A stretch of DNA of 64,000 nucleotides from the NCBI GenBank assembly GCA_051251855.1, contig JBPOGI010000004.1, positions 288,001 through 352,000 of the forward strand, given 5' to 3'. The number at the start of each line of letters is the position of its first letter. The first letter of the stretch is position 1. The translations under genes were made by a program, and so were the position numbers. This DNA comes from Roseibacillus sp. (lineage in GTDB: Bacteria; Verrucomicrobiota; Verrucomicrobiia; Verrucomicrobiales; Akkermansiaceae). Positions 1-64,000 of this stretch are shown piece by piece. The notes under the pieces were generated by a model. The model saw only the letters and a list, made by a program, of their open reading frames with translations. It was not told the origin of the DNA and did no database searches.

Positions 1-1536
1 ATTAATCACTTCACAAGAGTCCGCCTTTCGCACCGGATGAACTGCCGCGGTTGTAATCGGCCCGGAGGGTGCGCCGACCTTGTTCAAGCGCGTAATTTTC
101 ACCACAATGGGGGTGTATTCATCCATCTCGAAATTACAATACGTGTGCGTCCAACCACCCACATAATCTGTGTAATAAGCGGGTTGTTCTTCATCGGCGA
201 GGGTTGCATCGTGGTCGAGACATCTAGTGAACCAAGCAAACGGCGTTTCCCAGTTGGTGACATCCTGCAAGTTCGCAGCATTGAGCTCACTCACCTTTTG
301 CACACTAAACGAGTAATACTCCGAGTCCGCCAAACCGGGCACAGGCGGATAGACCTGTAAGTCACCCTCAACAGTCTCGATACTCAGCCGAACGAAGAAT
401 TGTTGATGGGAACGGCTATCAGAAAGACGAATACGATAGAGACCATCTTCTCTCAAATTCGTTTCACTGACGACCACCTCTGGACTATCCGTCTCCCACT
501 GACCATTGACAAAAGAGAGCGCCACCTCTTCCCAAACATCAAGGTCGAGCGAGACTAAAACCTTTGCCTGCAGAGACTCGTTCTCTCTCAACCTCAATTC
601 GATATCAAATATCTCACTCCCGCCCTCAGCCCCCGCAAACTGGAAGGGAATGGACTCCCGAGAATCCGGATCCATCCCAAGAGCATATTCTAACAAATTC
701 GAGGCTCCGTCACCATCTTCGTCACTGAGTAATGGAAACATCTGAGCAGGAACCTCGCGTCGAACTCCGAAAGACCGGATGCTAAAGAGTTCTCCACCCA
801 CCCCATTCGAATCCACGAAGGTGAGAAACAGGTCATGGATTCCACTCACCGCTTGGGGCAACGCATTCTCGAACTCTCGATATCGCTGCCAATCTCCGGT
901 GTGAGAAATATCAACAGAGCCGATGAACCGCCCAGTAGCAGAACCAATACGCAATTCCACTCTCCCTCCCGCTCCTGGAGTCGCCCCCTCAATAAGAAAG
1001 CGATTCGACTCCTCACCAAAATCAAAATTGGGATAAAACTCCGAAACGCTATCGGTGACTTTTTCTACCACCCTCTGAAGCTCAATCGCTCGAGTATCGA
1101 AAAGATAGTCCCCAATCATTCCCGCATCCACAAACGTGAGATAGAGGTCCTGAATTCCACTCACCGGTGCCGATAGGACGATCTCGAATTTTCGAAAATC
1201 TCCAAAACCTCCTCCTGTCTGAGTCACATCGACGACGCCGAGCAGCTGACCAGTCTCTGAGCCCAGCCGCACCTCGACTTGCCCCCCAGCTTGAGGGGCT
1301 GCTACCTCAATCGAAAAATGATTTAATTCCGAACCAAAATCCAAATCCGTGAAGGCAATCCACGTGCCATCCTCTACGAATCCGACCACACCAGAACTGG
1401 TATTCCCTTGAATCGGCTGCGCATCGGGATGGGATTCCAAGCTGAAATCGGCAGAATTGAGCAAGACTCCCCAGCCCATGCTCGGAAAAACAAGAAAAGC
1501 GAAAGAGCAGGCTAAGTATTTAAGAATAAGGTTCAT
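1..1536 (-). CDS. Secreted multidomain protein with two CBM6-like modules, probable glycoside hydrolase (partial, runs off window start)
   Basis: Not in the ORF track because there is no stop inside the window. Manual translation from ATG 1536 gives signal peptide MNLILKYLACSFAFLVFPSMGWG. Two CBM6-like repeats follow (VGFVEDGTWIAFTDLDFG...GGQVEVRLGSETGQLLG...GIQDLYLTF; FDFG...GGRVELRIGSATGRFIG...TGDWQRY...GIHDLFLTF). Then DEDGDGASNLLEYALGMDP and the start of an unidentified globular domain. Confidence 0.8.
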   Translation of the reverse strand, partial: MNLILKYLACSFAFLVFPSMGWGVLLNSADFSLESHPDAQPIQGNTSSGVVGFVEDGTWIAFTDLDFGSELNHFSIEVAAPQAGGQVEVRLGSETGQLLGVVDVTQTGGGFGDFRKFEIVLSAPVSGIQDLYLTFVDAGMIGDYLFDTRAIELQRVVEKVTDSVSEFYPNFDFGEESNRFLIEGATPGAGGRVELRIGSATGRFIGSVDISHTGDWQRYREFENALPQAVSGIHDLFLTFVDSNGVGGELFSIRSFGVRREVPAQMFPLLSDEDGDGASNLLEYALGMDPDSRESIPFQFAGAEGGSEIFDIELRLRENESLQAKVLVSLDLDVWEEVALSFVNGQWETDSPEVVVSETNLREDGLYRIRLSDSRSHQQFFVRLSIETVEGDLQVYPPVPGLADSEYYSFSVQKVSELNAANLQDVTNWETPFAWFTRCLDHDATLADEEQPAYYTDYVGGWTHTYCNFEMDEYTPIVVKITRLNKVGAPSGPITTAAVHPVRKADSCEVIN

Positions 1537-1803
1537 GGTGTGGCGGCTACTTATAAGAAACCAGCCACCGCACCATCTGTCTACCTAGTGATATTTCTAG
1601 GAATGCGCAGCCCCACCCTCCAGACCAAGCGCCTCATTCACTCTCTCCTTTACCGAAAGCTTAGAAGGTTACCCAAGAAAGGAGCATCAGCATCGAGAGC
1701 CACCCCGAAGCTGAAATCATCATCAGACCGCAATTTTTGCCCTAAAAATCGAAATCCAAGAGTGGCACAAATCGTTCTCCCCGCTTAAAACCCTTCACAC
1801 AAT

Positions 1804-2910
1804 ATGATTCCTACCGAGCACGACGACCCCATTAACGCCCGCATCCTCGAAGTTTCCGAAGACCTCGTCGCAGGATTCCAGCGTCAGCCCTTCGAAATCA
1901 TCGCCGAAAAGTCCGGGGTCGAACTCCCCATCGTCCTCGAGCGCATCCGCGCCATGCTGGAAGCTGGAGTTATCCGTCGTGTGCGCCAAACCCTTCTAGC
2001 TACCAAGCTCGCCCACGGAGCCCTCGTCGCCTGGCGCGTTCCCGAGGAAAAACTCACCGCCATCTTTGACTACATGTTTCAGCACGACCCCTTCTCGGGA
2101 CACGTCGTCACCCGCTCCACCGATAAGGAAGTCTCTGGCTCTGGCTATCGCCTTTGGACCACTTTAAAAGTCCCTCAAGGCGAGTCCCTCGACCATCACG
2201 CTACCGTCTTGAAAAACATCGTCGGTGCCGAAGAATACATTCTCATGCCCGCCCATGGCGTCTTCGCCCTCGGCGTCGGCCACACTCGCCGCAAAGGCCT
2301 TCCTCCCGGCGAAAAAATCGATACTCCCGCCGAAATGATGACCACCACCACCGTCGAGCTCACGGACGAAGAGTGGGACGTCCTTCTCGCCCTTAAAGAA
2401 GAACTCGCCCTCGACGAAGTCGTTTCTAACTGCTGGGACAAGCGCGCCGAAATCGCTGGCGTTTCCATCGATCGTTTTTGCGAAGTCGCCGAGACCCTCA
2501 ACGCCAAGAAAGTCATCGGACGCTTCTCGACCTTCCTCGAGCACGTCAAGCCCTCCGACACCGGTAAAAAAGTCACCCGCTTCAACGGCCTCTTCCACTG
2601 GGCTGTCCCCGAGGGAATGCAGCAACGAGCTGGAGCCGAAGTCGGCCGTCATCACTGCATGACCCACGCCTACTGGCGTGAAGGCGGACCGAGATTTGGT
2701 AACGTCAATATCATGGGAGTGATGCACGGCACCGAAAAGCCCAAGGTCATGGAGCACAAGGCCGCCATCGACAAACATCTCGAGGCAGAAGGAATCCCCG
2801 TTAGCTACACCAACGTCTTCTGGGGGGGCCGTTCCGAAATCAAGCCCTCCGAGATTTCCCCCAAAATTTACGCCGAATTCCACGCCAACCCACCCAAGTT
2901 CGAGGGCTAG
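1804..2910 (+). CDS. Lrp/AsnC-like tandem-domain protein, siroheme decarboxylase AhbA/AhbB (NirDL)-like fusion
   Basis: Two HTH+RAM-like halves: PFEIIAEKSGV...GVIRR...LVAWRVP...GHVVTR and AEIAGVS...VIGRF...HWAVP...THAYWR. The latter matches the HxYxR motif of the Ahb/Nir family. Confidence 0.7.
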   Translation: MIPTEHDDPINARILEVSEDLVAGFQRQPFEIIAEKSGVELPIVLERIRAMLEAGVIRRVRQTLLATKLAHGALVAWRVPEEKLTAIFDYMFQHDPFSGHVVTRSTDKEVSGSGYRLWTTLKVPQGESLDHHATVLKNIVGAEEYILMPAHGVFALGVGHTRRKGLPPGEKIDTPAEMMTTTTVELTDEEWDVLLALKEELALDEVVSNCWDKRAEIAGVSIDRFCEVAETLNAKKVIGRFSTFLEHVKPSDTGKKVTRFNGLFHWAVPEGMQQRAGAEVGRHHCMTHAYWREGGPRFGNVNIMGVMHGTEKPKVMEHKAAIDKHLEAEGIPVSYTNVFWGGRSEIKPSEISPKIYAEFHANPPKFEG

Positions 2911-2928
2911 GCAAGAGTCCCAGACCAC

Positions 2929-3756
2929 TTAGAATTCCACCCGCCAAACCACGGAACCGTCATCTGCGGGCGATTTCACGTATTTTACTGCAATCCTTTC
3001 GGTCTCAGAAACTCCTACCGTATCACCATCTGGAATCGCCTCCCCTCGGCTGATCATGTAGCTTAAGAGATCAAAAAATCTTCCGATCGCCTCCCCAGGA
3101 CTCGTCATGGGAGTAATCATATAAAGGTCAGGAAGACCCAGCTGATTCATCCCTAGACTCAACATGCTCATCTTGCCTCCCTTCTCGGGTGCTCTACTCA
3201 GACCAGTCCAGAGCATCACCCGTCCTGCTTGCTCGGAATCGCGAGCTATTTCTTGAAAATACTCCACTGGGTGGGTCGCACCCGCATCGCCCCAATAGAT
3301 TCCTACCGCTGGCGCCACGTCACAAATCGCAGCCAGAAGAGAGGTGAAATCGGAGAGCACTTCCGCTGGACTCTTCGTGGTTTCCCCAACCATCAGACTC
3401 ACCATCAAATGCGCCTGATGAGGCCGGATTCCTTGTTGGTCATCGCCCAAAGAAGCAATCGAATAGGGATACGCCGCCTCGGCCTCCCCCTCCGGAATCG
3501 GAAGATCCATCAGAGCCAGAAAAGCCGTTCCAACTCCCTCCAGATGAAGAGCAATCACCTCACCGCCCTCTTCCCCCTCTTCATCCTCGGGGACAGTCAC
3601 TTCTGGTCCCCCATAATCCCTCAGAGCGACCGCCAAAGCCGCTGATTCACAACGGAATGGAGATTCCAAGAGAACAAACGCCAACTTCGTCGGAGGAACT
3701 GCAAGCTGCGGAAGCTCCACTCCGCCCGACCTACGAAATATATCAAAAAATCCCAT
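2929..3756 (-). CDS. DUF4261-like protein
   Basis: 275 aa ORF with HQAHLMV, GIYW, SLGMNQLGLPDL and IPDGDTVG motifs resembling DUF4261. Confidence 0.6.
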   Translation of the reverse strand: MGFFDIFRRSGGVELPQLAVPPTKLAFVLLESPFRCESAALAVALRDYGGPEVTVPEDEEGEEGGEVIALHLEGVGTAFLALMDLPIPEGEAEAAYPYSIASLGDDQQGIRPHQAHLMVSLMVGETTKSPAEVLSDFTSLLAAICDVAPAVGIYWGDAGATHPVEYFQEIARDSEQAGRVMLWTGLSRAPEKGGKMSMLSLGMNQLGLPDLYMITPMTSPGEAIGRFFDLLSYMISRGEAIPDGDTVGVSETERIAVKYVKSPADDGSVVWRVEF

Positions 3757-3914
3757 AATCTCTATTCCCTCAGACTCGACAATCCCCTTCTAAGTTCAAG
3801 TTTTTTCCCTTGCCAGCCCCCCTGCCAGCCGTAGCTTTGAAAGTGCTAATGGCGTAAATCATTGGCCTTAAACCAGAGGACTCGTCCTCTTTAAACCACA
3901 CCAACATAAATAAA

Positions 3915-4724
3915 ATGAAAGCAACAAAAGGACAAATGCGATCCGGTTTCACCTTGGTGGAACTCTTGGTCGTTATCTCTATCATCGTCGTTCTGGCCGG
4001 CCTCGCCGTGCCTACCGCGATGAAGGCCCTCGGTAAAGCCGAGCAGGTCACCGGCATCAACAACGTCAAGGGTATCAAATCCGCACTCGACCTCTTCGCA
4101 GGCGACTTCGACGGTGAGTATCCTAGCGACGACACTGCCGAGGAATTGATGGAAATCATGGACGACAACGCCGGAGCCGTTAAAAAGAAAAGCGGTGCTC
4201 GCCCAACTTTGGGATCCAGTGACGGCCTCCGTGGCGGAAGACTCGAACGTCGTGGCGGCAGTGCTCGCGGTGCTTCGGCCAGCAGCAAGCCCTCCAACTA
4301 CTACTTCAACCAGTTGATGGGTCGCGGTCTCGATAACGAGGAACTCTTCTACCAGAAGTCTTTCAAAAAAGCCTTCATGTTGAAAAAGCCTAACAACGAC
4401 AAGATTGTCGACCAAGGCGAGAACGTTTGGGGTTACACCAAGAACCTTCAGCAGACCTCCAGCAGTCACATTCCTGTCGTCTTTGACTCCCCCATCAGCG
4501 GTGGAGACAACCCCAAGTTTTCGAAGAAAGTTTGGGACGGCAAAGTCATCATGGCTCGCCTCGACAGCTCAACTCGCACCGAGATGATCGGCGGCACCGA
4601 TCCTAAGAGCGGCAGCGTCACCGGCAAGGTTGACGGAGAGCGCCTCAACCTCTTCTCACAAGAGGCTCTTGAAGAAGGAACCATGGTTCCTGCTGACCTC
4701 AAGCGCATCGGCAGCGGCAACTAA
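3915..4724 (+). CDS. Prepilin-type N-terminal cleavage/methylation protein (type II/IV pilin-like), copy 1
   Basis: Class III signal RSG|FTLVELLVVISII followed by a hydrophobic helix; paralogous to the next two ORFs. Confidence 0.9.
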   Translation: MKATKGQMRSGFTLVELLVVISIIVVLAGLAVPTAMKALGKAEQVTGINNVKGIKSALDLFAGDFDGEYPSDDTAEELMEIMDDNAGAVKKKSGARPTLGSSDGLRGGRLERRGGSARGASASSKPSNYYFNQLMGRGLDNEELFYQKSFKKAFMLKKPNNDKIVDQGENVWGYTKNLQQTSSSHIPVVFDSPISGGDNPKFSKKVWDGKVIMARLDSSTRTEMIGGTDPKSGSVTGKVDGERLNLFSQEALEEGTMVPADLKRIGSGN

Positions 4725-4746
4725 GCCTCTTCCACTTCACTTTGAC

Positions 4747-4781
4747 AGGCCGACTTCACCTCGCGTGAAGTCGGCCTTTTT
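4747..4781 (+). terminator. Rho-independent terminator after pilin copy 1
   Basis: Perfect 13-bp stem AGGCCGACTTCAC/GTGAAGTCGGCCT, 5-nt loop, T run. Confidence 0.85.
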
Positions 4782-4840
4782 CGTGACTTTTTCACACCGG
4801 CTTCAAGGCTTCTTCATACAAGGAAAACATATTTCTGTGG

Positions 4841-5584
4841 ATGAATAGCCAACCCGATCTCACTCAAAAAAGGGGAATATCGCTAGGACAACTTCTAGTG
4901 ACACTCTTGCTTCTCATTGTCCTCGTCGGAGTACTGGTTCCAACTTTCCAAACAAGCCCCCAGCCCGAGCTCATTCAAGGTATCAATCACGCAAGAACCA
5001 TTAAATCAGCCCTCGACCTTTTCGCGACGGATTTTGATGGTTCCTACCCCAACGATGAAACTGCCAAAGTAATTCTCAAACTCTCGAACCCTTCGGACAC
5101 CATTCCACAACCGAACACCATCAGCCCTCCCACAACATCCAACTACTACTTCAACCAATTGATCGGACACGGCCTCATCAATGAAGAACTCCTATACATA
5201 AAATCGTTTAAGAAAACCTTTTACCTCCGAAAGCCCAACAACGACGGTGTTGTTGACTCAGGAGAGAACGTCTGGGGATACACCAAGAATCTCACTCTCA
5301 AATCAAGCCAACACCTTCCTCTCCTCTACGACTCCCCAACCCGCACTGGCAACCATCCCACTTTCTCGAAAAAAACTTGGAACGGAAGAATCATCGTTGT
5401 CCGGGTAGACAGCTCGACTCGAACTGAACTCTTAATTGGTAAGAAATCAACCGAAGGCGAACTGCGTGGCAGGAAAAACGGCAAGCTCGTAAACCTCTTC
5501 TCACAAGAATCTCTTCAAGAAGGAATCATAGTTCCCGCCGACCTCAAGCGTATCGGCAGCAACAAATCATCAACCTTGCCCTAA
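4841..5584 (+). CDS. Pilin-like protein, copy 2 (degenerate N-methylation motif)
   Basis: KRG|ISLGQLLV has Gln in place of Glu5. Shares NYYFNQL, GENVWGYTKNL, NLFSQE and PADLKRIGS with copy 1 and close variants with copy 3. Confidence 0.85.
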   Translation: MNSQPDLTQKRGISLGQLLVTLLLLIVLVGVLVPTFQTSPQPELIQGINHARTIKSALDLFATDFDGSYPNDETAKVILKLSNPSDTIPQPNTISPPTTSNYYFNQLIGHGLINEELLYIKSFKKTFYLRKPNNDGVVDSGENVWGYTKNLTLKSSQHLPLLYDSPTRTGNHPTFSKKTWNGRIIVVRVDSSTRTELLIGKKSTEGELRGRKNGKLVNLFSQESLQEGIIVPADLKRIGSNKSSTLP

Positions 5585-5804
5585 CCGGCTCAGGCAATTT
5601 CTCAATCTTTGCTCTGTGTTCATTCTCCGTCCTCTGCGGCTCTGCGTTTAAGAACGAACTCTTCTCAGACCATCCTCTCGTCACCCCCTTTTGCTTCTTC
5701 ACAAATCTTTCACGCTCCCTTCACGATATCTTCATCGACCGCTGTTCCACTACCTACCTAACCCGGGGAAGCCATTCCCCATAACCGTAGAAACCGATAA
5801 CAGC

Positions 5805-6608
5805 ATGAAAACCTCACCAGCCCACACCCTCAAACAGAAAGGAGGCGGCTTCACCCTCGTCGAGCTCCTCGTCGTCATCTCCATCATCGTCATCCTCGCC
5901 GGGATTGCCACCCCCACTGCCATGCGCGCACTCGCTCACGCCGAACGGCTCGAAGCCATGACCAACGTCCGTTCTGTCAAAAGTGCGCTCGACATCTTTG
6001 CCTCCGACTTCCAAGGCGAATACCCCAACGACAACACCGCGGCCCAAATCGGGGACTTAATGCGTGATGACAAGCCAAGCAGAAAGCTCGACTCCCGCAA
6101 ACTAGATGGTGGACGTAAACTACAAGCTTCTCGCTTCGGCAAACCCGAAGAAAGAACCCATGAGATTCAACACACCTCTAACGAATACTTCCAACAACTC
6201 ATGGGCCGAGGTCTCGACAACGAGCAACTGCTCTACAACAAAGCCTTCCGACGTGCCTTCAAGCTGAACCCTATCAATAACGACGGCAAAGTGGACCGTG
6301 GTGAATGTGTCTGGGGTTACACCAAGAACCTGATGCGAACGTCCTCGGGCCACATTCCCATCGTCTACGACTCTCCTGTCAGCACCGGTGATAGCCCAGG
6401 GTTCTCAAAGACCACTTGGGATGGCCGAATCATGGTTGCACGCCTCGACGGCTCTACCCGAACCGAGCCCCTTGGTGGCACTGACCGCAAAACAGGATCC
6501 GTCCGAGCCACCATCGGCGGCCAGCGCATGAACCTCTTCTCCCAAGAAGCTCTCGAAGAAGGCGAGCTCGTCCCAGCCAACCTACAGCGACTAGGAAGCG
6601 GCAACTAG
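5805..6608 (+). CDS. Prepilin-type N-terminal cleavage/methylation protein, copy 3
   Basis: Start reassigned to ATG 5805 (MKTSPAH...KGGG|FTLVELLVV); the conserved C-terminal half is shared with copies 1 and 2. Confidence 0.88.
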   Translation: MKTSPAHTLKQKGGGFTLVELLVVISIIVILAGIATPTAMRALAHAERLEAMTNVRSVKSALDIFASDFQGEYPNDNTAAQIGDLMRDDKPSRKLDSRKLDGGRKLQASRFGKPEERTHEIQHTSNEYFQQLMGRGLDNEQLLYNKAFRRAFKLNPINNDGKVDRGECVWGYTKNLMRTSSGHIPIVYDSPVSTGDSPGFSKTTWDGRIMVARLDGSTRTEPLGGTDRKTGSVRATIGGQRMNLFSQEALEEGELVPANLQRLGSGN

Positions 6609-6627
6609 CTTTCCCTTCAAATTCACC

Positions 6628-6724
6628 ACCTCCTGTTTCCTAGCCCCGACACAGTCGGCCCTGCGGGCGAATTTCTCATGTTCCGTGAGAAATCCGGGCT
6701 AGCAACCCGGAAACAGGAGGTTTT
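6628..6724 (+). terminator. Terminator-like stem with a structured insert (possible MITE) in its loop
   Basis: Outer 13-bp stem ACCTCCTGTTTCC/GGAAACAGGAGGT followed by TTT. The inner segment is bounded by CTAG on both sides and contains three small hairpins. Confidence 0.6.
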
Positions 6725-6778
6725 CTCACCAACTGAAACATCTCATCGAAAAGGAACGTCTCTATAAAGTTCGCCCCT

Positions 6779-7561
6779 ATGACACCAGCCACCCTCGCAC
6801 GCGGTCAATCCTCAGACCTCATCCCTCTTTTCGCATCGGACAAGCTCCGAAGCGCGATCATCAGGTCGGTGCTTCTCATCATCATTGGGGGAGGATGCTA
6901 TGGCTTCACCGTCGGGCTCTGGCGTGGACCCGAAATGGCTCTCTACGTCGCCATTAAGACCCCAGCCCTTCTCTTCATCACCCTTCTCATCACCGGACTC
7001 CTCAACGGTATCCTAGGGCTGCTACTCGGCACCGGCATTGGCTTTCGTCAGTCGCTTCTCTGCCAACTCTTAGCCTTCTCACTCGCCGCCGTCGTTCTTG
7101 CCTCACTCGCTCCCATCACCGTCTTTCTCGCCCTTCAGGCCCCTCCAGCAGATTCCCCCCAAGCGGCGACCTCTCATAGCCTCTATCTGCTCACTCACAC
7201 AGCTATCATTGCAATCGGAGGCATCCTCGCCGTCACTCGTCTCTTCGGGCTCATCCGAGATCTGACTCCCAATCATAAGGCCGCCCGCATCACCCTGCTC
7301 TCTTGGCTCACCTCCAATGCCTTTGTTGGCGCTCAACTCTCCTTCCTCCTTCGTCCCTTCTTCGGCTCCCCCTCCCTCGAAATCGCCTTTCTACGACCTA
7401 ACCCTTTCAATGGAACTTTCTACGAAGCGGTCTGGAACGCCCTCAACCGCTTCTTACCTGTGGAGGGCTCTCTCTTCCTTCTATCCTGCGCAGCCCTCGT
7501 GCTTGCTCTCTTTCTCAACTCACTCCTCAAAGAACCAACTCCTTCAAATACTGAATCATGA
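6779..7561 (+). CDS. Uncharacterised polytopic membrane protein
   Basis: About 6-7 hydrophobic helices; QLSFLLRPFFG motif; ATGA overlap with the downstream paralogue. Confidence 0.75.
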   Translation: MTPATLARGQSSDLIPLFASDKLRSAIIRSVLLIIIGGGCYGFTVGLWRGPEMALYVAIKTPALLFITLLITGLLNGILGLLLGTGIGFRQSLLCQLLAFSLAAVVLASLAPITVFLALQAPPADSPQAATSHSLYLLTHTAIIAIGGILAVTRLFGLIRDLTPNHKAARITLLSWLTSNAFVGAQLSFLLRPFFGSPSLEIAFLRPNPFNGTFYEAVWNALNRFLPVEGSLFLLSCAALVLALFLNSLLKEPTPSNTES

Positions 7562-8349
7562 ATCCACCAAACATGCCCGACCCGACCAAAGACCAATCCC
7601 CTGAAGATAAACAACCCGAGCAAGAAGAACCCTTCGAGATCACCAACTTTGCTTCCGCCATCGAAGCCTTACTTCGGAATCCTCTAAGCCTCCTGCAGGC
7701 GCTCCCCGAGAAGCGACAACTCATCCTCCCACTCTTCCTTCTCGCACTCTTCAGCGCCGGAGTGCTCGGTCTCGTCTTTGGAAGCTACTCCGGAGGAACG
7801 CAACTCTGGGCCGCCCCTCTCAAGATTGGAGGAGGACTCCTTCTTGCCGCACTCATTTGCTTCCCCAGTCTCTACGTATTCTCCTGCCTCGCCAATTCCC
7901 CCCTCCGGCTCAACGGCATCGCCGCAGCCTACCTGTGTTTCCTCGCCCTGCTTGGACTTCTCCTGATTGCCTTCGCTCCCATCCTCTGGATTTTCACCCA
8001 ATCTTCCAACTCCCTGCCCTTTGTCGGATTTCTCGCCCTCGTCGTCTGGTTACTCTCCTTCCTGCTCGCCAGCGGCCTCCTGCGTAAACTCACCAAGAGG
8101 GCCCACTCCTCTTGGCAGGTCCATCTTTGGCTCCTCATTTTCCTCACTGTTACCCTCCAGATGTCCACCGCCCTCAGACCGATTCTAGGCACCTCCCAGC
8201 ATCTCCTACCTCAAGAGAAAAAATTCTTCCTCACCCATTGGATGGAAAACCTCGACCCCTCCACCAGGAGAACCGAAAGAGTCGAACAATCCGGCGCTAC
8301 CCAAAAATCAGATTCCCGAGGAAAGGAAAACCCCTACCTCGAAGAATAG
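7558..8349 (+). CDS. Uncharacterised polytopic membrane protein, paralogue of the upstream ORF
   Basis: Multiple TM helices; QMSTALRPILG corresponds to QLSFLLRPFFG of the upstream protein. Confidence 0.75.
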   Translation: MNPPNMPDPTKDQSPEDKQPEQEEPFEITNFASAIEALLRNPLSLLQALPEKRQLILPLFLLALFSAGVLGLVFGSYSGGTQLWAAPLKIGGGLLLAALICFPSLYVFSCLANSPLRLNGIAAAYLCFLALLGLLLIAFAPILWIFTQSSNSLPFVGFLALVVWLLSFLLASGLLRKLTKRAHSSWQVHLWLLIFLTVTLQMSTALRPILGTSQHLLPQEKKFFLTHWMENLDPSTRRTERVEQSGATQKSDSRGKENPYLEE

Positions 8350-8361
8350 ACGGTCCAAAGC

Positions 8362-8715
8362 CTACTCGAAGTAAGTATCCTCGTGAGCGTAGGGGGGCGC
8401 GCAACAGCATAAGAAGCGCGTCTCCTCGAGAGCTTCAATCTGGTGCCAAGTTCCTGCAGGAATCAAAATAGCGTCACCGGGCCCCACCTCTCGAGATACC
8501 CCATCGATTTCCATCGTCGCCTTGCCCTCGAGCAAAAAGTAGAGCTCCTCGCTCACCTTGTGATAATGCCGATCCGTCGCTTTCCCGACCGGTAACCTCG
8601 CTTCCGCCAGGCTCTGCTTCTCGACGGGAGCATTCGATAGGTCAAGAATACTCCGAATCGTCGAACCGTCCTTCGTCGTAAACGGCTCTTGCTGGTCCAA
8701 ATTTCGAATGGTCAT
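8362..8715 (-). CDS. Cupin domain protein
   Basis: Cupin motifs HYHKVSEELYFLLEG and GDAILIPAGTWH. Confidence 0.85.
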   Translation of the reverse strand: MTIRNLDQQEPFTTKDGSTIRSILDLSNAPVEKQSLAEARLPVGKATDRHYHKVSEELYFLLEGKATMEIDGVSREVGPGDAILIPAGTWHQIEALEETRFLCCCAPPYAHEDTYFE

Positions 8716-8776
8716 CCCAAGAAAGAAAACACAGTTCTGTCAGAGAAGCAAAACAGAGATAGCTCGACACCAGACC

Positions 8777-9238
8777 CTAGCCCACCTCACTCACCGTCAA
8801 TCCGCCACCGACATCCTCGCCAATTCGCTTCCCTTTCAACCGCGCAAAAAGAGGGCTTTCTGTCGTCAGAGTCGTCACCACCATTCCATCCTCTTCCACT
8901 TCGATGCCCCCTCCAACGGGCAAGAGAAGATAGTGCACCCACTCACCCTCTTTTTCGAGCTCCACCCTCGCCCCCAGATCAATTGCATCCGTTATCAAAA
9001 ATTCCCTCACTTCGAAACGCTCCAACTGGGCAATCGCGACCTGCAAGGTTTCGGCCTGCTGCGCCTGCCCAGCTGCTAAATAGGACATCTCCAAACTCCG
9101 CGTATCATACTTGCCTTCCGCCTTACTATCAGGGTCTGTGGCTGCCGCGCTTGAAGCATTCAAAGCCTTCTCCAGGGCTCCATACTCTTCCCTCAACTTG
9201 ATGAGTGTCTTACCCAAAATATTGCCTTTCAATGACAT
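8777..9238 (-). CDS. GreA/GreB-family elongation factor-like protein
   Basis: N-terminal coiled coil with AEGKYDTRSLEMSYLAAGQ; C-terminal LGARVEL...ESPLFARLKGKRIGE. Confidence 0.75.
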   Translation of the reverse strand: MSLKGNILGKTLIKLREEYGALEKALNASSAAATDPDSKAEGKYDTRSLEMSYLAAGQAQQAETLQVAIAQLERFEVREFLITDAIDLGARVELEKEGEWVHYLLLPVGGGIEVEEDGMVVTTLTTESPLFARLKGKRIGEDVGGGLTVSEVG

Positions 9239-9350
9239 TGCTCTCTAGTTTCTCTACACAATCACCCCCATGCAAGACATCTTCCTCTGGCCCATCCCTT
9301 TCATCTTGCTCCCTCCCATCAAAAAGATACTCTTACCTGCCCCCTCCTAG

Positions 9351-9707
9351 ATGGAATTCTCCCGCCACCTCTATTCATTCTTTAACCTCGCAGAAGGGTG
9401 TCTCTGGATCGCAACCGCGTTCTATCTCATCGCTTTCCGAGAGCGCTTCAAACCAGAAAAGAGGTTCTGGGTTCTCCTCGCTGCCCCTGCGTTTGTTACC
9501 TTCGCCGTTTCTGACTTTCTGGAAGCTCCCCGCTACGCAGCAGATCTCCCCACCTGGCTCTGGGTGACCAAGATCATCGCTGGCTTCATCATCTTTCTCT
9601 GTCGCGTCGTCTACCTCGGCTCCAATCAAAAGCGAGCCGTCACCGAGACCGTCGTCTTCGGCCTCTTACTTCTCAGCGTAGCACTCTACCTGATGCGCTT
9701 GTTCTAG
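9351..9707 (+). CDS. Small hypothetical membrane protein
   Basis: 118 aa with about 4 hydrophobic segments; fills the gap between its neighbours. Confidence 0.65.
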   Translation: MEFSRHLYSFFNLAEGCLWIATAFYLIAFRERFKPEKRFWVLLAAPAFVTFAVSDFLEAPRYAADLPTWLWVTKIIAGFIIFLCRVVYLGSNQKRAVTETVVFGLLLLSVALYLMRLF

Positions 9708-10750
9708 ACCGGCGACATCAAATCGCGAAATCCACAAAAGAGCTTCGAGTTCTCAGGCGGCAGTGAAGGCACCACCATTTGATTGTCCAAAAACTCGTTC
9801 AACAGACCGAACAGCTCGTCCTTCTCTCGACAGCGCTTCATCCGAAACTCCAAATCCTCATCCAACCCCGCAAGGATGTAGTGCAGATAGCGCTTCATCT
9901 TATGAACGTGTTTCTTAGGATCAAACACCTTCCCAAAATCCACCCGTGAACGCGCAGTCTCCTCCCAAAGAATCTCCACGTAACGCAGCAGCTCCTCTCG
10001 CAACACTTCCTTTACCTCAACCCCAGCCAAAGCCTGCTTGAGCTGAGAAAAAATCCACGGATTCCGAATCGCCCCGCGCCCAATCATCACCCCCGCAGCC
10101 CCCGTCCTTTCCAAGTAAGCCAAACCGGTTGCCACATCGACCACATTGCCATTCGCTACAACCGGGCAACTCATCTTCTCTACCGCTGACCGCACCACAT
10201 CTACATGCACCGGTGTCTGATAGCGCTCCTTCACCGTCCGCCCATGCACACTCAACATATCGATGGAGTGCCGAGAGAAGACATCTAGCAGCGCACCAAA
10301 CTCTTCCTCACTCGCAAAGCCCACCCGAGTCTTTACCGTGAACCACCGTCCTCCACACTCCTCGCGCAATCCACCTAACAATCGATTCACTTGCTCCAAG
10401 TCACGCAACAACCCGCCCCCCGCCTGCTTCGAGCAAACCACCGGCGCCGGACAACCCAGATTAATATCCACCCCCGCCACCTCCTCGTGCTCTAACAATT
10501 GTCGAGCCGTGCGACGCATCTCCTCCACATCCTGCCCAATCATCTGCGCAATAATGGGACGCCCCGTTGGATTCTCCAAAATACTTGCCAGAATATCCTT
10601 CTCGATAGTCGAGTGAATATGGACCCGGAAATACTCCGTAATATAGAGGTCCGATCCTCCCCCACACTGCGCCAGCGTCCGCCAAAACGGCAAGTCAGTC
10701 ACCTCCTGCATCGGAGCAAGAACGCTAAAGGGCTGCGGCAAGTCCACCAT
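9704..10750 (-). CDS. tRNA-dihydrouridine synthase (Dus family)
   Basis: LAPM, DINLGCPAP, TVKTRVG, VHGRT, VANGNV and GVMIGRGAIRNPW motifs. Confidence 0.92.
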   Translation of the reverse strand: MVDLPQPFSVLAPMQEVTDLPFWRTLAQCGGGSDLYITEYFRVHIHSTIEKDILASILENPTGRPIIAQMIGQDVEEMRRTARQLLEHEEVAGVDINLGCPAPVVCSKQAGGGLLRDLEQVNRLLGGLREECGGRWFTVKTRVGFASEEEFGALLDVFSRHSIDMLSVHGRTVKERYQTPVHVDVVRSAVEKMSCPVVANGNVVDVATGLAYLERTGAAGVMIGRGAIRNPWIFSQLKQALAGVEVKEVLREELLRYVEILWEETARSRVDFGKVFDPKKHVHKMKRYLHYILAGLDEDLEFRMKRCREKDELFGLLNEFLDNQMVVPSLPPENSKLFCGFRDLMSPV

Positions 10751-10795
10751 CGCACTTATCCATGCCCAAATTCACCCTAACTCACCAGCCAAATT

Positions 10796-11647
10796 CTATC
10801 CCATCAATCTCTCTCGCAAAAACAACCCCACTCGCTCGCGAAAACCCCGATTAAAAAACTCCGCTCCACCATGCCCTCCCTCCGGTAACACCTCCAACGC
10901 CACCTCCATCCCCGCCTCTTCATAAGCCTCCGCCATCCGATAAGCTTGATCGACCTGAACCTGCGCATCCTTCGCCCCATGAATTACCATCAATGGAGGT
11001 GCCTCCCCCTTCACCTGAAAAGCCGGACTCGCCATCTTCGCCAAATCCTCATCCTCACTCGCCGCCACCCCTAACAAATTATGCACCACCGAGCCCACCG
11101 GTTCCGTCGCCCTCGGTTGTGTCTTCGAACGCAACACCAAATCACTGGCCCCGAAGTAATTCACCATCGCACTCACCTTTGAACTCTCCTCCAAGTGACC
11201 ACCCACTTCGCCCTCCAAATCTCCCTCACCCAAACCCGCCATCATTGCCACATGCCCCCCCGAGGACACCCCCACCGCCGCCACTCGACGCGCATCAAAT
11301 CCATACTCCTCCGCATGAGCGCGCAACCAGCGAATCGCCCCCTTGGCATCATGCACCTGAGCCGGAAACTTTGCCTCCCCACTCAAGCGATGCTGCACAC
11401 TCGCCACTGCAAAGCCATACCCCACCAACCAATCCACCGCCGGCCACTTATAAGTTCCCATCTGCCACCCACCGCCGTGAAAATAAACCACCAGCGGACA
11501 ATTTTCCTTCCAAAACGGAAGATACAGGTCGAGACACAGCTCCTTCCCATCCACCTCCGCAAAGGTGACATCACTAAACGTCGGCCCCTTCACTCGCGCA
11601 AAAGCCATCTCCAAAGACCCTACAAATCTGTCCATCCAACCGTTCAT
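10796..11647 (-). CDS. Alpha/beta hydrolase (HSL-like acetyl esterase/lipase)
   Basis: HGGGW oxyanion motif, GVSSGG nucleophile elbow, HGAKD...GGHG catalytic Asp/His. Confidence 0.9.
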   Translation of the reverse strand: MNGWMDRFVGSLEMAFARVKGPTFSDVTFAEVDGKELCLDLYLPFWKENCPLVVYFHGGGWQMGTYKWPAVDWLVGYGFAVASVQHRLSGEAKFPAQVHDAKGAIRWLRAHAEEYGFDARRVAAVGVSSGGHVAMMAGLGEGDLEGEVGGHLEESSKVSAMVNYFGASDLVLRSKTQPRATEPVGSVVHNLLGVAASEDEDLAKMASPAFQVKGEAPPLMVIHGAKDAQVQVDQAYRMAEAYEEAGMEVALEVLPEGGHGGAEFFNRGFRERVGLFLRERLMG

Positions 11648-11697
11648 CTCAAAGCCCTATCCTGCCCTTCAGTCCTCGCTCCGTCCATTCGCAAAAC

Positions 11698-14661
11698 CTA
11701 CCCCTCCAGAATCTCCATCACCTCGTTCTCACTCATCCCCGCCGAACCCGCATCCCCCTCCACCAGCGACTCAATGAGCGCTCGCTTCTTCTCCTGCAAA
11801 GTCAAAATCTTCTCCTCCACCGTGCCACGCGCAATCAGTTTATAACTCGTCACCACCCGCTCTTGCCCGATGCGATAAGCCCGGTCCGTCGCCTGAGCCT
11901 CTACCGCTGGGTTCCACCAGGGATCGACATGAATCACCGTATCCGCCCCCGTCAGGTTCAGGCCCACGCCCCCTGCCTTCAGCGAAATCAAAAACACCGG
12001 AATATCATCATTCTCTTGAAAGCGCTTCACCACTTCCCCTCGCTTCTTCGTCGAGCCATCGAGATAACACGACTTCCACCCTCGCTCCGCCAACATCGGC
12101 ACCATCGCCTGCAAAAACTGCACAAACTGAGAGAAAACCAACACCCGATGCCCTCCTGCCACCGCCTCTTCTAACAACTCCTCCAACAAACGAATCTTCG
12201 CCCCCACTTCCTCCTCCTTCAATCCCGTCAAACGCAAGTCACAACACGCCTGCCGCAACCTTAACAAGGCCGTCAACGCAATCATCCGCTTTGCCCCCCC
12301 TTCCGCATCCGAAACCCGCTGACGACTCTCGCGTAAAATCGCCTCATAAACCTCACGCTGCCGCTTGCCCAACTCCACATAGCGTACCTGCTCAATCTTC
12401 TCCGGCAGCTCCGTCGCCACCTCCGTCTTCATCCGCCTCAACAACAACGGCCGCAACCGCCGCGACAAGCGCGCGCGCAAAGCCAGTTCATCCCCCTTTG
12501 CCAGTGGCTTCTCATAACGCTCCCCAAAATCCTTCCGCCTCCCCAAATACCCCGGCTGCACGAAATTCATAATACTCCACAAGTCCCGCACCGAGTTCTC
12601 CACCGGAGTCCCCGTCAGCGCAAAGCGATTCTCCCCACTCAACAAAAACGCCGCTTTCGACACCTGTGCCTCCGGATTCTTAATCGTCTGTGCCTCATCC
12701 AGCACCACCGTAGTAAACCCCCACTCCTTCCAAACTTCCGCATCAATGCGCAACAAGGCATAACTCGTCACCAGCACATCCGCCTCCGCCCCCTTTTTCT
12801 GCAAAGTCTTCTTCCGCTTCGGCCCCTCAATCGCCACAGCCTTCATCTCCGGAAAAAACTTCCCCGCCTCATCGACCCAGTTCGAGACCAACGACGAAGG
12901 ACACACCACCAGAGATTGACCACCCGTTGCATGCAAAAACGTCAACGTTTGCAGCGTCTTACCCAACCCCATATCATCCGCCAAAATCCCACCCATCCCC
13001 ACACTGGACAGCTTCAACATCCACTCCACTCCCACCCGCTGATAGTCCCGCAGAATCTCCTCCCCCGGCCCCAAATCCCACTCATACTCTTCGTCCAACC
13101 CAGGCTCATCCCCTACCGCCTTGATGACCCCGTCACGCACCGCCTCCCGCAAGTAACCAGCCTGAGCCACACTCACCCGCATCACTCCCCCACCTGTCTG
13201 CTGCCCCTCCAAGTCACGCTGCAACTCCTCAACCTCACGCGCCACCGACTCCTCCATCACCACCACTCGCCCATCAGGCAAAGTCCGCTGCCCTCCATCA
13301 CCTCCCTGAAAAATCCGTCTCACCTCCGCAGCTCCCAGCGCGTTTCCGTTCCCCGATCGATATCCCACACTCACCCCAAACCAATCTTCCCCACTACTGG
13401 TATACTCTACCTCCGGCGTCACCTCCACCACCTGCCCCGCCGCATGGCGAAAGCGCTCCCCCTCCCGCACCACCCAATCGCTTGGCACCTTCTTCCGCCC
13501 ATAGGCATGGAACCGCACGATCTCTTCCTTATCCTTGAGCACAAAACTCCCTCGCCCTTTCTCAAAACCCCAGTCTCGCAAAAACATCCGCGCCGCCGAC
13601 TCCGCTTCCTCATCCTTCAAAAACGAGCCCTCATACTCCGCGTAATCAAACTCCAACTCCGCCTCCAAATGATTCAACGACCCCTCAAAAGTCACCCGCA
13701 CCACCGGTTGCACTACTCGCGGCAACTCATCCTCCACCGCTTCCAAATCAAAACACGCTCCCAGCTCCTCTCGAAACCGCCCCGCCCCCTCCAAGGTCAG
13801 CCCCACCGTCAACACCCGCTCCAAGCCATCCTCCAAACCACCCCCAATGGGCCAAAATCGCTTCGAATCAGCAAACCACCAAGCCCTCCCTTCTTCAATC
13901 AACGGGACTCCACCCGCAAAGTCCACCTTCACTCTATCCCCCTTCTTCACCAAAGGCAGCGGACGACGCGCCACCGACACCCGCACCTCCTCCTTCTTAC
14001 CCAAGCCCACGCGACCGTGCCCACCCAATCCATCTAACAAATCCAAGAACTCACCCTTCCCCAAAAAGCCCACTCCAGGAACCACCAGCGGCGAAATCCC
14101 CTGCAACACCTCAAGCACCGCCGCATCCGCCTCACTCACAAAAAGCACCATCGAACCACCCAACGCACTCAACATCACCGCATCCCCCGAATCCATCTCT
14201 TCCACCTCCACCCCCACCATCAACTGCCCAGCCTGCCAACTCTTCTCAATATTCAGGGGCAACAGCACCCGCAACCGCACCGCCCTCGCACCCTCCTCTT
14301 CTTCCACTGTCCACTTCGGCCAATCCGGAGAAACCTTTGGCCCCGCATCCACCACAGCCTCCTCAGTCTTCGACTTCCCTTGCGGATCCAAATACTCCAA
14401 CCCCACCGCCACCACATGCGCACACACAACCCCCATCTTGCGAGCCGCATAGCAGCCACACTCATTATCGACATCACTCGCCGATCGCACCACCAACCTC
14501 GCCTTACCGGTCTTCCCACACCCCGGCACCTTTCCCTCCAGCACTCCATCTCGGTAGCTCACCTCGCGCACCACCCCCGCCCGCCATGTGCCCCGAGCCT
14601 CCTTCATCACCTTCCATCCCGCCATGTCCATCAGGACCTTTTCCGACAACTCAAAACTCAT
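11698..14661 (-). CDS. SWIM zinc finger-SNF2 family helicase/ATPase
   Basis: CGC...CAH SWIM motif; LADDMGLGKT, DEAQ, LTGTPVEN, GGVGLNLT and QATDRAYRIGQ. Confidence 0.95.
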   Translation of the reverse strand: MSFELSEKVLMDMAGWKVMKEARGTWRAGVVREVSYRDGVLEGKVPGCGKTGKARLVVRSASDVDNECGCYAARKMGVVCAHVVAVGLEYLDPQGKSKTEEAVVDAGPKVSPDWPKWTVEEEEGARAVRLRVLLPLNIEKSWQAGQLMVGVEVEEMDSGDAVMLSALGGSMVLFVSEADAAVLEVLQGISPLVVPGVGFLGKGEFLDLLDGLGGHGRVGLGKKEEVRVSVARRPLPLVKKGDRVKVDFAGGVPLIEEGRAWWFADSKRFWPIGGGLEDGLERVLTVGLTLEGAGRFREELGACFDLEAVEDELPRVVQPVVRVTFEGSLNHLEAELEFDYAEYEGSFLKDEEAESAARMFLRDWGFEKGRGSFVLKDKEEIVRFHAYGRKKVPSDWVVREGERFRHAAGQVVEVTPEVEYTSSGEDWFGVSVGYRSGNGNALGAAEVRRIFQGGDGGQRTLPDGRVVVMEESVAREVEELQRDLEGQQTGGGVMRVSVAQAGYLREAVRDGVIKAVGDEPGLDEEYEWDLGPGEEILRDYQRVGVEWMLKLSSVGMGGILADDMGLGKTLQTLTFLHATGGQSLVVCPSSLVSNWVDEAGKFFPEMKAVAIEGPKRKKTLQKKGAEADVLVTSYALLRIDAEVWKEWGFTTVVLDEAQTIKNPEAQVSKAAFLLSGENRFALTGTPVENSVRDLWSIMNFVQPGYLGRRKDFGERYEKPLAKGDELALRARLSRRLRPLLLRRMKTEVATELPEKIEQVRYVELGKRQREVYEAILRESRQRVSDAEGGAKRMIALTALLRLRQACCDLRLTGLKEEEVGAKIRLLEELLEEAVAGGHRVLVFSQFVQFLQAMVPMLAERGWKSCYLDGSTKKRGEVVKRFQENDDIPVFLISLKAGGVGLNLTGADTVIHVDPWWNPAVEAQATDRAYRIGQERVVTSYKLIARGTVEEKILTLQEKKRALIESLVEGDAGSAGMSENEVMEILEG

Positions 14662-14719
14662 GCGCCCCGCATCCTAACGACCCCACCCCTCACCGTCCAC
14701 TCTCCAAGAGAATAAACCT

Positions 14720-15280
14720 TCACCCCTTTGCAGCGACCCGAGCCTCTTCCAGATACTCCAAACTGCCATGCTTCTCACACCAACCTTCTATGTAATCAAA
14801 GTCCAACTGGTCCTCTTGCCGAAGAAGGACTTTTACCACATCATCAAAATCTTTCGCTCTCGCCGCTCCCTTGGTCCAGCGAAGCTTCTGAACCACCACA
14901 TCTTCCGCCGACGCTATCCAAGTTTCGATTCCTTCCCCCAGGTCAACCCGCACTCTCCGTCGAAACCGTTCCTGGTCGAACTCATCTTCACTTAAATGAA
15001 AAACTTCAATTTCAAAGAGACTCCCTTCGGTAAAAATCAGCTTCTTCCGAGTCGCAGTAATCATCTCGAATCCACCTTGCGGATCCAGCATCATCCCCTC
15101 AGGTAAATCTTCTGACAAGCGACTCCATGACTGGTCATCAAACCTAAGAACAATATCAGCATCTTTAGTCGCTCGAGGAATTCCAAAATAGTTCGAGGAA
15201 AATGATCCAACCACCATATAAGGAATCTCCCGCTTATTCAGAAACTGAACAAATTGAGCCAATAATTTCGAACCCGTCAT
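14720..15280 (-). CDS. Nucleotidyltransferase toxin, MenT1 (Rv0078A)-like
   Basis: Start reassigned to ATG 15280, which overlaps the upstream stop. YMVVGS...PRATKDADIV gives the G-[GS]...DxD signature; also ASAEDVVVQKL and RAKDFDD. Confidence 0.7.
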   Translation of the reverse strand: MTGSKLLAQFVQFLNKREIPYMVVGSFSSNYFGIPRATKDADIVLRFDDQSWSRLSEDLPEGMMLDPQGGFEMITATRKKLIFTEGSLFEIEVFHLSEDEFDQERFRRRVRVDLGEGIETWIASAEDVVVQKLRWTKGAARAKDFDDVVKVLLRQEDQLDFDYIEGWCEKHGSLEYLEEARVAAKG

Positions 15281-15513
15281 TTGCCCATTCTGTCCGCTAA
15301 TTTTAAAAGTCGCTTCAATTCCTGTCGCAACGCCGTTGCTGACCAGGTTGGATTCTGCGCCTTCAGCCCAGCAAGACTTACTCGACAAGCATCATCGAAC
15401 AACTCAACACCCGAGAAAAACCTCTCTCGATCACTCATCCGCCGCGCCTGCTCGACCTTACGAGCATCGCACTCCGCCGCCTCCTGGCGAATCTGTTCCG
15501 ACGTGATTTCCAC
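15277..15513 (-). CDS. Small helical antitoxin, MenA1 (Rv0078B)-like
   Basis: About 78 aa from GTG 15513; ATGA-coupled to the NTase; ERF...LFD...GLKAQNPTWS...ELKRLL pattern. Confidence 0.6.
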   Translation of the reverse strand: MEITSEQIRQEAAECDARKVEQARRMSDRERFFSGVELFDDACRVSLAGLKAQNPTWSATALRQELKRLLKLADRMGK

Positions 15514-15630
15514 GGTCAAAGAATAGCCCACGCTCGCAGAAACCTCAACGCCCATTTCAATGGCTACGAACACCCTTCACACCCACGACTCTCTATTGCA
15601 AACTGCTCCATCTCAGTCTAAAACCAAGCC

Positions 15631-16158
15631 ATGAAGCTCTATCTGCTCGCACTGGCGCTGTTTCTCAGCTCCTGCGCCATGAACACCGGCAAGTTCGTTC
15701 CCGAGGAAAAACAGTCCCGTCTCCCCGACCTCTACGAGCGGGACCAATACAACCGCCTTGTCGGACTCCGCAGCTACGGAGCCAAAGATTACCTCCTCGT
15801 CTTCTTCTATCCCGAAGCCGACACCCCCGGATGAATCAAGCAATGCAAAGCACTGGAGTCTTCAGTGCAAAAACTCGCCAACGCCAAAGTCCGCGCCCTC
15901 GGAGTCTCTATGGACTCCATTTCCAAGCAAAAGGCCTTCTCTGATAAATACAACCTCACTTTCCCCCTCCTTTGCGACATCGACGGCTCCATGTGTGACA
16001 AATTCGAAGTCCCCCATCCCAACAACCGCCCTGCCCGCATCAGCTTCCTTTTCCACGACCAACAACTCATTTGGACCGACTACACCGTCACCCCTGCCCG
16101 TCACATTGACCACGCCCTCGAAGCCGTCGCGGAACATCGTTCTGGCACCCTCAACTAA
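15631..16158 (+). CDS. Lipoprotein peroxiredoxin (BCP/PrxQ-like), probable selenoprotein with UGA at 15832-15834 read as Sec
   Basis: ORFs 15631..15834 and 15865..16158 are in the same frame. Joined sequence: lipobox LSSC, FFYPEADTPG-[TGA]-IKQC, GVSMDS, FPLLCD and conserved Arg (PARISF). The TGA sits exactly at the peroxidatic Cys of PxxxTxxC. Confidence 0.85.
15850..15868 (+). promoter_or_regulatory. Bacterial SECIS-like hairpin
   Basis: GCACTGG-AGTCT-TCAGTGC stem-loop. The apical GU lies 24-25 nt after the UGA, and the loop resembles the E. coli fdhF AGGUCU loop. Confidence 0.7.
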
Positions 16159-16167
16159 CCCCATCTT

Positions 16168-16332
16168 ATGAAAATCATCCTCATTCTTACCCCCCTCTTT
16201 GCACTCACTTCCTGCGCCCTCGTCACCACCCCGTTAAAAGTCGCAGGGAGTGCCGCTGGCGCCGCCATTAACATCACTGGTAAGGCTGTCGGTGCTGGAG
16301 TCAGCCACCTCGGCAAAGATAAATCCGAATAA
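16168..16332 (+). CDS. Small glycine/alanine-rich lipoprotein (54 aa)
   Basis: Below the ORF-track cutoff. Manual translation MKIILILTPLFALTSC-ALVTTPLKVAGSAAGAAINITGKAVGAGVSHLGKDKSE with lipobox LTSC. Confidence 0.7.
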   Translation: MKIILILTPLFALTSCALVTTPLKVAGSAAGAAINITGKAVGAGVSHLGKDKSE

Positions 16333-16356
16333 GCATCCTCTCACTACTAGACTGCC

Positions 16357-17820
16357 TTAAGCAAAGGAAATCACCGTCGCCACCGCCCGGTTCCACAGGT
16401 CCCAATCGACCCCAACCTCTTCTTGAGGAACAAACTCACGCTCCACCCCGAGCAAGCCCTCCAACTCAGCAAGGTCCTTCCAAAACCCCACCTGTAATCC
16501 CGCAAAACAAGCGGCTCCCAGCGCCGTCGTCTCCAAACAACTCGGCCGCGCCACCTTTACCCCCACGCAATCGGCCTGAATCTGCATCAAAAGATTCCCT
16601 CTCGCCGCACCTCCATCGACTCGCAGCGTCTTTAACTTCACTCCGCTATCCTTCTCCATCGCGCGCAACACCTCGCCGCACTGAAAAGCGATACTCTCCA
16701 ACGCTGCCCGACAAACCTCCGGCTTCCCCGTCCCTCGACTCATCCCCAACAACGCCGCTCTCGTCTCCGGATCCCAATGCGGCGCACCCAATCCCGTGAA
16801 GGCCGGAACCAATACCACGCCTTCTGAGCTTACACACTGCAAAGCCAAGGGCTCCACCTCGGCCGCATCCTCTATCATCCCCAAACCATCACGCAACCAA
16901 TTGAGAATCGCCCCCGCCATAAACACCGACCCCTCCAAAGCATAACTCACCTCCCCGTTCCGCGACCACGCCACCGTCGAAAGGAGACCATTCTCGGACG
17001 CCACCACTTCCGCCCCCGTATTCATCAACAAAAAGCAACCCGTGCCATAGGTGCTTTTCGCCATCCCAGCCTCGAAACAGCTCTGCCCAAACAACGCCGC
17101 ATGCTGATCCCCCGCCACCCCCGCAATCGATATCCCCTCCCACTCCCCAAACGAATCCGAACACTCCTTCACCTCCGGAAGCATCGTCATCGGCACCTCT
17201 AACAGCTCACATAACTCTTCGTCCCAGCGTTGCTTTTCAATATCAAAAAGCAAAGTCCTCGAAGCATTCGTCACATCTGTCGCATGCACCGCCCCCTTCG
17301 TCAACTTCCACAACAACCAACTATCGATCGTCCCAAAGCACAGTTCTCCCTTCTCCGCTCGTTCACGCGCCCCAGGCACATTTTCTAACAACCACCGCAC
17401 CTTCGTCCCCGAAAAATAAGGATCCAACCTCAGCCCCGTCCGCGCGCGCACCAACTCCTCACAACCTTTCTCTTGCAACTCCTCACAAAAATCCGCCGTC
17501 CTCCGATCCTGCCAAACGATTGCCCGGTGAATCAGCTCCCCCGTCTTCCGTTCCCAGACCAAAGTCGTCTCCCGTTGATTCGTGATTCCCATCGCCACCG
17601 CCCGTCTCCCCTCCGCCTCTAGCTGACCCAACACTTCCTTTAGGGTAGCCGACTGACATTTCCAGATCTCCTCCCCATCATGCTCCACCCAACCCGACTG
17701 CGGGTAATGCTGGGCAAATTCCCGCTGCGCCGAAGCCACCACTTCCCCATTCCTATCAAAGGCCAAGGTCCGCGAACTCGTCGTGCCTTGGTCCAACGCA
17801 AGAATCACCTCATCATTCAT
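16357..17820 (-). CDS. glpK: Glycerol kinase
   Basis: LALDQGTTSSR, ITNQRETT, WQDRRT, YFSGTK, GDQHAALFGQ, KSTYGTG, ETTALGAA. Start likely ATG 17820. Confidence 0.96.
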   Translation of the reverse strand: MNDEVILALDQGTTSSRTLAFDRNGEVVASAQREFAQHYPQSGWVEHDGEEIWKCQSATLKEVLGQLEAEGRRAVAMGITNQRETTLVWERKTGELIHRAIVWQDRRTADFCEELQEKGCEELVRARTGLRLDPYFSGTKVRWLLENVPGARERAEKGELCFGTIDSWLLWKLTKGAVHATDVTNASRTLLFDIEKQRWDEELCELLEVPMTMLPEVKECSDSFGEWEGISIAGVAGDQHAALFGQSCFEAGMAKSTYGTGCFLLMNTGAEVVASENGLLSTVAWSRNGEVSYALEGSVFMAGAILNWLRDGLGMIEDAAEVEPLALQCVSSEGVVLVPAFTGLGAPHWDPETRAALLGMSRGTGKPEVCRAALESIAFQCGEVLRAMEKDSGVKLKTLRVDGGAARGNLLMQIQADCVGVKVARPSCLETTALGAACFAGLQVGFWKDLAELEGLLGVEREFVPQEEVGVDWDLWNRAVATVISFA

Positions 17821-17884
17821 CCTCCCAGTCTCACCCATTCCTCAATCCAAGGAAACTCGAAAATCCCCCTCGCGCCCCATCAAG

Positions 17885-18151
17885 CTACCAAAGCCACCAC
17901 ATCAACAAAGGAGCGATGAGAGGAGCGGAAAAACCCAACCTCCAAGCAAACTGAGCCAACCTCTCTCGTTTCTTCGCATCAAAGACACGCGCCAGAAAGA
18001 ACGGAAAAAAGCACAATGCCCACCCCACGAAGAGACCGACCACCAGCCCACCCATTCCAGCACCCACTCCTCCCTCAGAAAGACCAATCCACGCTCCCAC
18101 GGCCGCTCCCGCACCCTGCGCTCCCAGATAAGTTAACTCTTCAACGTTCAT
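17885..18151 (-). CDS. Small hypothetical membrane protein
   Basis: 88 aa, Gly-rich and hydrophobic; ATGA-coupled to the upstream SDR. Confidence 0.6.
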   Translation of the reverse strand: MNVEELTYLGAQGAGAAVGAWIGLSEGGVGAGMGGLVVGLFVGWALCFFPFFLARVFDAKKRERLAQFAWRLGFSAPLIAPLLMWWLW

Positions 18152-18804
18152 GCCACTGTCAAACTCCTCCCGTTATCACTCCCCGACAACCCCTCCAAAA
18201 ATGGCACCGCCACCCGTCCCCATTCCTCTGCCGTTGGAAACCCAGCCGCTCCCTCCCCCCAAGTCTTGCGCAACATCTCGGTATCGATCACCCCTGGATT
18301 CAATGCCACCGCGGCCAAACCCTCTGGCAACTCTTCAGCCAAAGCTAGACTCAGTCCTTCCATGGCCCACTTCGTCGCACAATAGGGAGCCACCTCCGAA
18401 GAGACACTCCGTCCCCACCCGCTCGAAAAATTCACCACCACCCCCGTCCCCCGCTCAATCATCATCGGCACCGCCGCCCGAATCACATTCGCCACCCCCT
18501 TAATGTTTACGTCGACCACCTTTCCAAAATCCTCCTCCGTCACCTCCCAAAGCGGCCCCGGCGAATTGATGAGCGCTGCATTATTCACTAACAAATCTGG
18601 CGCACCCATTTTTTCCACAGCCGCTTTACAAAAAGCAGACACTGCATCTGCATCACAGACATCGACCTCCTCAAAGTAACCCTCCCCCATCTCACCCACC
18701 TTCCGAGCACAACCCGACACCTGCCATCCTTTAGCCTGAAACCCCTCCACCATCGCCTTCCCCAATCCGCGCGAGCATCCTGTAATCCAAACAACCTTTG
18801 CCAT
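18148..18804 (-). CDS. Short-chain dehydrogenase/reductase, resembling plant NADPH-dependent pterin aldehyde reductase
   Basis: TGCSRGLG, NNAA, NFSSGWGRS, YCATK and ALNPGVIDT. Confidence 0.88.
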   Translation of the reverse strand: MAKVVWITGCSRGLGKAMVEGFQAKGWQVSGCARKVGEMGEGYFEEVDVCDADAVSAFCKAAVEKMGAPDLLVNNAALINSPGPLWEVTEEDFGKVVDVNIKGVANVIRAAVPMMIERGTGVVVNFSSGWGRSVSSEVAPYCATKWAMEGLSLALAEELPEGLAAVALNPGVIDTEMLRKTWGEGAAGFPTAEEWGRVAVPFLEGLSGSDNGRSLTVA

Positions 18805-18936
18805 CTCCCTTCGAGACTACCATCTCGACCAAAAATTTCCTCCCAAAAATAACCTCTCCATCGCAAGTCCCTAGTATACCTCAAACAGCGCCGCTTTTTT
18901 ATTTCAACCCCTCAGACATTCTGCCAAAACCAGCCC

Positions 18937-19821
18937 ATGTATTTCACCGGATTTGCCGACGAAGCCGCCCGCGACCTAGCCACTCAAATCAAAGCCACCA
19001 AGGAAATTGGCTGGACCAAAATCTCCGCCCGCGGAGTCAATGGCAGTAACATCCACGAACTCCCCGAGGACGAGTTCAATTCAGTCGCCGACCAACTCGA
19101 CGAAGCCGGCATCACCATCCCCGAGTTCGGGTCCCTCATCGGCAACTGGGGTAAGCCCATCACCAGCGACTTCGACATCACCCTCGCCGAAATCGAGCGC
19201 GCTATTCCTCGCATGAAGCGCCTCGGCACCCAAATCATCCGCATCATGTCCTACGCCCAAGAACCCTGGGGCAGTGACCAAAACGAAGCCGAACGCTTCC
19301 GACGCCTGCGCGAAATCGTCACCCGCTTCGCCGACGCTGGCCTCACCGCCGCGCACGAAAACTGCATGAACTGGGGAGGCTTCTCCGCCCAACACTCCCT
19401 GCGCCTCGTCGAAGAAGTTCCGGGCCTCAAGCTCATCTTCGACACCGCCAACCCCGTCTTCCAAATGGACCGCTCCCAGCCACAAGCTAACGGAACCTTC
19501 CCTTGGCAAGACCCCCTCGCATTCTACCACGCCGTCCGCGAGCACATCATTCACGTCCACATCAAAGACTGCACCAATCCCCCCGCCGGCGAAACCGAGC
19601 CTGCCGAATACACCCTCCCCGGCGCCGGCCAAGCCAAAATCCGCGAGATTCTCACCGAACTCAAAAACTCCGGCTACGACGGAGGCCTCGCCATCGAACC
19701 CCATGTCGCCACCGTCTTCCACGCCGTCGACGGAGCGGAGCCCGACTGGGACCAATGCTACTCCTCCTACGTCGAATACGGCCTCGCCTTCAACACGCTC
19801 TGCAAGGAAATTGGCATCTAA
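18937..19821 (+). CDS. Sugar phosphate isomerase/epimerase (xylose isomerase-like TIM barrel)
   Basis: GFADE, HEN, FDTAN, HVHIKD and IEPH metal ligands. Confidence 0.85.
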   Translation: MYFTGFADEAARDLATQIKATKEIGWTKISARGVNGSNIHELPEDEFNSVADQLDEAGITIPEFGSLIGNWGKPITSDFDITLAEIERAIPRMKRLGTQIIRIMSYAQEPWGSDQNEAERFRRLREIVTRFADAGLTAAHENCMNWGGFSAQHSLRLVEEVPGLKLIFDTANPVFQMDRSQPQANGTFPWQDPLAFYHAVREHIIHVHIKDCTNPPAGETEPAEYTLPGAGQAKIREILTELKNSGYDGGLAIEPHVATVFHAVDGAEPDWDQCYSSYVEYGLAFNTLCKEIGI

Positions 19822-19825
19822 TCGA

Positions 19826-19853
19826 TTTGGAGTGCGCAGCACCGCACTCCAAA
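19826..19853. repeat. REP-like palindrome
   Basis: TTTGGAGTGCG-cagcac-CGCACTCCAAA, a perfect 11-bp stem just after a stop codon; related copy at 42072-42097. Confidence 0.6.
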
Positions 19854-19907
19854 GATCACCATAGCTATCGACACCTAGTCAAAAGCTCATCACCTTTCTC
19901 GTACGCG

Positions 19908-21539
19908 ATGGAATGGCTCGAGCAACTACAGAACTACCACGGACCTCCTCTGGTTCTGGCACTGCTCATTTGCCTGGGGACCCTCATTAGCGAAGACCTC
20001 GCCTGCATCGCCGCTGGCATCCTTGCTGCCAAAGGCTGGATTCCGTTTCCCCTCGCGCTCGCGGGAGCTTCTCTTGGCATCTATGGTGGCGACCTCGCTC
20101 TCTACGGCATTGGCCATTTCAGCCAGAAAAGCAAACGACACTGGCGCTGGTTAGATCGACTTGTCTCCGAAGAACGTATCGAGCGCGGACGTCGGCTTTT
20201 CGAACGCTATGGCACACGCTGGATCTTTCTCTCACGCTTCCTTCCTGGCAGCCGCCTTCCCTCCTACATCGCCGCCGGGGCAGTCGGCTGGTCCTTTCCT
20301 CGTTTTACAGGAGCTCTAGGAATTGCCGTCCTCATCTGGACCCCTGTCCTCGTGGGCTTTAGTTTCTACTCTGGTCAAAAGGTTCTCACCTTCCTTGAAG
20401 GCTATCAAAAGTGGGCCTACCCCATCCTCTGGATTCTTGCACTTGTTCTCTTTCTCCTCATCAAGATCATTGTCCCACTCTTCAGCTGGCGCGGTCGCCG
20501 TCTACTCGCTGGCAAATGGCGAAGACTCACCCACTGGGAATACTGGCCACCCGCGATCGTCTATCCCTTCGCCATCGGCCCCCTTCTCTTTCGCCGTTTC
20601 CAAGGAGGGCGCACCCTCGACTTCCTGAGCTGTAATCCCGCCATGCCTCTCTCCGGCTTCGCAATGGAATCCAAAGGCGACATTCTCGACAGCTTCACCC
20701 CACCAACTCTCTCACGTATCCGCATCGCCGACTACCAGCGCTTCACCCAAAAAAACGCTGTTCAAACTATCGCCCACTTCGCGGAGAAACACGGCTGGCC
20801 CCTCGTCCTCAAACCCGATGTTGGCGAGCGCGGCAATGGCGTCGCCATCGTTCGAAACCTCGAAGAAGCTCACCACTGGATGAATCGAATCGGTGAAGGC
20901 CAGGCCCTCGTGCAAGAATATATTCCCGGCCTCGAAGTCGGTATCCACTGGGCTCGCCTCCCCGAAAGGCCCACCGGAATCATCACCTCCATAGCCCGCA
21001 AGCTTCCTCAGAGCCTTCTTGGAAACGGAAGCGACACCATCGAACAACTTCTCCTCAAAGACCCCCGTGCGCGAGCGATGGCCAAGCACTTCCTCCAACA
21101 ATTTGGACTTCGCCTCACTGAAATCCCCGCCGACGGAGAGAAAATCACCCTCACCGAACTCGGCACCCACTGCCTCGGAGCCATCTTCGAAGACGCCCGC
21201 GACTGGATCACTCCCGAACTCTCCCAAACCCTCGACGAAGTCGGCCTCTCCTATGAAGGCTTTCACTTCGGGCGCTACGACATTCGCGTCCCCAACGAAG
21301 AAAGCCTCCGGCGTGGCAAAGGCCTCGTCATCCTCGAACTCAACGGCGTCACCGGAGAACCAGCCCACATCTACCAACCCAACTACCCCCTCCGACGTGG
21401 CCTCAAAGACCTTCGTAAACACTACCAGCTCGCCAGTCAAATTGGACGCGAACTTTGCGAAAAAGGAGCTCCTCACTCCTCTTGGAAAGAACTCTGGACC
21501 ACCATCAAAGAACACAAAAAGGAGCAGGGAGATTCCTGA
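19908..21539 (+). CDS. DedA/VTT membrane domain fused to an ATP-grasp (D-Ala-D-Ala ligase-like) domain
   Basis: Start reassigned to ATG 19908. DedA motifs GDLALYGIG and SRFLPGSR; ATP-grasp motifs PLVLKPDVGERGNGV, VQEYIPG, GRYDIR and ILELNG. Confidence 0.8.
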   Translation: MEWLEQLQNYHGPPLVLALLICLGTLISEDLACIAAGILAAKGWIPFPLALAGASLGIYGGDLALYGIGHFSQKSKRHWRWLDRLVSEERIERGRRLFERYGTRWIFLSRFLPGSRLPSYIAAGAVGWSFPRFTGALGIAVLIWTPVLVGFSFYSGQKVLTFLEGYQKWAYPILWILALVLFLLIKIIVPLFSWRGRRLLAGKWRRLTHWEYWPPAIVYPFAIGPLLFRRFQGGRTLDFLSCNPAMPLSGFAMESKGDILDSFTPPTLSRIRIADYQRFTQKNAVQTIAHFAEKHGWPLVLKPDVGERGNGVAIVRNLEEAHHWMNRIGEGQALVQEYIPGLEVGIHWARLPERPTGIITSIARKLPQSLLGNGSDTIEQLLLKDPRARAMAKHFLQQFGLRLTEIPADGEKITLTELGTHCLGAIFEDARDWITPELSQTLDEVGLSYEGFHFGRYDIRVPNEESLRRGKGLVILELNGVTGEPAHIYQPNYPLRRGLKDLRKHYQLASQIGRELCEKGAPHSSWKELWTTIKEHKKEQGDS

Positions 21540-21570
21540 CCTGAAGCAGGTTCGACTCGTGTACCCCCCC

Positions 21571-24054
21571 TTACCCCTGCTCTTTCGTCACGAAAAACTC
21601 CTTGTCCACCTTCCAACCAGATGGCCAAGCCACCCCAGGTAATAACCGTCCCGCACTCCCTGCTTTCCAACCTGTTTGAAAGGTCGATAGCAGTGAACCC
21701 TTCTCATCAGGATGCGGCATTGACCAAGTGAGGATTTCCCCCGACTCCACCAGTGATGGGTAGACCCCTTCTTTCCTCAACGCTTCCTCATCTCCCTCCC
21801 AGCCGTCCAACAATTGAATCATCCGGCCTTCCTTGCGGCAGCTCTTAATCAACTCCTCGGACAACTCTTTACGCCGGAGCGCCAATCGCCTCACACGCTC
21901 CTCACTGGCAACCTTAAGAATCTCTTCCTCACTAGCCCCCTTTTCCACCAGAACCAACTTCACTCCAGCTATCCGAGGAAGAAGCAGCCCCAATACCCTC
22001 GAAACCGAATCCTCCGGTTCCCACTCTAACAAAATCTTCTCTCCTCGGCTCCAGAACCCAACCGAACTCAACTCCCGTGCCTGGCGAACCAAAGGAGCAA
22101 ACTCCTCAGCAGACATCTCGCCCAACTCATGCACTTCCTCCCACCAAGTTGCTGGCTCCTCCGTGAGAAAACGCCCCGGATCAGCAAAGCGACGCTGGTC
22201 GATGGCCTCTCCATCCAAAGCCTCACTTGCCATCGTCCGCCAAATTTTCTCCACTGCCGCCGCACTGACCTCCGTCGGTTCAATGGGCTCACTAAAGGTC
22301 ACAGTCAGCCCAGACCCAATGCGCCGAGGCCACTTCTTAAAATATCGCCCACCCGAAAAGCTCGTAAACGTCCCCCACAACCCATGCATGTATGCGGCCA
22401 CCACTGGACACTTGGCCTTACGCGCAATCATCTCGAAGCCGCGCTTAATCTCACTCGGCGCTCCCGTTCGGCTCAATTGCCCCTCCGGAAAAATGCAAAC
22501 CACATTCCCTGCCGCCGCCTCCTCCGCAGCAATACGAATCGCCTCCTTGGCCCTCTCCGGAGACACCGGCACCGCATTGAAAGTCTGCGCAAATTTGCCC
22601 ACCCACTTGTGGCGATAACACTTCTCGGCAATTAAAAAGCGCACCGGACGTGGACTAGCCGCAGACATCACCAACGCGTCCACAAAGGTCATATGGTTCG
22701 GGCAGAGAATCACCCCTCCCTCCTTTGGCATCTTATCGGCATCAACAATCTTAATACGATAGAAGGACCGAATCAGAGTCACCCCGACAAAGAACCAGAA
22801 ATCCCGAGGTAGTAACTTCATCACATACCGGGTAGTCAGCGCTGCAAAAATCGCAAAAACCACCATCTGAAAACCAATCGGCAACGAGATAGCTTTAAAG
22901 ACAAACTGTAACAGAATCGCTAGCGCTCCCGCCAAATTATTCATCAAGTTCGAGACGCTCAGCACCTTCCCCCGCGCATCACTTGGGCTCAGGTCAATGA
23001 GGTTGGCCTTCAACGGAACCAAGAACACCGCAGCCCCTGCCCCGGCGACAAAGAGACCCAATGAGAACCCCCACCCCGCAGGAGCCAAGGCCAAAACAAT
23101 GGCTCCCACCGTCATCACAAATCCTCCGACTGGCACCAAGCCCAACTCCGTTCCCCGACGACTCAAGAAGCCGGCAGCGATACTTCCCAAAGCAATACCG
23201 ATGCTTGCCGTCGCCATCATCAAAGAATTTGCCGTCCCCGTCCCCGCTCCCCCATTATACATCTCGCTCGCCACCTGATAGACCGCTAACAACATAAAGG
23301 TCGCGAATCCCCAAAAGAAAGCCACCCCCAGCGCACTTAGCTTCAGTGCACGTTGGGACCATACTACTTTAAAGTCTCGCACGTGGCGAAAGGCAACCTC
23401 CTTCGTCAACGGTCCCACCTCATGAGGAGAAGTCTTTTCAATCATCCGAGACAGAACAACTGCAAGAAGGCAACCGCCAAACACCGCAAGCATAGGAGGC
23501 AAGGCTGCCGACCACCCCTCTTTGGTTTCAAGCAATCGCTGGTCAAAAAGAATCCCCGCCACAATCTGGCCAATCAGGACACAAAGAATGGTCACCCCTT
23601 CTGCCACTCCACTACCAAAGGCCAACTTCTTGCGCCCTAACAATTCCTTCAAGATTCCCGCCTTCGCAGGTGAAAGGAGCGCCGACTGCAAGGCCAGAAT
23701 AAAGAACGCCAAAACCGCTAGCGGCAATGACCGCTGCCACATCGCAAAGCACATGAAGCCCAACGCCGCCAACTGCATCCAAGCGGCCCAGCGCACCACC
23801 AGATTCTTCGGAAACCGATCCGCCAACCACCCCGAGCTCGGCGCGAACAAAATATAAGGCAGCACCATCAAAATCCCAAGCAAGTGCTCAATATTGAAAC
23901 CCACCCCCTGTGCCACCAACCAACCGCCCAAAGGCAGTAACATGAAGCGCGCAAAGTTATCATTAAAGGCATTGAGCCCCGTCATCGCCGTCATCGCAGA
24001 ATACGACAACCAATTGCGGCGGGAAGGCTCATGAGCTTCAAGGTCGGTGGACAT
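21571..24054 (-). CDS. MFS lysophospholipid transporter-acyltransferase fusion (LplT/Aas-like) with degenerate C-terminal ligase remnant
   Basis: About 12 TM MFS domain (NAFNDN, GWLADRF); PlsC motifs NHMTFVD and FPEG; short GSAGRLLPG tail. Start likely ATG 24054. Confidence 0.85.
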   Translation of the reverse strand: MSTDLEAHEPSRRNWLSYSAMTAMTGLNAFNDNFARFMLLPLGGWLVAQGVGFNIEHLLGILMVLPYILFAPSSGWLADRFPKNLVVRWAAWMQLAALGFMCFAMWQRSLPLAVLAFFILALQSALLSPAKAGILKELLGRKKLAFGSGVAEGVTILCVLIGQIVAGILFDQRLLETKEGWSAALPPMLAVFGGCLLAVVLSRMIEKTSPHEVGPLTKEVAFRHVRDFKVVWSQRALKLSALGVAFFWGFATFMLLAVYQVASEMYNGGAGTGTANSLMMATASIGIALGSIAAGFLSRRGTELGLVPVGGFVMTVGAIVLALAPAGWGFSLGLFVAGAGAAVFLVPLKANLIDLSPSDARGKVLSVSNLMNNLAGALAILLQFVFKAISLPIGFQMVVFAIFAALTTRYVMKLLPRDFWFFVGVTLIRSFYRIKIVDADKMPKEGGVILCPNHMTFVDALVMSAASPRPVRFLIAEKCYRHKWVGKFAQTFNAVPVSPERAKEAIRIAAEEAAAGNVVCIFPEGQLSRTGAPSEIKRGFEMIARKAKCPVVAAYMHGLWGTFTSFSGGRYFKKWPRRIGSGLTVTFSEPIEPTEVSAAAVEKIWRTMASEALDGEAIDQRRFADPGRFLTEEPATWWEEVHELGEMSAEEFAPLVRQARELSSVGFWSRGEKILLEWEPEDSVSRVLGLLLPRIAGVKLVLVEKGASEEEILKVASEERVRRLALRRKELSEELIKSCRKEGRMIQLLDGWEGDEEALRKEGVYPSLVESGEILTWSMPHPDEKGSLLSTFQTGWKAGSAGRLLPGVAWPSGWKVDKEFFVTKEQG

Positions 24055-24164
24055 GCCTATGTGATAGCAGGTCGCAGGCTTCGGGGGAAATTGATACTGA
24101 CGAGACAACTATTGATTTCCTCGATAGTGATGATTCGCGGTGGCCACTCGGGCAGAAGGCTGGA

Positions 24165-24383
24165 GAGGCCTTGAAAAACCGAAAAACCAAAAACTCAAAA
24201 ACCAAAGGACGGGCCTATGCCTCACGATCCAGATCTAGCGGACCGCGAGTGCCCTCACTCGCTTCTACCGAAACGTTAGACCCCCACCGACCCCGTCAAA
24301 ACCCCAATAAAAAAGGCCGCATGCAAACAAGCAGGCGACCCTTTGGTTTTTGAGTTTTTGAACATTTGGTTTTTCAAGGCCTC
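24165..24383. repeat. 219-bp element bounded by 44-bp imperfect inverted repeats built of AAAAAC(C/T)-type units (MITE-like)
   Basis: 24165-24208 and the reverse complement of 24340-24383 match at 39/44 positions by manual alignment. Confidence 0.75.
24309..24341 (-). terminator. Probable terminator downstream of the PspA gene
   Basis: Minus strand GGGTCGCCTGC-ttgttt-GCATGCGGCC-TTTTTT (imperfect stem). Confidence 0.5.
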
Positions 24384-24419
24384 ACCGACCTACCCAAACT
24401 GCCCTTCGACGTCGAAAAA

Positions 24420-25187
24420 CTAACTCTCCTTCACAGGCCCCATCGTGCCTTCGGCAGTCCCCTCACCAGCCGCATCCGTCCCAGCAGACTCAGCACTCCC
24501 AGACTTCTCCAGTTCAATTCCCTCAGCTGCCGCAAACTCAGCCAAAGCCATCTCCGCGAGAGCATCCTGCTCGGAAGCCTTTGCGTCAATATCTCCAAGG
24601 TCGAGAGCGTCTTTCGCTACTCTGGCACGGCCTGCAGCCTTGGTGCGCTCCTCTTCCACGATACCTTCAAGACGATTCAAAGTATCACCTGCACCACCGA
24701 TTTCAGTGACCATACCTGCCGCCATCTCATTGAGCTCTGCAGTGGCCTTTTGTAATTTCATGTCGTCGATATCACGAGCGAGGCGCTCGATCTTCTCCTT
24801 AGCCTCTTTGACGGTGACGTCACGGGCGCGCAAAAGCTCTTGATAGCGAGATTCGGCAGCCTCCAACTGCTGTTGAACTTCATCATGCTCCTTCTCGGAG
24901 GACTTGAGCTTGAGAGCATACTCAGCAGCTGCTGCGCGATTGCCGGCCTTCAAATTAGCACCCGTCTTAGCACGAAGCTCCTCTTCTTCACGGCCCAGCT
25001 TTTTTGCCTGGGTGATAAGCCGCTCAACAAGGCCTGCATGATTTGCCAAGCCCTTGTTGAACTCTGAAATCTGTTTACGAAGATTTTCCTTCTCAACCTC
25101 CAAGAGAGCCTCAGGATTTTTTTTCTCCAAACCGCCTACGAAGAGGCCGAAGAAGCCTTTGATAATATTGCCTAGTCTCTTAAACAT
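24420..25187 (-). CDS. PspA/IM30 family protein
   Basis: Amphipathic N-terminus MFKRLGNIIKG, NPEALL, and a long coiled coil. Confidence 0.85.
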   Translation of the reverse strand: MFKRLGNIIKGFFGLFVGGLEKKNPEALLEVEKENLRKQISEFNKGLANHAGLVERLITQAKKLGREEEELRAKTGANLKAGNRAAAAEYALKLKSSEKEHDEVQQQLEAAESRYQELLRARDVTVKEAKEKIERLARDIDDMKLQKATAELNEMAAGMVTEIGGAGDTLNRLEGIVEEERTKAAGRARVAKDALDLGDIDAKASEQDALAEMALAEFAAAEGIELEKSGSAESAGTDAAGEGTAEGTMGPVKES

Positions 25188-25339
25188 CGTTTTTTCCTTT
25201 TGTTAACAGCGCTACAATGACGTTTGATCGTCCCATTGGGCAAGGATAAGAAACGCGGTAATTTGGAATGGCCTCTCAAGTTCTGTCAGACTTCCTTCGT
25301 GCCCCCGAGCCCTACAACGACTAAAAGGCCTCTTCTCCT

Positions 25340-26239
25340 ATGAAGTTTGCCATTTGCAACGAGACCTTCCAAGACCGCCCCTTCGTGCAACAATGCGAAA
25401 CGGCGGCCGCTCTTGGCTACACCGGACTGGAGATTGCCCCTTTCACGATCTCCCCCAATGACGACGCTACCCGACTGGATCCATCCTATGGCGAATACTT
25501 GTTGGAGACGGCCCAATTTCACGGCCTCGAAATCATTGGTCTCCATTGGCTCCTTGCCAAAACCGACCATCTCAATGACGGCAAAGGCTTCCATCTCACC
25601 TCACCCGATGACGAGCTTCGTGCTGCTACGCTCAAATACACCAAGCACCTCGCCGACCTCTGCTATGCCATGGAAGGCAAGGTGATGGTCTGGGGCTCAC
25701 CGCAGCAGCGGAATATCGAACCCGACTGGTCCCTTGATGACTCCGCCAAACGAGCTTCTGAGCTATTGCGCGAAGCCGCCGAATATTGCGAACCACTCGG
25801 CATTACTATTGCGGTCGAGCCCCTCGGCCATACCGAGACCAATTTCCTCACCTCTGCCCGGGAAACCGCTATTTTGCTCAACCTCGTCGATCATCCCAAC
25901 TGCCAGCTTCACCTCGACGTCAAAGCGATGTCCTACGAACTCGATCGCGAAACTCCTGGCGCTCCAACTCCGGAAGGAATCATCCCGACCCGCGAGCAAA
26001 TCGATAACTACATGGGCGAACTCGTCCGCCATCACCGCAGCCGCCTTGCCCACTTTCACGCCAACGACCCCAACATGTTAGGCCCCGGCATGGGTGCCGT
26101 CGATCACACTGCCGCAGCTGCAGCCCTGCGCGAAATCGATTATCAAGGTTGGGTCTCCGTCGAGGTCTTTAAATACGACCCCTCCCCCAATGAAATTGCC
26201 CAGCGGTCGATGGAATACCTCCAGCAAGTCTACCGTTAG
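25340..26239 (+). CDS. Sugar phosphate isomerase/epimerase (D-psicose/D-tagatose 3-epimerase-like)
   Basis: GYTGLEIAP, VEPL...ETNF, HLD, HFHAND and WVSVE. Confidence 0.85.
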   Translation: MKFAICNETFQDRPFVQQCETAAALGYTGLEIAPFTISPNDDATRLDPSYGEYLLETAQFHGLEIIGLHWLLAKTDHLNDGKGFHLTSPDDELRAATLKYTKHLADLCYAMEGKVMVWGSPQQRNIEPDWSLDDSAKRASELLREAAEYCEPLGITIAVEPLGHTETNFLTSARETAILLNLVDHPNCQLHLDVKAMSYELDRETPGAPTPEGIIPTREQIDNYMGELVRHHRSRLAHFHANDPNMLGPGMGAVDHTAAAAALREIDYQGWVSVEVFKYDPSPNEIAQRSMEYLQQVYR

Positions 26240-26277
26240 ACAAAAAAGAAACGACGGCTGAATCCGCTCTGGGCGAA

Positions 26278-27381
26278 TCAATCGACAGGAATTTCTTTCA
26301 CCTTGCCGCCCTTTTCCACCATCGTGAACTTGCCGCTAGCCCGCTTGGCCAATTCTTTCATCGCCTCGGCCGCTTTCGGCTCCATCATTGCGATACAATT
26401 CACTATGATTTTGCGAGACTTGGCTTTGTTTCCAACCGATTTTGCCGTGTCCATCGCTGTATCGCCGCCTGTGGTTCCGTCGGTCATGAAGTAAATCACC
26501 TGAGGCCTCGGATCCATATCCATCGCCATTTCCAAAGCGTCGTCCCAGCGAGTTCCCAACACGAGAGGGGTCTCTTTAACGTGCTTCAAGCTATCCAACA
26601 CCACCTGTTTCTTCTCGGCGTCCCGACGCTCGCTTCCAATCAAGCCATCAGTGGTTGGCACCGTCAGCCATTCCGCTCTCTGCTTCTTGCCCTTTGGCTT
26701 TCCGTTGGCCCACTCATATTTCTTCCCATCGAGCCCAGTGAAGACATTATTTCTGGAACCGCGCACATCGGCGACCTTACTACCCGCGACCCATGCCGGG
26801 CCCGCGAAAAAAATCATCTGGTATTGCGTCCCCGGAGTTAAGTCCTTGAGAGACTTCGAGAGCTCCACCTTCATGATCTCTACTCGTTGCTGCGCATTCA
26901 TCGATAAGGAATAATCGATCACGAACGCAATCCGCTCGGCACTACTTTTCTGACCAAAGAAAGTCGTTCCACCGCCTCCACTGGAGCCACCACCACTGCC
27001 CCATCCCGCTCCAAAATCATCACCATCACCAAACTCAATCGATTCTACCGGCATGTCCACTTCAGGGACCGGAATCGCAGTTGGAGAAACCGTATTCGCT
27101 GCAATCACCTTCGCCATCGAAGACGACGGAGCCGACGGCTTCCGCTGCACGCTAGGATTAATTTGCTTCTGCTCAATCTGCTGATCATCCTGAGACGAGG
27201 CTTGATAAGCAACCACATCAGGTTGGGTGAGATTGATTCCCTGAATTGCGACAAGGAAAAGAAGAATTCCAACGAGAACAACTGCTAGAATAGAAATAAG
27301 TAAACTCGAAAGGGTTGCCCTCGCCTTTTGGCGCTTGAGGGCTGCCTCAACCTCGGGACTAATTACACTATTCATGCTCAT
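26278..27381 (-). CDS. Membrane-anchored vWA domain protein
   Basis: Single TM helix, Pro/Gly linker, MIDAS FVIDYSLSM and YFMTDG. Start uncertain (ATG 27381 or 27375). Confidence 0.8.
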   Translation of the reverse strand: MSMNSVISPEVEAALKRQKARATLSSLLISILAVVLVGILLFLVAIQGINLTQPDVVAYQASSQDDQQIEQKQINPSVQRKPSAPSSSMAKVIAANTVSPTAIPVPEVDMPVESIEFGDGDDFGAGWGSGGGSSGGGGTTFFGQKSSAERIAFVIDYSLSMNAQQRVEIMKVELSKSLKDLTPGTQYQMIFFAGPAWVAGSKVADVRGSRNNVFTGLDGKKYEWANGKPKGKKQRAEWLTVPTTDGLIGSERRDAEKKQVVLDSLKHVKETPLVLGTRWDDALEMAMDMDPRPQVIYFMTDGTTGGDTAMDTAKSVGNKAKSRKIIVNCIAMMEPKAAEAMKELAKRASGKFTMVEKGGKVKEIPVD

Positions 27382-27438
27382 GTTTTTGACGTTATTCTTC
27401 AAACGAAGAAAAGGCAACTTCCTTAGTGAAAAGGAGAA

Positions 27439-28791
27439 TTAATCGAATAATCCCTTCAAAAGCCCGCCCGCTTTATCGCGAAGATCGTCGATTTCGTCTT
27501 CGAAAGTGTCCTCCAAATCCTTCAGTAATCCCTTCGCCTCAGGAAGTTGACTGAGAAAATCGAATTCTGGGTCGCTCAGTTCCCCCTTTGAATTCACTCG
27601 CCACAAGACCTGCTTCTCATCAACGAAGCGATTCTGCACCAGTCCCTGTGCCTCTTCGGGAAGGGCATCAAACCACCCTCCGAGAGTCTGACTGACCCTT
27701 TCTCCCGCCAAAAACTCAACTCCAATGTGATGCTGCCCATTCTCGGTCGCAATCCAAGAGTCCCGCGCCAGCCCCACCTCCCATCTACCTGCAGAAAGAG
27801 AAAGCGGCTCAGTTAAAGTCACCCGGTCATCGCGATAAGCACCTACGATACGGCCACTTCGGCCAAATCCAATCCGATCTGGAAGACTCCCGAGCGAAAT
27901 CCCTACTTTCTGGACCTCTTCCACATACCCCCAAACCCGACGAACAATCTTCACTTGTGGATTGAGGTAAGACCCCTCCCCCAAAGCCAAGTCCGCCAAA
28001 ACATCAGCATCAAAGTCACCAGTCTGCTCATCGAAAAGCTTCCCCTTGGCCTCGCCGGCCAACTCTAAATTCACCAATAACAATCCTTCCGAGTCCAATA
28101 AAGTCGCCTGCGCGGCCAAGCTCAAATCTACCTGATTCAAAGTCGCCAGGTCCTCAGGATCAAATTGCAGATCCTTCACTTGAATATCCAGCCCCTCAAT
28201 TTTCAACAGTAGCTTCTCTTTCTCGAAAAGCATTTCCACCTGCCCAGCCTCCAAGCGAGTCTCACCTAGCTTTGCCAACCAGCCATTTTCTTTCGCTTCC
28301 AAGACCCCCTTACTTTTTTTGTCGCCGCCTGCCTCTTCCTTCTCCTCTTCCTTCTCCTCTTCCTTCTCCTCGTCATCTCCTCGAGACTCTTCTGGCTGAC
28401 GAAAGAGTTCTGCAACCGAAAGATCCCCGTCCCGATTCAGACTCATCTGAATCCGTGGCTGAGAAATCACAAAGCGTGTCGTCTCCAAACGACGGGAAAA
28501 GAGCGGGAGAGCCTTCACTCCCAACTCGACTTCAGCCACAAAGATTTCGCTCGGATGAGGAGACGACTCTTTCGGCTTCAGAGAAAGTCCGTGCAAAGTC
28601 ACCTTTTTCGCAAAGAGACTTACCTTCACCTCCTGCACCTCAACGGCAGCATTGAGATTCTCTTCCAGCAACTCCTCCAGATAACTTGCCGAAAAAATTC
28701 GAGCTAGAATCACCTGAGCCAACAAAACCAGAAAAGCCACCGCTAACAAAGCGATGACACCCAATCGAATTCGTTTCTGAGAAGAGGCCAT
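27439..28791 (-). CDS. AsmA/DUF748-like envelope protein
   Basis: N-terminal TM helix, beta-rich body with AsmA-like N-terminus, C-terminal GLLKGLF. Confidence 0.6.
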   Translation of the reverse strand: MASSQKRIRLGVIALLAVAFLVLLAQVILARIFSASYLEELLEENLNAAVEVQEVKVSLFAKKVTLHGLSLKPKESSPHPSEIFVAEVELGVKALPLFSRRLETTRFVISQPRIQMSLNRDGDLSVAELFRQPEESRGDDEEKEEEKEEEKEEAGGDKKSKGVLEAKENGWLAKLGETRLEAGQVEMLFEKEKLLLKIEGLDIQVKDLQFDPEDLATLNQVDLSLAAQATLLDSEGLLLVNLELAGEAKGKLFDEQTGDFDADVLADLALGEGSYLNPQVKIVRRVWGYVEEVQKVGISLGSLPDRIGFGRSGRIVGAYRDDRVTLTEPLSLSAGRWEVGLARDSWIATENGQHHIGVEFLAGERVSQTLGGWFDALPEEAQGLVQNRFVDEKQVLWRVNSKGELSDPEFDFLSQLPEAKGLLKDLEDTFEDEIDDLRDKAGGLLKGLFD

Positions 28792-28800
28792 TGCGCCTCC

Positions 28801-29367
28801 TTAGACGGTCATCACTTCCGCTTCCTTCTCGGAGGCAGCGGTGTCGATTTTTTTAACAGCAGCATCAGTCAGCTCCTGCACCTGACCTTCAAAGTCTTTC
28901 TGGCTGTCCTCGGTGAGGACGTTGTCGGCTTTCATCTTCTTCCCGTTATCCATGCCAATCTTACGAGCATTGCGAACCCTCACGCGCGCATCTTCAGCCA
29001 TCACCTTGACTCGCTTGACCATCTCCACGCGGCGTTCCTCCGTGAGTTCTGGAATCACGAGACGAATATTCGTGCCGTCAACCGCGGGATTCAGACCCAA
29101 GTTTGCTTCCCGGATAGCCTTTTCGATATCGTTGGTCGTGCTTGGATCAAAGGGAGCGACCATGAGCATGCGAGGCTCTGGAACGGAAATCACCGCCAAA
29201 CCCTTCAGCTTCATCACGCTACCGTAGCTTTGCACGTTCACGTCCACATTATCGACCAATGACGGCGAAGCCTTGCCAGTGCGCACCCCGCCAAATTCTT
29301 GGTCCAAATACTCAAAGGACTTGTCCATCGCGTCCTTCACTTCTGCCAAACTTTCTTCGGGTGTCAT
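28801..29367 (-). CDS. frr: Ribosome recycling factor
   Basis: VRTGKASPSL, LGLNP, PELTEERR and RNAR. Confidence 0.97.
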   Translation of the reverse strand: MTPEESLAEVKDAMDKSFEYLDQEFGGVRTGKASPSLVDNVDVNVQSYGSVMKLKGLAVISVPEPRMLMVAPFDPSTTNDIEKAIREANLGLNPAVDGTNIRLVIPELTEERRVEMVKRVKVMAEDARVRVRNARKIGMDNGKKMKADNVLTEDSQKDFEGQVQELTDAAVKKIDTAASEKEAEVMTV

Positions 29368-29409
29368 ATTTTTCGGTAACTAGTTGGGGTTACAGGAGTC
29401 AAAATCCTC

Positions 29410-30168
29410 CTAGGCTTCGCTGCAAACATAAGTGCCAATGTCTGCACCACTCAAGGCTCGTGTGATGTTTCCTTTCACACCTACATCAAAAATCACGATA
29501 GGCATCTCATTTTCCAGACAAAGACTAAAGGCCGTGGCATCCATCACCTTAAGCTGCTTAGTGAGGCAATCGATAAAGCTCACGCGGTCATAGCGCTTAG
29601 CATCAGGATTCTTTTTGGGGTCACTATCGTAGACTCCGTCCACCTGAGTGGCCTTGAAAATGACATCAGCCTCCATCTCGTTCGCTCGCAGCGCTGAGGT
29701 AGTATCGGTTGAGAAAAACGGACTCCCCGTTCCCGCTGCAAAAATCACCACGCGGCCTTGGCTCAAGTGTCGGTCCGCCTTGCGACGAATATACGGCTCC
29801 GCCACATTCTTCATCTCGATGGCACTCTGCACGACACAGTTCACACCTTCCTCCTCAAGCGCGCTCTGGAGAGCCAACGAATTCATCACCGTGGCCATCA
29901 TGCCCACGTAATCTGCCGTTGCTCGGTCCATTCCGCGCGCACTCGCAGAGGCGCCCCGCCAAAAGTTTCCGCCACCGACAACCACCGCAAGCTCCAGCCC
30001 CGTGTTTTTCACCGCATCACGAATTTCGCGTGCCATACGCTCCACAATCTCAGGAGAGATATTATCCTTACTCCCCACCTCACGCAGCGCCTCGCCACTG
30101 AGTTTCAATACCGCTCGCGAAAATTTCCGCGTCCCTGTTGGCTCATTCACTTCGTCACTCACGCTCAA
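29410..30168 (-). CDS. pyrH: UMP kinase
   Basis: LKLSGEAL, VGGGNFWRG, FFSTDT, DGVYDSDP, LKVMDATA; adjacent to frr; exact start uncertain. Confidence 0.97.
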   Translation of the reverse strand: MSVSDEVNEPTGTRKFSRAVLKLSGEALREVGSKDNISPEIVERMAREIRDAVKNTGLELAVVVGGGNFWRGASASARGMDRATADYVGMMATVMNSLALQSALEEEGVNCVVQSAIEMKNVAEPYIRRKADRHLSQGRVVIFAAGTGSPFFSTDTTSALRANEMEADVIFKATQVDGVYDSDPKKNPDAKRYDRVSFIDCLTKQLKVMDATAFSLCLENEMPIVIFDVGVKGNITRALSGADIGTYVCSEA

Positions 30169-30240
30169 GAGCCTCCGTTATCCGGACCTTGGGGCCAAGC
30201 CTAAATCACGGCTTGGAAAAAGAGACTTTCTCTTGGGCTA

Positions 30241-30930
30241 AACGACTTTCGGGAAACGACTCTCTCTTGGGATCGGGGATTTCCAGCGGACTCAGGAGTA
30301 TCAAGTAGTTTGCAATTTCACCTGATACGTTCGACAAATCTCGATCATTGGCAGGAGGAAACGAGCTTCACCGTTCCAGAGTCCACCGGTGAGGCCACCA
30401 TGAGTCATGGTGGCGATCTCGGGGGGGGAGCATTCTTCCAACTGCAACAGCAAACGTACTACGCCCACAGAACGAGCAAGAGCGCTCCTCCCACAACTTA
30501 CAATTGGCAATTTGAAAGCACCTTGGCTGCTCGGGCAAAGTTAAGCTTCGAAGAATTTAGGGCCAAAGCGAATGCGAAGAAAGGTCTCGACCAAATCAGC
30601 TGGGATCCCAAAACCGCTAACTTTTGGACCGAGTTCAACACTCCCCCCTCTAATCCTCCTGCCAATGCAGCCGATCCACGAATGTGGGATTTTAGCCTCA
30701 ACGCAGCCGAAACGACTCTCTATGAGAAGAATGACTTTATCGTCACCTTCCGCTTGGCCGAGCCCACCGCAGTCGATCTCTATTACAAACTTTGGACAGA
30801 TAATCTGCCAGTTTTCATCACTGCCGATTCGGTTTTCGACGGCTGGCATCAGAGCTTTTCGTATTTTCTCGAAGAGTTGGAAAAGCTCTACCTCTATCCG
30901 AAGTTGCGCTCACTTCTGGCTCACAACCCT
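30241..30930 (+). pseudogene. Truncated remnant of a DUF3160-like secreted protein
   Basis: FSLNAAETTLYEKNDFIV...LPVFITADSV...LEELEKLYLYPKL resembles the DUF3160 N-terminus. There is no signal peptide or ATG (in-frame stop at 30202), and the tail runs into the antisense of the next gene. Confidence 0.55.
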
Positions 30931-31013
30931 TCATCATCAGGGCCTAGCGGGTTTTCTCAGATTTTTTCCCCGCCAACCGCAGTCACAAACGGAGGCCTCG
31001 TTTCTAGAATTAG

Positions 31014-33044
31014 TTATGGGCCAGTAGTGCGCTCGACCTTAAAGAATCTCTTCCCGGGACTCGAGGCAGGATCTAACACGAGGTGGTTCCGACTATCGTT
31101 TTCGGCCCGCTCGGTTGTTCCAACCGGCGCGAACACCGGAAGGCTTACCGACTCATACAAGGTGTAGAACAGGCCGCGATTCTGAAACCAGGAAACCTCC
31201 ACTGAACCATCTTCCATCTCCACAATCTCAATCGGAATTTCCTCCGTCGTCACCGAGCCATCGAAATATTTTTGAGCCAACTCCCAAGACGCAATCCCAC
31301 AGGCCGATCCCATCATCCGACCAGGCCCATCATCAGGCGCAACATGAATTCCTCCATAGATTCGCGAGAGCCCCGCTTGGTCCGCCGCGTCGTAGTAAGT
31401 AGCCCATTGCAACGTCACATCAGCCGAAGGGCCCAGCTCAAAATCAAGGGTGTCTTGAGGATAGGTATAACTCCCCATTCCTCCCGGAAAATAGGCGCTC
31501 CCCGTCATCAGACTCAAGACTTCCGCACCTGCTCGGCTGAAAGCACTGTGGCCCGAGACGTAACCAGCAAAGGCCGGTGTCACGAAGGTGTCGCGCTGAT
31601 ATGGCAACCAGTCCTGCGCCAAAATCCATTCCGCCCCACTATACTCGGTGGCGGGATCATTCGGCTCTCCTGGCCAACAATAAATCGCAGTCTTTCCGAC
31701 ATGACCTGAGAGGTGCTCGTGCTTTTCTCCGGAGGCAGTGGAGGAAACCGTAATTGCCTCCACCAATCCCGGCTCATAGGGCAGAAGATTATTTTGCCCC
31801 AAATACCGAATGCTCGATATCGGCCGCACATAATCATACTGCCGCTTACAGCCCCATACCGCAATTGCCGCATCATGCATTGCCCCGTTGAGCGCGAAAT
31901 ACATTTTCACATCCCACTCCAAAGGATCTAACAAAGGACCGACTCCCCCAACGCGAGGCTCAAAGTCAGGATGTTCAACCACCTCGTTAGCGAGCCCATT
32001 CCAGTGCCCCGGAGGCGTCTCCGAATCCGGGCCATCCGCCCAAAACTCGGCCAACACGCGTCCAAAGTCTGCCCTCTTAACCATGTTAGAAGCATAGGGC
32101 GCCATCGTCACAGGGTTCACCGAATGACCTCCCCCATCGTTCAAGCCTAGAGAGTTGTTGCCAATCGCCCCAGGAGAGTAATCCATAGTAACTCCGTCAT
32201 CAGGATCGAGCCAACTGCTGAACCGAATCACCTCGATGTTATTCACCTTGAACTGAAAGTCCCCCACTCCATTGAGATAAGGAGGATCCCCTGGATCTAG
32301 ATAGAGCTTGGCCCCTCCCTCATAGTGGAGACCAAATGGCCGCACCGCTCCCCAGTGTGCACCCACAAACGTCTGAACCCCCGAAGGAATCACGATTCCA
32401 TTTTGAGTCACGAAGAAGGAAAACGCCAAAGGCTGCCAGCGGTTAGGATCATTCATCGTCGTCCCCGTTGACGAGAGGATCATCGGACTATTGACCGACG
32501 AATAGGTGGGATCGTTGTATCCGTTTGCCTCCCGTGACTGGTCAGTTGCGGCAAAGGCCAAAATCGTCTCCGCCACTCGATTGCCCACAGCGGCTGGGCT
32601 GTCTCCCACCACTGTTGTGGTCGCGATCGGATATCCAAGCGCTCCCATCTCAGCATCAAAGGCAGCCTTGGCAGCGGTAGCAGCTGAACTCGGAGTATTG
32701 GGATGAGGAGTCGTAAAATACCGCTTCACCAAAACTCGATAGGCCGCATAACTGATCGCCTCCTGCCGCGCTTCCGCAAGCGTGCTTCCACTCGGCACCA
32801 CCGCGACTTCATTATGCACATAACCCACTGCTGTAGCATCGTATGCCGCCCAAACATCATAAAAAGCCACCGAGAGATGGAACAGATTGCGAGCGTGAAC
32901 CGGAGGATCTGGAAAAGCAGTCCGGATAGCAGCTAAATTTTGCTCGTTCCAATCTCGAGCAATCGAGGTCGCGGAAGCCGTCGAACCTAGGGAACACATC
33001 AGACTCGCAAGCAGGGGGAGGAAAAGGTGGGCTTTCGCTTTCAT
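31014..33044 (-). CDS. Secreted vanadium-dependent haloperoxidase-like (PAP2 superfamily) protein
   Basis: Signal peptide; vanadate/phosphate-binding motifs KRQYDYVRP, PAFAGYVSGHS and SRIYGGIH. Confidence 0.85.
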   Translation of the reverse strand: MKAKAHLFLPLLASLMCSLGSTASATSIARDWNEQNLAAIRTAFPDPPVHARNLFHLSVAFYDVWAAYDATAVGYVHNEVAVVPSGSTLAEARQEAISYAAYRVLVKRYFTTPHPNTPSSAATAAKAAFDAEMGALGYPIATTTVVGDSPAAVGNRVAETILAFAATDQSREANGYNDPTYSSVNSPMILSSTGTTMNDPNRWQPLAFSFFVTQNGIVIPSGVQTFVGAHWGAVRPFGLHYEGGAKLYLDPGDPPYLNGVGDFQFKVNNIEVIRFSSWLDPDDGVTMDYSPGAIGNNSLGLNDGGGHSVNPVTMAPYASNMVKRADFGRVLAEFWADGPDSETPPGHWNGLANEVVEHPDFEPRVGGVGPLLDPLEWDVKMYFALNGAMHDAAIAVWGCKRQYDYVRPISSIRYLGQNNLLPYEPGLVEAITVSSTASGEKHEHLSGHVGKTAIYCWPGEPNDPATEYSGAEWILAQDWLPYQRDTFVTPAFAGYVSGHSAFSRAGAEVLSLMTGSAYFPGGMGSYTYPQDTLDFELGPSADVTLQWATYYDAADQAGLSRIYGGIHVAPDDGPGRMMGSACGIASWELAQKYFDGSVTTEEIPIEIVEMEDGSVEVSWFQNRGLFYTLYESVSLPVFAPVGTTERAENDSRNHLVLDPASSPGKRFFKVERTTGP

Positions 33045-33211
33045 TCAGAAAAGTTAACTAATACAACGTTTCGTTTCGTTTGACCAATACAACTCGTGTT
33101 CTCCCCTCAACAACCGCGAAGTCTACCCTCGGTTTCCACATCCTTCGAGAGAAACTATTCTTGTCGCAATTCACGCTTTCTCTTTTGTCATTCCAACCTT
33201 TCCTTTGAACC

Positions 33212-34081
33212 ATGATGCGTTTTCTTTCGGCCGGTCTCTTCACAATCGCGGTGATATCCTGCGCTCCGCAAACCGATCCGGCTCCTCCCAAAGACGTCAC
33301 ACCGGCCACCCCTCCCGTCAGAGCCCAGCAATACCCTGGAAACACCGCCCCTCTGCCCACCGAGGGAATCCTCCCGACCAGAACCACTCATCACACCACT
33401 CGAGCTCAAAAGGCCCAAATTGCCGGAGTCACCCTCACCTACCTCAGCTTCGACACCCGAACCCACACCCTTGCAGTAGTCGACCAAACCGGAGTCGGAT
33501 CTGAGTTCCAATCTGCCTCCGAAGTCTCCCGCGCCAAAAACGCACTCGCCGCCATCAATGGTGGATTCTTCACCCCCGAAGGTCAGCCACTGGGACTTGT
33601 TTACCAAAACGGTAAAAAATCTGGAGCTCTTAACACCGCCTCCTCTCTCGGAAGCGGAGTCCTTTACGTGGACCAAAAACTCGCTCAGCCTGTGATTACA
33701 CGTCGCTCCACTTTCCAAAAGTGGCTCAAAGATCCGGCATTCAATCCCAAGGAAGTCCTCCAAACCGGCCCCTTCCTTGTCGAAGGTGGGCGCAGTGTTT
33801 CAGGATTAAGCAATGACGAACCTCGCGTGCGCTCTCTCCTTTTCTGGGATGGCAAACACCACTTTGCCATTGCTCAATGCGAGCCCATTTCCTTGCGTAA
33901 TCTTGGCGGAGCTTTGGCCAAACAAACCCTTCCCGGGTTTCACATCGAAGTCGCCCTCAACCTAGACGGAGGACGTTCCGCCGACCTCAACATCTCCTCA
34001 AAGGTACCCGGTGGCCCCATCAATCTTCGCCGTTGGTGGAATAAACCCGTTCGCAACTACGTTGTTATTAAGCAACAATGA
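33212..34081 (+). CDS. Phosphodiester glycosidase (NAGPA/DUF2233) family lipoprotein
   Basis: Lipobox VISC; AINGGFF, QTGP and LNLDGGRS. Confidence 0.85.
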   Translation: MMRFLSAGLFTIAVISCAPQTDPAPPKDVTPATPPVRAQQYPGNTAPLPTEGILPTRTTHHTTRAQKAQIAGVTLTYLSFDTRTHTLAVVDQTGVGSEFQSASEVSRAKNALAAINGGFFTPEGQPLGLVYQNGKKSGALNTASSLGSGVLYVDQKLAQPVITRRSTFQKWLKDPAFNPKEVLQTGPFLVEGGRSVSGLSNDEPRVRSLLFWDGKHHFAIAQCEPISLRNLGGALAKQTLPGFHIEVALNLDGGRSADLNISSKVPGGPINLRRWWNKPVRNYVVIKQQ

Positions 34082-34797
34082 TGCGCCTGCTCTTCACCTT
34101 CTTCTGTCTCTCCCTCCTCAATCTCTCTGCGGATTATCAGCGAGTTGACCTCGTTGTTTCCGCCGAAGGTCGCACTGGGACCATGCATCTCTATCGTTTT
34201 GGGAGTAAAGATGTCGCGCTCAAAGTGATTACTCGAGGCCAACATGCCAATCTCGGTGCTGCCATGAAGGCCAACCAATGCCTTGCCGGTTGCAATGGAG
34301 GCTTCTTCGATCCCAAGTATCGACCTTTGGGCGAAGTCATCGCCAGCGGTAAAAAGACCGGCCATTGCAATCTCGCCTCCTCCCTCACCTCCGGAGTTCT
34401 CTATCAACAGGGCAACACCCTCGCCATCGAACGAGCCAAAAGCTTCTACAAAAAGAACCTCACTCCAAGCGAACTCCTGCAAACCGGCCCCTTTCTCATC
34501 GAAAACGGCCAGACCGTAAAAGGCCTTTCCAATCGAAAGTTCGCCCGCCGCACCCTCATTGCCACCAATGGCCAAGGAGAATGGTTCATCGCCTATACTC
34601 CGCCCACTACTCTCGCACAGCTCGCCACCTCACTCCTTCAGTCAGGCGACCGCTATGGATTCGACATCCAAACAGCCCTGAACTTTGACGGAGGCTCATC
34701 CTCAGCCCTTTGGGTGGGCAAGGGCAGAGAAAACAATTCTTTCTACCTCCGCGAATTTAAGCCCGTCTCCAACTACGTCGGCCTGGTGGCGAAGTAA
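34078..34797 (+). CDS. Phosphodiester glycosidase (NAGPA/DUF2233) family protein, second copy
   Basis: Signal peptide; CNGGFF, QTGP and LNFDGGSS; ATGA-coupled to the first copy. Confidence 0.85.
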   Translation: MMRLLFTFFCLSLLNLSADYQRVDLVVSAEGRTGTMHLYRFGSKDVALKVITRGQHANLGAAMKANQCLAGCNGGFFDPKYRPLGEVIASGKKTGHCNLASSLTSGVLYQQGNTLAIERAKSFYKKNLTPSELLQTGPFLIENGQTVKGLSNRKFARRTLIATNGQGEWFIAYTPPTTLAQLATSLLQSGDRYGFDIQTALNFDGGSSSALWVGKGRENNSFYLREFKPVSNYVGLVAK

Positions 34798-34970
34798 TTG
34801 CCTCCCCGATTAATCCGCAAAACCGTCCTCCTATTGTGGCGATAACCCTCCCGATCCGGAGGCTGATAGGACCTTGTTCCGAGCAGAGTTATCTCTTGCT
34901 CGTAAAACTTTCGCTACCATCTCAAAAAGGTCACGGAAACCTTATATTCTGACTTTTTGTGAGATAAAGA

Positions 34971-34998
34971 TTGCAAAAATTTATAAATTTTTTAAAAT
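34971..34998 (+). promoter_or_regulatory. Sigma70-like promoter overlapping a perfect 18-bp palindrome
   Basis: TTGCAA-N16-TAAAAT; AAAAATTTATAAATTTTT (34975-34992) is self-complementary. Confidence 0.5.
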
Positions 34999-35079
34999 TA
35001 CACCCAATCGCCCCCTCCTGTTCACCCAGGAATCCTGATTTCAGGACGACTGGTGGAGGTATACTGAAGACTGCTACCT

Positions 35080-35874
35080 GTGATTTACCGACTCACTGTT
35101 CTTACGACCCTGTTAAGCCTTCTCTGCCCTCTGGCAGCGAACGAAGGCTCTCGTTCCTCATTGTCTCAGCGTGCCAGCGTCAACCACCGAGACTATCTGG
35201 AATCCCGCCGTGAGCTCTTCGGCAGCCTTTCCGATCCCTTTCAAGTCGCTGGAAAAGCCAAAGTCGTGGCAGAAGAGCCTGAGCCTTGGGATTCGCGCAA
35301 AGGCCTTTGGCGCAGGGGAATCACCGCCACCGTCTTCTGGGTCGGAGAATTGCCCACCCCACGCAACCCCACCCCCAATAATGCCAGCTCTTGGGATCCT
35401 CAATGGCAAGAAACCTTTGGAGGAGTGGATCGCCCCCACCCGCGCGATGGCTACCTACCGAAAGGATTCGTGCCCAAGCAATCCCCCTTCTACATCGCCC
35501 TTCCCTACAACGATCTCGCACCGCAAGGCGGACATCACCCCGAGGCCTCGGAAGTCATCCCTTGGTTCTGGAAAGTCCATCAAGGTCCTACCAAATCCGT
35601 CTGCCATGCCAAGTGGATCGCCATTCATCGCGAAGGACGCATCTGCTACGCCCAATGGCGCGATTGCGGTCCTTACTCCACCGACGATTGGCGCTATGTC
35701 TTTCAAGGCGAAAGACCTAAACCAAATCCAAACGGCAACGCCGGCATAGACCTCTCTCCCGCAGTCCGCGACTACATTCAACTCGGCGGTAACTACAAGG
35801 TCGATTGGAAGTTTGTTGAAGACTTCGAAGTCCCCGATGGCCCGTGGAAAAATTGGCTCCCTCCCCAATCATGA
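35080..35874 (+). CDS. Secreted protein with RlpA/double-psi beta-barrel-like motifs
   Basis: Signal peptide; ATVFWVG, YIALPY, YAQWRDCGP and GIDLSPAV (DxGP...IDLS pattern). Confidence 0.6.
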   Translation: MIYRLTVLTTLLSLLCPLAANEGSRSSLSQRASVNHRDYLESRRELFGSLSDPFQVAGKAKVVAEEPEPWDSRKGLWRRGITATVFWVGELPTPRNPTPNNASSWDPQWQETFGGVDRPHPRDGYLPKGFVPKQSPFYIALPYNDLAPQGGHHPEASEVIPWFWKVHQGPTKSVCHAKWIAIHREGRICYAQWRDCGPYSTDDWRYVFQGERPKPNPNGNAGIDLSPAVRDYIQLGGNYKVDWKFVEDFEVPDGPWKNWLPPQS

Positions 35875-35894
35875 ACGTCCCTCTTATCCAGAAC

Positions 35895-36536
35895 TCACTT
35901 CTTAACCTCCGGCGCCGGAGCAGCGACCCCCTTGCCAGCTTGCGCGGGAGGGGCAACCCCCTTGCCAGCAGCCGGCCCGACCGTGCCATTATGGTAGATC
36001 ACGGAGAAGCGAGCCTCCCCGGTCTTACGCAAGAGGTCCTCGACGGAGCTGTAAGCCATCAACAGGAAGACTCCCGGAGCAGTTTCGTAATGAAAGGACT
36101 CTTCGCGCGTCAAAAAGCTATCATCGGCGTTTTGCGCCCGACCATTCAAGCGAAACTCACCTCGCCCCTTTTCCAAGACTGCCTTCATTTGATGGAAGCG
36201 GGTGCGAACCTCATCGGGAGTCTCTCCCGGAAACTCGTAGTTGACCGTCAACTCGTACAACCGATCCTTGTGGAATCGGGACTCAACCGAATGAGCCTCC
36301 AACTTCGGAATCCCTCCTCCCTTTTCTTGGAAGCGAAACACTTGCAAGTTGGGGGCATCCGCAGGGAGCTCCACGAACACGTCCAGATTCACCTTCCCCG
36401 CCCATTGCAAGAGACCCGCAGGCTCCTCGCCCCACTCGCGACCGAAGGGCAGCTTGAGAAGAGCTTGCCCGCTTCTTGCAGTCAAAACGAAGCTAGGGAT
36501 GGTCATAATGACAACGAGAGTCAACAAAGCGCGCAT
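35895..36536 (-). CDS. Hypothetical secreted protein
   Basis: Signal peptide, globular body (LPFGREWG), Pro/Ala tail with GKGVA repeated twice. Confidence 0.7.
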   Translation of the reverse strand: MRALLTLVVIMTIPSFVLTARSGQALLKLPFGREWGEEPAGLLQWAGKVNLDVFVELPADAPNLQVFRFQEKGGGIPKLEAHSVESRFHKDRLYELTVNYEFPGETPDEVRTRFHQMKAVLEKGRGEFRLNGRAQNADDSFLTREESFHYETAPGVFLLMAYSSVEDLLRKTGEARFSVIYHNGTVGPAAGKGVAPPAQAGKGVAAPAPEVKK

Positions 36537-36593
36537 GCGAGAAAGTTAACTCTCTTAAAACGTTCCCGCAAGACAGCAAGGTGTCGTGGCTCC

Positions 36594-37070
36594 ATGCTCG
36601 TTGAACTCAGTCTCGCGGTCTCCCTCTTACTCTTCATCTCCCTATGGTCATTCCGCACCAACCTACAGACCATTCGTCCTCGCAATTGGGCCATGGTTCA
36701 AACGATCACCGATGCCTACATGACAGGCCCCCTGGCCCAAGCTGAGTCCGTTGACTTCAACGAACTTCTCGACGACACCGTCACCGATTGGCCCACCTAC
36801 CCCAATAAGAAAACCACGACCGACGTTTTGGTTGGCACCCTCCCAGTCGGCACCGACGAAAGCACTGGCACCCTCGTTCTTCGCAAAATCAAGGGCACTC
36901 TCGTGCAGACCAAGCAACCTGCCGCCAACAATCTACCAGCCAACCCCACTGCAGCACAGATCGCCGCTAACCCTGCCCGAGTCGAATCCTGGCTCGTCCA
37001 GAGCCACCTGACCTACAGCGTTGGAAGCCGCACCTACATCAAATCTCGAAGCACTGTCAGAACGCGATAA
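36594..37070 (+). CDS. Minor pilin/pseudopilin-like protein (PilV/GspI-like position)
   Basis: RG|SMLVELSLAVSLLLF hydrophobic N-terminus; TAATG-coupled to the next gene; true start uncertain. Confidence 0.65.
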   Translation: MLVELSLAVSLLLFISLWSFRTNLQTIRPRNWAMVQTITDAYMTGPLAQAESVDFNELLDDTVTDWPTYPNKKTTTDVLVGTLPVGTDESTGTLVLRKIKGTLVQTKQPAANNLPANPTAAQIAANPARVESWLVQSHLTYSVGSRTYIKSRSTVRTR

Positions 37071-37612
37071 TGAAGCTACCTCAACAACTAAAATCTGGCT
37101 TCACTCTCGTCGAAATGACGGTGGTGATTGTCTTTGGTATGGCTCTATCAGCGGCAGGATTAATGCTGCTCAATCAGCAAATCCAAACGGTTCGCACCTT
37201 TAACGACCAAGACTTTATTCTCTCTGAAGCTCCTCAGATCAACACCTCTCTCGCCTCTCTTCTAGGCAAAGCCGATGCTATTCGCCTTCACTCTAACTTC
37301 GCTGGCGCAGTGGGAAACACCAGCCCAGTTCTCTCAGGAGCTACCACTCTCGTTGCCGCCTATCGCAACGTAGACAACACCACTTCCTTCGGAATCATCT
37401 GTTTCGAAACAGTTTCCGGACAGCAGCGGCTCAACTATTACTACTACGACCCCACCCCGCCTGCTACGGCCCCCACCCAAGGCAACCCTTCTTGGACCAT
37501 CTCCCGCAACATCAGCAACGTGAATTTCAGCCTCGTTGATGGCCTTTTCAAGTCCACCTTGTCCGGCCCCAACGGTGAGCAAATCACCTACACCATTTCC
37601 CCCAACCAGTAA
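37070..37612 (+). CDS. Prepilin-type minor pilin (PilW/GspJ-like position)
   Basis: KSG|FTLVEMTVVIVF class III signal. Confidence 0.85.
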   Translation: MKLPQQLKSGFTLVEMTVVIVFGMALSAAGLMLLNQQIQTVRTFNDQDFILSEAPQINTSLASLLGKADAIRLHSNFAGAVGNTSPVLSGATTLVAAYRNVDNTTSFGIICFETVSGQQRLNYYYYDPTPPATAPTQGNPSWTISRNISNVNFSLVDGLFKSTLSGPNGEQITYTISPNQ

Positions 37613-39684
37613 TGAAGACCTCCAACCGTTCCAAGTTCCATAAGGGTGGCTACGCAGCACTGTTAACCACCATTTCACTCTCGATTACCATCATGGCCTT
37701 TGCCATGACGGCCTTTCGCGAGACTCGACAATCGCACGTGGTCCAAGCTCGTAACCAAGTCAAACTCGACTACAGCCAAAAAGAGAAAGCCTTTCTTCGT
37801 TCTCTACTTCACATCGTTCCCAACTATGCGATGCAGGCAATGATGAAGGACTCGTGGGGAAGTCGAGGCACACTCGACTGGGACTCAATTTTCGACCAAG
37901 CCTTAACTCAGGCGCGTATCGACCAATCTCTCGATCCTGCCATGAATGCCGATTTAGGTATTTCCGTCACTGCGGTCTCTTCCAACACAGGCGACGCCAG
38001 CTTTAACTCAAAGAAATTTGTCTCCTCTCCCAATGGCAACGGCCGCTATGCATTGCAGGATAGCAACGGTTCCCGCAACGCCCCCGACGGGAGCCCCCTC
38101 AACTTACCCCCTCGCATGAGATATATTGGTGGAGGGGGCAGAAGAAGCGGCTGGAATCCCATCATCAGCCTCAACAAGCGACTCAACAATAGTTCTCCGC
38201 TCTATACCGAGATGCCCTATCCCGAGATTGCCTTCGGATACGCTCAACAAGGTTCTAACTTCATTGCCAAGCGCAACTGGTGGGCCTTCACCGTTAACTT
38301 CGGAGCCGAAACCGCAGCTGTCACCGGTATTGCTCCCACTCCCCGTACCTACGTTCTCTCAATTTACGAAGTCCCCACTCAGCTGGCTATCTCTAGCGCA
38401 GGCGCAACGACCTCTCTTGGCGAGTTCAGCGGAGGCACCAGCTGGAGCCCAGCCAATATTGACATCGCAGGCCCCATCTATTCCGAAAACGCTGAGATTG
38501 CCGATACCACCAGTGTGGGTGTCGTCGCCAGCCGCAAAGGAATCAGCTTATCGTCCACAGCCCCAACCGGCCAAAAAATTGGCGGCCTCACGGAGCGACG
38601 CGAACTTCAAGCCACCACCGCCGACAGCACCTTCTACCGCTTTTCTTCCGCATCCGAATCAGGCTATGTCGCCTTCACCCCTATCAACCGAGATATCGAC
38701 TTCTTCGACTACTTCGCCGACACCACTTTTGCCGAGAGAACAACAGGCTATTATGCCGAAAACGACACATCGGGTAATACAAGTCACCGGGACTACTTTA
38801 CCGGACACTACGACCAAAACTCCGTCAACGAAACTAGCTGGAGCACCTACTCGATTGGTGCACGACAAACCCAGATGCAGGTCGAGGTCGCTCGCACCCG
38901 AACCGGCTCTCAACAGCCCGACCGTCTGTTCGTGACAGCCCGCTTCAACGGTGACAGCCAGTCTCGCCGTCAAAGGACGTCACGAGGCAATGGAAACAGT
39001 TACTGGTGGAAATCAGCCGGCCAAGATGGCGTTGCCGCTGGCGGAAATAGCTGGCCCCGCACCCCAGACGGAGATGATTGGTTCATTCAGGATGGAATTC
39101 TTCCCAACGGAAGGCCCTGCCTCACTCTTGACCTCGAGAAGCTCCCTGGCTTTCTCAACCAAATCACCGCTGATGACGTCACCGTCAACAACTCCATTTG
39201 GATTGGAGCCAACTATGGCTACGGCACTGTGGACAAACCCTCCCACCCCAGCTTGGACACCGACATTGCTCTCCTGATCACAAAATCTGAAGACCTCTCA
39301 GCTTACACCAACGGACTCACTATTATCACCCCGTTCCGCGTCTACTTCGCGGATAACTTTAACGACATCCCCGTCACCCCAGCTCCTTCTGGAGCCACTT
39401 TAGACGCAAATGGTGACTGGTATCCGCCTGTCTCAGTCTATGCTCCAGAGAAGCGATTTGGTATTCAAAACACCTCAGGAAACATCGAAGTCGCAGGCCA
39501 GATTGGTTACCTTCCCACCAACGACGCGTCCGCCACAGTCAACCCTCTGGACCTCAAAGACGGCGGCACCGATACCATGACTCCCAGCAGCATTAAGGCG
39601 CAACTCAAGGGCATCTCGAAAGAAGAAGATCTCCCTCCGGTAAGCTCCATGAACTGGCTCACCATTATCGAGGAGATTCACTAG
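37612..39684 (+). CDS. Large PilX/GspK-like minor pilin with extended C-terminal domain
   Basis: Basic leader, KGG|YAALLTTISL lacking Glu5 as is typical of PilX/GspK; 690 aa; TAATG-coupled. Confidence 0.65.
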   Translation: MKTSNRSKFHKGGYAALLTTISLSITIMAFAMTAFRETRQSHVVQARNQVKLDYSQKEKAFLRSLLHIVPNYAMQAMMKDSWGSRGTLDWDSIFDQALTQARIDQSLDPAMNADLGISVTAVSSNTGDASFNSKKFVSSPNGNGRYALQDSNGSRNAPDGSPLNLPPRMRYIGGGGRRSGWNPIISLNKRLNNSSPLYTEMPYPEIAFGYAQQGSNFIAKRNWWAFTVNFGAETAAVTGIAPTPRTYVLSIYEVPTQLAISSAGATTSLGEFSGGTSWSPANIDIAGPIYSENAEIADTTSVGVVASRKGISLSSTAPTGQKIGGLTERRELQATTADSTFYRFSSASESGYVAFTPINRDIDFFDYFADTTFAERTTGYYAENDTSGNTSHRDYFTGHYDQNSVNETSWSTYSIGARQTQMQVEVARTRTGSQQPDRLFVTARFNGDSQSRRQRTSRGNGNSYWWKSAGQDGVAAGGNSWPRTPDGDDWFIQDGILPNGRPCLTLDLEKLPGFLNQITADDVTVNNSIWIGANYGYGTVDKPSHPSLDTDIALLITKSEDLSAYTNGLTIITPFRVYFADNFNDIPVTPAPSGATLDANGDWYPPVSVYAPEKRFGIQNTSGNIEVAGQIGYLPTNDASATVNPLDLKDGGTDTMTPSSIKAQLKGISKEEDLPPVSSMNWLTIIEEIH

Positions 39685-40273
39685 TAACCCGCTCTGAAGG
39701 CCCGCCTTTCACAGTCACGGGCATCCCAATACGACACTTTTGGTAAACAAGAGGCTGCACCTTCTCAGGCATCCGAATACACCCAAAGCTCGAACGATGC
39801 CCTCGAGGAAAAGCTCCCACATGCACCCCCACCCCATCCCAGGTAAGACGCATCCAATAGGGCATTGCAATTCCTAGGTAACGTGTTCCCGCAGGCTTTC
39901 TAGCAACCTCCCAGCTCTTCTCCACTACCACTTCTCCCGTCTCTTTCGAAACATACTTACCATATTTGTTAGATCGCTTGTCCACAATCATCTCCTTAAT
40001 CGGAAAGCGTCCCGTTGGCGTCTCCCGTCCTGGAATGCCAGTCGAGCAATCTGTCTCAATTGCAACCCGGCCCAGTGAGTCCAACAAAAGCAGCTTCTGT
40101 TGCTGAAGTGAAATCTCGATCGACCCCTTCCCCTCCCCCATTCCTTCGTAAATTTCCTCCGAAACCCGCCACCTCGGCTCCGTGGAGGGAACCGCTGGCT
40201 CTACCTCCACAAATTGCGAACATGAACACAACCCCAGCACAAGCACCCCAAATGCTATTTTTACTACAATCAC
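39665..40273 (-). CDS. L,D-transpeptidase (YkuD family) lipoprotein
   Basis: CSTG...TPTGRF, MPYWMRL and GVHVG...SFGCIRM catalytic His/Cys. Confidence 0.88.
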   Translation of the reverse strand: MIVVKIAFGVLVLGLCSCSQFVEVEPAVPSTEPRWRVSEEIYEGMGEGKGSIEISLQQQKLLLLDSLGRVAIETDCSTGIPGRETPTGRFPIKEMIVDKRSNKYGKYVSKETGEVVVEKSWEVARKPAGTRYLGIAMPYWMRLTWDGVGVHVGAFPRGHRSSFGCIRMPEKVQPLVYQKCRIGMPVTVKGGPSERVTSESPR

Positions 40274-40386
40274 AAAGCGAAACTGCCTGAATCCGCCAGA
40301 TTCCTCAAGTGCTATTTTTACAGCCTTAAAAGAACTTTCCTTTTCCCCGTCTTTTCAAAGCAATCTCGGCCTGCTAAATCCCCTCC

Positions 40387-41136
40387 GTGTCCTATCTCGA
40401 AATCGCCCTCAGCGCCGCCCAAGAAGTGGGCCAACTTCTTCGCGACAACTTCCACCAAGACAAAACCGTCGACGAAGCCCTGCACCACGACCTCAAACTC
40501 GAGCTCGACCGCAAGGCGCAAGATCTCATCTTCGCCCGCATCGCCGCCAGCTATCCCGACCATGCACTTTATGGAGAAGAAGGCCTCGGGGGTAACCAAG
40601 AGTCCGACTTCCAATGGATCGTCGATCCCATCGACGGCACCGTCAACTTCTTCTACGGCATCCCTCACTTCTGCGTCTCCATTGCCCTTCGCAAGGGATC
40701 AGACATCCTTATGGGCGTCATTCACGACCCCATGACGGGCGAGACTTGGACTGCCGAGAAAGACGGACAAGTCCTCCTCAATGGTAGACCTCTCAGAGTC
40801 AGTAAACGCACCAAGCTCGAAGAATCCATCGTCTTTATCGGATGCGGCAAAGACGAAGAAGCCCTCAAAATTGGACTCGAACGCTTCCGCAAAGCCTCCC
40901 TTCGTTGCCGAAAGATGCGGATGATGGGTAGCGCTGCCCTCGCCATGGCCTACACCGCCAGCGGCCGACTCGATGCCTACGTTGAATCGCGTATCTCACT
41001 TTGGGACATTGCCGCCGGCAAGCTCATCCTCGAAATGGCCGGAGGCAACTGCGAACTAACCCCCAACCCTGACAACCCAGATATCTACGCCATTAAGGCC
41101 ACTAACGGCCTCATTCCCATCGACGAAGTTCTCTAA
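40387..41136 (+). CDS. Inositol monophosphatase family protein (SuhB-like)
   Basis: GEE, WIVDPIDGTVNF, GSAAL and WDIAAG. Confidence 0.92.
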   Translation: MSYLEIALSAAQEVGQLLRDNFHQDKTVDEALHHDLKLELDRKAQDLIFARIAASYPDHALYGEEGLGGNQESDFQWIVDPIDGTVNFFYGIPHFCVSIALRKGSDILMGVIHDPMTGETWTAEKDGQVLLNGRPLRVSKRTKLEESIVFIGCGKDEEALKIGLERFRKASLRCRKMRMMGSAALAMAYTASGRLDAYVESRISLWDIAAGKLILEMAGGNCELTPNPDNPDIYAIKATNGLIPIDEVL

Positions 41137-41151
41137 TAGAAAAACACCACC

Positions 41152-41556
41152 ATGACCCTTCCTCCCTCCTTCACTACCCAAAGCCTCGGCGATCTCAAAC
41201 TCGTCGAAGGCACCGCCAGCTACCGGCCCACCAACCAGAACGAGCACCGCTTTCTCTTTGAACCCCATCAGAACCCCAATCCCACCGCTTGGATCACCCT
41301 CATCGACCAGCGCGCACCCCAGCTCAATAGCCAGTGGCCCGCCATCCTCGCCTCCTCACCCGATAAGCTCAAATCAGCCCTCAGTGCCATCGGCCAACCC
41401 TCTCTCAGCGAAGATGCCGGACTGCAACACATCACTCTCAATGGAGAAGGAGAAGCAATTCTCCTTGTAAGCCTTTTCAAAAGCGAAGAAAGCCACTCCC
41501 TCGAGGCCAGTCTAGACGAACAAGGCCTCGTCAAAGACATCAACGCTACTCGCTAA
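41152..41556 (+). CDS. Hypothetical protein
   Basis: 134 aa ORF tightly packed between the IMPase and ispF with host-like codon usage. Confidence 0.6.
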   Translation: MTLPPSFTTQSLGDLKLVEGTASYRPTNQNEHRFLFEPHQNPNPTAWITLIDQRAPQLNSQWPAILASSPDKLKSALSAIGQPSLSEDAGLQHITLNGEGEAILLVSLFKSEESHSLEASLDEQGLVKDINATR

Positions 41557-41560
41557 CTAG

Positions 41561-42058
41561 ATGAATACACCCAACTGGATTCCTCTCGTCGGCACTGGTT
41601 ACGACGTCCACCAATTTGCCGAGGACCGCAAACTCATTCTCGGTGGGGTGGAGATTCCGCACAGCCATGGCTTACAAGGTCACTCCGATGCCGACGTGCT
41701 TTGCCACGCCATTGCAGACGCCGTTCTGGGTGCAGCGGGATTGCCAGACATTGGCCACTACTTCCCCCCTGGCGACCCCGCTTGCAAAGACATTTCATCT
41801 TTAAAAATCCTTGAAAAAGCGGCCTCTCTCGTCCGTGAAATGGGCGGTCGCCTCTGTAACGTGGACTCCACTCTTGTCGCCGAAGCACCCAAAGTTCTTC
41901 CCCACGCCGAAGCCATGAAAAAGAACATTGGTCTCGCCCTCGCCCTTTCTCCCCATCGCGTCGGCATCAAAGCCACCACCAACGAGACCATGGGCTTCGT
42001 CGGGCGCAACGAAGGCATCGCCGCTCTCGCTAGCGCCAGTGTGATGATGCCCGAATAG
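41561..42058 (+). CDS. ispF: 2-C-methyl-D-erythritol 2,4-cyclodiphosphate synthase
   Basis: GYDVH, GHSDADVLCHA, DIGHYFP and IKATTNE. Confidence 0.97.
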   Translation: MNTPNWIPLVGTGYDVHQFAEDRKLILGGVEIPHSHGLQGHSDADVLCHAIADAVLGAAGLPDIGHYFPPGDPACKDISSLKILEKAASLVREMGGRLCNVDSTLVAEAPKVLPHAEAMKKNIGLALALSPHRVGIKATTNETMGFVGRNEGIAALASASVMMPE

Positions 42059-42071
42059 ATTCGGAGTCTTC

Positions 42072-42097
42072 TGGAGTGCACGTAGCTTGCCACTCCA
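42072..42097. repeat. Degenerate REP-like palindrome
   Basis: TGGAGTG...CACTCCA between convergent ispF and fbp; same core as 19826-19853. Confidence 0.45.
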
Positions 42098-42100
42098 ACC

Positions 42101-44032
42101 CTACCCCTCAGTCACCTCACCCGACCGATAAGCTTGTAGTAGATTATTAAGCGAACAAAGCTGCGCCTGAATATCCTCGCTCTCGTGAGTGTCTGCAATC
42201 GTGCGCGCCGGCACGTGCTTCCTCAAATCACGGAGCTTCGGAATCATATCATCATCGCATTCGAGAAAATTCTCAATGGACTCGAAGTGCGAATGCTCCG
42301 CCAATCGAATACCATTTGGGCCCATCACCAGAGTATAACCATGGTCCCCATAGGATTCCGAAAAAGCGCCATCAATGGTCACCGCATTTCCTCCCCGCTT
42401 CACAGGGTCCTCACCCTTCTCAACCTTCACCGGAACATGGCCGTTCACAATCAGAACGTTCTCTTCCACCCCAAACTCACGGCCGACCCTCTTGCAGAAA
42501 TCGGCATCGTGAATCATCCGAAAATATGGATCCTTCACCTCCTTGTGCGTCTCTGGGTCCTCGATGAAATAGCGCTCGAAAGTCGTCATCCGAGTCTTTC
42601 CAAAAAGCGGCGAGTCACCATGAACCCAAAGCCAATAGTAGTAGTCTAAATCATGAGGCGCCGATTGACCTCCCTCTCGATATGTCCGACGCACCATCTG
42701 CTCCAGTTCATAAAAAAGAGCGCCCCCACTGACTTTCTTCCCCTCAACATCAACCTCACGAAAGCTTCCATCCTCATTGGTCGGCACACAGGCATGAAAA
42801 ATAAGCGCCTCATCCCGCTTCAGTGACAAACTCCCCTGACGAACGACGAAAAGCATATGCTCCCAAAGCTGCTGGCTAGAAACAAAAGACTGGCGTAGAC
42901 GATCCATACAAACGCGCTCCTCCTCAGAAAGCGCATAAGGATCAGCCCCATCAATTGTCGGAAAGTTCGTATCCCTTAGCACATGCGACTTCCCGTCGAG
43001 CATGATCGTTCCCTTTTCAAAGTCAATGAGGTGCAACTGGCGTCGATCCTCCATCTTCCATTCCGGATGCCGCTCAATAACGGGACTCGACAATTTCAAC
43101 TCCAGAATCGCAATCGCTTTGTGCATCTTCGCGACCAACTCTTCATCCATAAAGTCCGATGACCGCTTCGGAAAAAAAACCTCTGCCGGATCGTCTCCGT
43201 AAGCCGTCTTTGCCAACTTCGCCAAGGGAGACAGCAAAATCCCGTAACCCTCCTCTAACTGCCATAGCCGCAGGTAGCGTAGCGAAACCCGCAGCACTGT
43301 CGCAATCAGGACTTCCGAACCAAGCGTCGCACCCATCCAAGTAACATCATGATTCCCCCAAGTGAAACTTACTTTAGGCTGATTCTTTAAGTAGTGAATC
43401 ACCCGGTCCCCCCGCTCTCCTCGGTCAAAGAGATCGCCCGCAACGACCACCTCCGAAACAACCAGATTACGCACCAAACGCGACGCCTCATGAAGCGCCG
43501 AAATATCCTGATCATAGTCCCCCAAAGCCTCAATCATCGAATCCACGTAACCCAGGTCACGATTGAAGGAGACCTCATCTAACAGAGCAATATAAAGAAC
43601 CTTAAACTCATCCTTCATCAAACCTAGCAACTCCTCCTTCGTCACCGTCTTCGCTAGCCTTCTCACCAACCGAAACTGCAGGCGAAACAGGCGTTTGGAC
43701 TTCTCCAAGCGCCATTCACGGTTCTGAAGCCGCTCTTGATACGTCCTCATCTTCTCCACCGGATAATAGAGAAAAGCCAACAGGATTCCCTTCTCCTCAT
43801 CATTGAGTTCATCCCCAAACACCTCATTCACGAGATTGCTTAACCCTCCCGAGGCATTGTTCACCACATGGCGCAACTTGCGGTCATCGCCATGCACATC
43901 ACTAATAATGTGGACTCGCCCCTTGGGCAAAGTGAGCTTCGCCTGCAGCAGCGATATCTCCGACATCACCGCAGAGGCGGTCGGAAATTGACGAGCAAGA
44001 AGGCTCAGCGTGGGACCGCAAACTTCGGACAT
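42101..44032 (-). CDS. fbp: Fructose-1,6-bisphosphatase class 3 (Firmicute-type)
   Basis: LPKG..HIISDVHG, VAGDLFDRG, WGNHD, SPLFGK..MTTFERYF, NGHVPVK and IDGAFS. Start likely ATG 44032. Confidence 0.9.
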   Translation of the reverse strand: MSEVCGPTLSLLARQFPTASAVMSEISLLQAKLTLPKGRVHIISDVHGDDRKLRHVVNNASGGLSNLVNEVFGDELNDEEKGILLAFLYYPVEKMRTYQERLQNREWRLEKSKRLFRLQFRLVRRLAKTVTKEELLGLMKDEFKVLYIALLDEVSFNRDLGYVDSMIEALGDYDQDISALHEASRLVRNLVVSEVVVAGDLFDRGERGDRVIHYLKNQPKVSFTWGNHDVTWMGATLGSEVLIATVLRVSLRYLRLWQLEEGYGILLSPLAKLAKTAYGDDPAEVFFPKRSSDFMDEELVAKMHKAIAILELKLSSPVIERHPEWKMEDRRQLHLIDFEKGTIMLDGKSHVLRDTNFPTIDGADPYALSEEERVCMDRLRQSFVSSQQLWEHMLFVVRQGSLSLKRDEALIFHACVPTNEDGSFREVDVEGKKVSGGALFYELEQMVRRTYREGGQSAPHDLDYYYWLWVHGDSPLFGKTRMTTFERYFIEDPETHKEVKDPYFRMIHDADFCKRVGREFGVEENVLIVNGHVPVKVEKGEDPVKRGGNAVTIDGAFSESYGDHGYTLVMGPNGIRLAEHSHFESIENFLECDDDMIPKLRDLRKHVPARTIADTHESEDIQAQLCSLNNLLQAYRSGEVTEG

Positions 44033-44167
44033 GCTCCCAGAGAAAGCACAAACCAATCCAAATGAAAATTCCGAACGCGCCTCTTTACCGCTTCATCCCG
44101 TATTTTCCCGCGTCATGAATGTAGACCTTTCTTGAATATTGAGCTCCAAGAAGAGATTCTTTAAACC

Positions 44168-44440
44168 ATGTCTGCCGACCCCATGAATATTTACTTCACG
44201 AAATGGTTGCCCCGCGCTCGTCGCCTTTTGGCTCCCAGTGGTCGGCTCACCGAATTGGCGCACACCCTCTCAGCTAAGGACCAAATCCCCGCCGAAGACT
44301 GGCGCACCCGTCTTCGCCGCGTCCTTGACGGACACGAGCAACCAGACACCGACCTCGTTTTCGAAGTCGAGCGCTTCGTCGCCCGCCCCATCCCCGAGCG
44401 GAACGTCGAACAAACCAAAGAGTTCGGCTTAGCGAACTAG
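44168..44440 (+). CDS. Small hypothetical protein, possibly helix-turn-helix-like
   Basis: 90 aa, helical and Arg-rich (GRLTELA...LRRVLDG..P); divergent from fbp. Confidence 0.55.
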   Translation: MSADPMNIYFTKWLPRARRLLAPSGRLTELAHTLSAKDQIPAEDWRTRLRRVLDGHEQPDTDLVFEVERFVARPIPERNVEQTKEFGLAN

Positions 44441-44491
44441 CATTTCCCTCCCAAATAGGAGGGCCGATTTCAAGCGTCCACAACGAGATCC

Positions 44492-47400
44492 CTACGGAGT
44501 CACGGAAACCTCGGCTCTGACAAAAAGACGAGTCAGTTTGCCGACGATTCCGTCTTCATTGTCAATCGCAGCACGATCGATACTGAAGACGATCTCAGCG
44601 CCTGTCCCTGGGATGCTGGTAATCGGGAACCATTCGATCAAGTCGGGTGACCAAACCAGATGATAGCTGCGACCAGAGACACTCCACCAGCTCACATCCA
44701 CCGTGTTAGCTTGAACTTCAAGAATGCAGACCTGCAAGACATCGCTATTGTCTTGCGGATCCGTCCCAGCCACAAACTCATCCACATTCGACGCTCCGTC
44801 TCCGTCGAGGTCAGTAGCAGCATCCTTGAACCAGTTCGGATCAAGTCCATTCGCGAGTTCATAGACATTTGGCATGCCATCACCGTCGTTGTCCGGGACC
44901 CGAGTAAAAAGCGAAGTAGATTCGGTGCTGCGCAACTGGTCAAGAAGACCCAGAAAATCTTCGCCAGCAAGGGAGACCATCTCACTGCGAATCAAAGAAT
45001 CATTGCTAAAGCCAGCGAGGAGATTCTGGTCTTCCCCAAGGTCAATCGTTTGCTGAAACAGCTGTTTCGGCGTCCCTTGATCGACCCCAATCGGCGAAGT
45101 AATGGGGGCATTCATAGAGTCCCAAGAGGTGCTGTTTCCTCCCCCTCCAGTCGAATCAATGAACTTCCAACCATCGATCGTTTTCAGCCCTAAATGCCCA
45201 CTAATGGAAGACATCACAATCGCTGGCCGCTGGGGCTCTGGCTTCTGCTGACCCCGCAAAAGATTCAGGAAACTCTCTCCGTCTGGAGCCGTTGAGTCTG
45301 GTAAATCGCTGCCAAGATAGGCTGCAATGGTGGCAAAAATGTCCCCCTGCCAAACCGGATAATTGACCTTCATCCCGGCCGCCGCCTGCCCAGGCCAACG
45401 AACCATAAAAGGAACCCGTGTTCCTCCATCCCAGGAATCACGCTTATTACCACGCAACGGTCCATTCGAGTCCGCATTGTTGGCAATGCTATCCGTCATC
45501 GCCCCGGTTTCGGGACCGTTGTCGGCCGTAAAAATGACGAGCGTATTCGACCCAAACCCATTGTCCTCCAGCGCAGTCAACACCCGACCCACTCGGTCAT
45601 CAACTTCGCGCATCCAGTCCGCATAGAGAAAACCATTGGCAACCCCATCACCCACAAATTCCTGCGTGAGCGCCCACGGATAATGCGGCGAGTTCATTGA
45701 GACATAGGCGAAAAATGGATCAGGGTCCCCGCTCGTTGCTCGCTCGGCGATATAGTCTTCCACATCCGAGAAAAGCTGCGGCCCAACATTCACTTGGCTA
45801 TAGGAAGGATCGCCCAGCCCATCACGAGAGCCCTTGCGTCCCAAGACCGGAGCATTGACTTCAGCTCTCGTCCAATAACGGAAAGGATCAGAGTTCAAAG
45901 CGGGACGATAAGCTCCGTTGCCGCCATCAAGAGAAGGATCCCAAAACTGCATGCGGTCATCGATCAGATAAACATAAGGCACGAAGTTGATGGCCGCAGC
46001 ATTGCCCCGAAAATGGTCAAAACCATGATCAACGGCATGAAGTTCCACCGGCCGCTCCCAGTCGACGATCGCAGGATCGGCCGGATTGCCCGTAATCACG
46101 GAACCATCAGTCTCGAAAAAATTCCCTCCCAAGTGCCACTTCCCGAAGGCAGCGGTGTCGTACTGCTGGGTCTTCAGAAACTCGGCAATCGTGACGTCGC
46201 TCACCCTCGGCAAATCATCCCCGCCAATTTGTCCACCCCAATTGCCCGTGATACCATTGAACTCGCGCCAGTTGTATTTACCGGTGAGCAAAGCATAGCG
46301 ACTGGGAGTGCAAACCGCATTCCCCGAATGACCTTGAGTGAAGGTGACCCCGTCAGTCGAGATTGAATCAATATGCGGAGTGAGGGCCGGACTCGTGGTT
46401 CCGTAAATACTCCCGTAAGCCGAGATATCGCCAAAGCCCAAGTCATCCGCATAGATGATCACAATGTTAGGCTTGGCCACGGCGGGTCGGTGGTCGGGAC
46501 AATCATCCCCATCGTTAGGATTGGAGCCAAAAGCGACCTCAGCCTCGTCTCGGTAACTGTCATTGTCGCTATCCACAAAGGGAAAAAGGGGTCCTGTGTT
46601 CGGCGGCTGTCGATTTGGATCGGTGCCCGCTAGAATCTCATCATTGTCGTCCACGCCATCGCCATCAGAATCTGGTTCCAGCGGATCGGTCGCGTCTCCC
46701 GGAGGCCCCGATTGCACACCCGCCACCCAAGGATTGAGGGTTCCATTCACTTCCTGACCATCATTGAGCCCGTCGTCATCAGAATCACTATCCTGAGGAT
46801 CGGTGCCAGCAGAGTATTCTTCCAAATTGGTCAAACCATCCGCACCTCCCACCGCATCGTCATCAATCGCGGCATCGTTGACATTAGGATTTAAGCCATT
46901 GGCGACTTCGTAGTTATCAGGCATGCCATCATCATCGCTGTCCAATGCGCTCGAGATGACCAAACGAGGATTGCTGAACCCCGCCGCATTAGACTGATTC
47001 TCCCCCACAAAGACAGCGAGCCCGAAGTTGTCGGTGGAACCATTGACCCAGCCCTCCACAATGCTTGTGACATCCGCAGATACGGAGGCGGGAGGAGCTA
47101 AGGCCGAGATATCCGCAATCAAGGAGACACGGTCACTCGCACTAGTAATGCCCCAACTGTGAAGCGGAACCGTCGATGTTCCATCCCATGCCGAGTTGGT
47201 CACTCGCCCCACTACCGCAGACGCGCTGTTGAGATTATTGAGCTGAAAATCGTAGTCAGCGGTGAAGGCAACCGAAAAACCCGGGCTATTGAAATCGGCG
47301 ACGGTCAAAGCGCTCACATCAAAGTTTAGAAAGGAACTCGCTCGGCGATTCGTCTGTGTCGCTGAAAGTCTTTCTCGCGCGTAAATATCAGAATCCGCTG

Positions 47401-48262
47401 GCAAGTCACCGCTATCGACATTGGAAGCTCCTGTCACCGGACCATTGGGCGGCGTTTGCGCATCAGTTGTAAAAACAGTCGTTGGTAGAATATCGTTTAA
47501 AGAAGAGATTAAAGGCTCACCGTTCACTGAAATGGAAGTAACGTCGATAACGGTGCCCGCTTCATTGGCTTGCTGGTAGACCATGGAAGCGAAGACAGAA
47601 CCGTCGTTTGTGAAAGTGGAAAAATCAAAAGCGGTGGGCCAAGAGCCTTGAGCGTCGACCGAACCATCAATCCCAAGAAGGCAGACTTCCCAGCCACTGG
47701 CGTCAAAGCGATAATCGACGGTATAGCCGTCTTGCAAGCTGGCTAAGGTGTAGCTTCCCAAGGAAGAAATGATCACTTCGTTTCCACTAGCATTATCGTA
47801 AACAAAATTAACCACTCCCCCAAGATAGCGAATTCCGAGAGCCCATCCATCAGCTCCGCCTGCGTTCTGCGAGTTGTTCCAGAGCTCCGTGTTATTTCCT
47901 GCCAGCCCAGCCCAATGACCGTTGTTAGTAGGCTGACCGTTGGAATCGATGATGCTCCCAATCGTGATAGATGCGGTCAGAAGAGAAAACTCCGCAGCAT
48001 TGAACGAACCATTACTCACGCAACCTACCGCTCCACTCGATGCTTCATCGACAGACATGGTGGCTTGACCGGTAGCGTTGTCCCAAGCTGGATTTCCAAT
48101 CGAGTTTGAAATCACACTGAAGTCTTCCAGCAGACCATCGGCTGTATTGTTGAAGGAGGCATCGATGATCACCTCGCTAGCTGGAGTGATACTATCCGCA
48201 AAGAGAGAACTAGGCGCCAAAGCCAAGAAAAGAGAGAGAGAGCGGGAGAAGATAATCATCAT
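44492..48262 (-). CDS. Secreted multidomain formylglycine-dependent sulfatase (domain A + domain B + DxDxDG repeats + sulfatase + C-terminal module)
   Basis: Signal peptide; PNIVIIYADDLGFGD, CTPSR, GKWHLG, DNG and GNKRDSWDGGTRVP; TSP3-like DxDxDGxxDxxE repeats. Confidence 0.92.
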   Translation of the reverse strand: MMIIFSRSLSLFLALAPSSLFADSITPASEVIIDASFNNTADGLLEDFSVISNSIGNPAWDNATGQATMSVDEASSGAVGCVSNGSFNAAEFSLLTASITIGSIIDSNGQPTNNGHWAGLAGNNTELWNNSQNAGGADGWALGIRYLGGVVNFVYDNASGNEVIISSLGSYTLASLQDGYTVDYRFDASGWEVCLLGIDGSVDAQGSWPTAFDFSTFTNDGSVFASMVYQQANEAGTVIDVTSISVNGEPLISSLNDILPTTVFTTDAQTPPNGPVTGASNVDSGDLPADSDIYARERLSATQTNRRASSFLNFDVSALTVADFNSPGFSVAFTADYDFQLNNLNSASAVVGRVTNSAWDGTSTVPLHSWGITSASDRVSLIADISALAPPASVSADVTSIVEGWVNGSTDNFGLAVFVGENQSNAAGFSNPRLVISSALDSDDDGMPDNYEVANGLNPNVNDAAIDDDAVGGADGLTNLEEYSAGTDPQDSDSDDDGLNDGQEVNGTLNPWVAGVQSGPPGDATDPLEPDSDGDGVDDNDEILAGTDPNRQPPNTGPLFPFVDSDNDSYRDEAEVAFGSNPNDGDDCPDHRPAVAKPNIVIIYADDLGFGDISAYGSIYGTTSPALTPHIDSISTDGVTFTQGHSGNAVCTPSRYALLTGKYNWREFNGITGNWGGQIGGDDLPRVSDVTIAEFLKTQQYDTAAFGKWHLGGNFFETDGSVITGNPADPAIVDWERPVELHAVDHGFDHFRGNAAAINFVPYVYLIDDRMQFWDPSLDGGNGAYRPALNSDPFRYWTRAEVNAPVLGRKGSRDGLGDPSYSQVNVGPQLFSDVEDYIAERATSGDPDPFFAYVSMNSPHYPWALTQEFVGDGVANGFLYADWMREVDDRVGRVLTALEDNGFGSNTLVIFTADNGPETGAMTDSIANNADSNGPLRGNKRDSWDGGTRVPFMVRWPGQAAAGMKVNYPVWQGDIFATIAAYLGSDLPDSTAPDGESFLNLLRGQQKPEPQRPAIVMSSISGHLGLKTIDGWKFIDSTGGGGNSTSWDSMNAPITSPIGVDQGTPKQLFQQTIDLGEDQNLLAGFSNDSLIRSEMVSLAGEDFLGLLDQLRSTESTSLFTRVPDNDGDGMPNVYELANGLDPNWFKDAATDLDGDGASNVDEFVAGTDPQDNSDVLQVCILEVQANTVDVSWWSVSGRSYHLVWSPDLIEWFPITSIPGTGAEIVFSIDRAAIDNEDGIVGKLTRLFVRAEVSVTP

Positions 48263-48290
48263 TGAGGAAAGGGGAAAGAAATCGGTTCAG

Positions 48291-48329
48291 AAAAAAGGCC
48301 GGGAACTCTATCAAAAGAATCCCCAGCCT
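48291..48329 (-). terminator. Intra-operon terminator between the repeat protein and the sulfatase (copy 2)
   Basis: Minus-strand GC hairpin followed by TTTTTT; homologous to 56931-56969. Confidence 0.7.
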
Positions 48330-48354
48330 TAAAAGTCACTAACGTAATTTCACC

Positions 48355-50757
48355 TTAATTAGGAAGCTCTTCGAGTCGATAGAAAGCTTCCGGATTGGTT
48401 GCAGAGGGATCTGAGAAACTAGCCGTTGCTGCACCAGCCACGCGAGGCCCATCAACTGTAGACGGGAAACCGTCTTGGAGGTTATCTGACCGAACCAATT
48501 GATAGCTCGCCGTTGGGTCAAGGTTCTCGAAGGTAATATCGAATGCCGTCCCATTGAATGAGCAGGAAACAACTGCAATATCCGCCGGTGGCCCGCTGGT
48601 CGTCAAGTCGTCAGTTTGACGAACTTGCATGAAGTTCAAAATGTTTGCCCCATTTCCAGACGGGTCCTGTCCCGCATTAAATTGCCTGACATCGAAGACT
48701 TGCACCGACTCCGTTGCGACAAACGAACCCGTGAAAAGGATAGCCGGGTTCGCAGATCCTCCATAAATACTATTCGTCGCCCCAACGGGGTCGGCAGCCA
48801 CTTCGCCTCCGACTCCATCAATGGTATAGAATCGGTTGACTAAAGTCCCCCCGTTCCGATCATCTGCACGCCCGATTTGAATCACATAAGGGAGACCAGG
48901 AGTGAGCCCAAAAATCGCAACCCGAGGCTGCGCGCCACCCGCCGGAGCACCCGTCCAACTGCTCTCGATGAGAGGGCTAAGCGCGGGGTCTTCGTCGTCG
49001 TAGAACGTCCCTATATTCGTTGTCCCTGGCCCCGTTGAAATCGTGATCAAGGTTACCGTATTGTCGGTCGCATTTGTTCCGATGTCATCAACAGTAGCTT
49101 CGAACGGAATTCCATTCACTGTTGTTGCGATGCCACCATAGTTTTCCGCAAAGAGAAGAGGACCATTCGTGATGAGATTGTATTGGCTGGCTAGCGCCGA
49201 CACAGTCCAAGTTATGGACGCTAAAGTAGGAACTGAGGCAACGTCATCGGGATCTGAGCCGGCATCAATTTCGACACTATCATAGAACCCATCATCGTCC
49301 GTGTCGGCCAAAGCGGGATCGGACACACCACCGTTCACCTCTGTTGCATCAGAAAGATTGTCTCCATCGGTATCAGGATTTAAGGGATCGGTTATCAATA
49401 CCGGAGACAGAGGGTTTGTGAGGTCAAATTCTTGTCCGTCGAGAAGGGTATCATCATCAGAATCCGAGTCATTAGGGTCAGTTCCAAATTGCTGCTCTCC
49501 AAAGTTGTCGAGCAGATCCATATCGGGATCTCCAAGGTCTCCATTGTCTGGATCGATATCGCCGTTGTCTGTTGGGTCAAGACTGTTGGAAATCTCAAAG
49601 GCATCAAGAAGGAAGTCATCGTCGGTATCGTCGGTCAAAGGGTTGGTGACAAAACCATTGGAACCATCGATTTCCTCAAAATCGGTCAGTCCATCACCAT
49701 CGGAATCAGGATTCAAGGGGTCGGTTTGCAATCCCGGTGCTGAGGTTGCGACCGTACCCGGCTGATCACTCTGAAAGGGATTCAAATTATTACTCCCAGG
49801 AAGGACCACTTCTTCTCCGTCGAGCAAGCCATCATCATCGGAATCACTGTCTTGAGGATTGGTGTTGGAGTTGAACTCTTGTAGATTGGTTAGGCCATCG
49901 GGCCCGCCGTTCGTATCGTTATCGAGAGACGCGTCTGCTGCGTCATTGGGATTCAGATTGTTGACGAGCTCGTAGGCGTCAGGCATTCCATCCATGTCGG
50001 TATCCGTATTTGGAATCTGAACCACCTTGACACTGGCGAGGTCAATCGATCCTGCCCCTCCCTGAGTGGACGCCACCACCCGCATCGTGCTCACAAAGTC
50101 GCTGAAGTCGAAATTAACATCACTCCAAATTCCAGCGCCTCCCGTGACGGCGTTCCCGCCAGCGTCTTCGAGCCCAGTAAAGTCGATGTTCCAATTCGTT
50201 GCCGAGATTGTTAGCACCACCGTGCATCCGTCGCCAAAACTTGCTTGATCAACAGTAGTGAAAGCCGGACTCCAAGTCTTCCCTCCCGTAACCGTCTTGT
50301 AGGCAGGAGCCGTAGTTCCATTGCTGTTTGTTCCTCGAACTCCAAATCCAAAACTAGGTCCCAGATTATTCCAAAGGTTAGGTCCCATGTCGTCACCAGC
50401 TTGCCCTGCCTGCAATCCAAAGAAGATTCCGTTAGATCTGCCCGGATCGGCAGACTCCACCACGAAGGTCAATTCAAGGGAATCGGAGCCAAGTGAAGGC
50501 ACATCGATGGTGAGGTCAGAAACAGCCGAAGAAGTGGAACTCAGGTGTGTTCCCCGGCTAAGTAAACCAGTCGCCTGGTCCCAAGTGCCACCGGTCGTAA
50601 ACGACTGATTATTCGTCAGGAGAGTGAAGTCTTCGTTGGTATCATTTGCGACCGCGTCGAAAGTCGCGTCGATCAGGGTCGTTTGCCCTTGGAGCATGGC
50701 TGCCGAAGCCGTCGCAAGGACGACGGAAGTCACACTTTTGGAGTAGTTTGATTTCAT
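48355..50757 (-). CDS. Secreted TSP3-like Ca-binding repeat protein (domain A + repeats + unknown domain + C-terminal module)
   Basis: Start reassigned to ATG 50757 (MKSNYSK...signal peptide). Many DSDxDGLxDxxE repeats; the C-terminal half is paralogous to 56994..59327. Confidence 0.85.
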   Translation of the reverse strand: MKSNYSKSVTSVVLATASAAMLQGQTTLIDATFDAVANDTNEDFTLLTNNQSFTTGGTWDQATGLLSRGTHLSSTSSAVSDLTIDVPSLGSDSLELTFVVESADPGRSNGIFFGLQAGQAGDDMGPNLWNNLGPSFGFGVRGTNSNGTTAPAYKTVTGGKTWSPAFTTVDQASFGDGCTVVLTISATNWNIDFTGLEDAGGNAVTGGAGIWSDVNFDFSDFVSTMRVVASTQGGAGSIDLASVKVVQIPNTDTDMDGMPDAYELVNNLNPNDAADASLDNDTNGGPDGLTNLQEFNSNTNPQDSDSDDDGLLDGEEVVLPGSNNLNPFQSDQPGTVATSAPGLQTDPLNPDSDGDGLTDFEEIDGSNGFVTNPLTDDTDDDFLLDAFEISNSLDPTDNGDIDPDNGDLGDPDMDLLDNFGEQQFGTDPNDSDSDDDTLLDGQEFDLTNPLSPVLITDPLNPDTDGDNLSDATEVNGGVSDPALADTDDDGFYDSVEIDAGSDPDDVASVPTLASITWTVSALASQYNLITNGPLLFAENYGGIATTVNGIPFEATVDDIGTNATDNTVTLITISTGPGTTNIGTFYDDEDPALSPLIESSWTGAPAGGAQPRVAIFGLTPGLPYVIQIGRADDRNGGTLVNRFYTIDGVGGEVAADPVGATNSIYGGSANPAILFTGSFVATESVQVFDVRQFNAGQDPSGNGANILNFMQVRQTDDLTTSGPPADIAVVSCSFNGTAFDITFENLDPTASYQLVRSDNLQDGFPSTVDGPRVAGAATASFSDPSATNPEAFYRLEELPN

Positions 50758-50993
50758 GGTTTTATGGGGATTTTTCGATTCAACGGTCAAAAATCGGTTA
50801 ATAAACTATGAAAGCTCCCTGAGGGTGAGCAATCAAAACCTCCAAAAACTGCCATTGGCAGGTAGAAATCACACAAAAAATTTCATCTCCGACAACGGAG
50901 AAAAGATAAGAATCCAAGACTGGAAAGCGCGAACTGAAGAGCGACTCCCTCTTACCTTCACCATCCTCATTGAACGCCCCGCGAAAATTCGCC

Positions 50994-53048
50994 CTACAGT
51001 GAACTTTGGGCACCAACCTCAACAATCTCGAAGTCAATCGTCCCTGTGATTCGGTCGCGAATCATCTGAGCGGACTGTTTTTGGGGATCAATCCGAATCA
51101 CGTTGAGTGAAGGCAAGTGCAGGTCATTCTTCAGTCGAATCCCCGCGCATTTCGTAAGATCGAGTTCACTCATCGTGAGGCCCTTCAAACTCGCAAGATC
51201 AAACTCCTCTGCCACTTCCAAAACAAGAGTTCGAGGTTCAAGGTAGCGCAAAACGCATTCACCTGAACCACCCGCATCAGAGATCAACTTCAACGCTCTT
51301 TCTGAACGAAGGGAGACCGTTGAGTCAGCATCGCTCATTTCGAGCTCAATCACGATGTTGGCCGGATTTAAATATTCTAGCAGGCTTAGAACGACTCTCT
51401 CATAAGATTCCTTCGAACGGCGAAGGGCGGCATCATAAGAAATCATACGCTCAATGACCGGGCCTTGCTCGGGATCGATCTCTCGAGCTGTCTCAATAAA
51501 CGAGCAGAGATGATCCAAGGAAGGTCTGCGAGCACGGTCAAAATTGAAACTCGGAAAAGACTCCGCAAAATGCATGTAGGAGTAGCGACCGCTTTCCTCT
51601 TTCAGCGGATAATTCAACGCTTCCTCAAAATTGAGCTGGATAACGTTGAGAGTAAAAATCTGATACTGCGCAGCTCCCGAATCTGGATCGAGAGCATGGG
51701 CATGGGCGGCAAGCCTCTTCGCCTCCCGAATACTCTTCATCGGGGTATCAAAAATCCCGAGATTCTTAAGACTTTTCACTGAAGAAAGGAGTGAATTGGA
51801 AAGAGCGATCCGCCTCTCTTCAGAATCCGAGAGGGTCTCAAGGTACAAGTTGTTCGCGAGCTCGGCTTCCGACGCGTATTGATTGGCAAGATCAGATTGA
51901 TCGAGCACCGAGGCACGGAGAAAGTTCAGCCTTTCAATAAAGAGGGTGCTCAGTGCCGTCAGCAAAATCAGGGATAAAAATGAAATCAAAACTAGGGTTC
52001 GATTTCGCGTCACAAAGAGCCGTGCTTCTCTTAGAAAATTAGGAGCTTCCGCGTCAGTGGAAAATCCATCCAAGAAGCGGTGAACTTCCTCCCTCAATTC
52101 AGAAACAGATTCGTATCGCTCGCCGGGGTTCTTTGCCAGAGCCTTCGTGGTCACTGCACCCAAGCTCGGAGGCACTTTACATTCAGGATAGCTCTCGCAG
52201 GGGTTGGGCACTTGCGAACTGGCCGTTGCATCCAAAATAGAGCGAGGCCCCCCCTTAAAAGGAGGCTCTCCGGTAAGGATGGCATGTAAAATACATCCTA
52301 AGGAAAACACGTCCGTGCGGGAGTCCTTGCTCCCTCCCTTTTCTACTTGCTCAGGAGCCATATAGCCGGGCGTCCCCTTGATTTCACCGACCAAGGTCAT
52401 ATTGTCCAAAGTCTCAGTGAGAGAAAGGTCCGCAGTCTCCTCGTCCACTTGCGAAACCAACTTCCCAAGACCCCAGTCACAAACTAAGACCTCACCGAAG
52501 GCGTCACATTGAATATTCTGAGGTTTTAAATCGAGATGAATCACTTCCTGAGAATGCGCATAGCCAACCGCATCACAGACCTTCAGAAAATCTTGCAGGA
52601 GAGATCGTCGGCTTCGACTCTTGTCCTTAATCAAATGGCCCAAGGTCGTATTCCCCTTTAAATCCATCGTGAAAAATGGCCGACCAAAAGAATCGATCCC
52701 AACATCATGGACGTTGATAATATTGGGATGACTGAGCGAAGACGTGAGCCATGCTTCGTTGACAAAGATATCGTAGAACTCCGCCCCTCGTTCCTCACGG
52801 AGCCGAGCCATCGCCACCCAACGTCGGGTACGATTATCGAAGGCTCGCAAGACCTCCTTAACGCCTCCCTTTCCTAACAATTCTTGATCCTCGTATCGGG
52901 TCGAAGTCTCGGAGAGCTCCAAATAGGAAGGACAAAGTCCCGCTAACCCTTCAGCTTCCAGCCGCGTGGCTTCCTGATAGGCCTGAATCAACCGATAATC
53001 ATTTCGGTAGTCGTCTTGACCTACCGCATTCCCGCTTCTCTGACTCAT
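50994..53048 (-). CDS. Membrane-anchored Hanks-type Ser/Thr protein kinase with atypical lysine placement
   Basis: GKGGVK, VAMA, HPNI, HLDLKPQN, DWG, GTPGYMAPEQ and DVFSLG; one TM helix; C-terminal putative sensor domain. Confidence 0.92.
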   Translation of the reverse strand: MSQRSGNAVGQDDYRNDYRLIQAYQEATRLEAEGLAGLCPSYLELSETSTRYEDQELLGKGGVKEVLRAFDNRTRRWVAMARLREERGAEFYDIFVNEAWLTSSLSHPNIINVHDVGIDSFGRPFFTMDLKGNTTLGHLIKDKSRSRRSLLQDFLKVCDAVGYAHSQEVIHLDLKPQNIQCDAFGEVLVCDWGLGKLVSQVDEETADLSLTETLDNMTLVGEIKGTPGYMAPEQVEKGGSKDSRTDVFSLGCILHAILTGEPPFKGGPRSILDATASSQVPNPCESYPECKVPPSLGAVTTKALAKNPGERYESVSELREEVHRFLDGFSTDAEAPNFLREARLFVTRNRTLVLISFLSLILLTALSTLFIERLNFLRASVLDQSDLANQYASEAELANNLYLETLSDSEERRIALSNSLLSSVKSLKNLGIFDTPMKSIREAKRLAAHAHALDPDSGAAQYQIFTLNVIQLNFEEALNYPLKEESGRYSYMHFAESFPSFNFDRARRPSLDHLCSFIETAREIDPEQGPVIERMISYDAALRRSKESYERVVLSLLEYLNPANIVIELEMSDADSTVSLRSERALKLISDAGGSGECVLRYLEPRTLVLEVAEEFDLASLKGLTMSELDLTKCAGIRLKNDLHLPSLNVIRIDPQKQSAQMIRDRITGTIDFEIVEVGAQSSL

Positions 53049-53638
53049 GACTCGAGTTCGGAAGTGAGATTTCTAATCTCGAGATAAAGTCGCTTCTTCA
53101 CCCGCTTCTTCAGCGTGTAAACGGTCGCTACAGTCAACTTCGTTTTTTCTGCGATTTGAGCCGCAGAATGCCCATCAAGGCCCAGCTCAAAGACTGCAAT
53201 GGCTTGTCCTTCGAATGAAGCACGAACCCGCTCCATGGCGAGACTTCCCACATAAGCCGCCCACTCCCTTTCGATAACCTTATCGATGTCAGGCGCTTTC
53301 AATTCGTCTTGTTCACCCTGCTCGTTCGACACCCTATCCAAGCATCTCTTCAGACTATAACGCTTTCGAAAATAGCTGTTGGCCTTATTCCTCACAATCG
53401 TGCTCAACCAAGTGCGAAAACGAGCCCTGTCCCGATCGTAGCGAGGAAGGTCACGAGTGAGGGCTATGAGGATTTGCTGGCTGAGGTCCTCCAAGTCATC
53501 ACGAGGCACCCCAAGTTGGTTCAGCACGCATAGGATAAAGCGACGGTATTGTTGAACAAATTGCTCCCACGCCTTCCCGTCGTCCAAATCGGTGGCTCGC
53601 TTGAGAAGAGAATGGTGAGTTTGAAACGTGGAGGACAT
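53045..53638 (-). CDS. ECF sigma factor
   Basis: AWEQFVQQY, EDLSQ and FRTWL (sigma2); C-terminal HTH SAAQIAE..VATVY (sigma4); ATGA-coupled to the kinase. Confidence 0.92.
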   Translation of the reverse strand: MSSTFQTHHSLLKRATDLDDGKAWEQFVQQYRRFILCVLNQLGVPRDDLEDLSQQILIALTRDLPRYDRDRARFRTWLSTIVRNKANSYFRKRYSLKRCLDRVSNEQGEQDELKAPDIDKVIEREWAAYVGSLAMERVRASFEGQAIAVFELGLDGHSAAQIAEKTKLTVATVYTLKKRVKKRLYLEIRNLTSELES

Positions 53639-53812
53639 CACTGAGAAGGAGCAAGCGGAAGGCGCTTAAAAACTCTGCTATTCCTCCCAGCTTAGAGAGA
53701 ACCACCATCATTTAAAGAAAATGTTCCCGTTTTCATTCAATCATGGAACTCCATCAAAATGCTCCTCGACGGAATCGTTACCAATTAAAGCTTCGAAGCC
53801 GAAAGAAGGCCA

Positions 53813-56800
53813 CTACTCGGAAAGTGTCACTTCAACTCTGACAAAGAGTGCATCCAAATTTCCGATGACTCCGTCCTCATTGTCGATCGCCATCCGATCA
53901 AGGTTGAAGGAAAGCTCCCCTCCCGTTCCTAGCATACTGGTAATCGGAAACCACTCCTCTAAGTCAGTCGACCAAACAAGGTCGTAGCTCCGGCCAGCAA
54001 CGCTCGGCCAGCTCACGACCACATTGGCCCCCTGGAGGTCAAAGTCACTAATACAGAAGAAATCACCGTTGTTTGTCGGATCGGTTCCAGCCACAAACTC
54101 GTCCACATTCGACGCGCCATCTCCATCGAGGTCAGTAGCAGCATCGAGTGGCCAATCAGGGTCGAGCCCGTTGGCTTGCTCATAGCTATTGGGGAGAGTG
54201 TCGCCATCATTGTCCGGAATGCGGGGAAAAAGGGCGGTAGACTCATTGATGCGCAAATCGTCGAGCAGGCCGAGTAAGTCGCGACCAGTAAGGGCGGTGA
54301 TCTCATTTCGAATGCTCGTTTCATCAGTAAAGTTCATAATGAGGTTACCGTCTTCGCCCAAGTCGAGGGGCATGTTGAAGAGTTGTTTCGGTGTCCCCCG
54401 GTTGATGCCAGCCACATTGGAAAACTCAGTATTGAACGAATCCCAAGAGGTGTCCGCACTTCCACCGGTGGCGTCGATGAATTTCCAGCCGTCGAAGGTC
54501 TTCAAAGCCAAATCGCCTCGTTGCGCACTCAACACGATTGCTTCGCGCTGGGGCGAAGGTTTCGCTTGGCCCCGCAGTAAATTCAGGAAGCTTTCCCCAT
54601 CGGGAGCAGTCGAATCAGGAAGATTGGCTCCGAGGTAAGCGGCAATCGTGGCAAAGATATCACCTTGCCAAATCGGGTCGGTCACCTTCATCCCTGCCGC
54701 CGCTTGACCAGGCCAGCGGACCATAAAGGGAACCCGCGTGCCGCCATCATAAGTCTCACGTTTATGACCTCGCAAGGGACCATTGGGATCAGCCCCGCGT
54801 GTCAGGCTCTCCCTTTGCATATCGTGTTCGGGGCCATTGTCGGAGGTGAAGACCACCATTGTGTTCGGTCCAAAGCCATTGTTATCGATAGCATCCAGAA
54901 TCCGTCCCACTCGATCATCCACTTCGGTCATCCAATCCGCAAAGACGAGGGCTCGATTGCTATTGCCCCCATAGAAGGCATCCGTCACGGCCCAAGGGCG
55001 ATGCGGTGAATGAAGAGGAAGATAGACAAAGAAAGGATCGGAATCGCCACTGCTTGCGCGGTCCGCAAAGTAGTTTTCGGCATCTTCGACCAGCCGCGGC
55101 CCGAGGTCAACTTGACTGTAGGAGGGATCGCCCAGACCCGCGCGTGAGCCCCTCGCTCCTCTGACGGGAGCATTGAGTTCGCCGGTGGTGAACCAACGGA
55201 AGGGGTCGGTATTGAGTGCGTCTCGGTAGTCCCCCGCGCCCCCATTGAGAGTGGTATCCCAGAATTGGAGGCGATCTTCTTTGAGATAAACGTAGGGGGA
55301 AAAGTTGATAGCGACGGCATTACCGCGAAAAACATCAAAGCCGTTATCGACAGCATGAAAATCCACCGTGCGCTCCCAATCGACTTCACTAGGATCGGAC
55401 GGATTGTCAGATATACGAGTCCCGTTACGGCGATAGATCGCACCGCCGAGGTGCCACTTACCGATAGCGGCGGTGTCGTATTGTTGCGTTTTAAGAAACT
55501 CCGCAATGGTGACGTCGGACACTCGTGGCAACTCATCGCCATTAATGGTGCCCCCGTAGTTGCCGGTAATATTATCGAATTCCCGCCAGTTGTATTTTGC
55601 AGTCAGCAAAGCGTAGCGGCTGGGAGTGCAGACCCCGTTGCCGGAGTGCCCTTGAGTGAAGACCACGCCATCCTGAGCCAAGGCATCAATGTTGGGCGTA
55701 GGCGCACTGCTGGTCGTTCCGAACAAGTTGCCATAGGCAGAAATATCGCCAAACCCGAGGTCGTCGGCGTAGATGATCACCACGTTAGGGCGAGTGGTAG
55801 GAGGACGATGATCGGGAATATCGGTGGCGTCGTCAGGCAAGGAACCAAAGGCCACTTCAGCCTCATCGCGATAGCTATCGTTGTCACTATCGACGAAGGG
55901 AAAAATCGGCCCCGTGTTCGGCGGGAGCCTATTCGGATCAGTACCCGCCAGAATCTCGGCGTTGTCATCGACGCCATCGCCATCAGAATCAGGCTCGAGA
56001 GGATCGGTCGCCTCTCCGGGAGGTCCAGACTGCACCCCTGCCACCCAAGGGTTGAGCGTGCCATTCACTTCCTGCCCGTCGTTCAGCCCGTCGTCATCGG
56101 AATCACTATCTTGCGGATCCGTGCCGGCGTTAAATTCCTCCAAATTGGTCAAACCATCCGCACCTCCCATTGCATCGTTGTCGAGCGCGGCATCATTGAC
56201 ATTTGGATTGAGACCATTGGCGGTTTCATAACTGTCCGGCATGCCGTCACCATCGGTGTCTGGCGAGTTCGAGACCACCAGCCGAGGGTTGCTGAATCCC
56301 GCGGCATTGGACTCCAAGTCACCGACGAAAACAACGAGACCAAAGTTATCGATCGTTCCATTCACCCAGCCCGTCACGATGCTCGTGACATCTAACGAAA
56401 CTGAGGCTGGTGGGGCAGACGCCGAGATATCAACGATGAGGCTCGCCCGATCTCCCGAGGTGGTGATGCCCCAAGAGTGCTCAGGAAGGGTCGTCGTGCC
56501 ATCCCAAGCACTATCGGTGACGCGGCCAACGACCGCTGCGGTGCTATTGAGGTTGTTCAGCTGGAAATCGTAGTCAGCAGTGAAGGAAACCGAAAACCCT
56601 GGGCTATTGAGGTCGGCCGCAGTCAAGGTGCTGACATCAAAATTCAGAAAGGCGCTGATGCGGCGGTCGGTCTGAGTGGCACTGCGTCGTTCACGAATGT
56701 AGATATCCGAGTCGGCCGGCGAGTCTCCACTATTCACGCTGGCAGAACCCATTACAGGCGGACTTTGAGCATCGGTTGTAAAGAGAGTCGTCGGGAGAAT

Positions 56801-56863
56801 ATCAATGGCAAAGAGGTAGGAGGGCACCATCGAGGTGACCAGAATCAGAAAAGGAGTTCGCAT
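53813..56863 (-). CDS. Secreted multidomain sulfatase (domain B + DxDxDG repeats + sulfatase + C-terminal module)
   Basis: PNVVIIYADDLGFGD, CTPSR, GKWHLG and GHKRETYDGGTRVP; close paralogue of 44492..48262. Confidence 0.92.
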   Translation of the reverse strand: MRTPFLILVTSMVPSYLFAIDILPTTLFTTDAQSPPVMGSASVNSGDSPADSDIYIRERRSATQTDRRISAFLNFDVSTLTAADLNSPGFSVSFTADYDFQLNNLNSTAAVVGRVTDSAWDGTTTLPEHSWGITTSGDRASLIVDISASAPPASVSLDVTSIVTGWVNGTIDNFGLVVFVGDLESNAAGFSNPRLVVSNSPDTDGDGMPDSYETANGLNPNVNDAALDNDAMGGADGLTNLEEFNAGTDPQDSDSDDDGLNDGQEVNGTLNPWVAGVQSGPPGEATDPLEPDSDGDGVDDNAEILAGTDPNRLPPNTGPIFPFVDSDNDSYRDEAEVAFGSLPDDATDIPDHRPPTTRPNVVIIYADDLGFGDISAYGNLFGTTSSAPTPNIDALAQDGVVFTQGHSGNGVCTPSRYALLTAKYNWREFDNITGNYGGTINGDELPRVSDVTIAEFLKTQQYDTAAIGKWHLGGAIYRRNGTRISDNPSDPSEVDWERTVDFHAVDNGFDVFRGNAVAINFSPYVYLKEDRLQFWDTTLNGGAGDYRDALNTDPFRWFTTGELNAPVRGARGSRAGLGDPSYSQVDLGPRLVEDAENYFADRASSGDSDPFFVYLPLHSPHRPWAVTDAFYGGNSNRALVFADWMTEVDDRVGRILDAIDNNGFGPNTMVVFTSDNGPEHDMQRESLTRGADPNGPLRGHKRETYDGGTRVPFMVRWPGQAAAGMKVTDPIWQGDIFATIAAYLGANLPDSTAPDGESFLNLLRGQAKPSPQREAIVLSAQRGDLALKTFDGWKFIDATGGSADTSWDSFNTEFSNVAGINRGTPKQLFNMPLDLGEDGNLIMNFTDETSIRNEITALTGRDLLGLLDDLRINESTALFPRIPDNDGDTLPNSYEQANGLDPDWPLDAATDLDGDGASNVDEFVAGTDPTNNGDFFCISDFDLQGANVVVSWPSVAGRSYDLVWSTDLEEWFPITSMLGTGGELSFNLDRMAIDNEDGVIGNLDALFVRVEVTLSE

Positions 56864-56930
56864 AGAAGTGAAAGAAAGCGGTTGGGAGAGAGCGCGTATG
56901 TAGGCTAGAGGAAAAGGAAATTTAGTTTAG

Positions 56931-56969
56931 AAAAAAGGCCGGGAACCCTCTCAAAAGAGCTCCCGGCCT
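56931..56969 (-). terminator. Intra-operon terminator between the repeat protein and the sulfatase (copy 1)
   Basis: Minus strand AGGCCGGGAGCTCT-tttg-AGAGGGTTCCCGGCC-TTTTTT. Confidence 0.75.
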
Positions 56970-56993
56970 AAAGATGAATGAAGGCATGAACAA

Positions 56994-59327
56994 CTAGTTA
57001 GGCATCAATTCGAGTTGGTAGAAGGCCTCTGGATTTGTTGCCGTTGAATCTTCAAAAGTATCCGAAGCTGCATCCGGAGCACGAGGCCCATCAACCACAG
57101 TGGGAAACCCATCTTGAAGGTTCTCTGAACGAACCAATTGGTAAGAGGCAGTTGGGTCCAGGTTCTCGAAGGAAACGACGAAGATGGAACCATTGAGTTC
57201 GCAAGAGACAATGGTGGCATCTGCAGGAGGAGGTGGAGGGATCTCATCGGTCTGACGAACTTGGATGAAGCTCATGCCCATGGTGGGGAGCGCACCCCCA
57301 ATACGAGACTCCACCAATTCGAAACTTTGCACAGTCGCAGTCGCGATGAAGCCTCCCGTGAAGAGAATCGCCGGATTTTCTGCACCTGAAAAGATGGTGT
57401 TCGTCGCTCCAACAGGGTCAGTAGCGACGTCGCCCCCGACTCCGTCAACGGTGACGAAACTTCTGGTAACGGCGCCAATACTACGATCATCTGTGCGTCC
57501 AATTTGAATCGCATAGGGAAGACCTGGAGTGAGACCAAAGATGCTCACCGTTCGCTCGGCTCCGCCATTCCAGATACTCTCGAGAAGAGGTGAGAAAGCA
57601 GGGTCTTCGTCGTCGTATAAGCTCACGTCTCCCAAACTACCCAAGGCACCGGTGATAAGGTTAGCACTCGTCCTCGGGCCAAAATTATCGATGGCACTGG
57701 CAAAAGAGATGCCGTTGACGGTTGCCGCTGGTCCATTGAGATTATCCGCAAAGAGCAAGGATCCCGAGGTGAGGAGGTCCAATTCGCTGGTTAACTCACT
57801 CGCAGTCCAAGCGATGGCGGCAAGAGTGGGCGTCGAAGTAATCTCATTAGGATCACTCCCTGCGGCCACCTCCACGCCGTCTGAGAATGTATCAAAATCG
57901 CTATCCGCATTTGTAGCGTCTGTAAGGCCTCCGTTGACTTCAACATCATCGCCCAAACCATCTCCGTCAGTATCGACGTCCGCTGGGTCTGTCACCAAGG
58001 TTGGAACTGCGGCATTCGTGGTATCGAGCTCCCCTACGCCACCAGCAGAAAAATCAGCTCCGTCGAGAAGGGTGTCTCCGTCGGTATCGTCATTGTTAGG
58101 ATCTATCCCGAACAGCTGCTCATTGAAGTTATCAACGGTGTCCATATCAGGATCTCCAAATTCGCCATTAGCGCCACTAATATCTGTTGGATCAAGACCA
58201 TTAGAGGCTTCAAAGTTATCGAGGAGAAAGTCGCCATCGGTATCATTCGAATTGGGGTTCGTTACCACGCTGATGGCGCTCCCTCCAGGCGGGGTGTAAG
58301 TGAGACTGAGGAGTTCAACCCCATCGAGAATACCATCATTGTCACTGTCTGGATTGAAAGGATCGGTCACTAAACCAGGAACACCAGGGCCACCGGTGGG
58401 GGCGTCACCTGCGCCATCGGTGAGGTAGGGATTGGCTGAGCCATCAAGCTCTGCGCCATCGTTGAGAGTGTCGTCGTCGGTGTCACTATCTTGGGGGTCG
58501 GTTCCAGCTAGGAACTCCTCCAAGTTGGTGAGTCCGTCAGGGCCACCATCGGCATCATTATCCACATCAGCATCAGCAGGATTATTAATATCAAGAGGGT
58601 TGGCAGGATCGGTATTGGCGATCTCGTATTCGTCAGGCATGCCATCGTCGTCGCTGTCGAGAATAATAGAAAGGGTGAGTTCAGGGTTATTGAAGGCAGC
58701 CGCTTGAGCTTCCAGTCGATCAATAAAGAGCACGAATCCGAAGTTGGGATTCGTGCCATCGGCCCAGCCCTGAACGATCGTGGTGACGTCGATCTCTAAG
58801 GTTTGACCTGTCGGCAAGAGGTCCTTGATGTCCGCAATAAACGGAATCGCATCGGCCGCATCGGTAATGCCATAGGTGTGAAGCGGAGGGAGAGTGGGAG
58901 TGGCCACATCGCTGTCCCAAGCTGCGGTGGTCACCCGCCCAACAGTGGCTGACGACGGTCCGTTGACCGCATTCAATTGAGCCACATACTCAAGGGTGAG
59001 GGTGGCAGAAAAATCAGGGCTGGAAAACAGAGCAGAAAGCGCCGGGTCGGTCAGGTCAAACTGGAGGAAAGAGCTGATCCGACGGTTGTTTTGTCCCGCA
59101 TTTCGTCTTTCGCGAATAGGAAAGTCGCCGGTCGTGAGGTCAGTAACGACGAGGCTGGGGGCAGTGGTTGATGCGGTGGGCCCGACATTTTGAGGAGTGA
59201 GGTTGTCTGTCACTGCGGTATCGACCGGAGCAAGGGTGACATCTGATTGAGCGTTCACCGTGAACGCAGTTGAGACAAAGCTCAGAATGCCAAGGAGACA
59301 AATGGGAATGGATTTCGACGGTTTCAT
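56994..59327 (-). CDS. Secreted TSP3-like Ca-binding repeat protein (domain B + repeats + unknown domain + C-terminal module)
   Basis: Signal peptide; RERR..Q.NRRISSFLQFD...DVTTIVQGWADGTNPNFGF (DNRLRE-like); DxDxDG repeats. Confidence 0.85.
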   Translation of the reverse strand: MKPSKSIPICLLGILSFVSTAFTVNAQSDVTLAPVDTAVTDNLTPQNVGPTASTTAPSLVVTDLTTGDFPIRERRNAGQNNRRISSFLQFDLTDPALSALFSSPDFSATLTLEYVAQLNAVNGPSSATVGRVTTAAWDSDVATPTLPPLHTYGITDAADAIPFIADIKDLLPTGQTLEIDVTTIVQGWADGTNPNFGFVLFIDRLEAQAAAFNNPELTLSIILDSDDDGMPDEYEIANTDPANPLDINNPADADVDNDADGGPDGLTNLEEFLAGTDPQDSDTDDDTLNDGAELDGSANPYLTDGAGDAPTGGPGVPGLVTDPFNPDSDNDGILDGVELLSLTYTPPGGSAISVVTNPNSNDTDGDFLLDNFEASNGLDPTDISGANGEFGDPDMDTVDNFNEQLFGIDPNNDDTDGDTLLDGADFSAGGVGELDTTNAAVPTLVTDPADVDTDGDGLGDDVEVNGGLTDATNADSDFDTFSDGVEVAAGSDPNEITSTPTLAAIAWTASELTSELDLLTSGSLLFADNLNGPAATVNGISFASAIDNFGPRTSANLITGALGSLGDVSLYDDEDPAFSPLLESIWNGGAERTVSIFGLTPGLPYAIQIGRTDDRSIGAVTRSFVTVDGVGGDVATDPVGATNTIFSGAENPAILFTGGFIATATVQSFELVESRIGGALPTMGMSFIQVRQTDEIPPPPPADATIVSCELNGSIFVVSFENLDPTASYQLVRSENLQDGFPTVVDGPRAPDAASDTFEDSTATNPEAFYQLELMPN

Positions 59328-59954
59328 GGGATTTTGGTTTTTTGGTTACCTAATATTCGCCACTTAAACTTGGATTAGGACAGTGAATCGAAAAAACTGC
59401 CGCGCTCATTTCTAACAACCGACGACGCCAAAAAAACACTTAGCAACTCTTACCACTTTAACACCTTAATTGTTTAGAGTTAGGTAATCATTTTCACGCC
59501 AGAGCAGGGCACTTTCTCAACAAAAAGAATGAACTCGACTGAAAGCCATTTTTTCTGAAAGCGAAAGAGAGCAAGACCAAATCCTTGCTAGTCTCCACTT
59601 CTCTTGCAAGCCCATTGAAAATCCCAAAATTTTTCCCCGTTTTTCCCCACAGCTTCCTCAATTGTGGCCTCAAGAGCTTACAAAAGGATCCAATATTCTC
59701 TGATTCTCAACTTTTTTCGCCCTAAGTGTCCCAATTTCGCCAGAGTAGGAGAATAAGTTTCACGGTGGACCAACTTTCGCTTCAGAAAAGTGAGAGACAA
59801 CACCTTTTTTATCCTCTTCGGGTGAACATTAATCGACAAAAAGTCAGAACTACTCAAAATAAACCATCGTATGAAACAAATAGACTGCTCGCCTTCTAGC
59901 GACTCCGGCGTTTTCTTATTGACTGCGCGCCCCCTCATCTCGCTTTCTAATAGA

Positions 59955-60733
59955 ATGAGCCCAATTCATCTTCCGCTTTTGTCTCTCGGTTTTGTCTCTC
60001 GGTTTTGTCTCTCGGTTTTGTCTGCGTTACTGCCTCTCTCGCTCAATCCGCTTCGTTTTTTCCAACCGTGGTGACCTCAGTTGATGATTTAGGAGACACC
60101 GCGCCAACCGCAGGAAATATTGGGGAACCACAAGTGAGTAACGGCATGGGCGGTTTTGTCCCCACCGGTAACGCTTTCACGGTCGCGGCCCGGTCGCGCA
60201 CCAACCTCAACCAGAATAACCGGCAAATCGTAACCGTTGTCGATTTTAATGTGAGCTCCTTGACTATCGCTGAGGTGAGTGATCCAGCCTTCGTGGCGAC
60301 CCTTGCTTTGGACTATGTTGGGCAGTTAAACGATCTCAATGGTCCCATTGGGGTTTCGGTCGGACAGGTGGCTTCGAATGCCGCGCTGAATTTTGATTTA
60401 GGCTATGATGACGGCGACGGAGGCAGCACCGCAGGAACGATTGCACTCAACACAACAACGATTCTGGACGTTGGGGCTGGCGCTACTCCTAGCGGTGCGG
60501 TAGCGACTGGCGACAGTGTCCCATACACGGTAGATGTCACCCCCATCATCGTTGATTGGTTCAATAATCCGACTAATAACAATGGGCTTATCTTTTTCAT
60601 GGACGATGCCGGCGCAGCACAGGGCGCTTACTTTAACAACCTGCAAATCACCACTGCGGTGCCTGAACCTTCCACTGCATTGCTTGGTTGCTTAGCGCTT
60701 GCGGGACTGATTGGTGCACGGAAGCGAGGCTAG
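59955..60733 (+). CDS. PEP-CTERM surface protein, currently frameshifted in its signal peptide by a tandem repeat
   Basis: C-terminal VPEPSTALLGCLALAGLIGARKRG sorting signal. ATG 59955 is out of frame with the body by 26 bp, equal to two extra repeat units. TTG 60005 is an alternative in-frame start. Confidence 0.85.
59977..60023 (+). repeat. 13-bp tandem repeat (TTTTGTCTCTCGG) x3 plus an 8-bp partial copy
   Basis: Exact copies at 59977, 59990 and 60003; partial TTTTGTCT at 60016. Confidence 0.95.
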
Positions 60734-60772
60734 AGTTCAGTATATTTCTTTCTCAAGCATCGAATTCTTTCG

Positions 60773-60802
60773 AAAAGGCCACCTCGTTTGAGGTGGCTTT
60801 TT
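60773..60802 (+). terminator. Rho-independent terminator, possibly bidirectional
   Basis: AAAAGGCCACCTC-gttt-GAGGTGGCTTTTT. Confidence 0.85.
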
Positions 60803-60985
60803 GTTGCAATCAGCTTTTCAGAGCAGACTATAGTTTCCAAAAATTCTGTGATCTAGTTGACCCTGATAGTTGACCGAAAGGCTGCACAATCGGCTGGAAT
60901 TTTACGGAACGAAATTACCAGTGGCACCGAGAATGCAGAATGCCTTCTCCGGCTCCTAGTGAAGGGGTCCTCTCCTCAAAACTGC

Positions 60986-61201
60986 TCACTTTTCCTCTTC
61001 AGATTCCTTCTTCTTGTCTCCATCCTTTAACGGCCATTGCATCGCAAAGTGAAAGAGAACCGGAGTCGCAATCGCCATCGAGAGAATCATAAAGACGAAG
61101 CCGATATTTGCTCCCATTGCCGCAAACAGCGCCCCGATACCCGCTAGGCCCACACAGCCGTAGAAAATCTGCTTCAAGAGGGGATCGTATTGTCCAGCCA
61201 T
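60986..61201 (-). CDS. Small two-TM membrane protein
   Basis: MAGQYDP...; two hydrophobic helices and a charged tail; divergent from carB. Confidence 0.6.
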   Translation of the reverse strand: MAGQYDPLLKQIFYGCVGLAGIGALFAAMGANIGFVFMILSMAIATPVLFHFAMQWPLKDGDKKKESEEEK

Positions 61202-61328
61202 ATCCAAACCTTAGCCCAAATTGAATTCTCCTCCAATCAACTCTACAGGTTGCCCCAAAAATATCCGACAACGCTTGACCACCCGCTCCCCAGTTGGCAG
61301 TACAACGAAGATTTAGCCAACAGCCTGC

Positions 61329-64000
<2,672 letters not shown>

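Follow-up and report, generated by a model that had tools for sequence, protein, structure and literature searches.

A putative lipid-anchored selenocysteine peroxiredoxin of Roseibacillus sp. encoded across an in-frame UGA codon

Overview

Positions 15,631 to 16,158 of the window (the whole 64,000-nucleotide stretch of Roseibacillus sp. DNA that was analysed) appear to contain a genuine selenoprotein gene, whose predicted product is a lipid-anchored selenocysteine (Sec) peroxiredoxin of the cell envelope. We assign this reading as a whole a probability of about 0.93, with a higher confidence for the recoding of the UGA codon alone: the apparent stop within the reading frame is almost certainly a codon for selenocysteine, placed at the catalytic site. 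The gene adds a well-supported new member to an already known class of Sec peroxiredoxins. The decisive evidence is conservation: 34 genomes contribute 35 sequences that have the UGA at codon 68, some as distant as about 36–40% identity, with the predicted SECIS hairpin lying at the same offset. A selenoprotein with a SECIS-like hairpin had been proposed here in a first-pass annotation made from the sequence alone, and that proposal is borne out. The features of the gene and its product are listed in Table 1.

Table 1. Features of the Roseibacillus Sec peroxiredoxin gene and its product, in window coordinates.
Feature	Position	Strand	Basis or remarks
Complete CDS of the Sec-containing BCP/PrxQ peroxiredoxin (pre-lipoprotein)	15631..16158	+	175 aa, one ORF read through TGA; start ATG 15631, stop TAA 16156-16158
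Signal peptide ending in lipobox L-S-S-C15 (predicted lipid-attachment Cys 15673-15675)	15631..15675	+	Sequence
Active-site motif P61-x3-T65-x2-U68	15811..15834	+	P61, T65 and position 68 invariant in the 28-sequence alignment
In-frame UGA, inferred selenocysteine 68 (peroxidatic residue)	15832..15834	+	Same alignment column as the peroxidatic Cys in every Cys paralogue
Cys72 (the +4 Cys of U-x3-C)	15844..15846	+	Cys in 6/35 and Val in 29/35 Sec orthologues
Putative SECIS hairpin, 7-8 bp stem, apical loop AGUCU 15857-15861 (G 15858, U 15859)	15850..15868	+
Cys115 (LL-C-D strand), variable	15973..15975	+	Cys in 17/35 Sec orthologues
Cys122, helix 4	15994..15996	+	Cys in 35/35 Sec orthologues and 0/31 Cys paralogues; helix 120-125 in the model
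Catalytic Arg136	16036..16038	+	Invariant (28/28) in the alignment

The gene and its protein family

Codon 68 is the sole in-frame TGA of the reading frame, in the context FFYPEADTPG-U-IKQC, and under the standard code the list of open reading frames splits the gene into a 67-residue piece (15631–15834) and a 97-residue piece that begins at GTG 15865. The read-through product matches Pfam AhpC-TSA across the TGA (E 6e-23), and its best NCBIfam matches are PRK09437 (71 bits) and PrxQ (54 bits), both below the equivalog cut-offs, with AhpC at 20 bits. A structure model of the read-through protein, built on an alignment of 28 sequences, has a pLDDT of 93, and its top matches in the PDB are BCP/PrxQ proteins, with TM-scores of 0.72–0.77 at 23–28% identity. 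The marks of the peroxiredoxin superfamily are present, namely the PxxxT/SxxC(U) motif and the conserved catalytic arginine, and the profile and structure matches place the protein in the BCP/PrxQ subfamily. About a third of PrxQ proteins have no resolving Cys, according to the accessible part of PMC4749874, and this placement is thus unaffected by the missing Cys at +5 discussed below.

The UGA codon and its hairpin

Downstream of the UGA, the hairpin GCACTGG-AGTCT-TCAGTGC spans +16 to +34, the letters at +24 and +25 being G and U, and has a folding energy of -10.3 kcal/mol. The bacterial SECIS consensus, as given in the accessible part of PMC13188914, has a loop of 3–9 nt, a stem of 4–16 bp, a spacing of 16–37 nt, a G within the first two loop positions and a minimum free energy of -7.5 or below. 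The peroxiredoxin hairpin falls within these bounds in energy, loop (3–5 nt), stem (7–8 bp) and spacing (22–23 nt), and its loop G is the first or second loop position, as the consensus demands.

By itself, the hairpin is evidence of modest weight only. Its single-sequence z-score is -1.2 in a 49-nt window and -2.7 in a tight 28-nt window, ranging from -0.9 to -1.4 across windows of 49–101 nt, and three of 300 synonymous recodings fold as stably as the native sequence. An equally stable hairpin lies over +24/+25 in 17 of the 834 called genes of the same genome that end in TGA; -7 kcal/mol together with the loop letters is reached by four of the 834, two of these being the peroxiredoxin gene and fdhA. 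This single-sequence significance is weak, and we therefore do not take the hairpin as primary evidence. No promoter consensus was found around the gene, and the sole terminator-like match at the locus lies on the opposite strand and corresponds to the SECIS.

Selenocysteine machinery and the genetic code

The source genome consists of 13 contigs and is 95% complete; its nearest named relatives are Roseibacillus records at 78–92% identity. Searches of the genome detect selA (E 2e-112) and selB (E 1e-98), a tRNA-Sec (selC) scores above the Rfam cut-off, and selD is present with an in-frame TGA of its own at the usual Cys position, followed by a hairpin with a GGUCU loop. The first-pass annotation had predicted a Sec-decoding trait in this organism and proposed a search for the sel genes, naming the lack of selA, selB and selC as grounds for dismissal; the full set is there. 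Insertion of selenocysteine at codon 68 directed by SelB and the hairpin is strongly supported: SelB-GTP-Sec-tRNA(Sec) would bind the hairpin, the loop of which begins 22 nt past the UGA, and deliver selenocysteine at that codon.

A wholly different account of the UGA is that it is read as tryptophan genome-wide, which would make residue 68 a Trp and the protein non-catalytic. Verrucomicrobiota are indeed named among the phyla with UGA-to-Trp recoding in the accessible part of PMC13462651. In this genome, however, TGA is the stop codon of 834 of the 3733 called genes, and both tRNA-Trp genes have a CCA anticodon, which means that UGA has not been reassigned in general; the only tRNA found with a UCA anticodon is tRNA-Sec, and homologues in the 28-sequence alignment carry Cys, never Trp, in the column of residue 68. 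Contradicted by the stop-codon usage, this account is rejected and its probability is negligible.

Conservation across genomes

A first comparison set held 41 related genomes, eight of them of the same genus, and an orthologue with TGA at the site is present in seven of the eight; in the remaining one (G006, 90% complete) none was found. selA and selB each occur in the same 21 of the 41 genomes. In a family-wide search 79 of 251 family genomes gave matches at E 1e-27 or better. Part of these were inspected (30 loci and 13 more, along with loci from the 41-genome comparison), and the pooled set, from which three duplicate named records were excluded, contains 35 TGA-bearing and 31 Cys-bearing sequences; as the genomes are kin, the Sec and Cys counts are not independent events. 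The alternation of Cys and UGA in this column, which the first-pass annotation had put forward as a check, is thus observed. Among the 34 genomes with a UGA orthologue, selB was detected in 32, and the two with no selB match (G196 and G258), both fragmented assemblies, have selA. Eight family genomes with no selB match carry Cys at the site.

The two forms also differ in the nucleotides and residues that follow. A hairpin of -7 kcal/mol or below is present in 30 of the 35 Sec sequences, with a weak one (-4 to -5.5 kcal/mol) in the other five, and in none of the 31 Cys sequences; the loop signature G24-(U/G)25-C26 is found in 33 of 35 and in 0 of 31, respectively. All 31 Cys forms have an 'RD' dipeptide, replaced by RS, ES, QA, EA or RA in 33 of the 35 Sec forms, a change that looks like a trace left in the protein by the RNA loop. 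When ten of the hairpins are aligned, 86% of the cells are paired and four of the seven stem pairs have changed on both sides, with a covariation control that ignores relatedness. Downstream of the UGA, dN/dS is 0.06–0.48 in seven of nine pairs, the other two being saturated, and the part 3′ of the UGA is, by this measure, under purifying selection; upstream values for distant pairs were set aside, as an ungapped comparison breaks down at indels.

These patterns bear directly on whether the locus is merely a pseudogene, created by a recent nonsense mutation or a sequencing error. The two pieces obtained under the standard code would fit such a history, and the intact Cys paralogue in the genome could render this copy dispensable. 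Against it stand the recurrence of the same UGA in 34 genomes, the purifying selection on the downstream part, the conserved and covarying hairpin, and the co-occurrence of the UGA with the Sec machinery. Conservation refutes this explanation, which we reject as extremely unlikely.

Several variants were seen within the Sec clade. In one of them T-F-W-U replaces T-P-G-U at the active site (L073, L079, L220 and L223), and in the L220 orthologue the Trp codon immediately ahead of the UGA is replaced by TAG, possibly reflecting decay or an assembly error. One genome (G055) contains two copies of the Sec lipoprotein gene (L229 and L230) with the ancestral RD and a GGGAC loop sequence, which are possible intermediates in the evolution of the SECIS.

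Public annotation breaks the gene up. Among proteins of 96–307 residues there are nine relatives at E 1e-20 or better, each covering at most 61% of the query, and three protein-database representatives stop exactly before the UGA. In RefSeq, R. persicicus and R. ishigakijimensis have 'redoxin domain-containing' fragments of 102 and 108 residues that start past the UGA. The expectation that standard pipelines would miss the gene is correct in that it is broken up, although it is held as split fragments and not labelled a pseudogene as had been supposed. Read as proposed here, the annotation of two cultured Roseibacillus species is corrected, in which the RefSeq fragments are without the catalytic residue and the signal peptide.

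Lipid anchor and envelope location

The N-terminus, MK-LYLLALALF-LSSC, has a basic start and a hydrophobic stretch, and its LSSC lipobox occupies residues 12–15. A lipobox-like Cys at this spacing is present in all 35 Sec orthologues and in one of the 31 Cys paralogues (by a loose pattern), and lspA is present in the genome; the lipoprotein signal predicted in the first-pass annotation is supported by both. From the lipobox we infer export of the pre-protein, with a lipid attached at Cys15 that would anchor it in the cell envelope.

Origin of the Sec lipoproteins

The nearest relatives of the Roseibacillus protein are exported Cys-type BCPs of the Verrucomicrobiales, at 28–43% identity; one is encoded in the same genome (L022) and is 32–34% identical to it. 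These proteins resemble the Sec form in their compact C-terminal part and their signal-like N-terminal segments. They differ in having C-x4-C (30 of 31) and the RD dipeptide, and in being without the hairpin signature, the helix-4 Cys and (in 30 of 31) the lipobox.

A scan of metagenomes for the TxxU motif yielded at least 120 further Sec-BCP stretches (L080–L199). Nearly all start about 43 residues before the site and have no lipobox; among these at least 120 matches a lipobox at the Roseibacillus spacing was found in one, which itself belongs to the Roseibacillus-type Sec clade. In most of these cytoplasmic-type Sec-BCPs the hairpin loop (GGUUC or AGUUU) lies near +18, whereas the SECIS loop of the Sec lipoprotein clade starts at +23, and 51 of them keep U-x4-C.

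The Sec lipoproteins fall into a single cluster in phylogenetic trees (SH-aLRT 98–99), and this cluster joins the exported Cys paralogues of the Verrucomicrobiales (SH-aLRT 100), apart from the other Sec-BCPs; these are two 'quick' trees of about 140 columns, with 108 and 48 of 174 extracted rows, and a single clade of all Sec-BCPs is not rejected by the AU test (p-AU 0.146). This grouping suggests a duplication followed by a separate Cys-to-Sec change. The Sec gene probably arose by duplication of an exported Cys-type Verrucomicrobiales BCP, after which the change from Cys to Sec, the acquisition of the SECIS and the gain of the lipobox would have occurred.

Peroxide reduction and recycling

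By established peroxiredoxin chemistry, the selenolate of U68, set by Pro61, Thr65 and Arg136, would reduce H2O2 or organic or lipid hydroperoxides and be converted to a selenenic acid. The resolving positions recognised in the accessible part of PMC4749874 are N-terminal, C-terminal, helix-2, helix-3 and helix-5 only. The protein belongs neither to the CxxxxC subtype of 2-Cys PrxQ, the helix-2 position (+5) being K73, nor to the helix-3 subtype, the column of Xanthomonas C84 aligning with S104. Loss of the C-x4-C resolving Cys is a trait of the whole Sec clade (0 of 35, versus 30 of 31 Cys paralogues), as is an invariant Cys in helix 4. A constraint of the SECIS on codon +5 is unsupported as a reason for this loss: 51 of at least 120 metagenomic Sec-BCPs keep the +5 Cys, and the codon sits just upstream of the stem.

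Because no known position for a resolving Cys is occupied, a '1-Sec' mechanism seems most likely, in which the selenenic acid would be recycled by the external thiol of an exported thioredoxin/TlpA-like protein. We consider resolution by an external thiol moderately probable, and this is the least certain step of our best explanation. The genome encodes a 705-residue membrane protein with DsbD_N, DsbD_TM and thioredoxin domains, as well as several candidate exported UxxC thioredoxin-fold selenoproteins with signal-like N-termini that are candidate donors. The donor may in turn be supplied by the DsbD/ScsB-like membrane protein, as in the ScsB-TlpA-PprX system of Caulobacter. Taken together, the most likely arrangement would be a selenoperoxidase in the envelope whose recycling depends on exported thioredoxin-like proteins, themselves fed by a DsbD/ScsB-like transporter.

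Two cysteines of the protein itself compete with an external thiol for this role. Were Cys122 in helix 4 to resolve the selenenic acid, the protein would be an atypical '2-residue' enzyme using a position outside the five recognised ones. We regard this as a tentative and, on balance, unlikely alternative, even though all 35 Sec sequences (two families) and none of the 31 Cys paralogues have this Cys, a pattern complementary to that of the helix-2 resolving Cys, which 30 of the 31 paralogues have. It is also kept without Cys115 in 18 of the 35 and is therefore more than one partner of a fixed structural disulfide. However, the whole pattern may stem from one evolutionary event, and helix 4 is not among the five resolving positions in the accessible part of PMC4749874. 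Xanthomonas PrxQ, moreover, has a Cys in the same column, so Cys122 may be structural; the trapped disulfide mutants of that enzyme concern C48 and C84, as far as its accessible description goes. Nothing relevant to the role of a helix-4 Cys was found in a literature search.

The other cysteine is Cys72, which the first-pass annotation had paired with U68 as an unusual U-x3-C; read as a functional selenylsulfide pair, this would make Cys72 the resolving residue. It shares a helix with the usual +5 resolving Cys in the model, and it is retained in six Roseibacillus sequences despite near-saturated synonymous divergence, with both TGC and TGT in use. The spacing does not hold up as a distinctive feature, since the six sequences with Cys at +4 are all close Roseibacillus relatives, the other 29 of the 35 clade members have Val, and Cys is found there in none of at least 120 metagenomic Sec-BCPs. 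With Ala in 28 of 31 Cys paralogues, this is a position for small residues at which Cys reads as a conservative substitution, and the flanking residues are equally conserved within the subclade; a resolving role for Cys72 is accordingly doubtful, indeed rather improbable. It is very unlikely that the resolving residue is anything other than an external thiol, Cys122 or Cys72.

Genomic neighbourhood and other selenoprotein candidates

Nine nucleotides past the peroxiredoxin stop lies a gene on the + strand (16168–16332) for a small lipoprotein of 54 residues, with weak matches to NF038104 and DUF6726 that are below the cut-offs. To the left, on the - strand, is a divergent overlapping gene pair (14720–15573) encoding a 98-residue protein of no family and a 222-residue protein with a weak match to the nucleotidyltransferase family DUF6036; the pair resembles an antitoxin/nucleotidyltransferase-type pair and is also found beside one other orthologue. 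Synteny is lost beyond close relatives, with the small lipoprotein gene lying beside the orthologues of two other genomes and glpK beside two, and no operon partner is thus implied.

The genome holds about two dozen selenoprotein candidates with in-frame TGA codons (loci including L201–L217), along with FdhA, SelD and MiaB. Of 14 that were scanned, ten match Pfam families across the TGA and four (L202, L206, L213 and L214) match nothing; the families matched are thioredoxin/TlpA-like, deiodinase-like, MsrA, ArsC-like, SelW/Rdx and VPGUxxT, the last over its NCBIfam cut-off. Signal-like N-termini, judged by eye, are present in 11 of the 14. Candidate exported selenoproteins with no Pfam or NCBIfam match are L213 (G000:C8:391850-393200) and L214 (G000:C1:1391700-1393000), and L215 and L216 are further candidates of no recognised family. 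From these sequences the genome looks as if it encodes a selenoprotein-rich envelope. We also note a cluster of ten tRNA genes (G000:C10:114076-115599), possibly on a mobile region; several of its anticodons are duplicated elsewhere in the genome.

Roseibacillus is an aerobic genus. The wider genome is more striking than the single gene, with some two dozen selenoprotein candidates set against the rarity of selenoproteins in aerobes, which seldom keep them according to a 2026 review. Having both Cys and Sec paralogues in one cultivable genus provides a clean paired system in which to measure the benefit of selenium in an oxidising envelope. The same pair can be used to test the carving of a SECIS into coding sequence (RD to RS or ES) and the recycling of a Sec peroxiredoxin that has no canonical resolving Cys. 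A more far-reaching proposal is that of an independently evolved, lipid-anchored selenoperoxidase of the Verrucomicrobiales that forms a U68-C122 selenylsulfide and acts, in a marine member of the Verrucomicrobia, inside an envelope redox chain made largely of exported selenoproteins. We hold this combination to be speculative and rather unlikely; if true, the selenylsulfide would be a sixth resolving position of the peroxiredoxin fold, moved from helix 2 to helix 4.

Comparison with known systems

The experimental prototype of the Sec peroxiredoxins is reportedly the enzyme from Eubacterium acidaminophilum described by Sohling in 2001. The family is catalogued as Sec 'Peroxiredoxin (Prx)', COG1225/Bcp, PF00578, with the motif TxxU, in the accessible parts of PMC9312934, PMC13188914 and PMC1088965. 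It is a common family, with at least 120 matches in our metagenome scan; in the Sargasso set it ranks second in abundance, with 43 genes (PMC1088965, accessible part), and five Cys-to-Sec events have been counted in it (PMC1794560, likewise). The string 'Verrucomicrob' is absent from the main text of PMC13188914, PMC9312934 and PMC1794560, whose supplements might list such genomes, and 'lipoprotein' is absent from the main text of the first two. Searches for literature on selenium in Roseibacillus or Verrucomicrobia, or on exported Sec peroxiredoxins, found nothing on this clade, the accessible part of PMC4807772 included; subscription papers were mostly outside their coverage.

The Roseibacillus protein shares with the catalogued family a single Sec at the peroxidatic position of PxxxTxxU, a BCP-type fold and a SECIS within the ORF. 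Unlike that family, the members of its clade are predicted lipoproteins with an invariant helix-4 Cys, and they group in the tree with Cys paralogues of the Verrucomicrobiales and not with the other Sec-BCPs. The solved BCP/PrxQ structures that it matches, Sulfolobus Bcp1 (3drn), yeast Dot5 (2a4v), Mycobacterium BcpB (5epf) and Xanthomonas PrxQ (3gkm), are all Cys enzymes with no lipoprotein signal in the matched region, and the helix-3 resolving Cys of the Xanthomonas enzyme aligns with Ser104.

Closest in its presumed setting is PprX of Caulobacter crescentus, a periplasmic BCP/PrxQ reduced by TlpA via ScsB (PMC3322552, accessible part). Both are PrxQ-type peroxidases that are exported, by prediction in the Roseibacillus case, and a DsbD/ScsB-like transporter as well as exported TlpA-like proteins are encoded in the Roseibacillus genome. 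PprX is a Cys enzyme that has a resolving Cys and whose signal sequence is 20 residues long, according to the same part of PMC3322552; compared with that description, the Roseibacillus protein uses Sec, has a lipobox and is without a helix-2 (+5) or helix-3 resolving Cys. The particular features of its clade are the predicted lipid anchor and the invariant helix-4 Cys.

Follow-up and report, generated by a model that had tools for sequence, protein, structure and literature searches.

Can a bacterial Ser/Thr kinase that has lost the catalytic lysine of strand β3 still be an active enzyme and, if so, what does it act upon? The question is raised by a locus in a 64,000-nucleotide stretch of DNA from Roseibacillus sp. 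(hereafter the window), in which a Hanks-type Ser/Thr kinase gene encodes a protein of 684 aa (50994..53048; all features located here by coordinates lie on the minus strand). The protein is predicted to comprise, in this order, N-terminal helices, the kinase domain (residues 52-326), one membrane helix and an extracytoplasmic domain, and its Pkinase domain matches PF00069 at 124 bits against a cut-off of 31.7 (E 8e-36). The first-pass annotation of this DNA had read VAMA in place of VAxK, together with a lysine at the third glycine of the Gly-rich loop, and both substitutions are borne out by the translated ORF and by alignment to PknB. The loop reads GKGGVKEV (residues 59-66; 52851..52874), with the third glycine replaced by Lys64 (codon 52857-52859). 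The β3 motif VAMA (residues 78-81; 52806..52817) ends in Ala81 (codon 52806-52808) at the canonical position of the catalytic lysine, so that the VAIK lysine is absent, and the next residue is Arg82 (VAMAR). A HMMER alignment to Mycobacterium tuberculosis PknB sets gkggvkev over GFGGMSEV and vamarl over VAVKVL, which identifies Ala81 with the β3 lysine site and Lys64 with the third-glycine site.

The remaining motifs that had been called intact are all found in the ORF. They include the catalytic loop HLDLKPQN (residues 171-178; 52515..52538), the DWG metal-binding motif (residues 191-193; 52470..52478), APE at residues 231-233, and the αC glutamate Glu98 in FVNEA (52755..52757), which is the predicted partner of Lys64. 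The gatekeeper is Met128. The catalytic loop has HLD rather than HRD, and the protein is therefore a non-RD kinase; the first reading of the locus had quoted this loop without remark on its non-RD nature.

The lysine swap was followed across 519 distinct kinase domains, pooled from two protein searches, the 150 best representatives at 50% identity, 80 genome loci and the organism's own genome, a pool that is biased towards top matches and holds no random sample. Lys64 occurs in 390 of these domains, in which the β3 residue is always Ala (386), Thr (3) or Gly (1). The β3 lysine occurs in 119 others, with Lys64 in none of them, and 10 domains are gapped or degenerate. No intermediate with both lysines was seen among the pooled domains, which include those from a search started with a basal member. 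In the 120 best homologues, Lys64 and Ala81 are found together in 119, the last one having no N-lobe, and the pattern is thus not due to chance. When domains were grouped by HLD and DWG, a definition that uses neither swap site, 368 of 374 carried the swap. The 390 Lys64 domains have a median pairwise identity of 46%, and both lysine codons are used for Lys64 (28 AAA and 25 AAG in 53 loci). Conservation of the Gly-loop lysine among homologues lacking the β3 lysine, on which the first proposal had been made to depend, proves to be strict.

The rest of the active site has been retained along with Lys64. His171, Asp173, Asn178 and Asp191 are present in all 390 Lys64 domains, Glu98 and Lys175 in 389 each, and Leu172 of HLD in 376. 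Taken by function, the αC glutamate, the catalytic Asp, Lys and Asn, the metal-binding Asp and APE are kept in 388-390 of the 390, as are the GT/GS and PE motifs. The second residue of the DWG motif is Trp in 382 and Phe in 8. Trp is also found there in 63 of the 119 canonical relatives with a β3 lysine, and being so common among them it predates the swap.

A quick IQ-TREE tree of 107 kinase domains, with SH-aLRT support, no bootstrap and no WNK sequences, places 56 swapped domains in one clade (SH-aLRT 99) nested inside canonical kinases, most of which have DWG. The trait changes once on this tree. Of the proposed co-variation between GxGxxK and loss of the VAxK lysine, the mutual exclusion therefore stands (390 versus 119 domains), but it amounts to one fixed event and not to repeated evidence. 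PknB is the best match to the kinase in sequence (E 1e-39, 33% identity), and an AlphaFold2 model of the kinase (mean pLDDT 85.6) superposes on PknB (1mru) with a TM-score of 0.87 by target length and an rmsd of 2.1. WNK kinases are absent from the 60 best matches listed for the sequence, and a search with the N-lobe found WNK1 at E 0.014 versus PknA at 4e-8. Because PknB and PknA match far better, and because the clade nests among bacterial kinases with a β3 lysine, the swap appears to have arisen in bacteria independently of WNK, in agreement with the convergence proposed at first sight of the locus. Named members of the clade come from Verrucomicrobiota, Kiritimatiellota and Lentisphaerota, while Planctomycetota contribute few and Omnitrophota a single record. 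Among named proteins, the closest belongs to Roseibacillus persicicus (76%). The swap is present in 124 of the 150 best representatives, so that the clade extends over 124 clusters or more at 50% identity. The organism's own genome has three swapped kinases among 18 kinase matches, one of them weak.

The lysine shift itself is already known from WNK, POMK and CAK-chloro. In one description WNK is the sole functional family among eukaryotic-type protein kinases to lack a β3 lysine; its own lysine is at PKA position 55, shifted from 72, and a same shift of the cation occurs in CAK-chloro (PMC1821047; the WNK shift is also described in PMC4718504). The residue numbers for WNK are those of the papers. 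Like WNK1-4, the Roseibacillus kinase has no β3 lysine, has a lysine at the third Gly-loop position, on β2, and keeps the αC glutamate and the catalytic aspartates. Unlike WNK, it has the topology of a membrane receptor, its affinity in sequence and fold is to PknB and PknA, and it is non-RD, whereas WNK1 has the HRD arginine (PMC1821047). It would thus resemble WNK in the working of its ATP site, yet it is not a WNK. POMK (SGK196), a sugar kinase, also moved its cation to β2 independently and also as a lysine (PMC13519141, PMC10211241), and returning that lysine to the canonical place, as K64G/A81K would do here, works in POMK (PMC10211241). CAK-chloro, a subfamily within a family of small-molecule kinases, has Arg55 on β2 with Met72 (PMC1821047); the αC glutamate, lost in both, is kept here. 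With PknB the protein shares a methionine gatekeeper and the order of kinase, membrane helix and outer domain, which is the commonest bacterial layout (bioRxiv 2025.01.12.632604). It differs from PknB by having its lysine on β2 instead of β3, HLD for HRD, DWG for DFG, and a TPR/LRR-like outer domain without PASTA.

Loss of the β3 lysine is also a feature of seven bacterial pseudokinase families, ActPs1-3, GLW, CP1, DYD and DLHK. In the main texts of the atlas that presents them (bioRxiv 2025.01.12.632604) and of its companion review (PMC12599244), none of the seven is described with the swap pattern, that is, with a Gly-loop lysine and intact catalytic aspartates, and their taxa differ. The family motifs of this atlas by O'Boyle, as given in its main text (β3 Arg, GLW, DYD, loss of the HRD or DFG Asp), have no match in the kinase, and Verrucomicrobia and Planctomycetes go unmentioned in both texts. 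Papers on Kiritimatiellia and Pontiella, checked by term, are silent on the swapped clade as well. As far as searched, a WNK-type active site in a clade of bacterial Hanks receptors with its own ECF clade is undescribed; the search covered the main text of the atlas, and its supplements may bear on novelty.

The predicted architecture is that of a receptor, with the membrane helix and the extracytoplasmic domain that had been noted at first sight of the locus. The model consists of three short N-terminal helices, the kinase domain, in which Lys64 begins strand β2, a long helix spanning residues 350-399, and a C-terminal domain. A sole segment qualifies by hydropathy as a transmembrane helix (residues 353-371; 51936..51992; hydropathy 2.52), and among 219 homologues of at least 600 aa, 204 have exactly one hydrophobic segment beyond the kinase domain. 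The kinase domain is accordingly predicted to be cytoplasmic, with a TPR-like and LRR-like domain outside. This putative sensor (residues 405-684; 50997..51836) begins with TPR-like helices and continues with an LRR-like region. Folded alone, it reaches a pLDDT of 95, and it matches TPR proteins with Z up to 12.2, a value that common helical arrangements may also reach. The LRR-like second half has an LRR_4 lead at an Atlas score of 0.88, and Pfam LRR_4 matches are found on many basal relatives. The PASTA-type profile NF033483 reached 183 against a cut-off of 450, and no PASTA was found in the outer domain. At the other end of the protein, the N-terminal helices (residues 18-47; 52908..52997) are conserved among 234 homologues, with Leu20 in 199, Tyr or Phe at 24 in 216, Leu45 in 215 and also a conserved Pro40; they are a candidate sigma-docking element.

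The most probable partner of the kinase is encoded next to it. An ECF sigma factor of 198 aa (53045..53641), with sigma70 regions 2 and 4, lies upstream, and its stop codon TGA (53047-53045) runs into the ATG of the kinase (53048-53046) in an overlapping ATGA, which confirms the coupling noted earlier. Among the 25 NCBIfam families listed for the ECF, the generic TIGR02937 alone is above its cut-off. This ECF retains the acidic DLED motif (D49-L-E-D52; 53486..53497), as had been pointed out in contrast to EcfP; Asp52 is conserved in 36 of 37 ECFs and Asp49 in 33 of 37. Near its N-terminus stands a motif T8-H-H-S11-L12 (53606..53620), a candidate phosphorylation or docking site. Thr8 and Leu12 are invariant in 42 ECFs and position 11 is Ser or Thr in 37 of 37 (T-x-x-S/T-L). 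In the organism's own genome the motif occurs in 9 of 10 kinase-adjacent ECFs versus 2 of 22 others, one broken ECF being excluded; since these ECFs are kin, this enrichment is a lead and not proof.

The link between the two clades is tight. Among 43 kinase loci that extend 800 bp or more to either side (in one, L053, the N-lobe is broken and the lysine unread), an ECF of a single clade adjoins the kinase in 37, being upstream in 23, convergent in 12 and downstream in 2; it is elsewhere in the locus in 2 and absent in 4. ECFs of this clade adjoin none of 39 other kinase domains. Conversely, from the ECF side, where the analysis covered 17 of the 18 strong matches from other genomes, 15 of the 17 loci have a swapped kinase next door, some of which may duplicate kinase-side loci, and in two no kinase lies within about 1.3-4.5 kb. 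The ECF clade is patchy: of 120 further genomes in the phylum, 4 contain it, one of them with 9 matches. An apparent 958-aa ECF frame proved not to be a fusion with a kinase; another protein, P0034, has ECF and kinase in one chain, but its C-terminus is apparently frameshifted and it is not counted as evidence of fusion.

Pairs of this kind are not unprecedented. In ECF43 (EcfP/PknT), ECF59, 61, 62, 217 and 283, as described, a membrane kinase is encoded at +1 without an anti-sigma gene, and no separate anti-sigma gene was found at the present locus. EcfP is an established case of an ECF that its co-encoded kinase phosphorylates directly (PMC8999054). In ECF43, however, the DAED motif is replaced by a Ser/Thr motif (PMC8999054), unlike in the partner ECF, whereas DAED-like motifs are retained by other kinase-associated groups (PMC8999054, PMC7826278). 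The set formed by ECF59, 61, 62 and 217 is listed as 100% Planctomycetes (PMC7826278), whereas the partner clade is mostly from Verrucomicrobiota, Kiritimatiellota and Lentisphaerota; the comparison with known groups is by their descriptions. Eight kinases of the same genome with a canonical lysine also have an adjacent ECF on the same strand. The suggestion that the locus represents a candidate signalling class is weakened by these eight pairs and by the known kinase-coupled ECFs that keep DAED (PMC8999054).

The kinase-ECF pair is flanked by two copies of a gene block, each with a gene for a signal-peptide-like protein, a hairpin and a sulfatase gene. The upstream block (53813..59327) encodes a protein of 777 aa (56994-59327), whose start resembles a signal peptide and which weakly matches TSP3 repeats, followed by the hairpin (56936-56969) and by a sulfatase with TSP3 repeats (53813-56863). 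The downstream duplicate (44492..50790) encodes an 811-aa protein (48355-50790) and a sulfatase (44492-48262), separated by a hairpin (48295-48330); these two proteins are 53% and 72% identical to the upstream pair. Both blocks are candidates for regulation by the ECF, and homologues of their genes adjoin the ECF or the kinase at seven loci (L001, L002, L005, L093, L094, L096 and L097). Control of the flanking sulfatase operons, as initially proposed, nevertheless loses ground when the genome is considered. It has 98 sulfatase-like ORFs, and among 2000 random 18-kb windows 572 contain at least one sulfatase and 180 (9%) at least two. Near its two paralogous kinase-ECF pairs there are one and no sulfatases, and across the family a sulfatase is present in 15 of 54 loci. 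A Pfam scan covered 54 of 90 neighbours, apparent repeated housekeeping genes or wrong-frame ORFs being excluded by eye; counted without a baseline, 20 have carbohydrate-related matches and 20 have none. A shared promoter motif was sought by a gapped-word search in 16 regions lying downstream of kinases; the top word reached a count of 10, versus 7-8 in ten shuffles, and was rejected as a low-complexity T/A word. Nothing common was seen by eye in 17 further regions, and a sigma70 scan gave 16 sites against 11.8 +/- 3.7 expected. On the basis of synteny, regulation of the sulfatases by the ECF is plausible.

Several other readings of these data must be weighed. By the loss of its β3 lysine the protein falls within the sequence definition of a pseudokinase (PMC12599244), and it is also non-RD; Lys64 would then help to hold ATP in a scaffold that transfers no phosphate. 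This is improbable, as the remaining catalytic residues, like the GT/GS and PE motifs, are retained almost throughout the Lys64 domains, whereas the seven known pseudokinase families have for the most part also lost the aspartate of HRD or DFG (bioRxiv 2025.01.12.632604). Nor would it be credible to take Arg82 as the substitute cation with Lys64 as incidental. Arg82 is found in 106 of 119 close homologues, but family-wide, of the 390 Lys64 domains, 161 have Arg at position 82 and 193 have either Arg or Lys, with Val, Ile, Glu and Thr also common, and the alternation of the strand should turn this residue away from the pocket faced by Ala79 and Ala81; as a solution for the family it can be set aside. 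It is very unlikely, moreover, that the site vacated on β3 forms a halide pocket and makes the kinase a chloride or salt sensor like WNK. The second residue of DWG occupies what we take to be the position of Leu369 of WNK1, the DFG-Phe site in its DLG motif. Chloride binding by WNK1 involves this leucine and is lost in L369F (PMC7606576), and as all 390 domains have Trp or Phe at the presumed equivalent, chloride sensing is disfavoured, although the β3 residue is always small and the lysine position of WNK1 has been suggested to allow halides to bind (PMC4718504, PMC7606576). The Trp is also older than the swap, and the family has an outer sensor domain of its own. The WNK analogy, which had been extended to chloride sensitivity, is weakened on this point.

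An alternative of another kind accepts an active kinase that uses Lys64 but makes it mainly an anti-sigma factor, whose N-terminal helices hold a competent ECF at the membrane until autophosphorylation frees it. The partner ECF does keep the acidic motif by which ordinary ECFs bind polymerase (PMC8999054), the locus is devoid of a dedicated anti-sigma gene, the hydrophobic helices of the kinase are conserved, and the ATGA coupling would fit a one-to-one complex. Such an arrangement would leave the invariant Thr8, the Ser/Thr at 11 and the enrichment of the motif in kinase-adjacent ECFs unexplained, and in the 12 of 43 loci with convergent genes there can be no co-translation. It is considered unlikely, if less so than the preceding readings.

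The best explanation, to which we assign a probability of roughly 0.6, is that the protein is an active non-RD kinase which works through Lys64 and switches on the upstream ECF by phosphorylating it. Its first part, enzymatic activity with Lys64-dependent anchoring of ATP, is by itself probable, and more so than the whole, judging from the conserved residues of the active site and from WNK and POMK, which are active enzymes with a same lysine shift (PMC10211241, PMC1821047). Binding of a ligand at the outer domain would bring kinases together. Lys64 would reach from β2 into the space left by the small β3 residue, where it would hold the ATP phosphates and pair with Glu98. The target of phosphorylation would be the N-terminal Thr8/Ser11 motif of the ECF rather than its acidic DLED; because the partner keeps the latter, the EcfP mechanism is not directly transferable, and Thr8 should be regarded as a conserved candidate phosphosite. 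In the weakest step, the ECF would then transcribe the neighbouring genes for secreted proteins and sulfatases. The complete picture would be that of a large, undescribed clade of bacterial receptor kinases, with an independently evolved WNK active site, which in PVC-type bacteria links a TPR/LRR-like outer domain to a dedicated ECF through phosphorylation of an N-terminal threonine, by a route distinct from that of EcfP, and so controls secreted polysaccharide-degrading genes. Taken in full, it can be put forward only tentatively.

A clade of bacterial protein kinases of this size, with the WNK-type swap, would be an independent natural replicate of the WNK active site. It permits testing whether chloride sensing follows from the move of the lysine or needed separate changes. 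Its members would also be mis-called as dead enzymes, because rules based on sequence class such proteins as pseudokinases. Finally, Thr8/Ser11 of the ECF provides a concrete candidate site for the control of kinase-coupled ECFs that keep their DAED motif, a question left open in PMC8999054.

Within the window, the pair formed by the ECF sigma factor gene (53045..53641, minus strand) and the swapped kinase gene (50994..53048, minus strand), the latter encoding Lys64 at the third glycine position of the Gly loop and Ala81 at the beta3 position, is flanked on both sides by copies of a single two-gene block (44492-50790 and 53813-59327). Each copy comprises a gene for a protein with a signal-peptide-like start, a strong hairpin with a T-run, and a gene for a TSP3-repeat sulfatase, and the hairpins of the two copies resemble each other in sequence. 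Ordinary neighbours include a Firmicute-type fructose-1,6-bisphosphatase (42101-44056), a PEP-CTERM protein (60005-60733), and what we take, from recognition of its sequence, to be a carbamoyl-phosphate synthase large subunit (61329-64000).

In a Kiritimatiellales-type subgroup (loci L028, L033, L035, L037, L039, and L083), the kinase and ECF genes are convergent, tail to tail, the kinase loop reads GGEK, and a HAD-like gene precedes several of the loci. The basal Victivallales members (L050, L051, and L052) encode short kinases of about 435 aa, preceded by a gene that, judged by eye, is ClpX-like, and no ECF of the kinase-partner clade was found nearby. A short DWG kinase from Cellvibrionaceae (L070:7893-8882) carries its Gly-loop lysine one position earlier (GGKS) and also keeps the beta3 lysine. 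Finally, the metagenome protein P0034 joins ECF and kinase within a single 600-aa chain, which may be an artefact, as its C-terminus looks frameshifted.

Broken and additional ECF copies also occur. At locus L086, a second copy of the same ECF (6577-6999), partial where the region edge cuts it, is separated from the first by about 2.5 kb, and their N-terminal stretches are identical. In the source Roseibacillus genome, the ECF preceding the third swapped kinase (contig C11:63784-64359, minus strand) contains two in-frame stops, one TAG and one TGA, and represents either a pseudogene or an assembly error; the kinase itself is intact. An N-terminal T-x-x-S/T-L motif (53606-53620 in the window ECF) is present in 9 of the 10 kinase-adjacent ECFs of this genome versus 2 of its 22 other ECFs, and it marks partners of swapped and canonical kinases alike.
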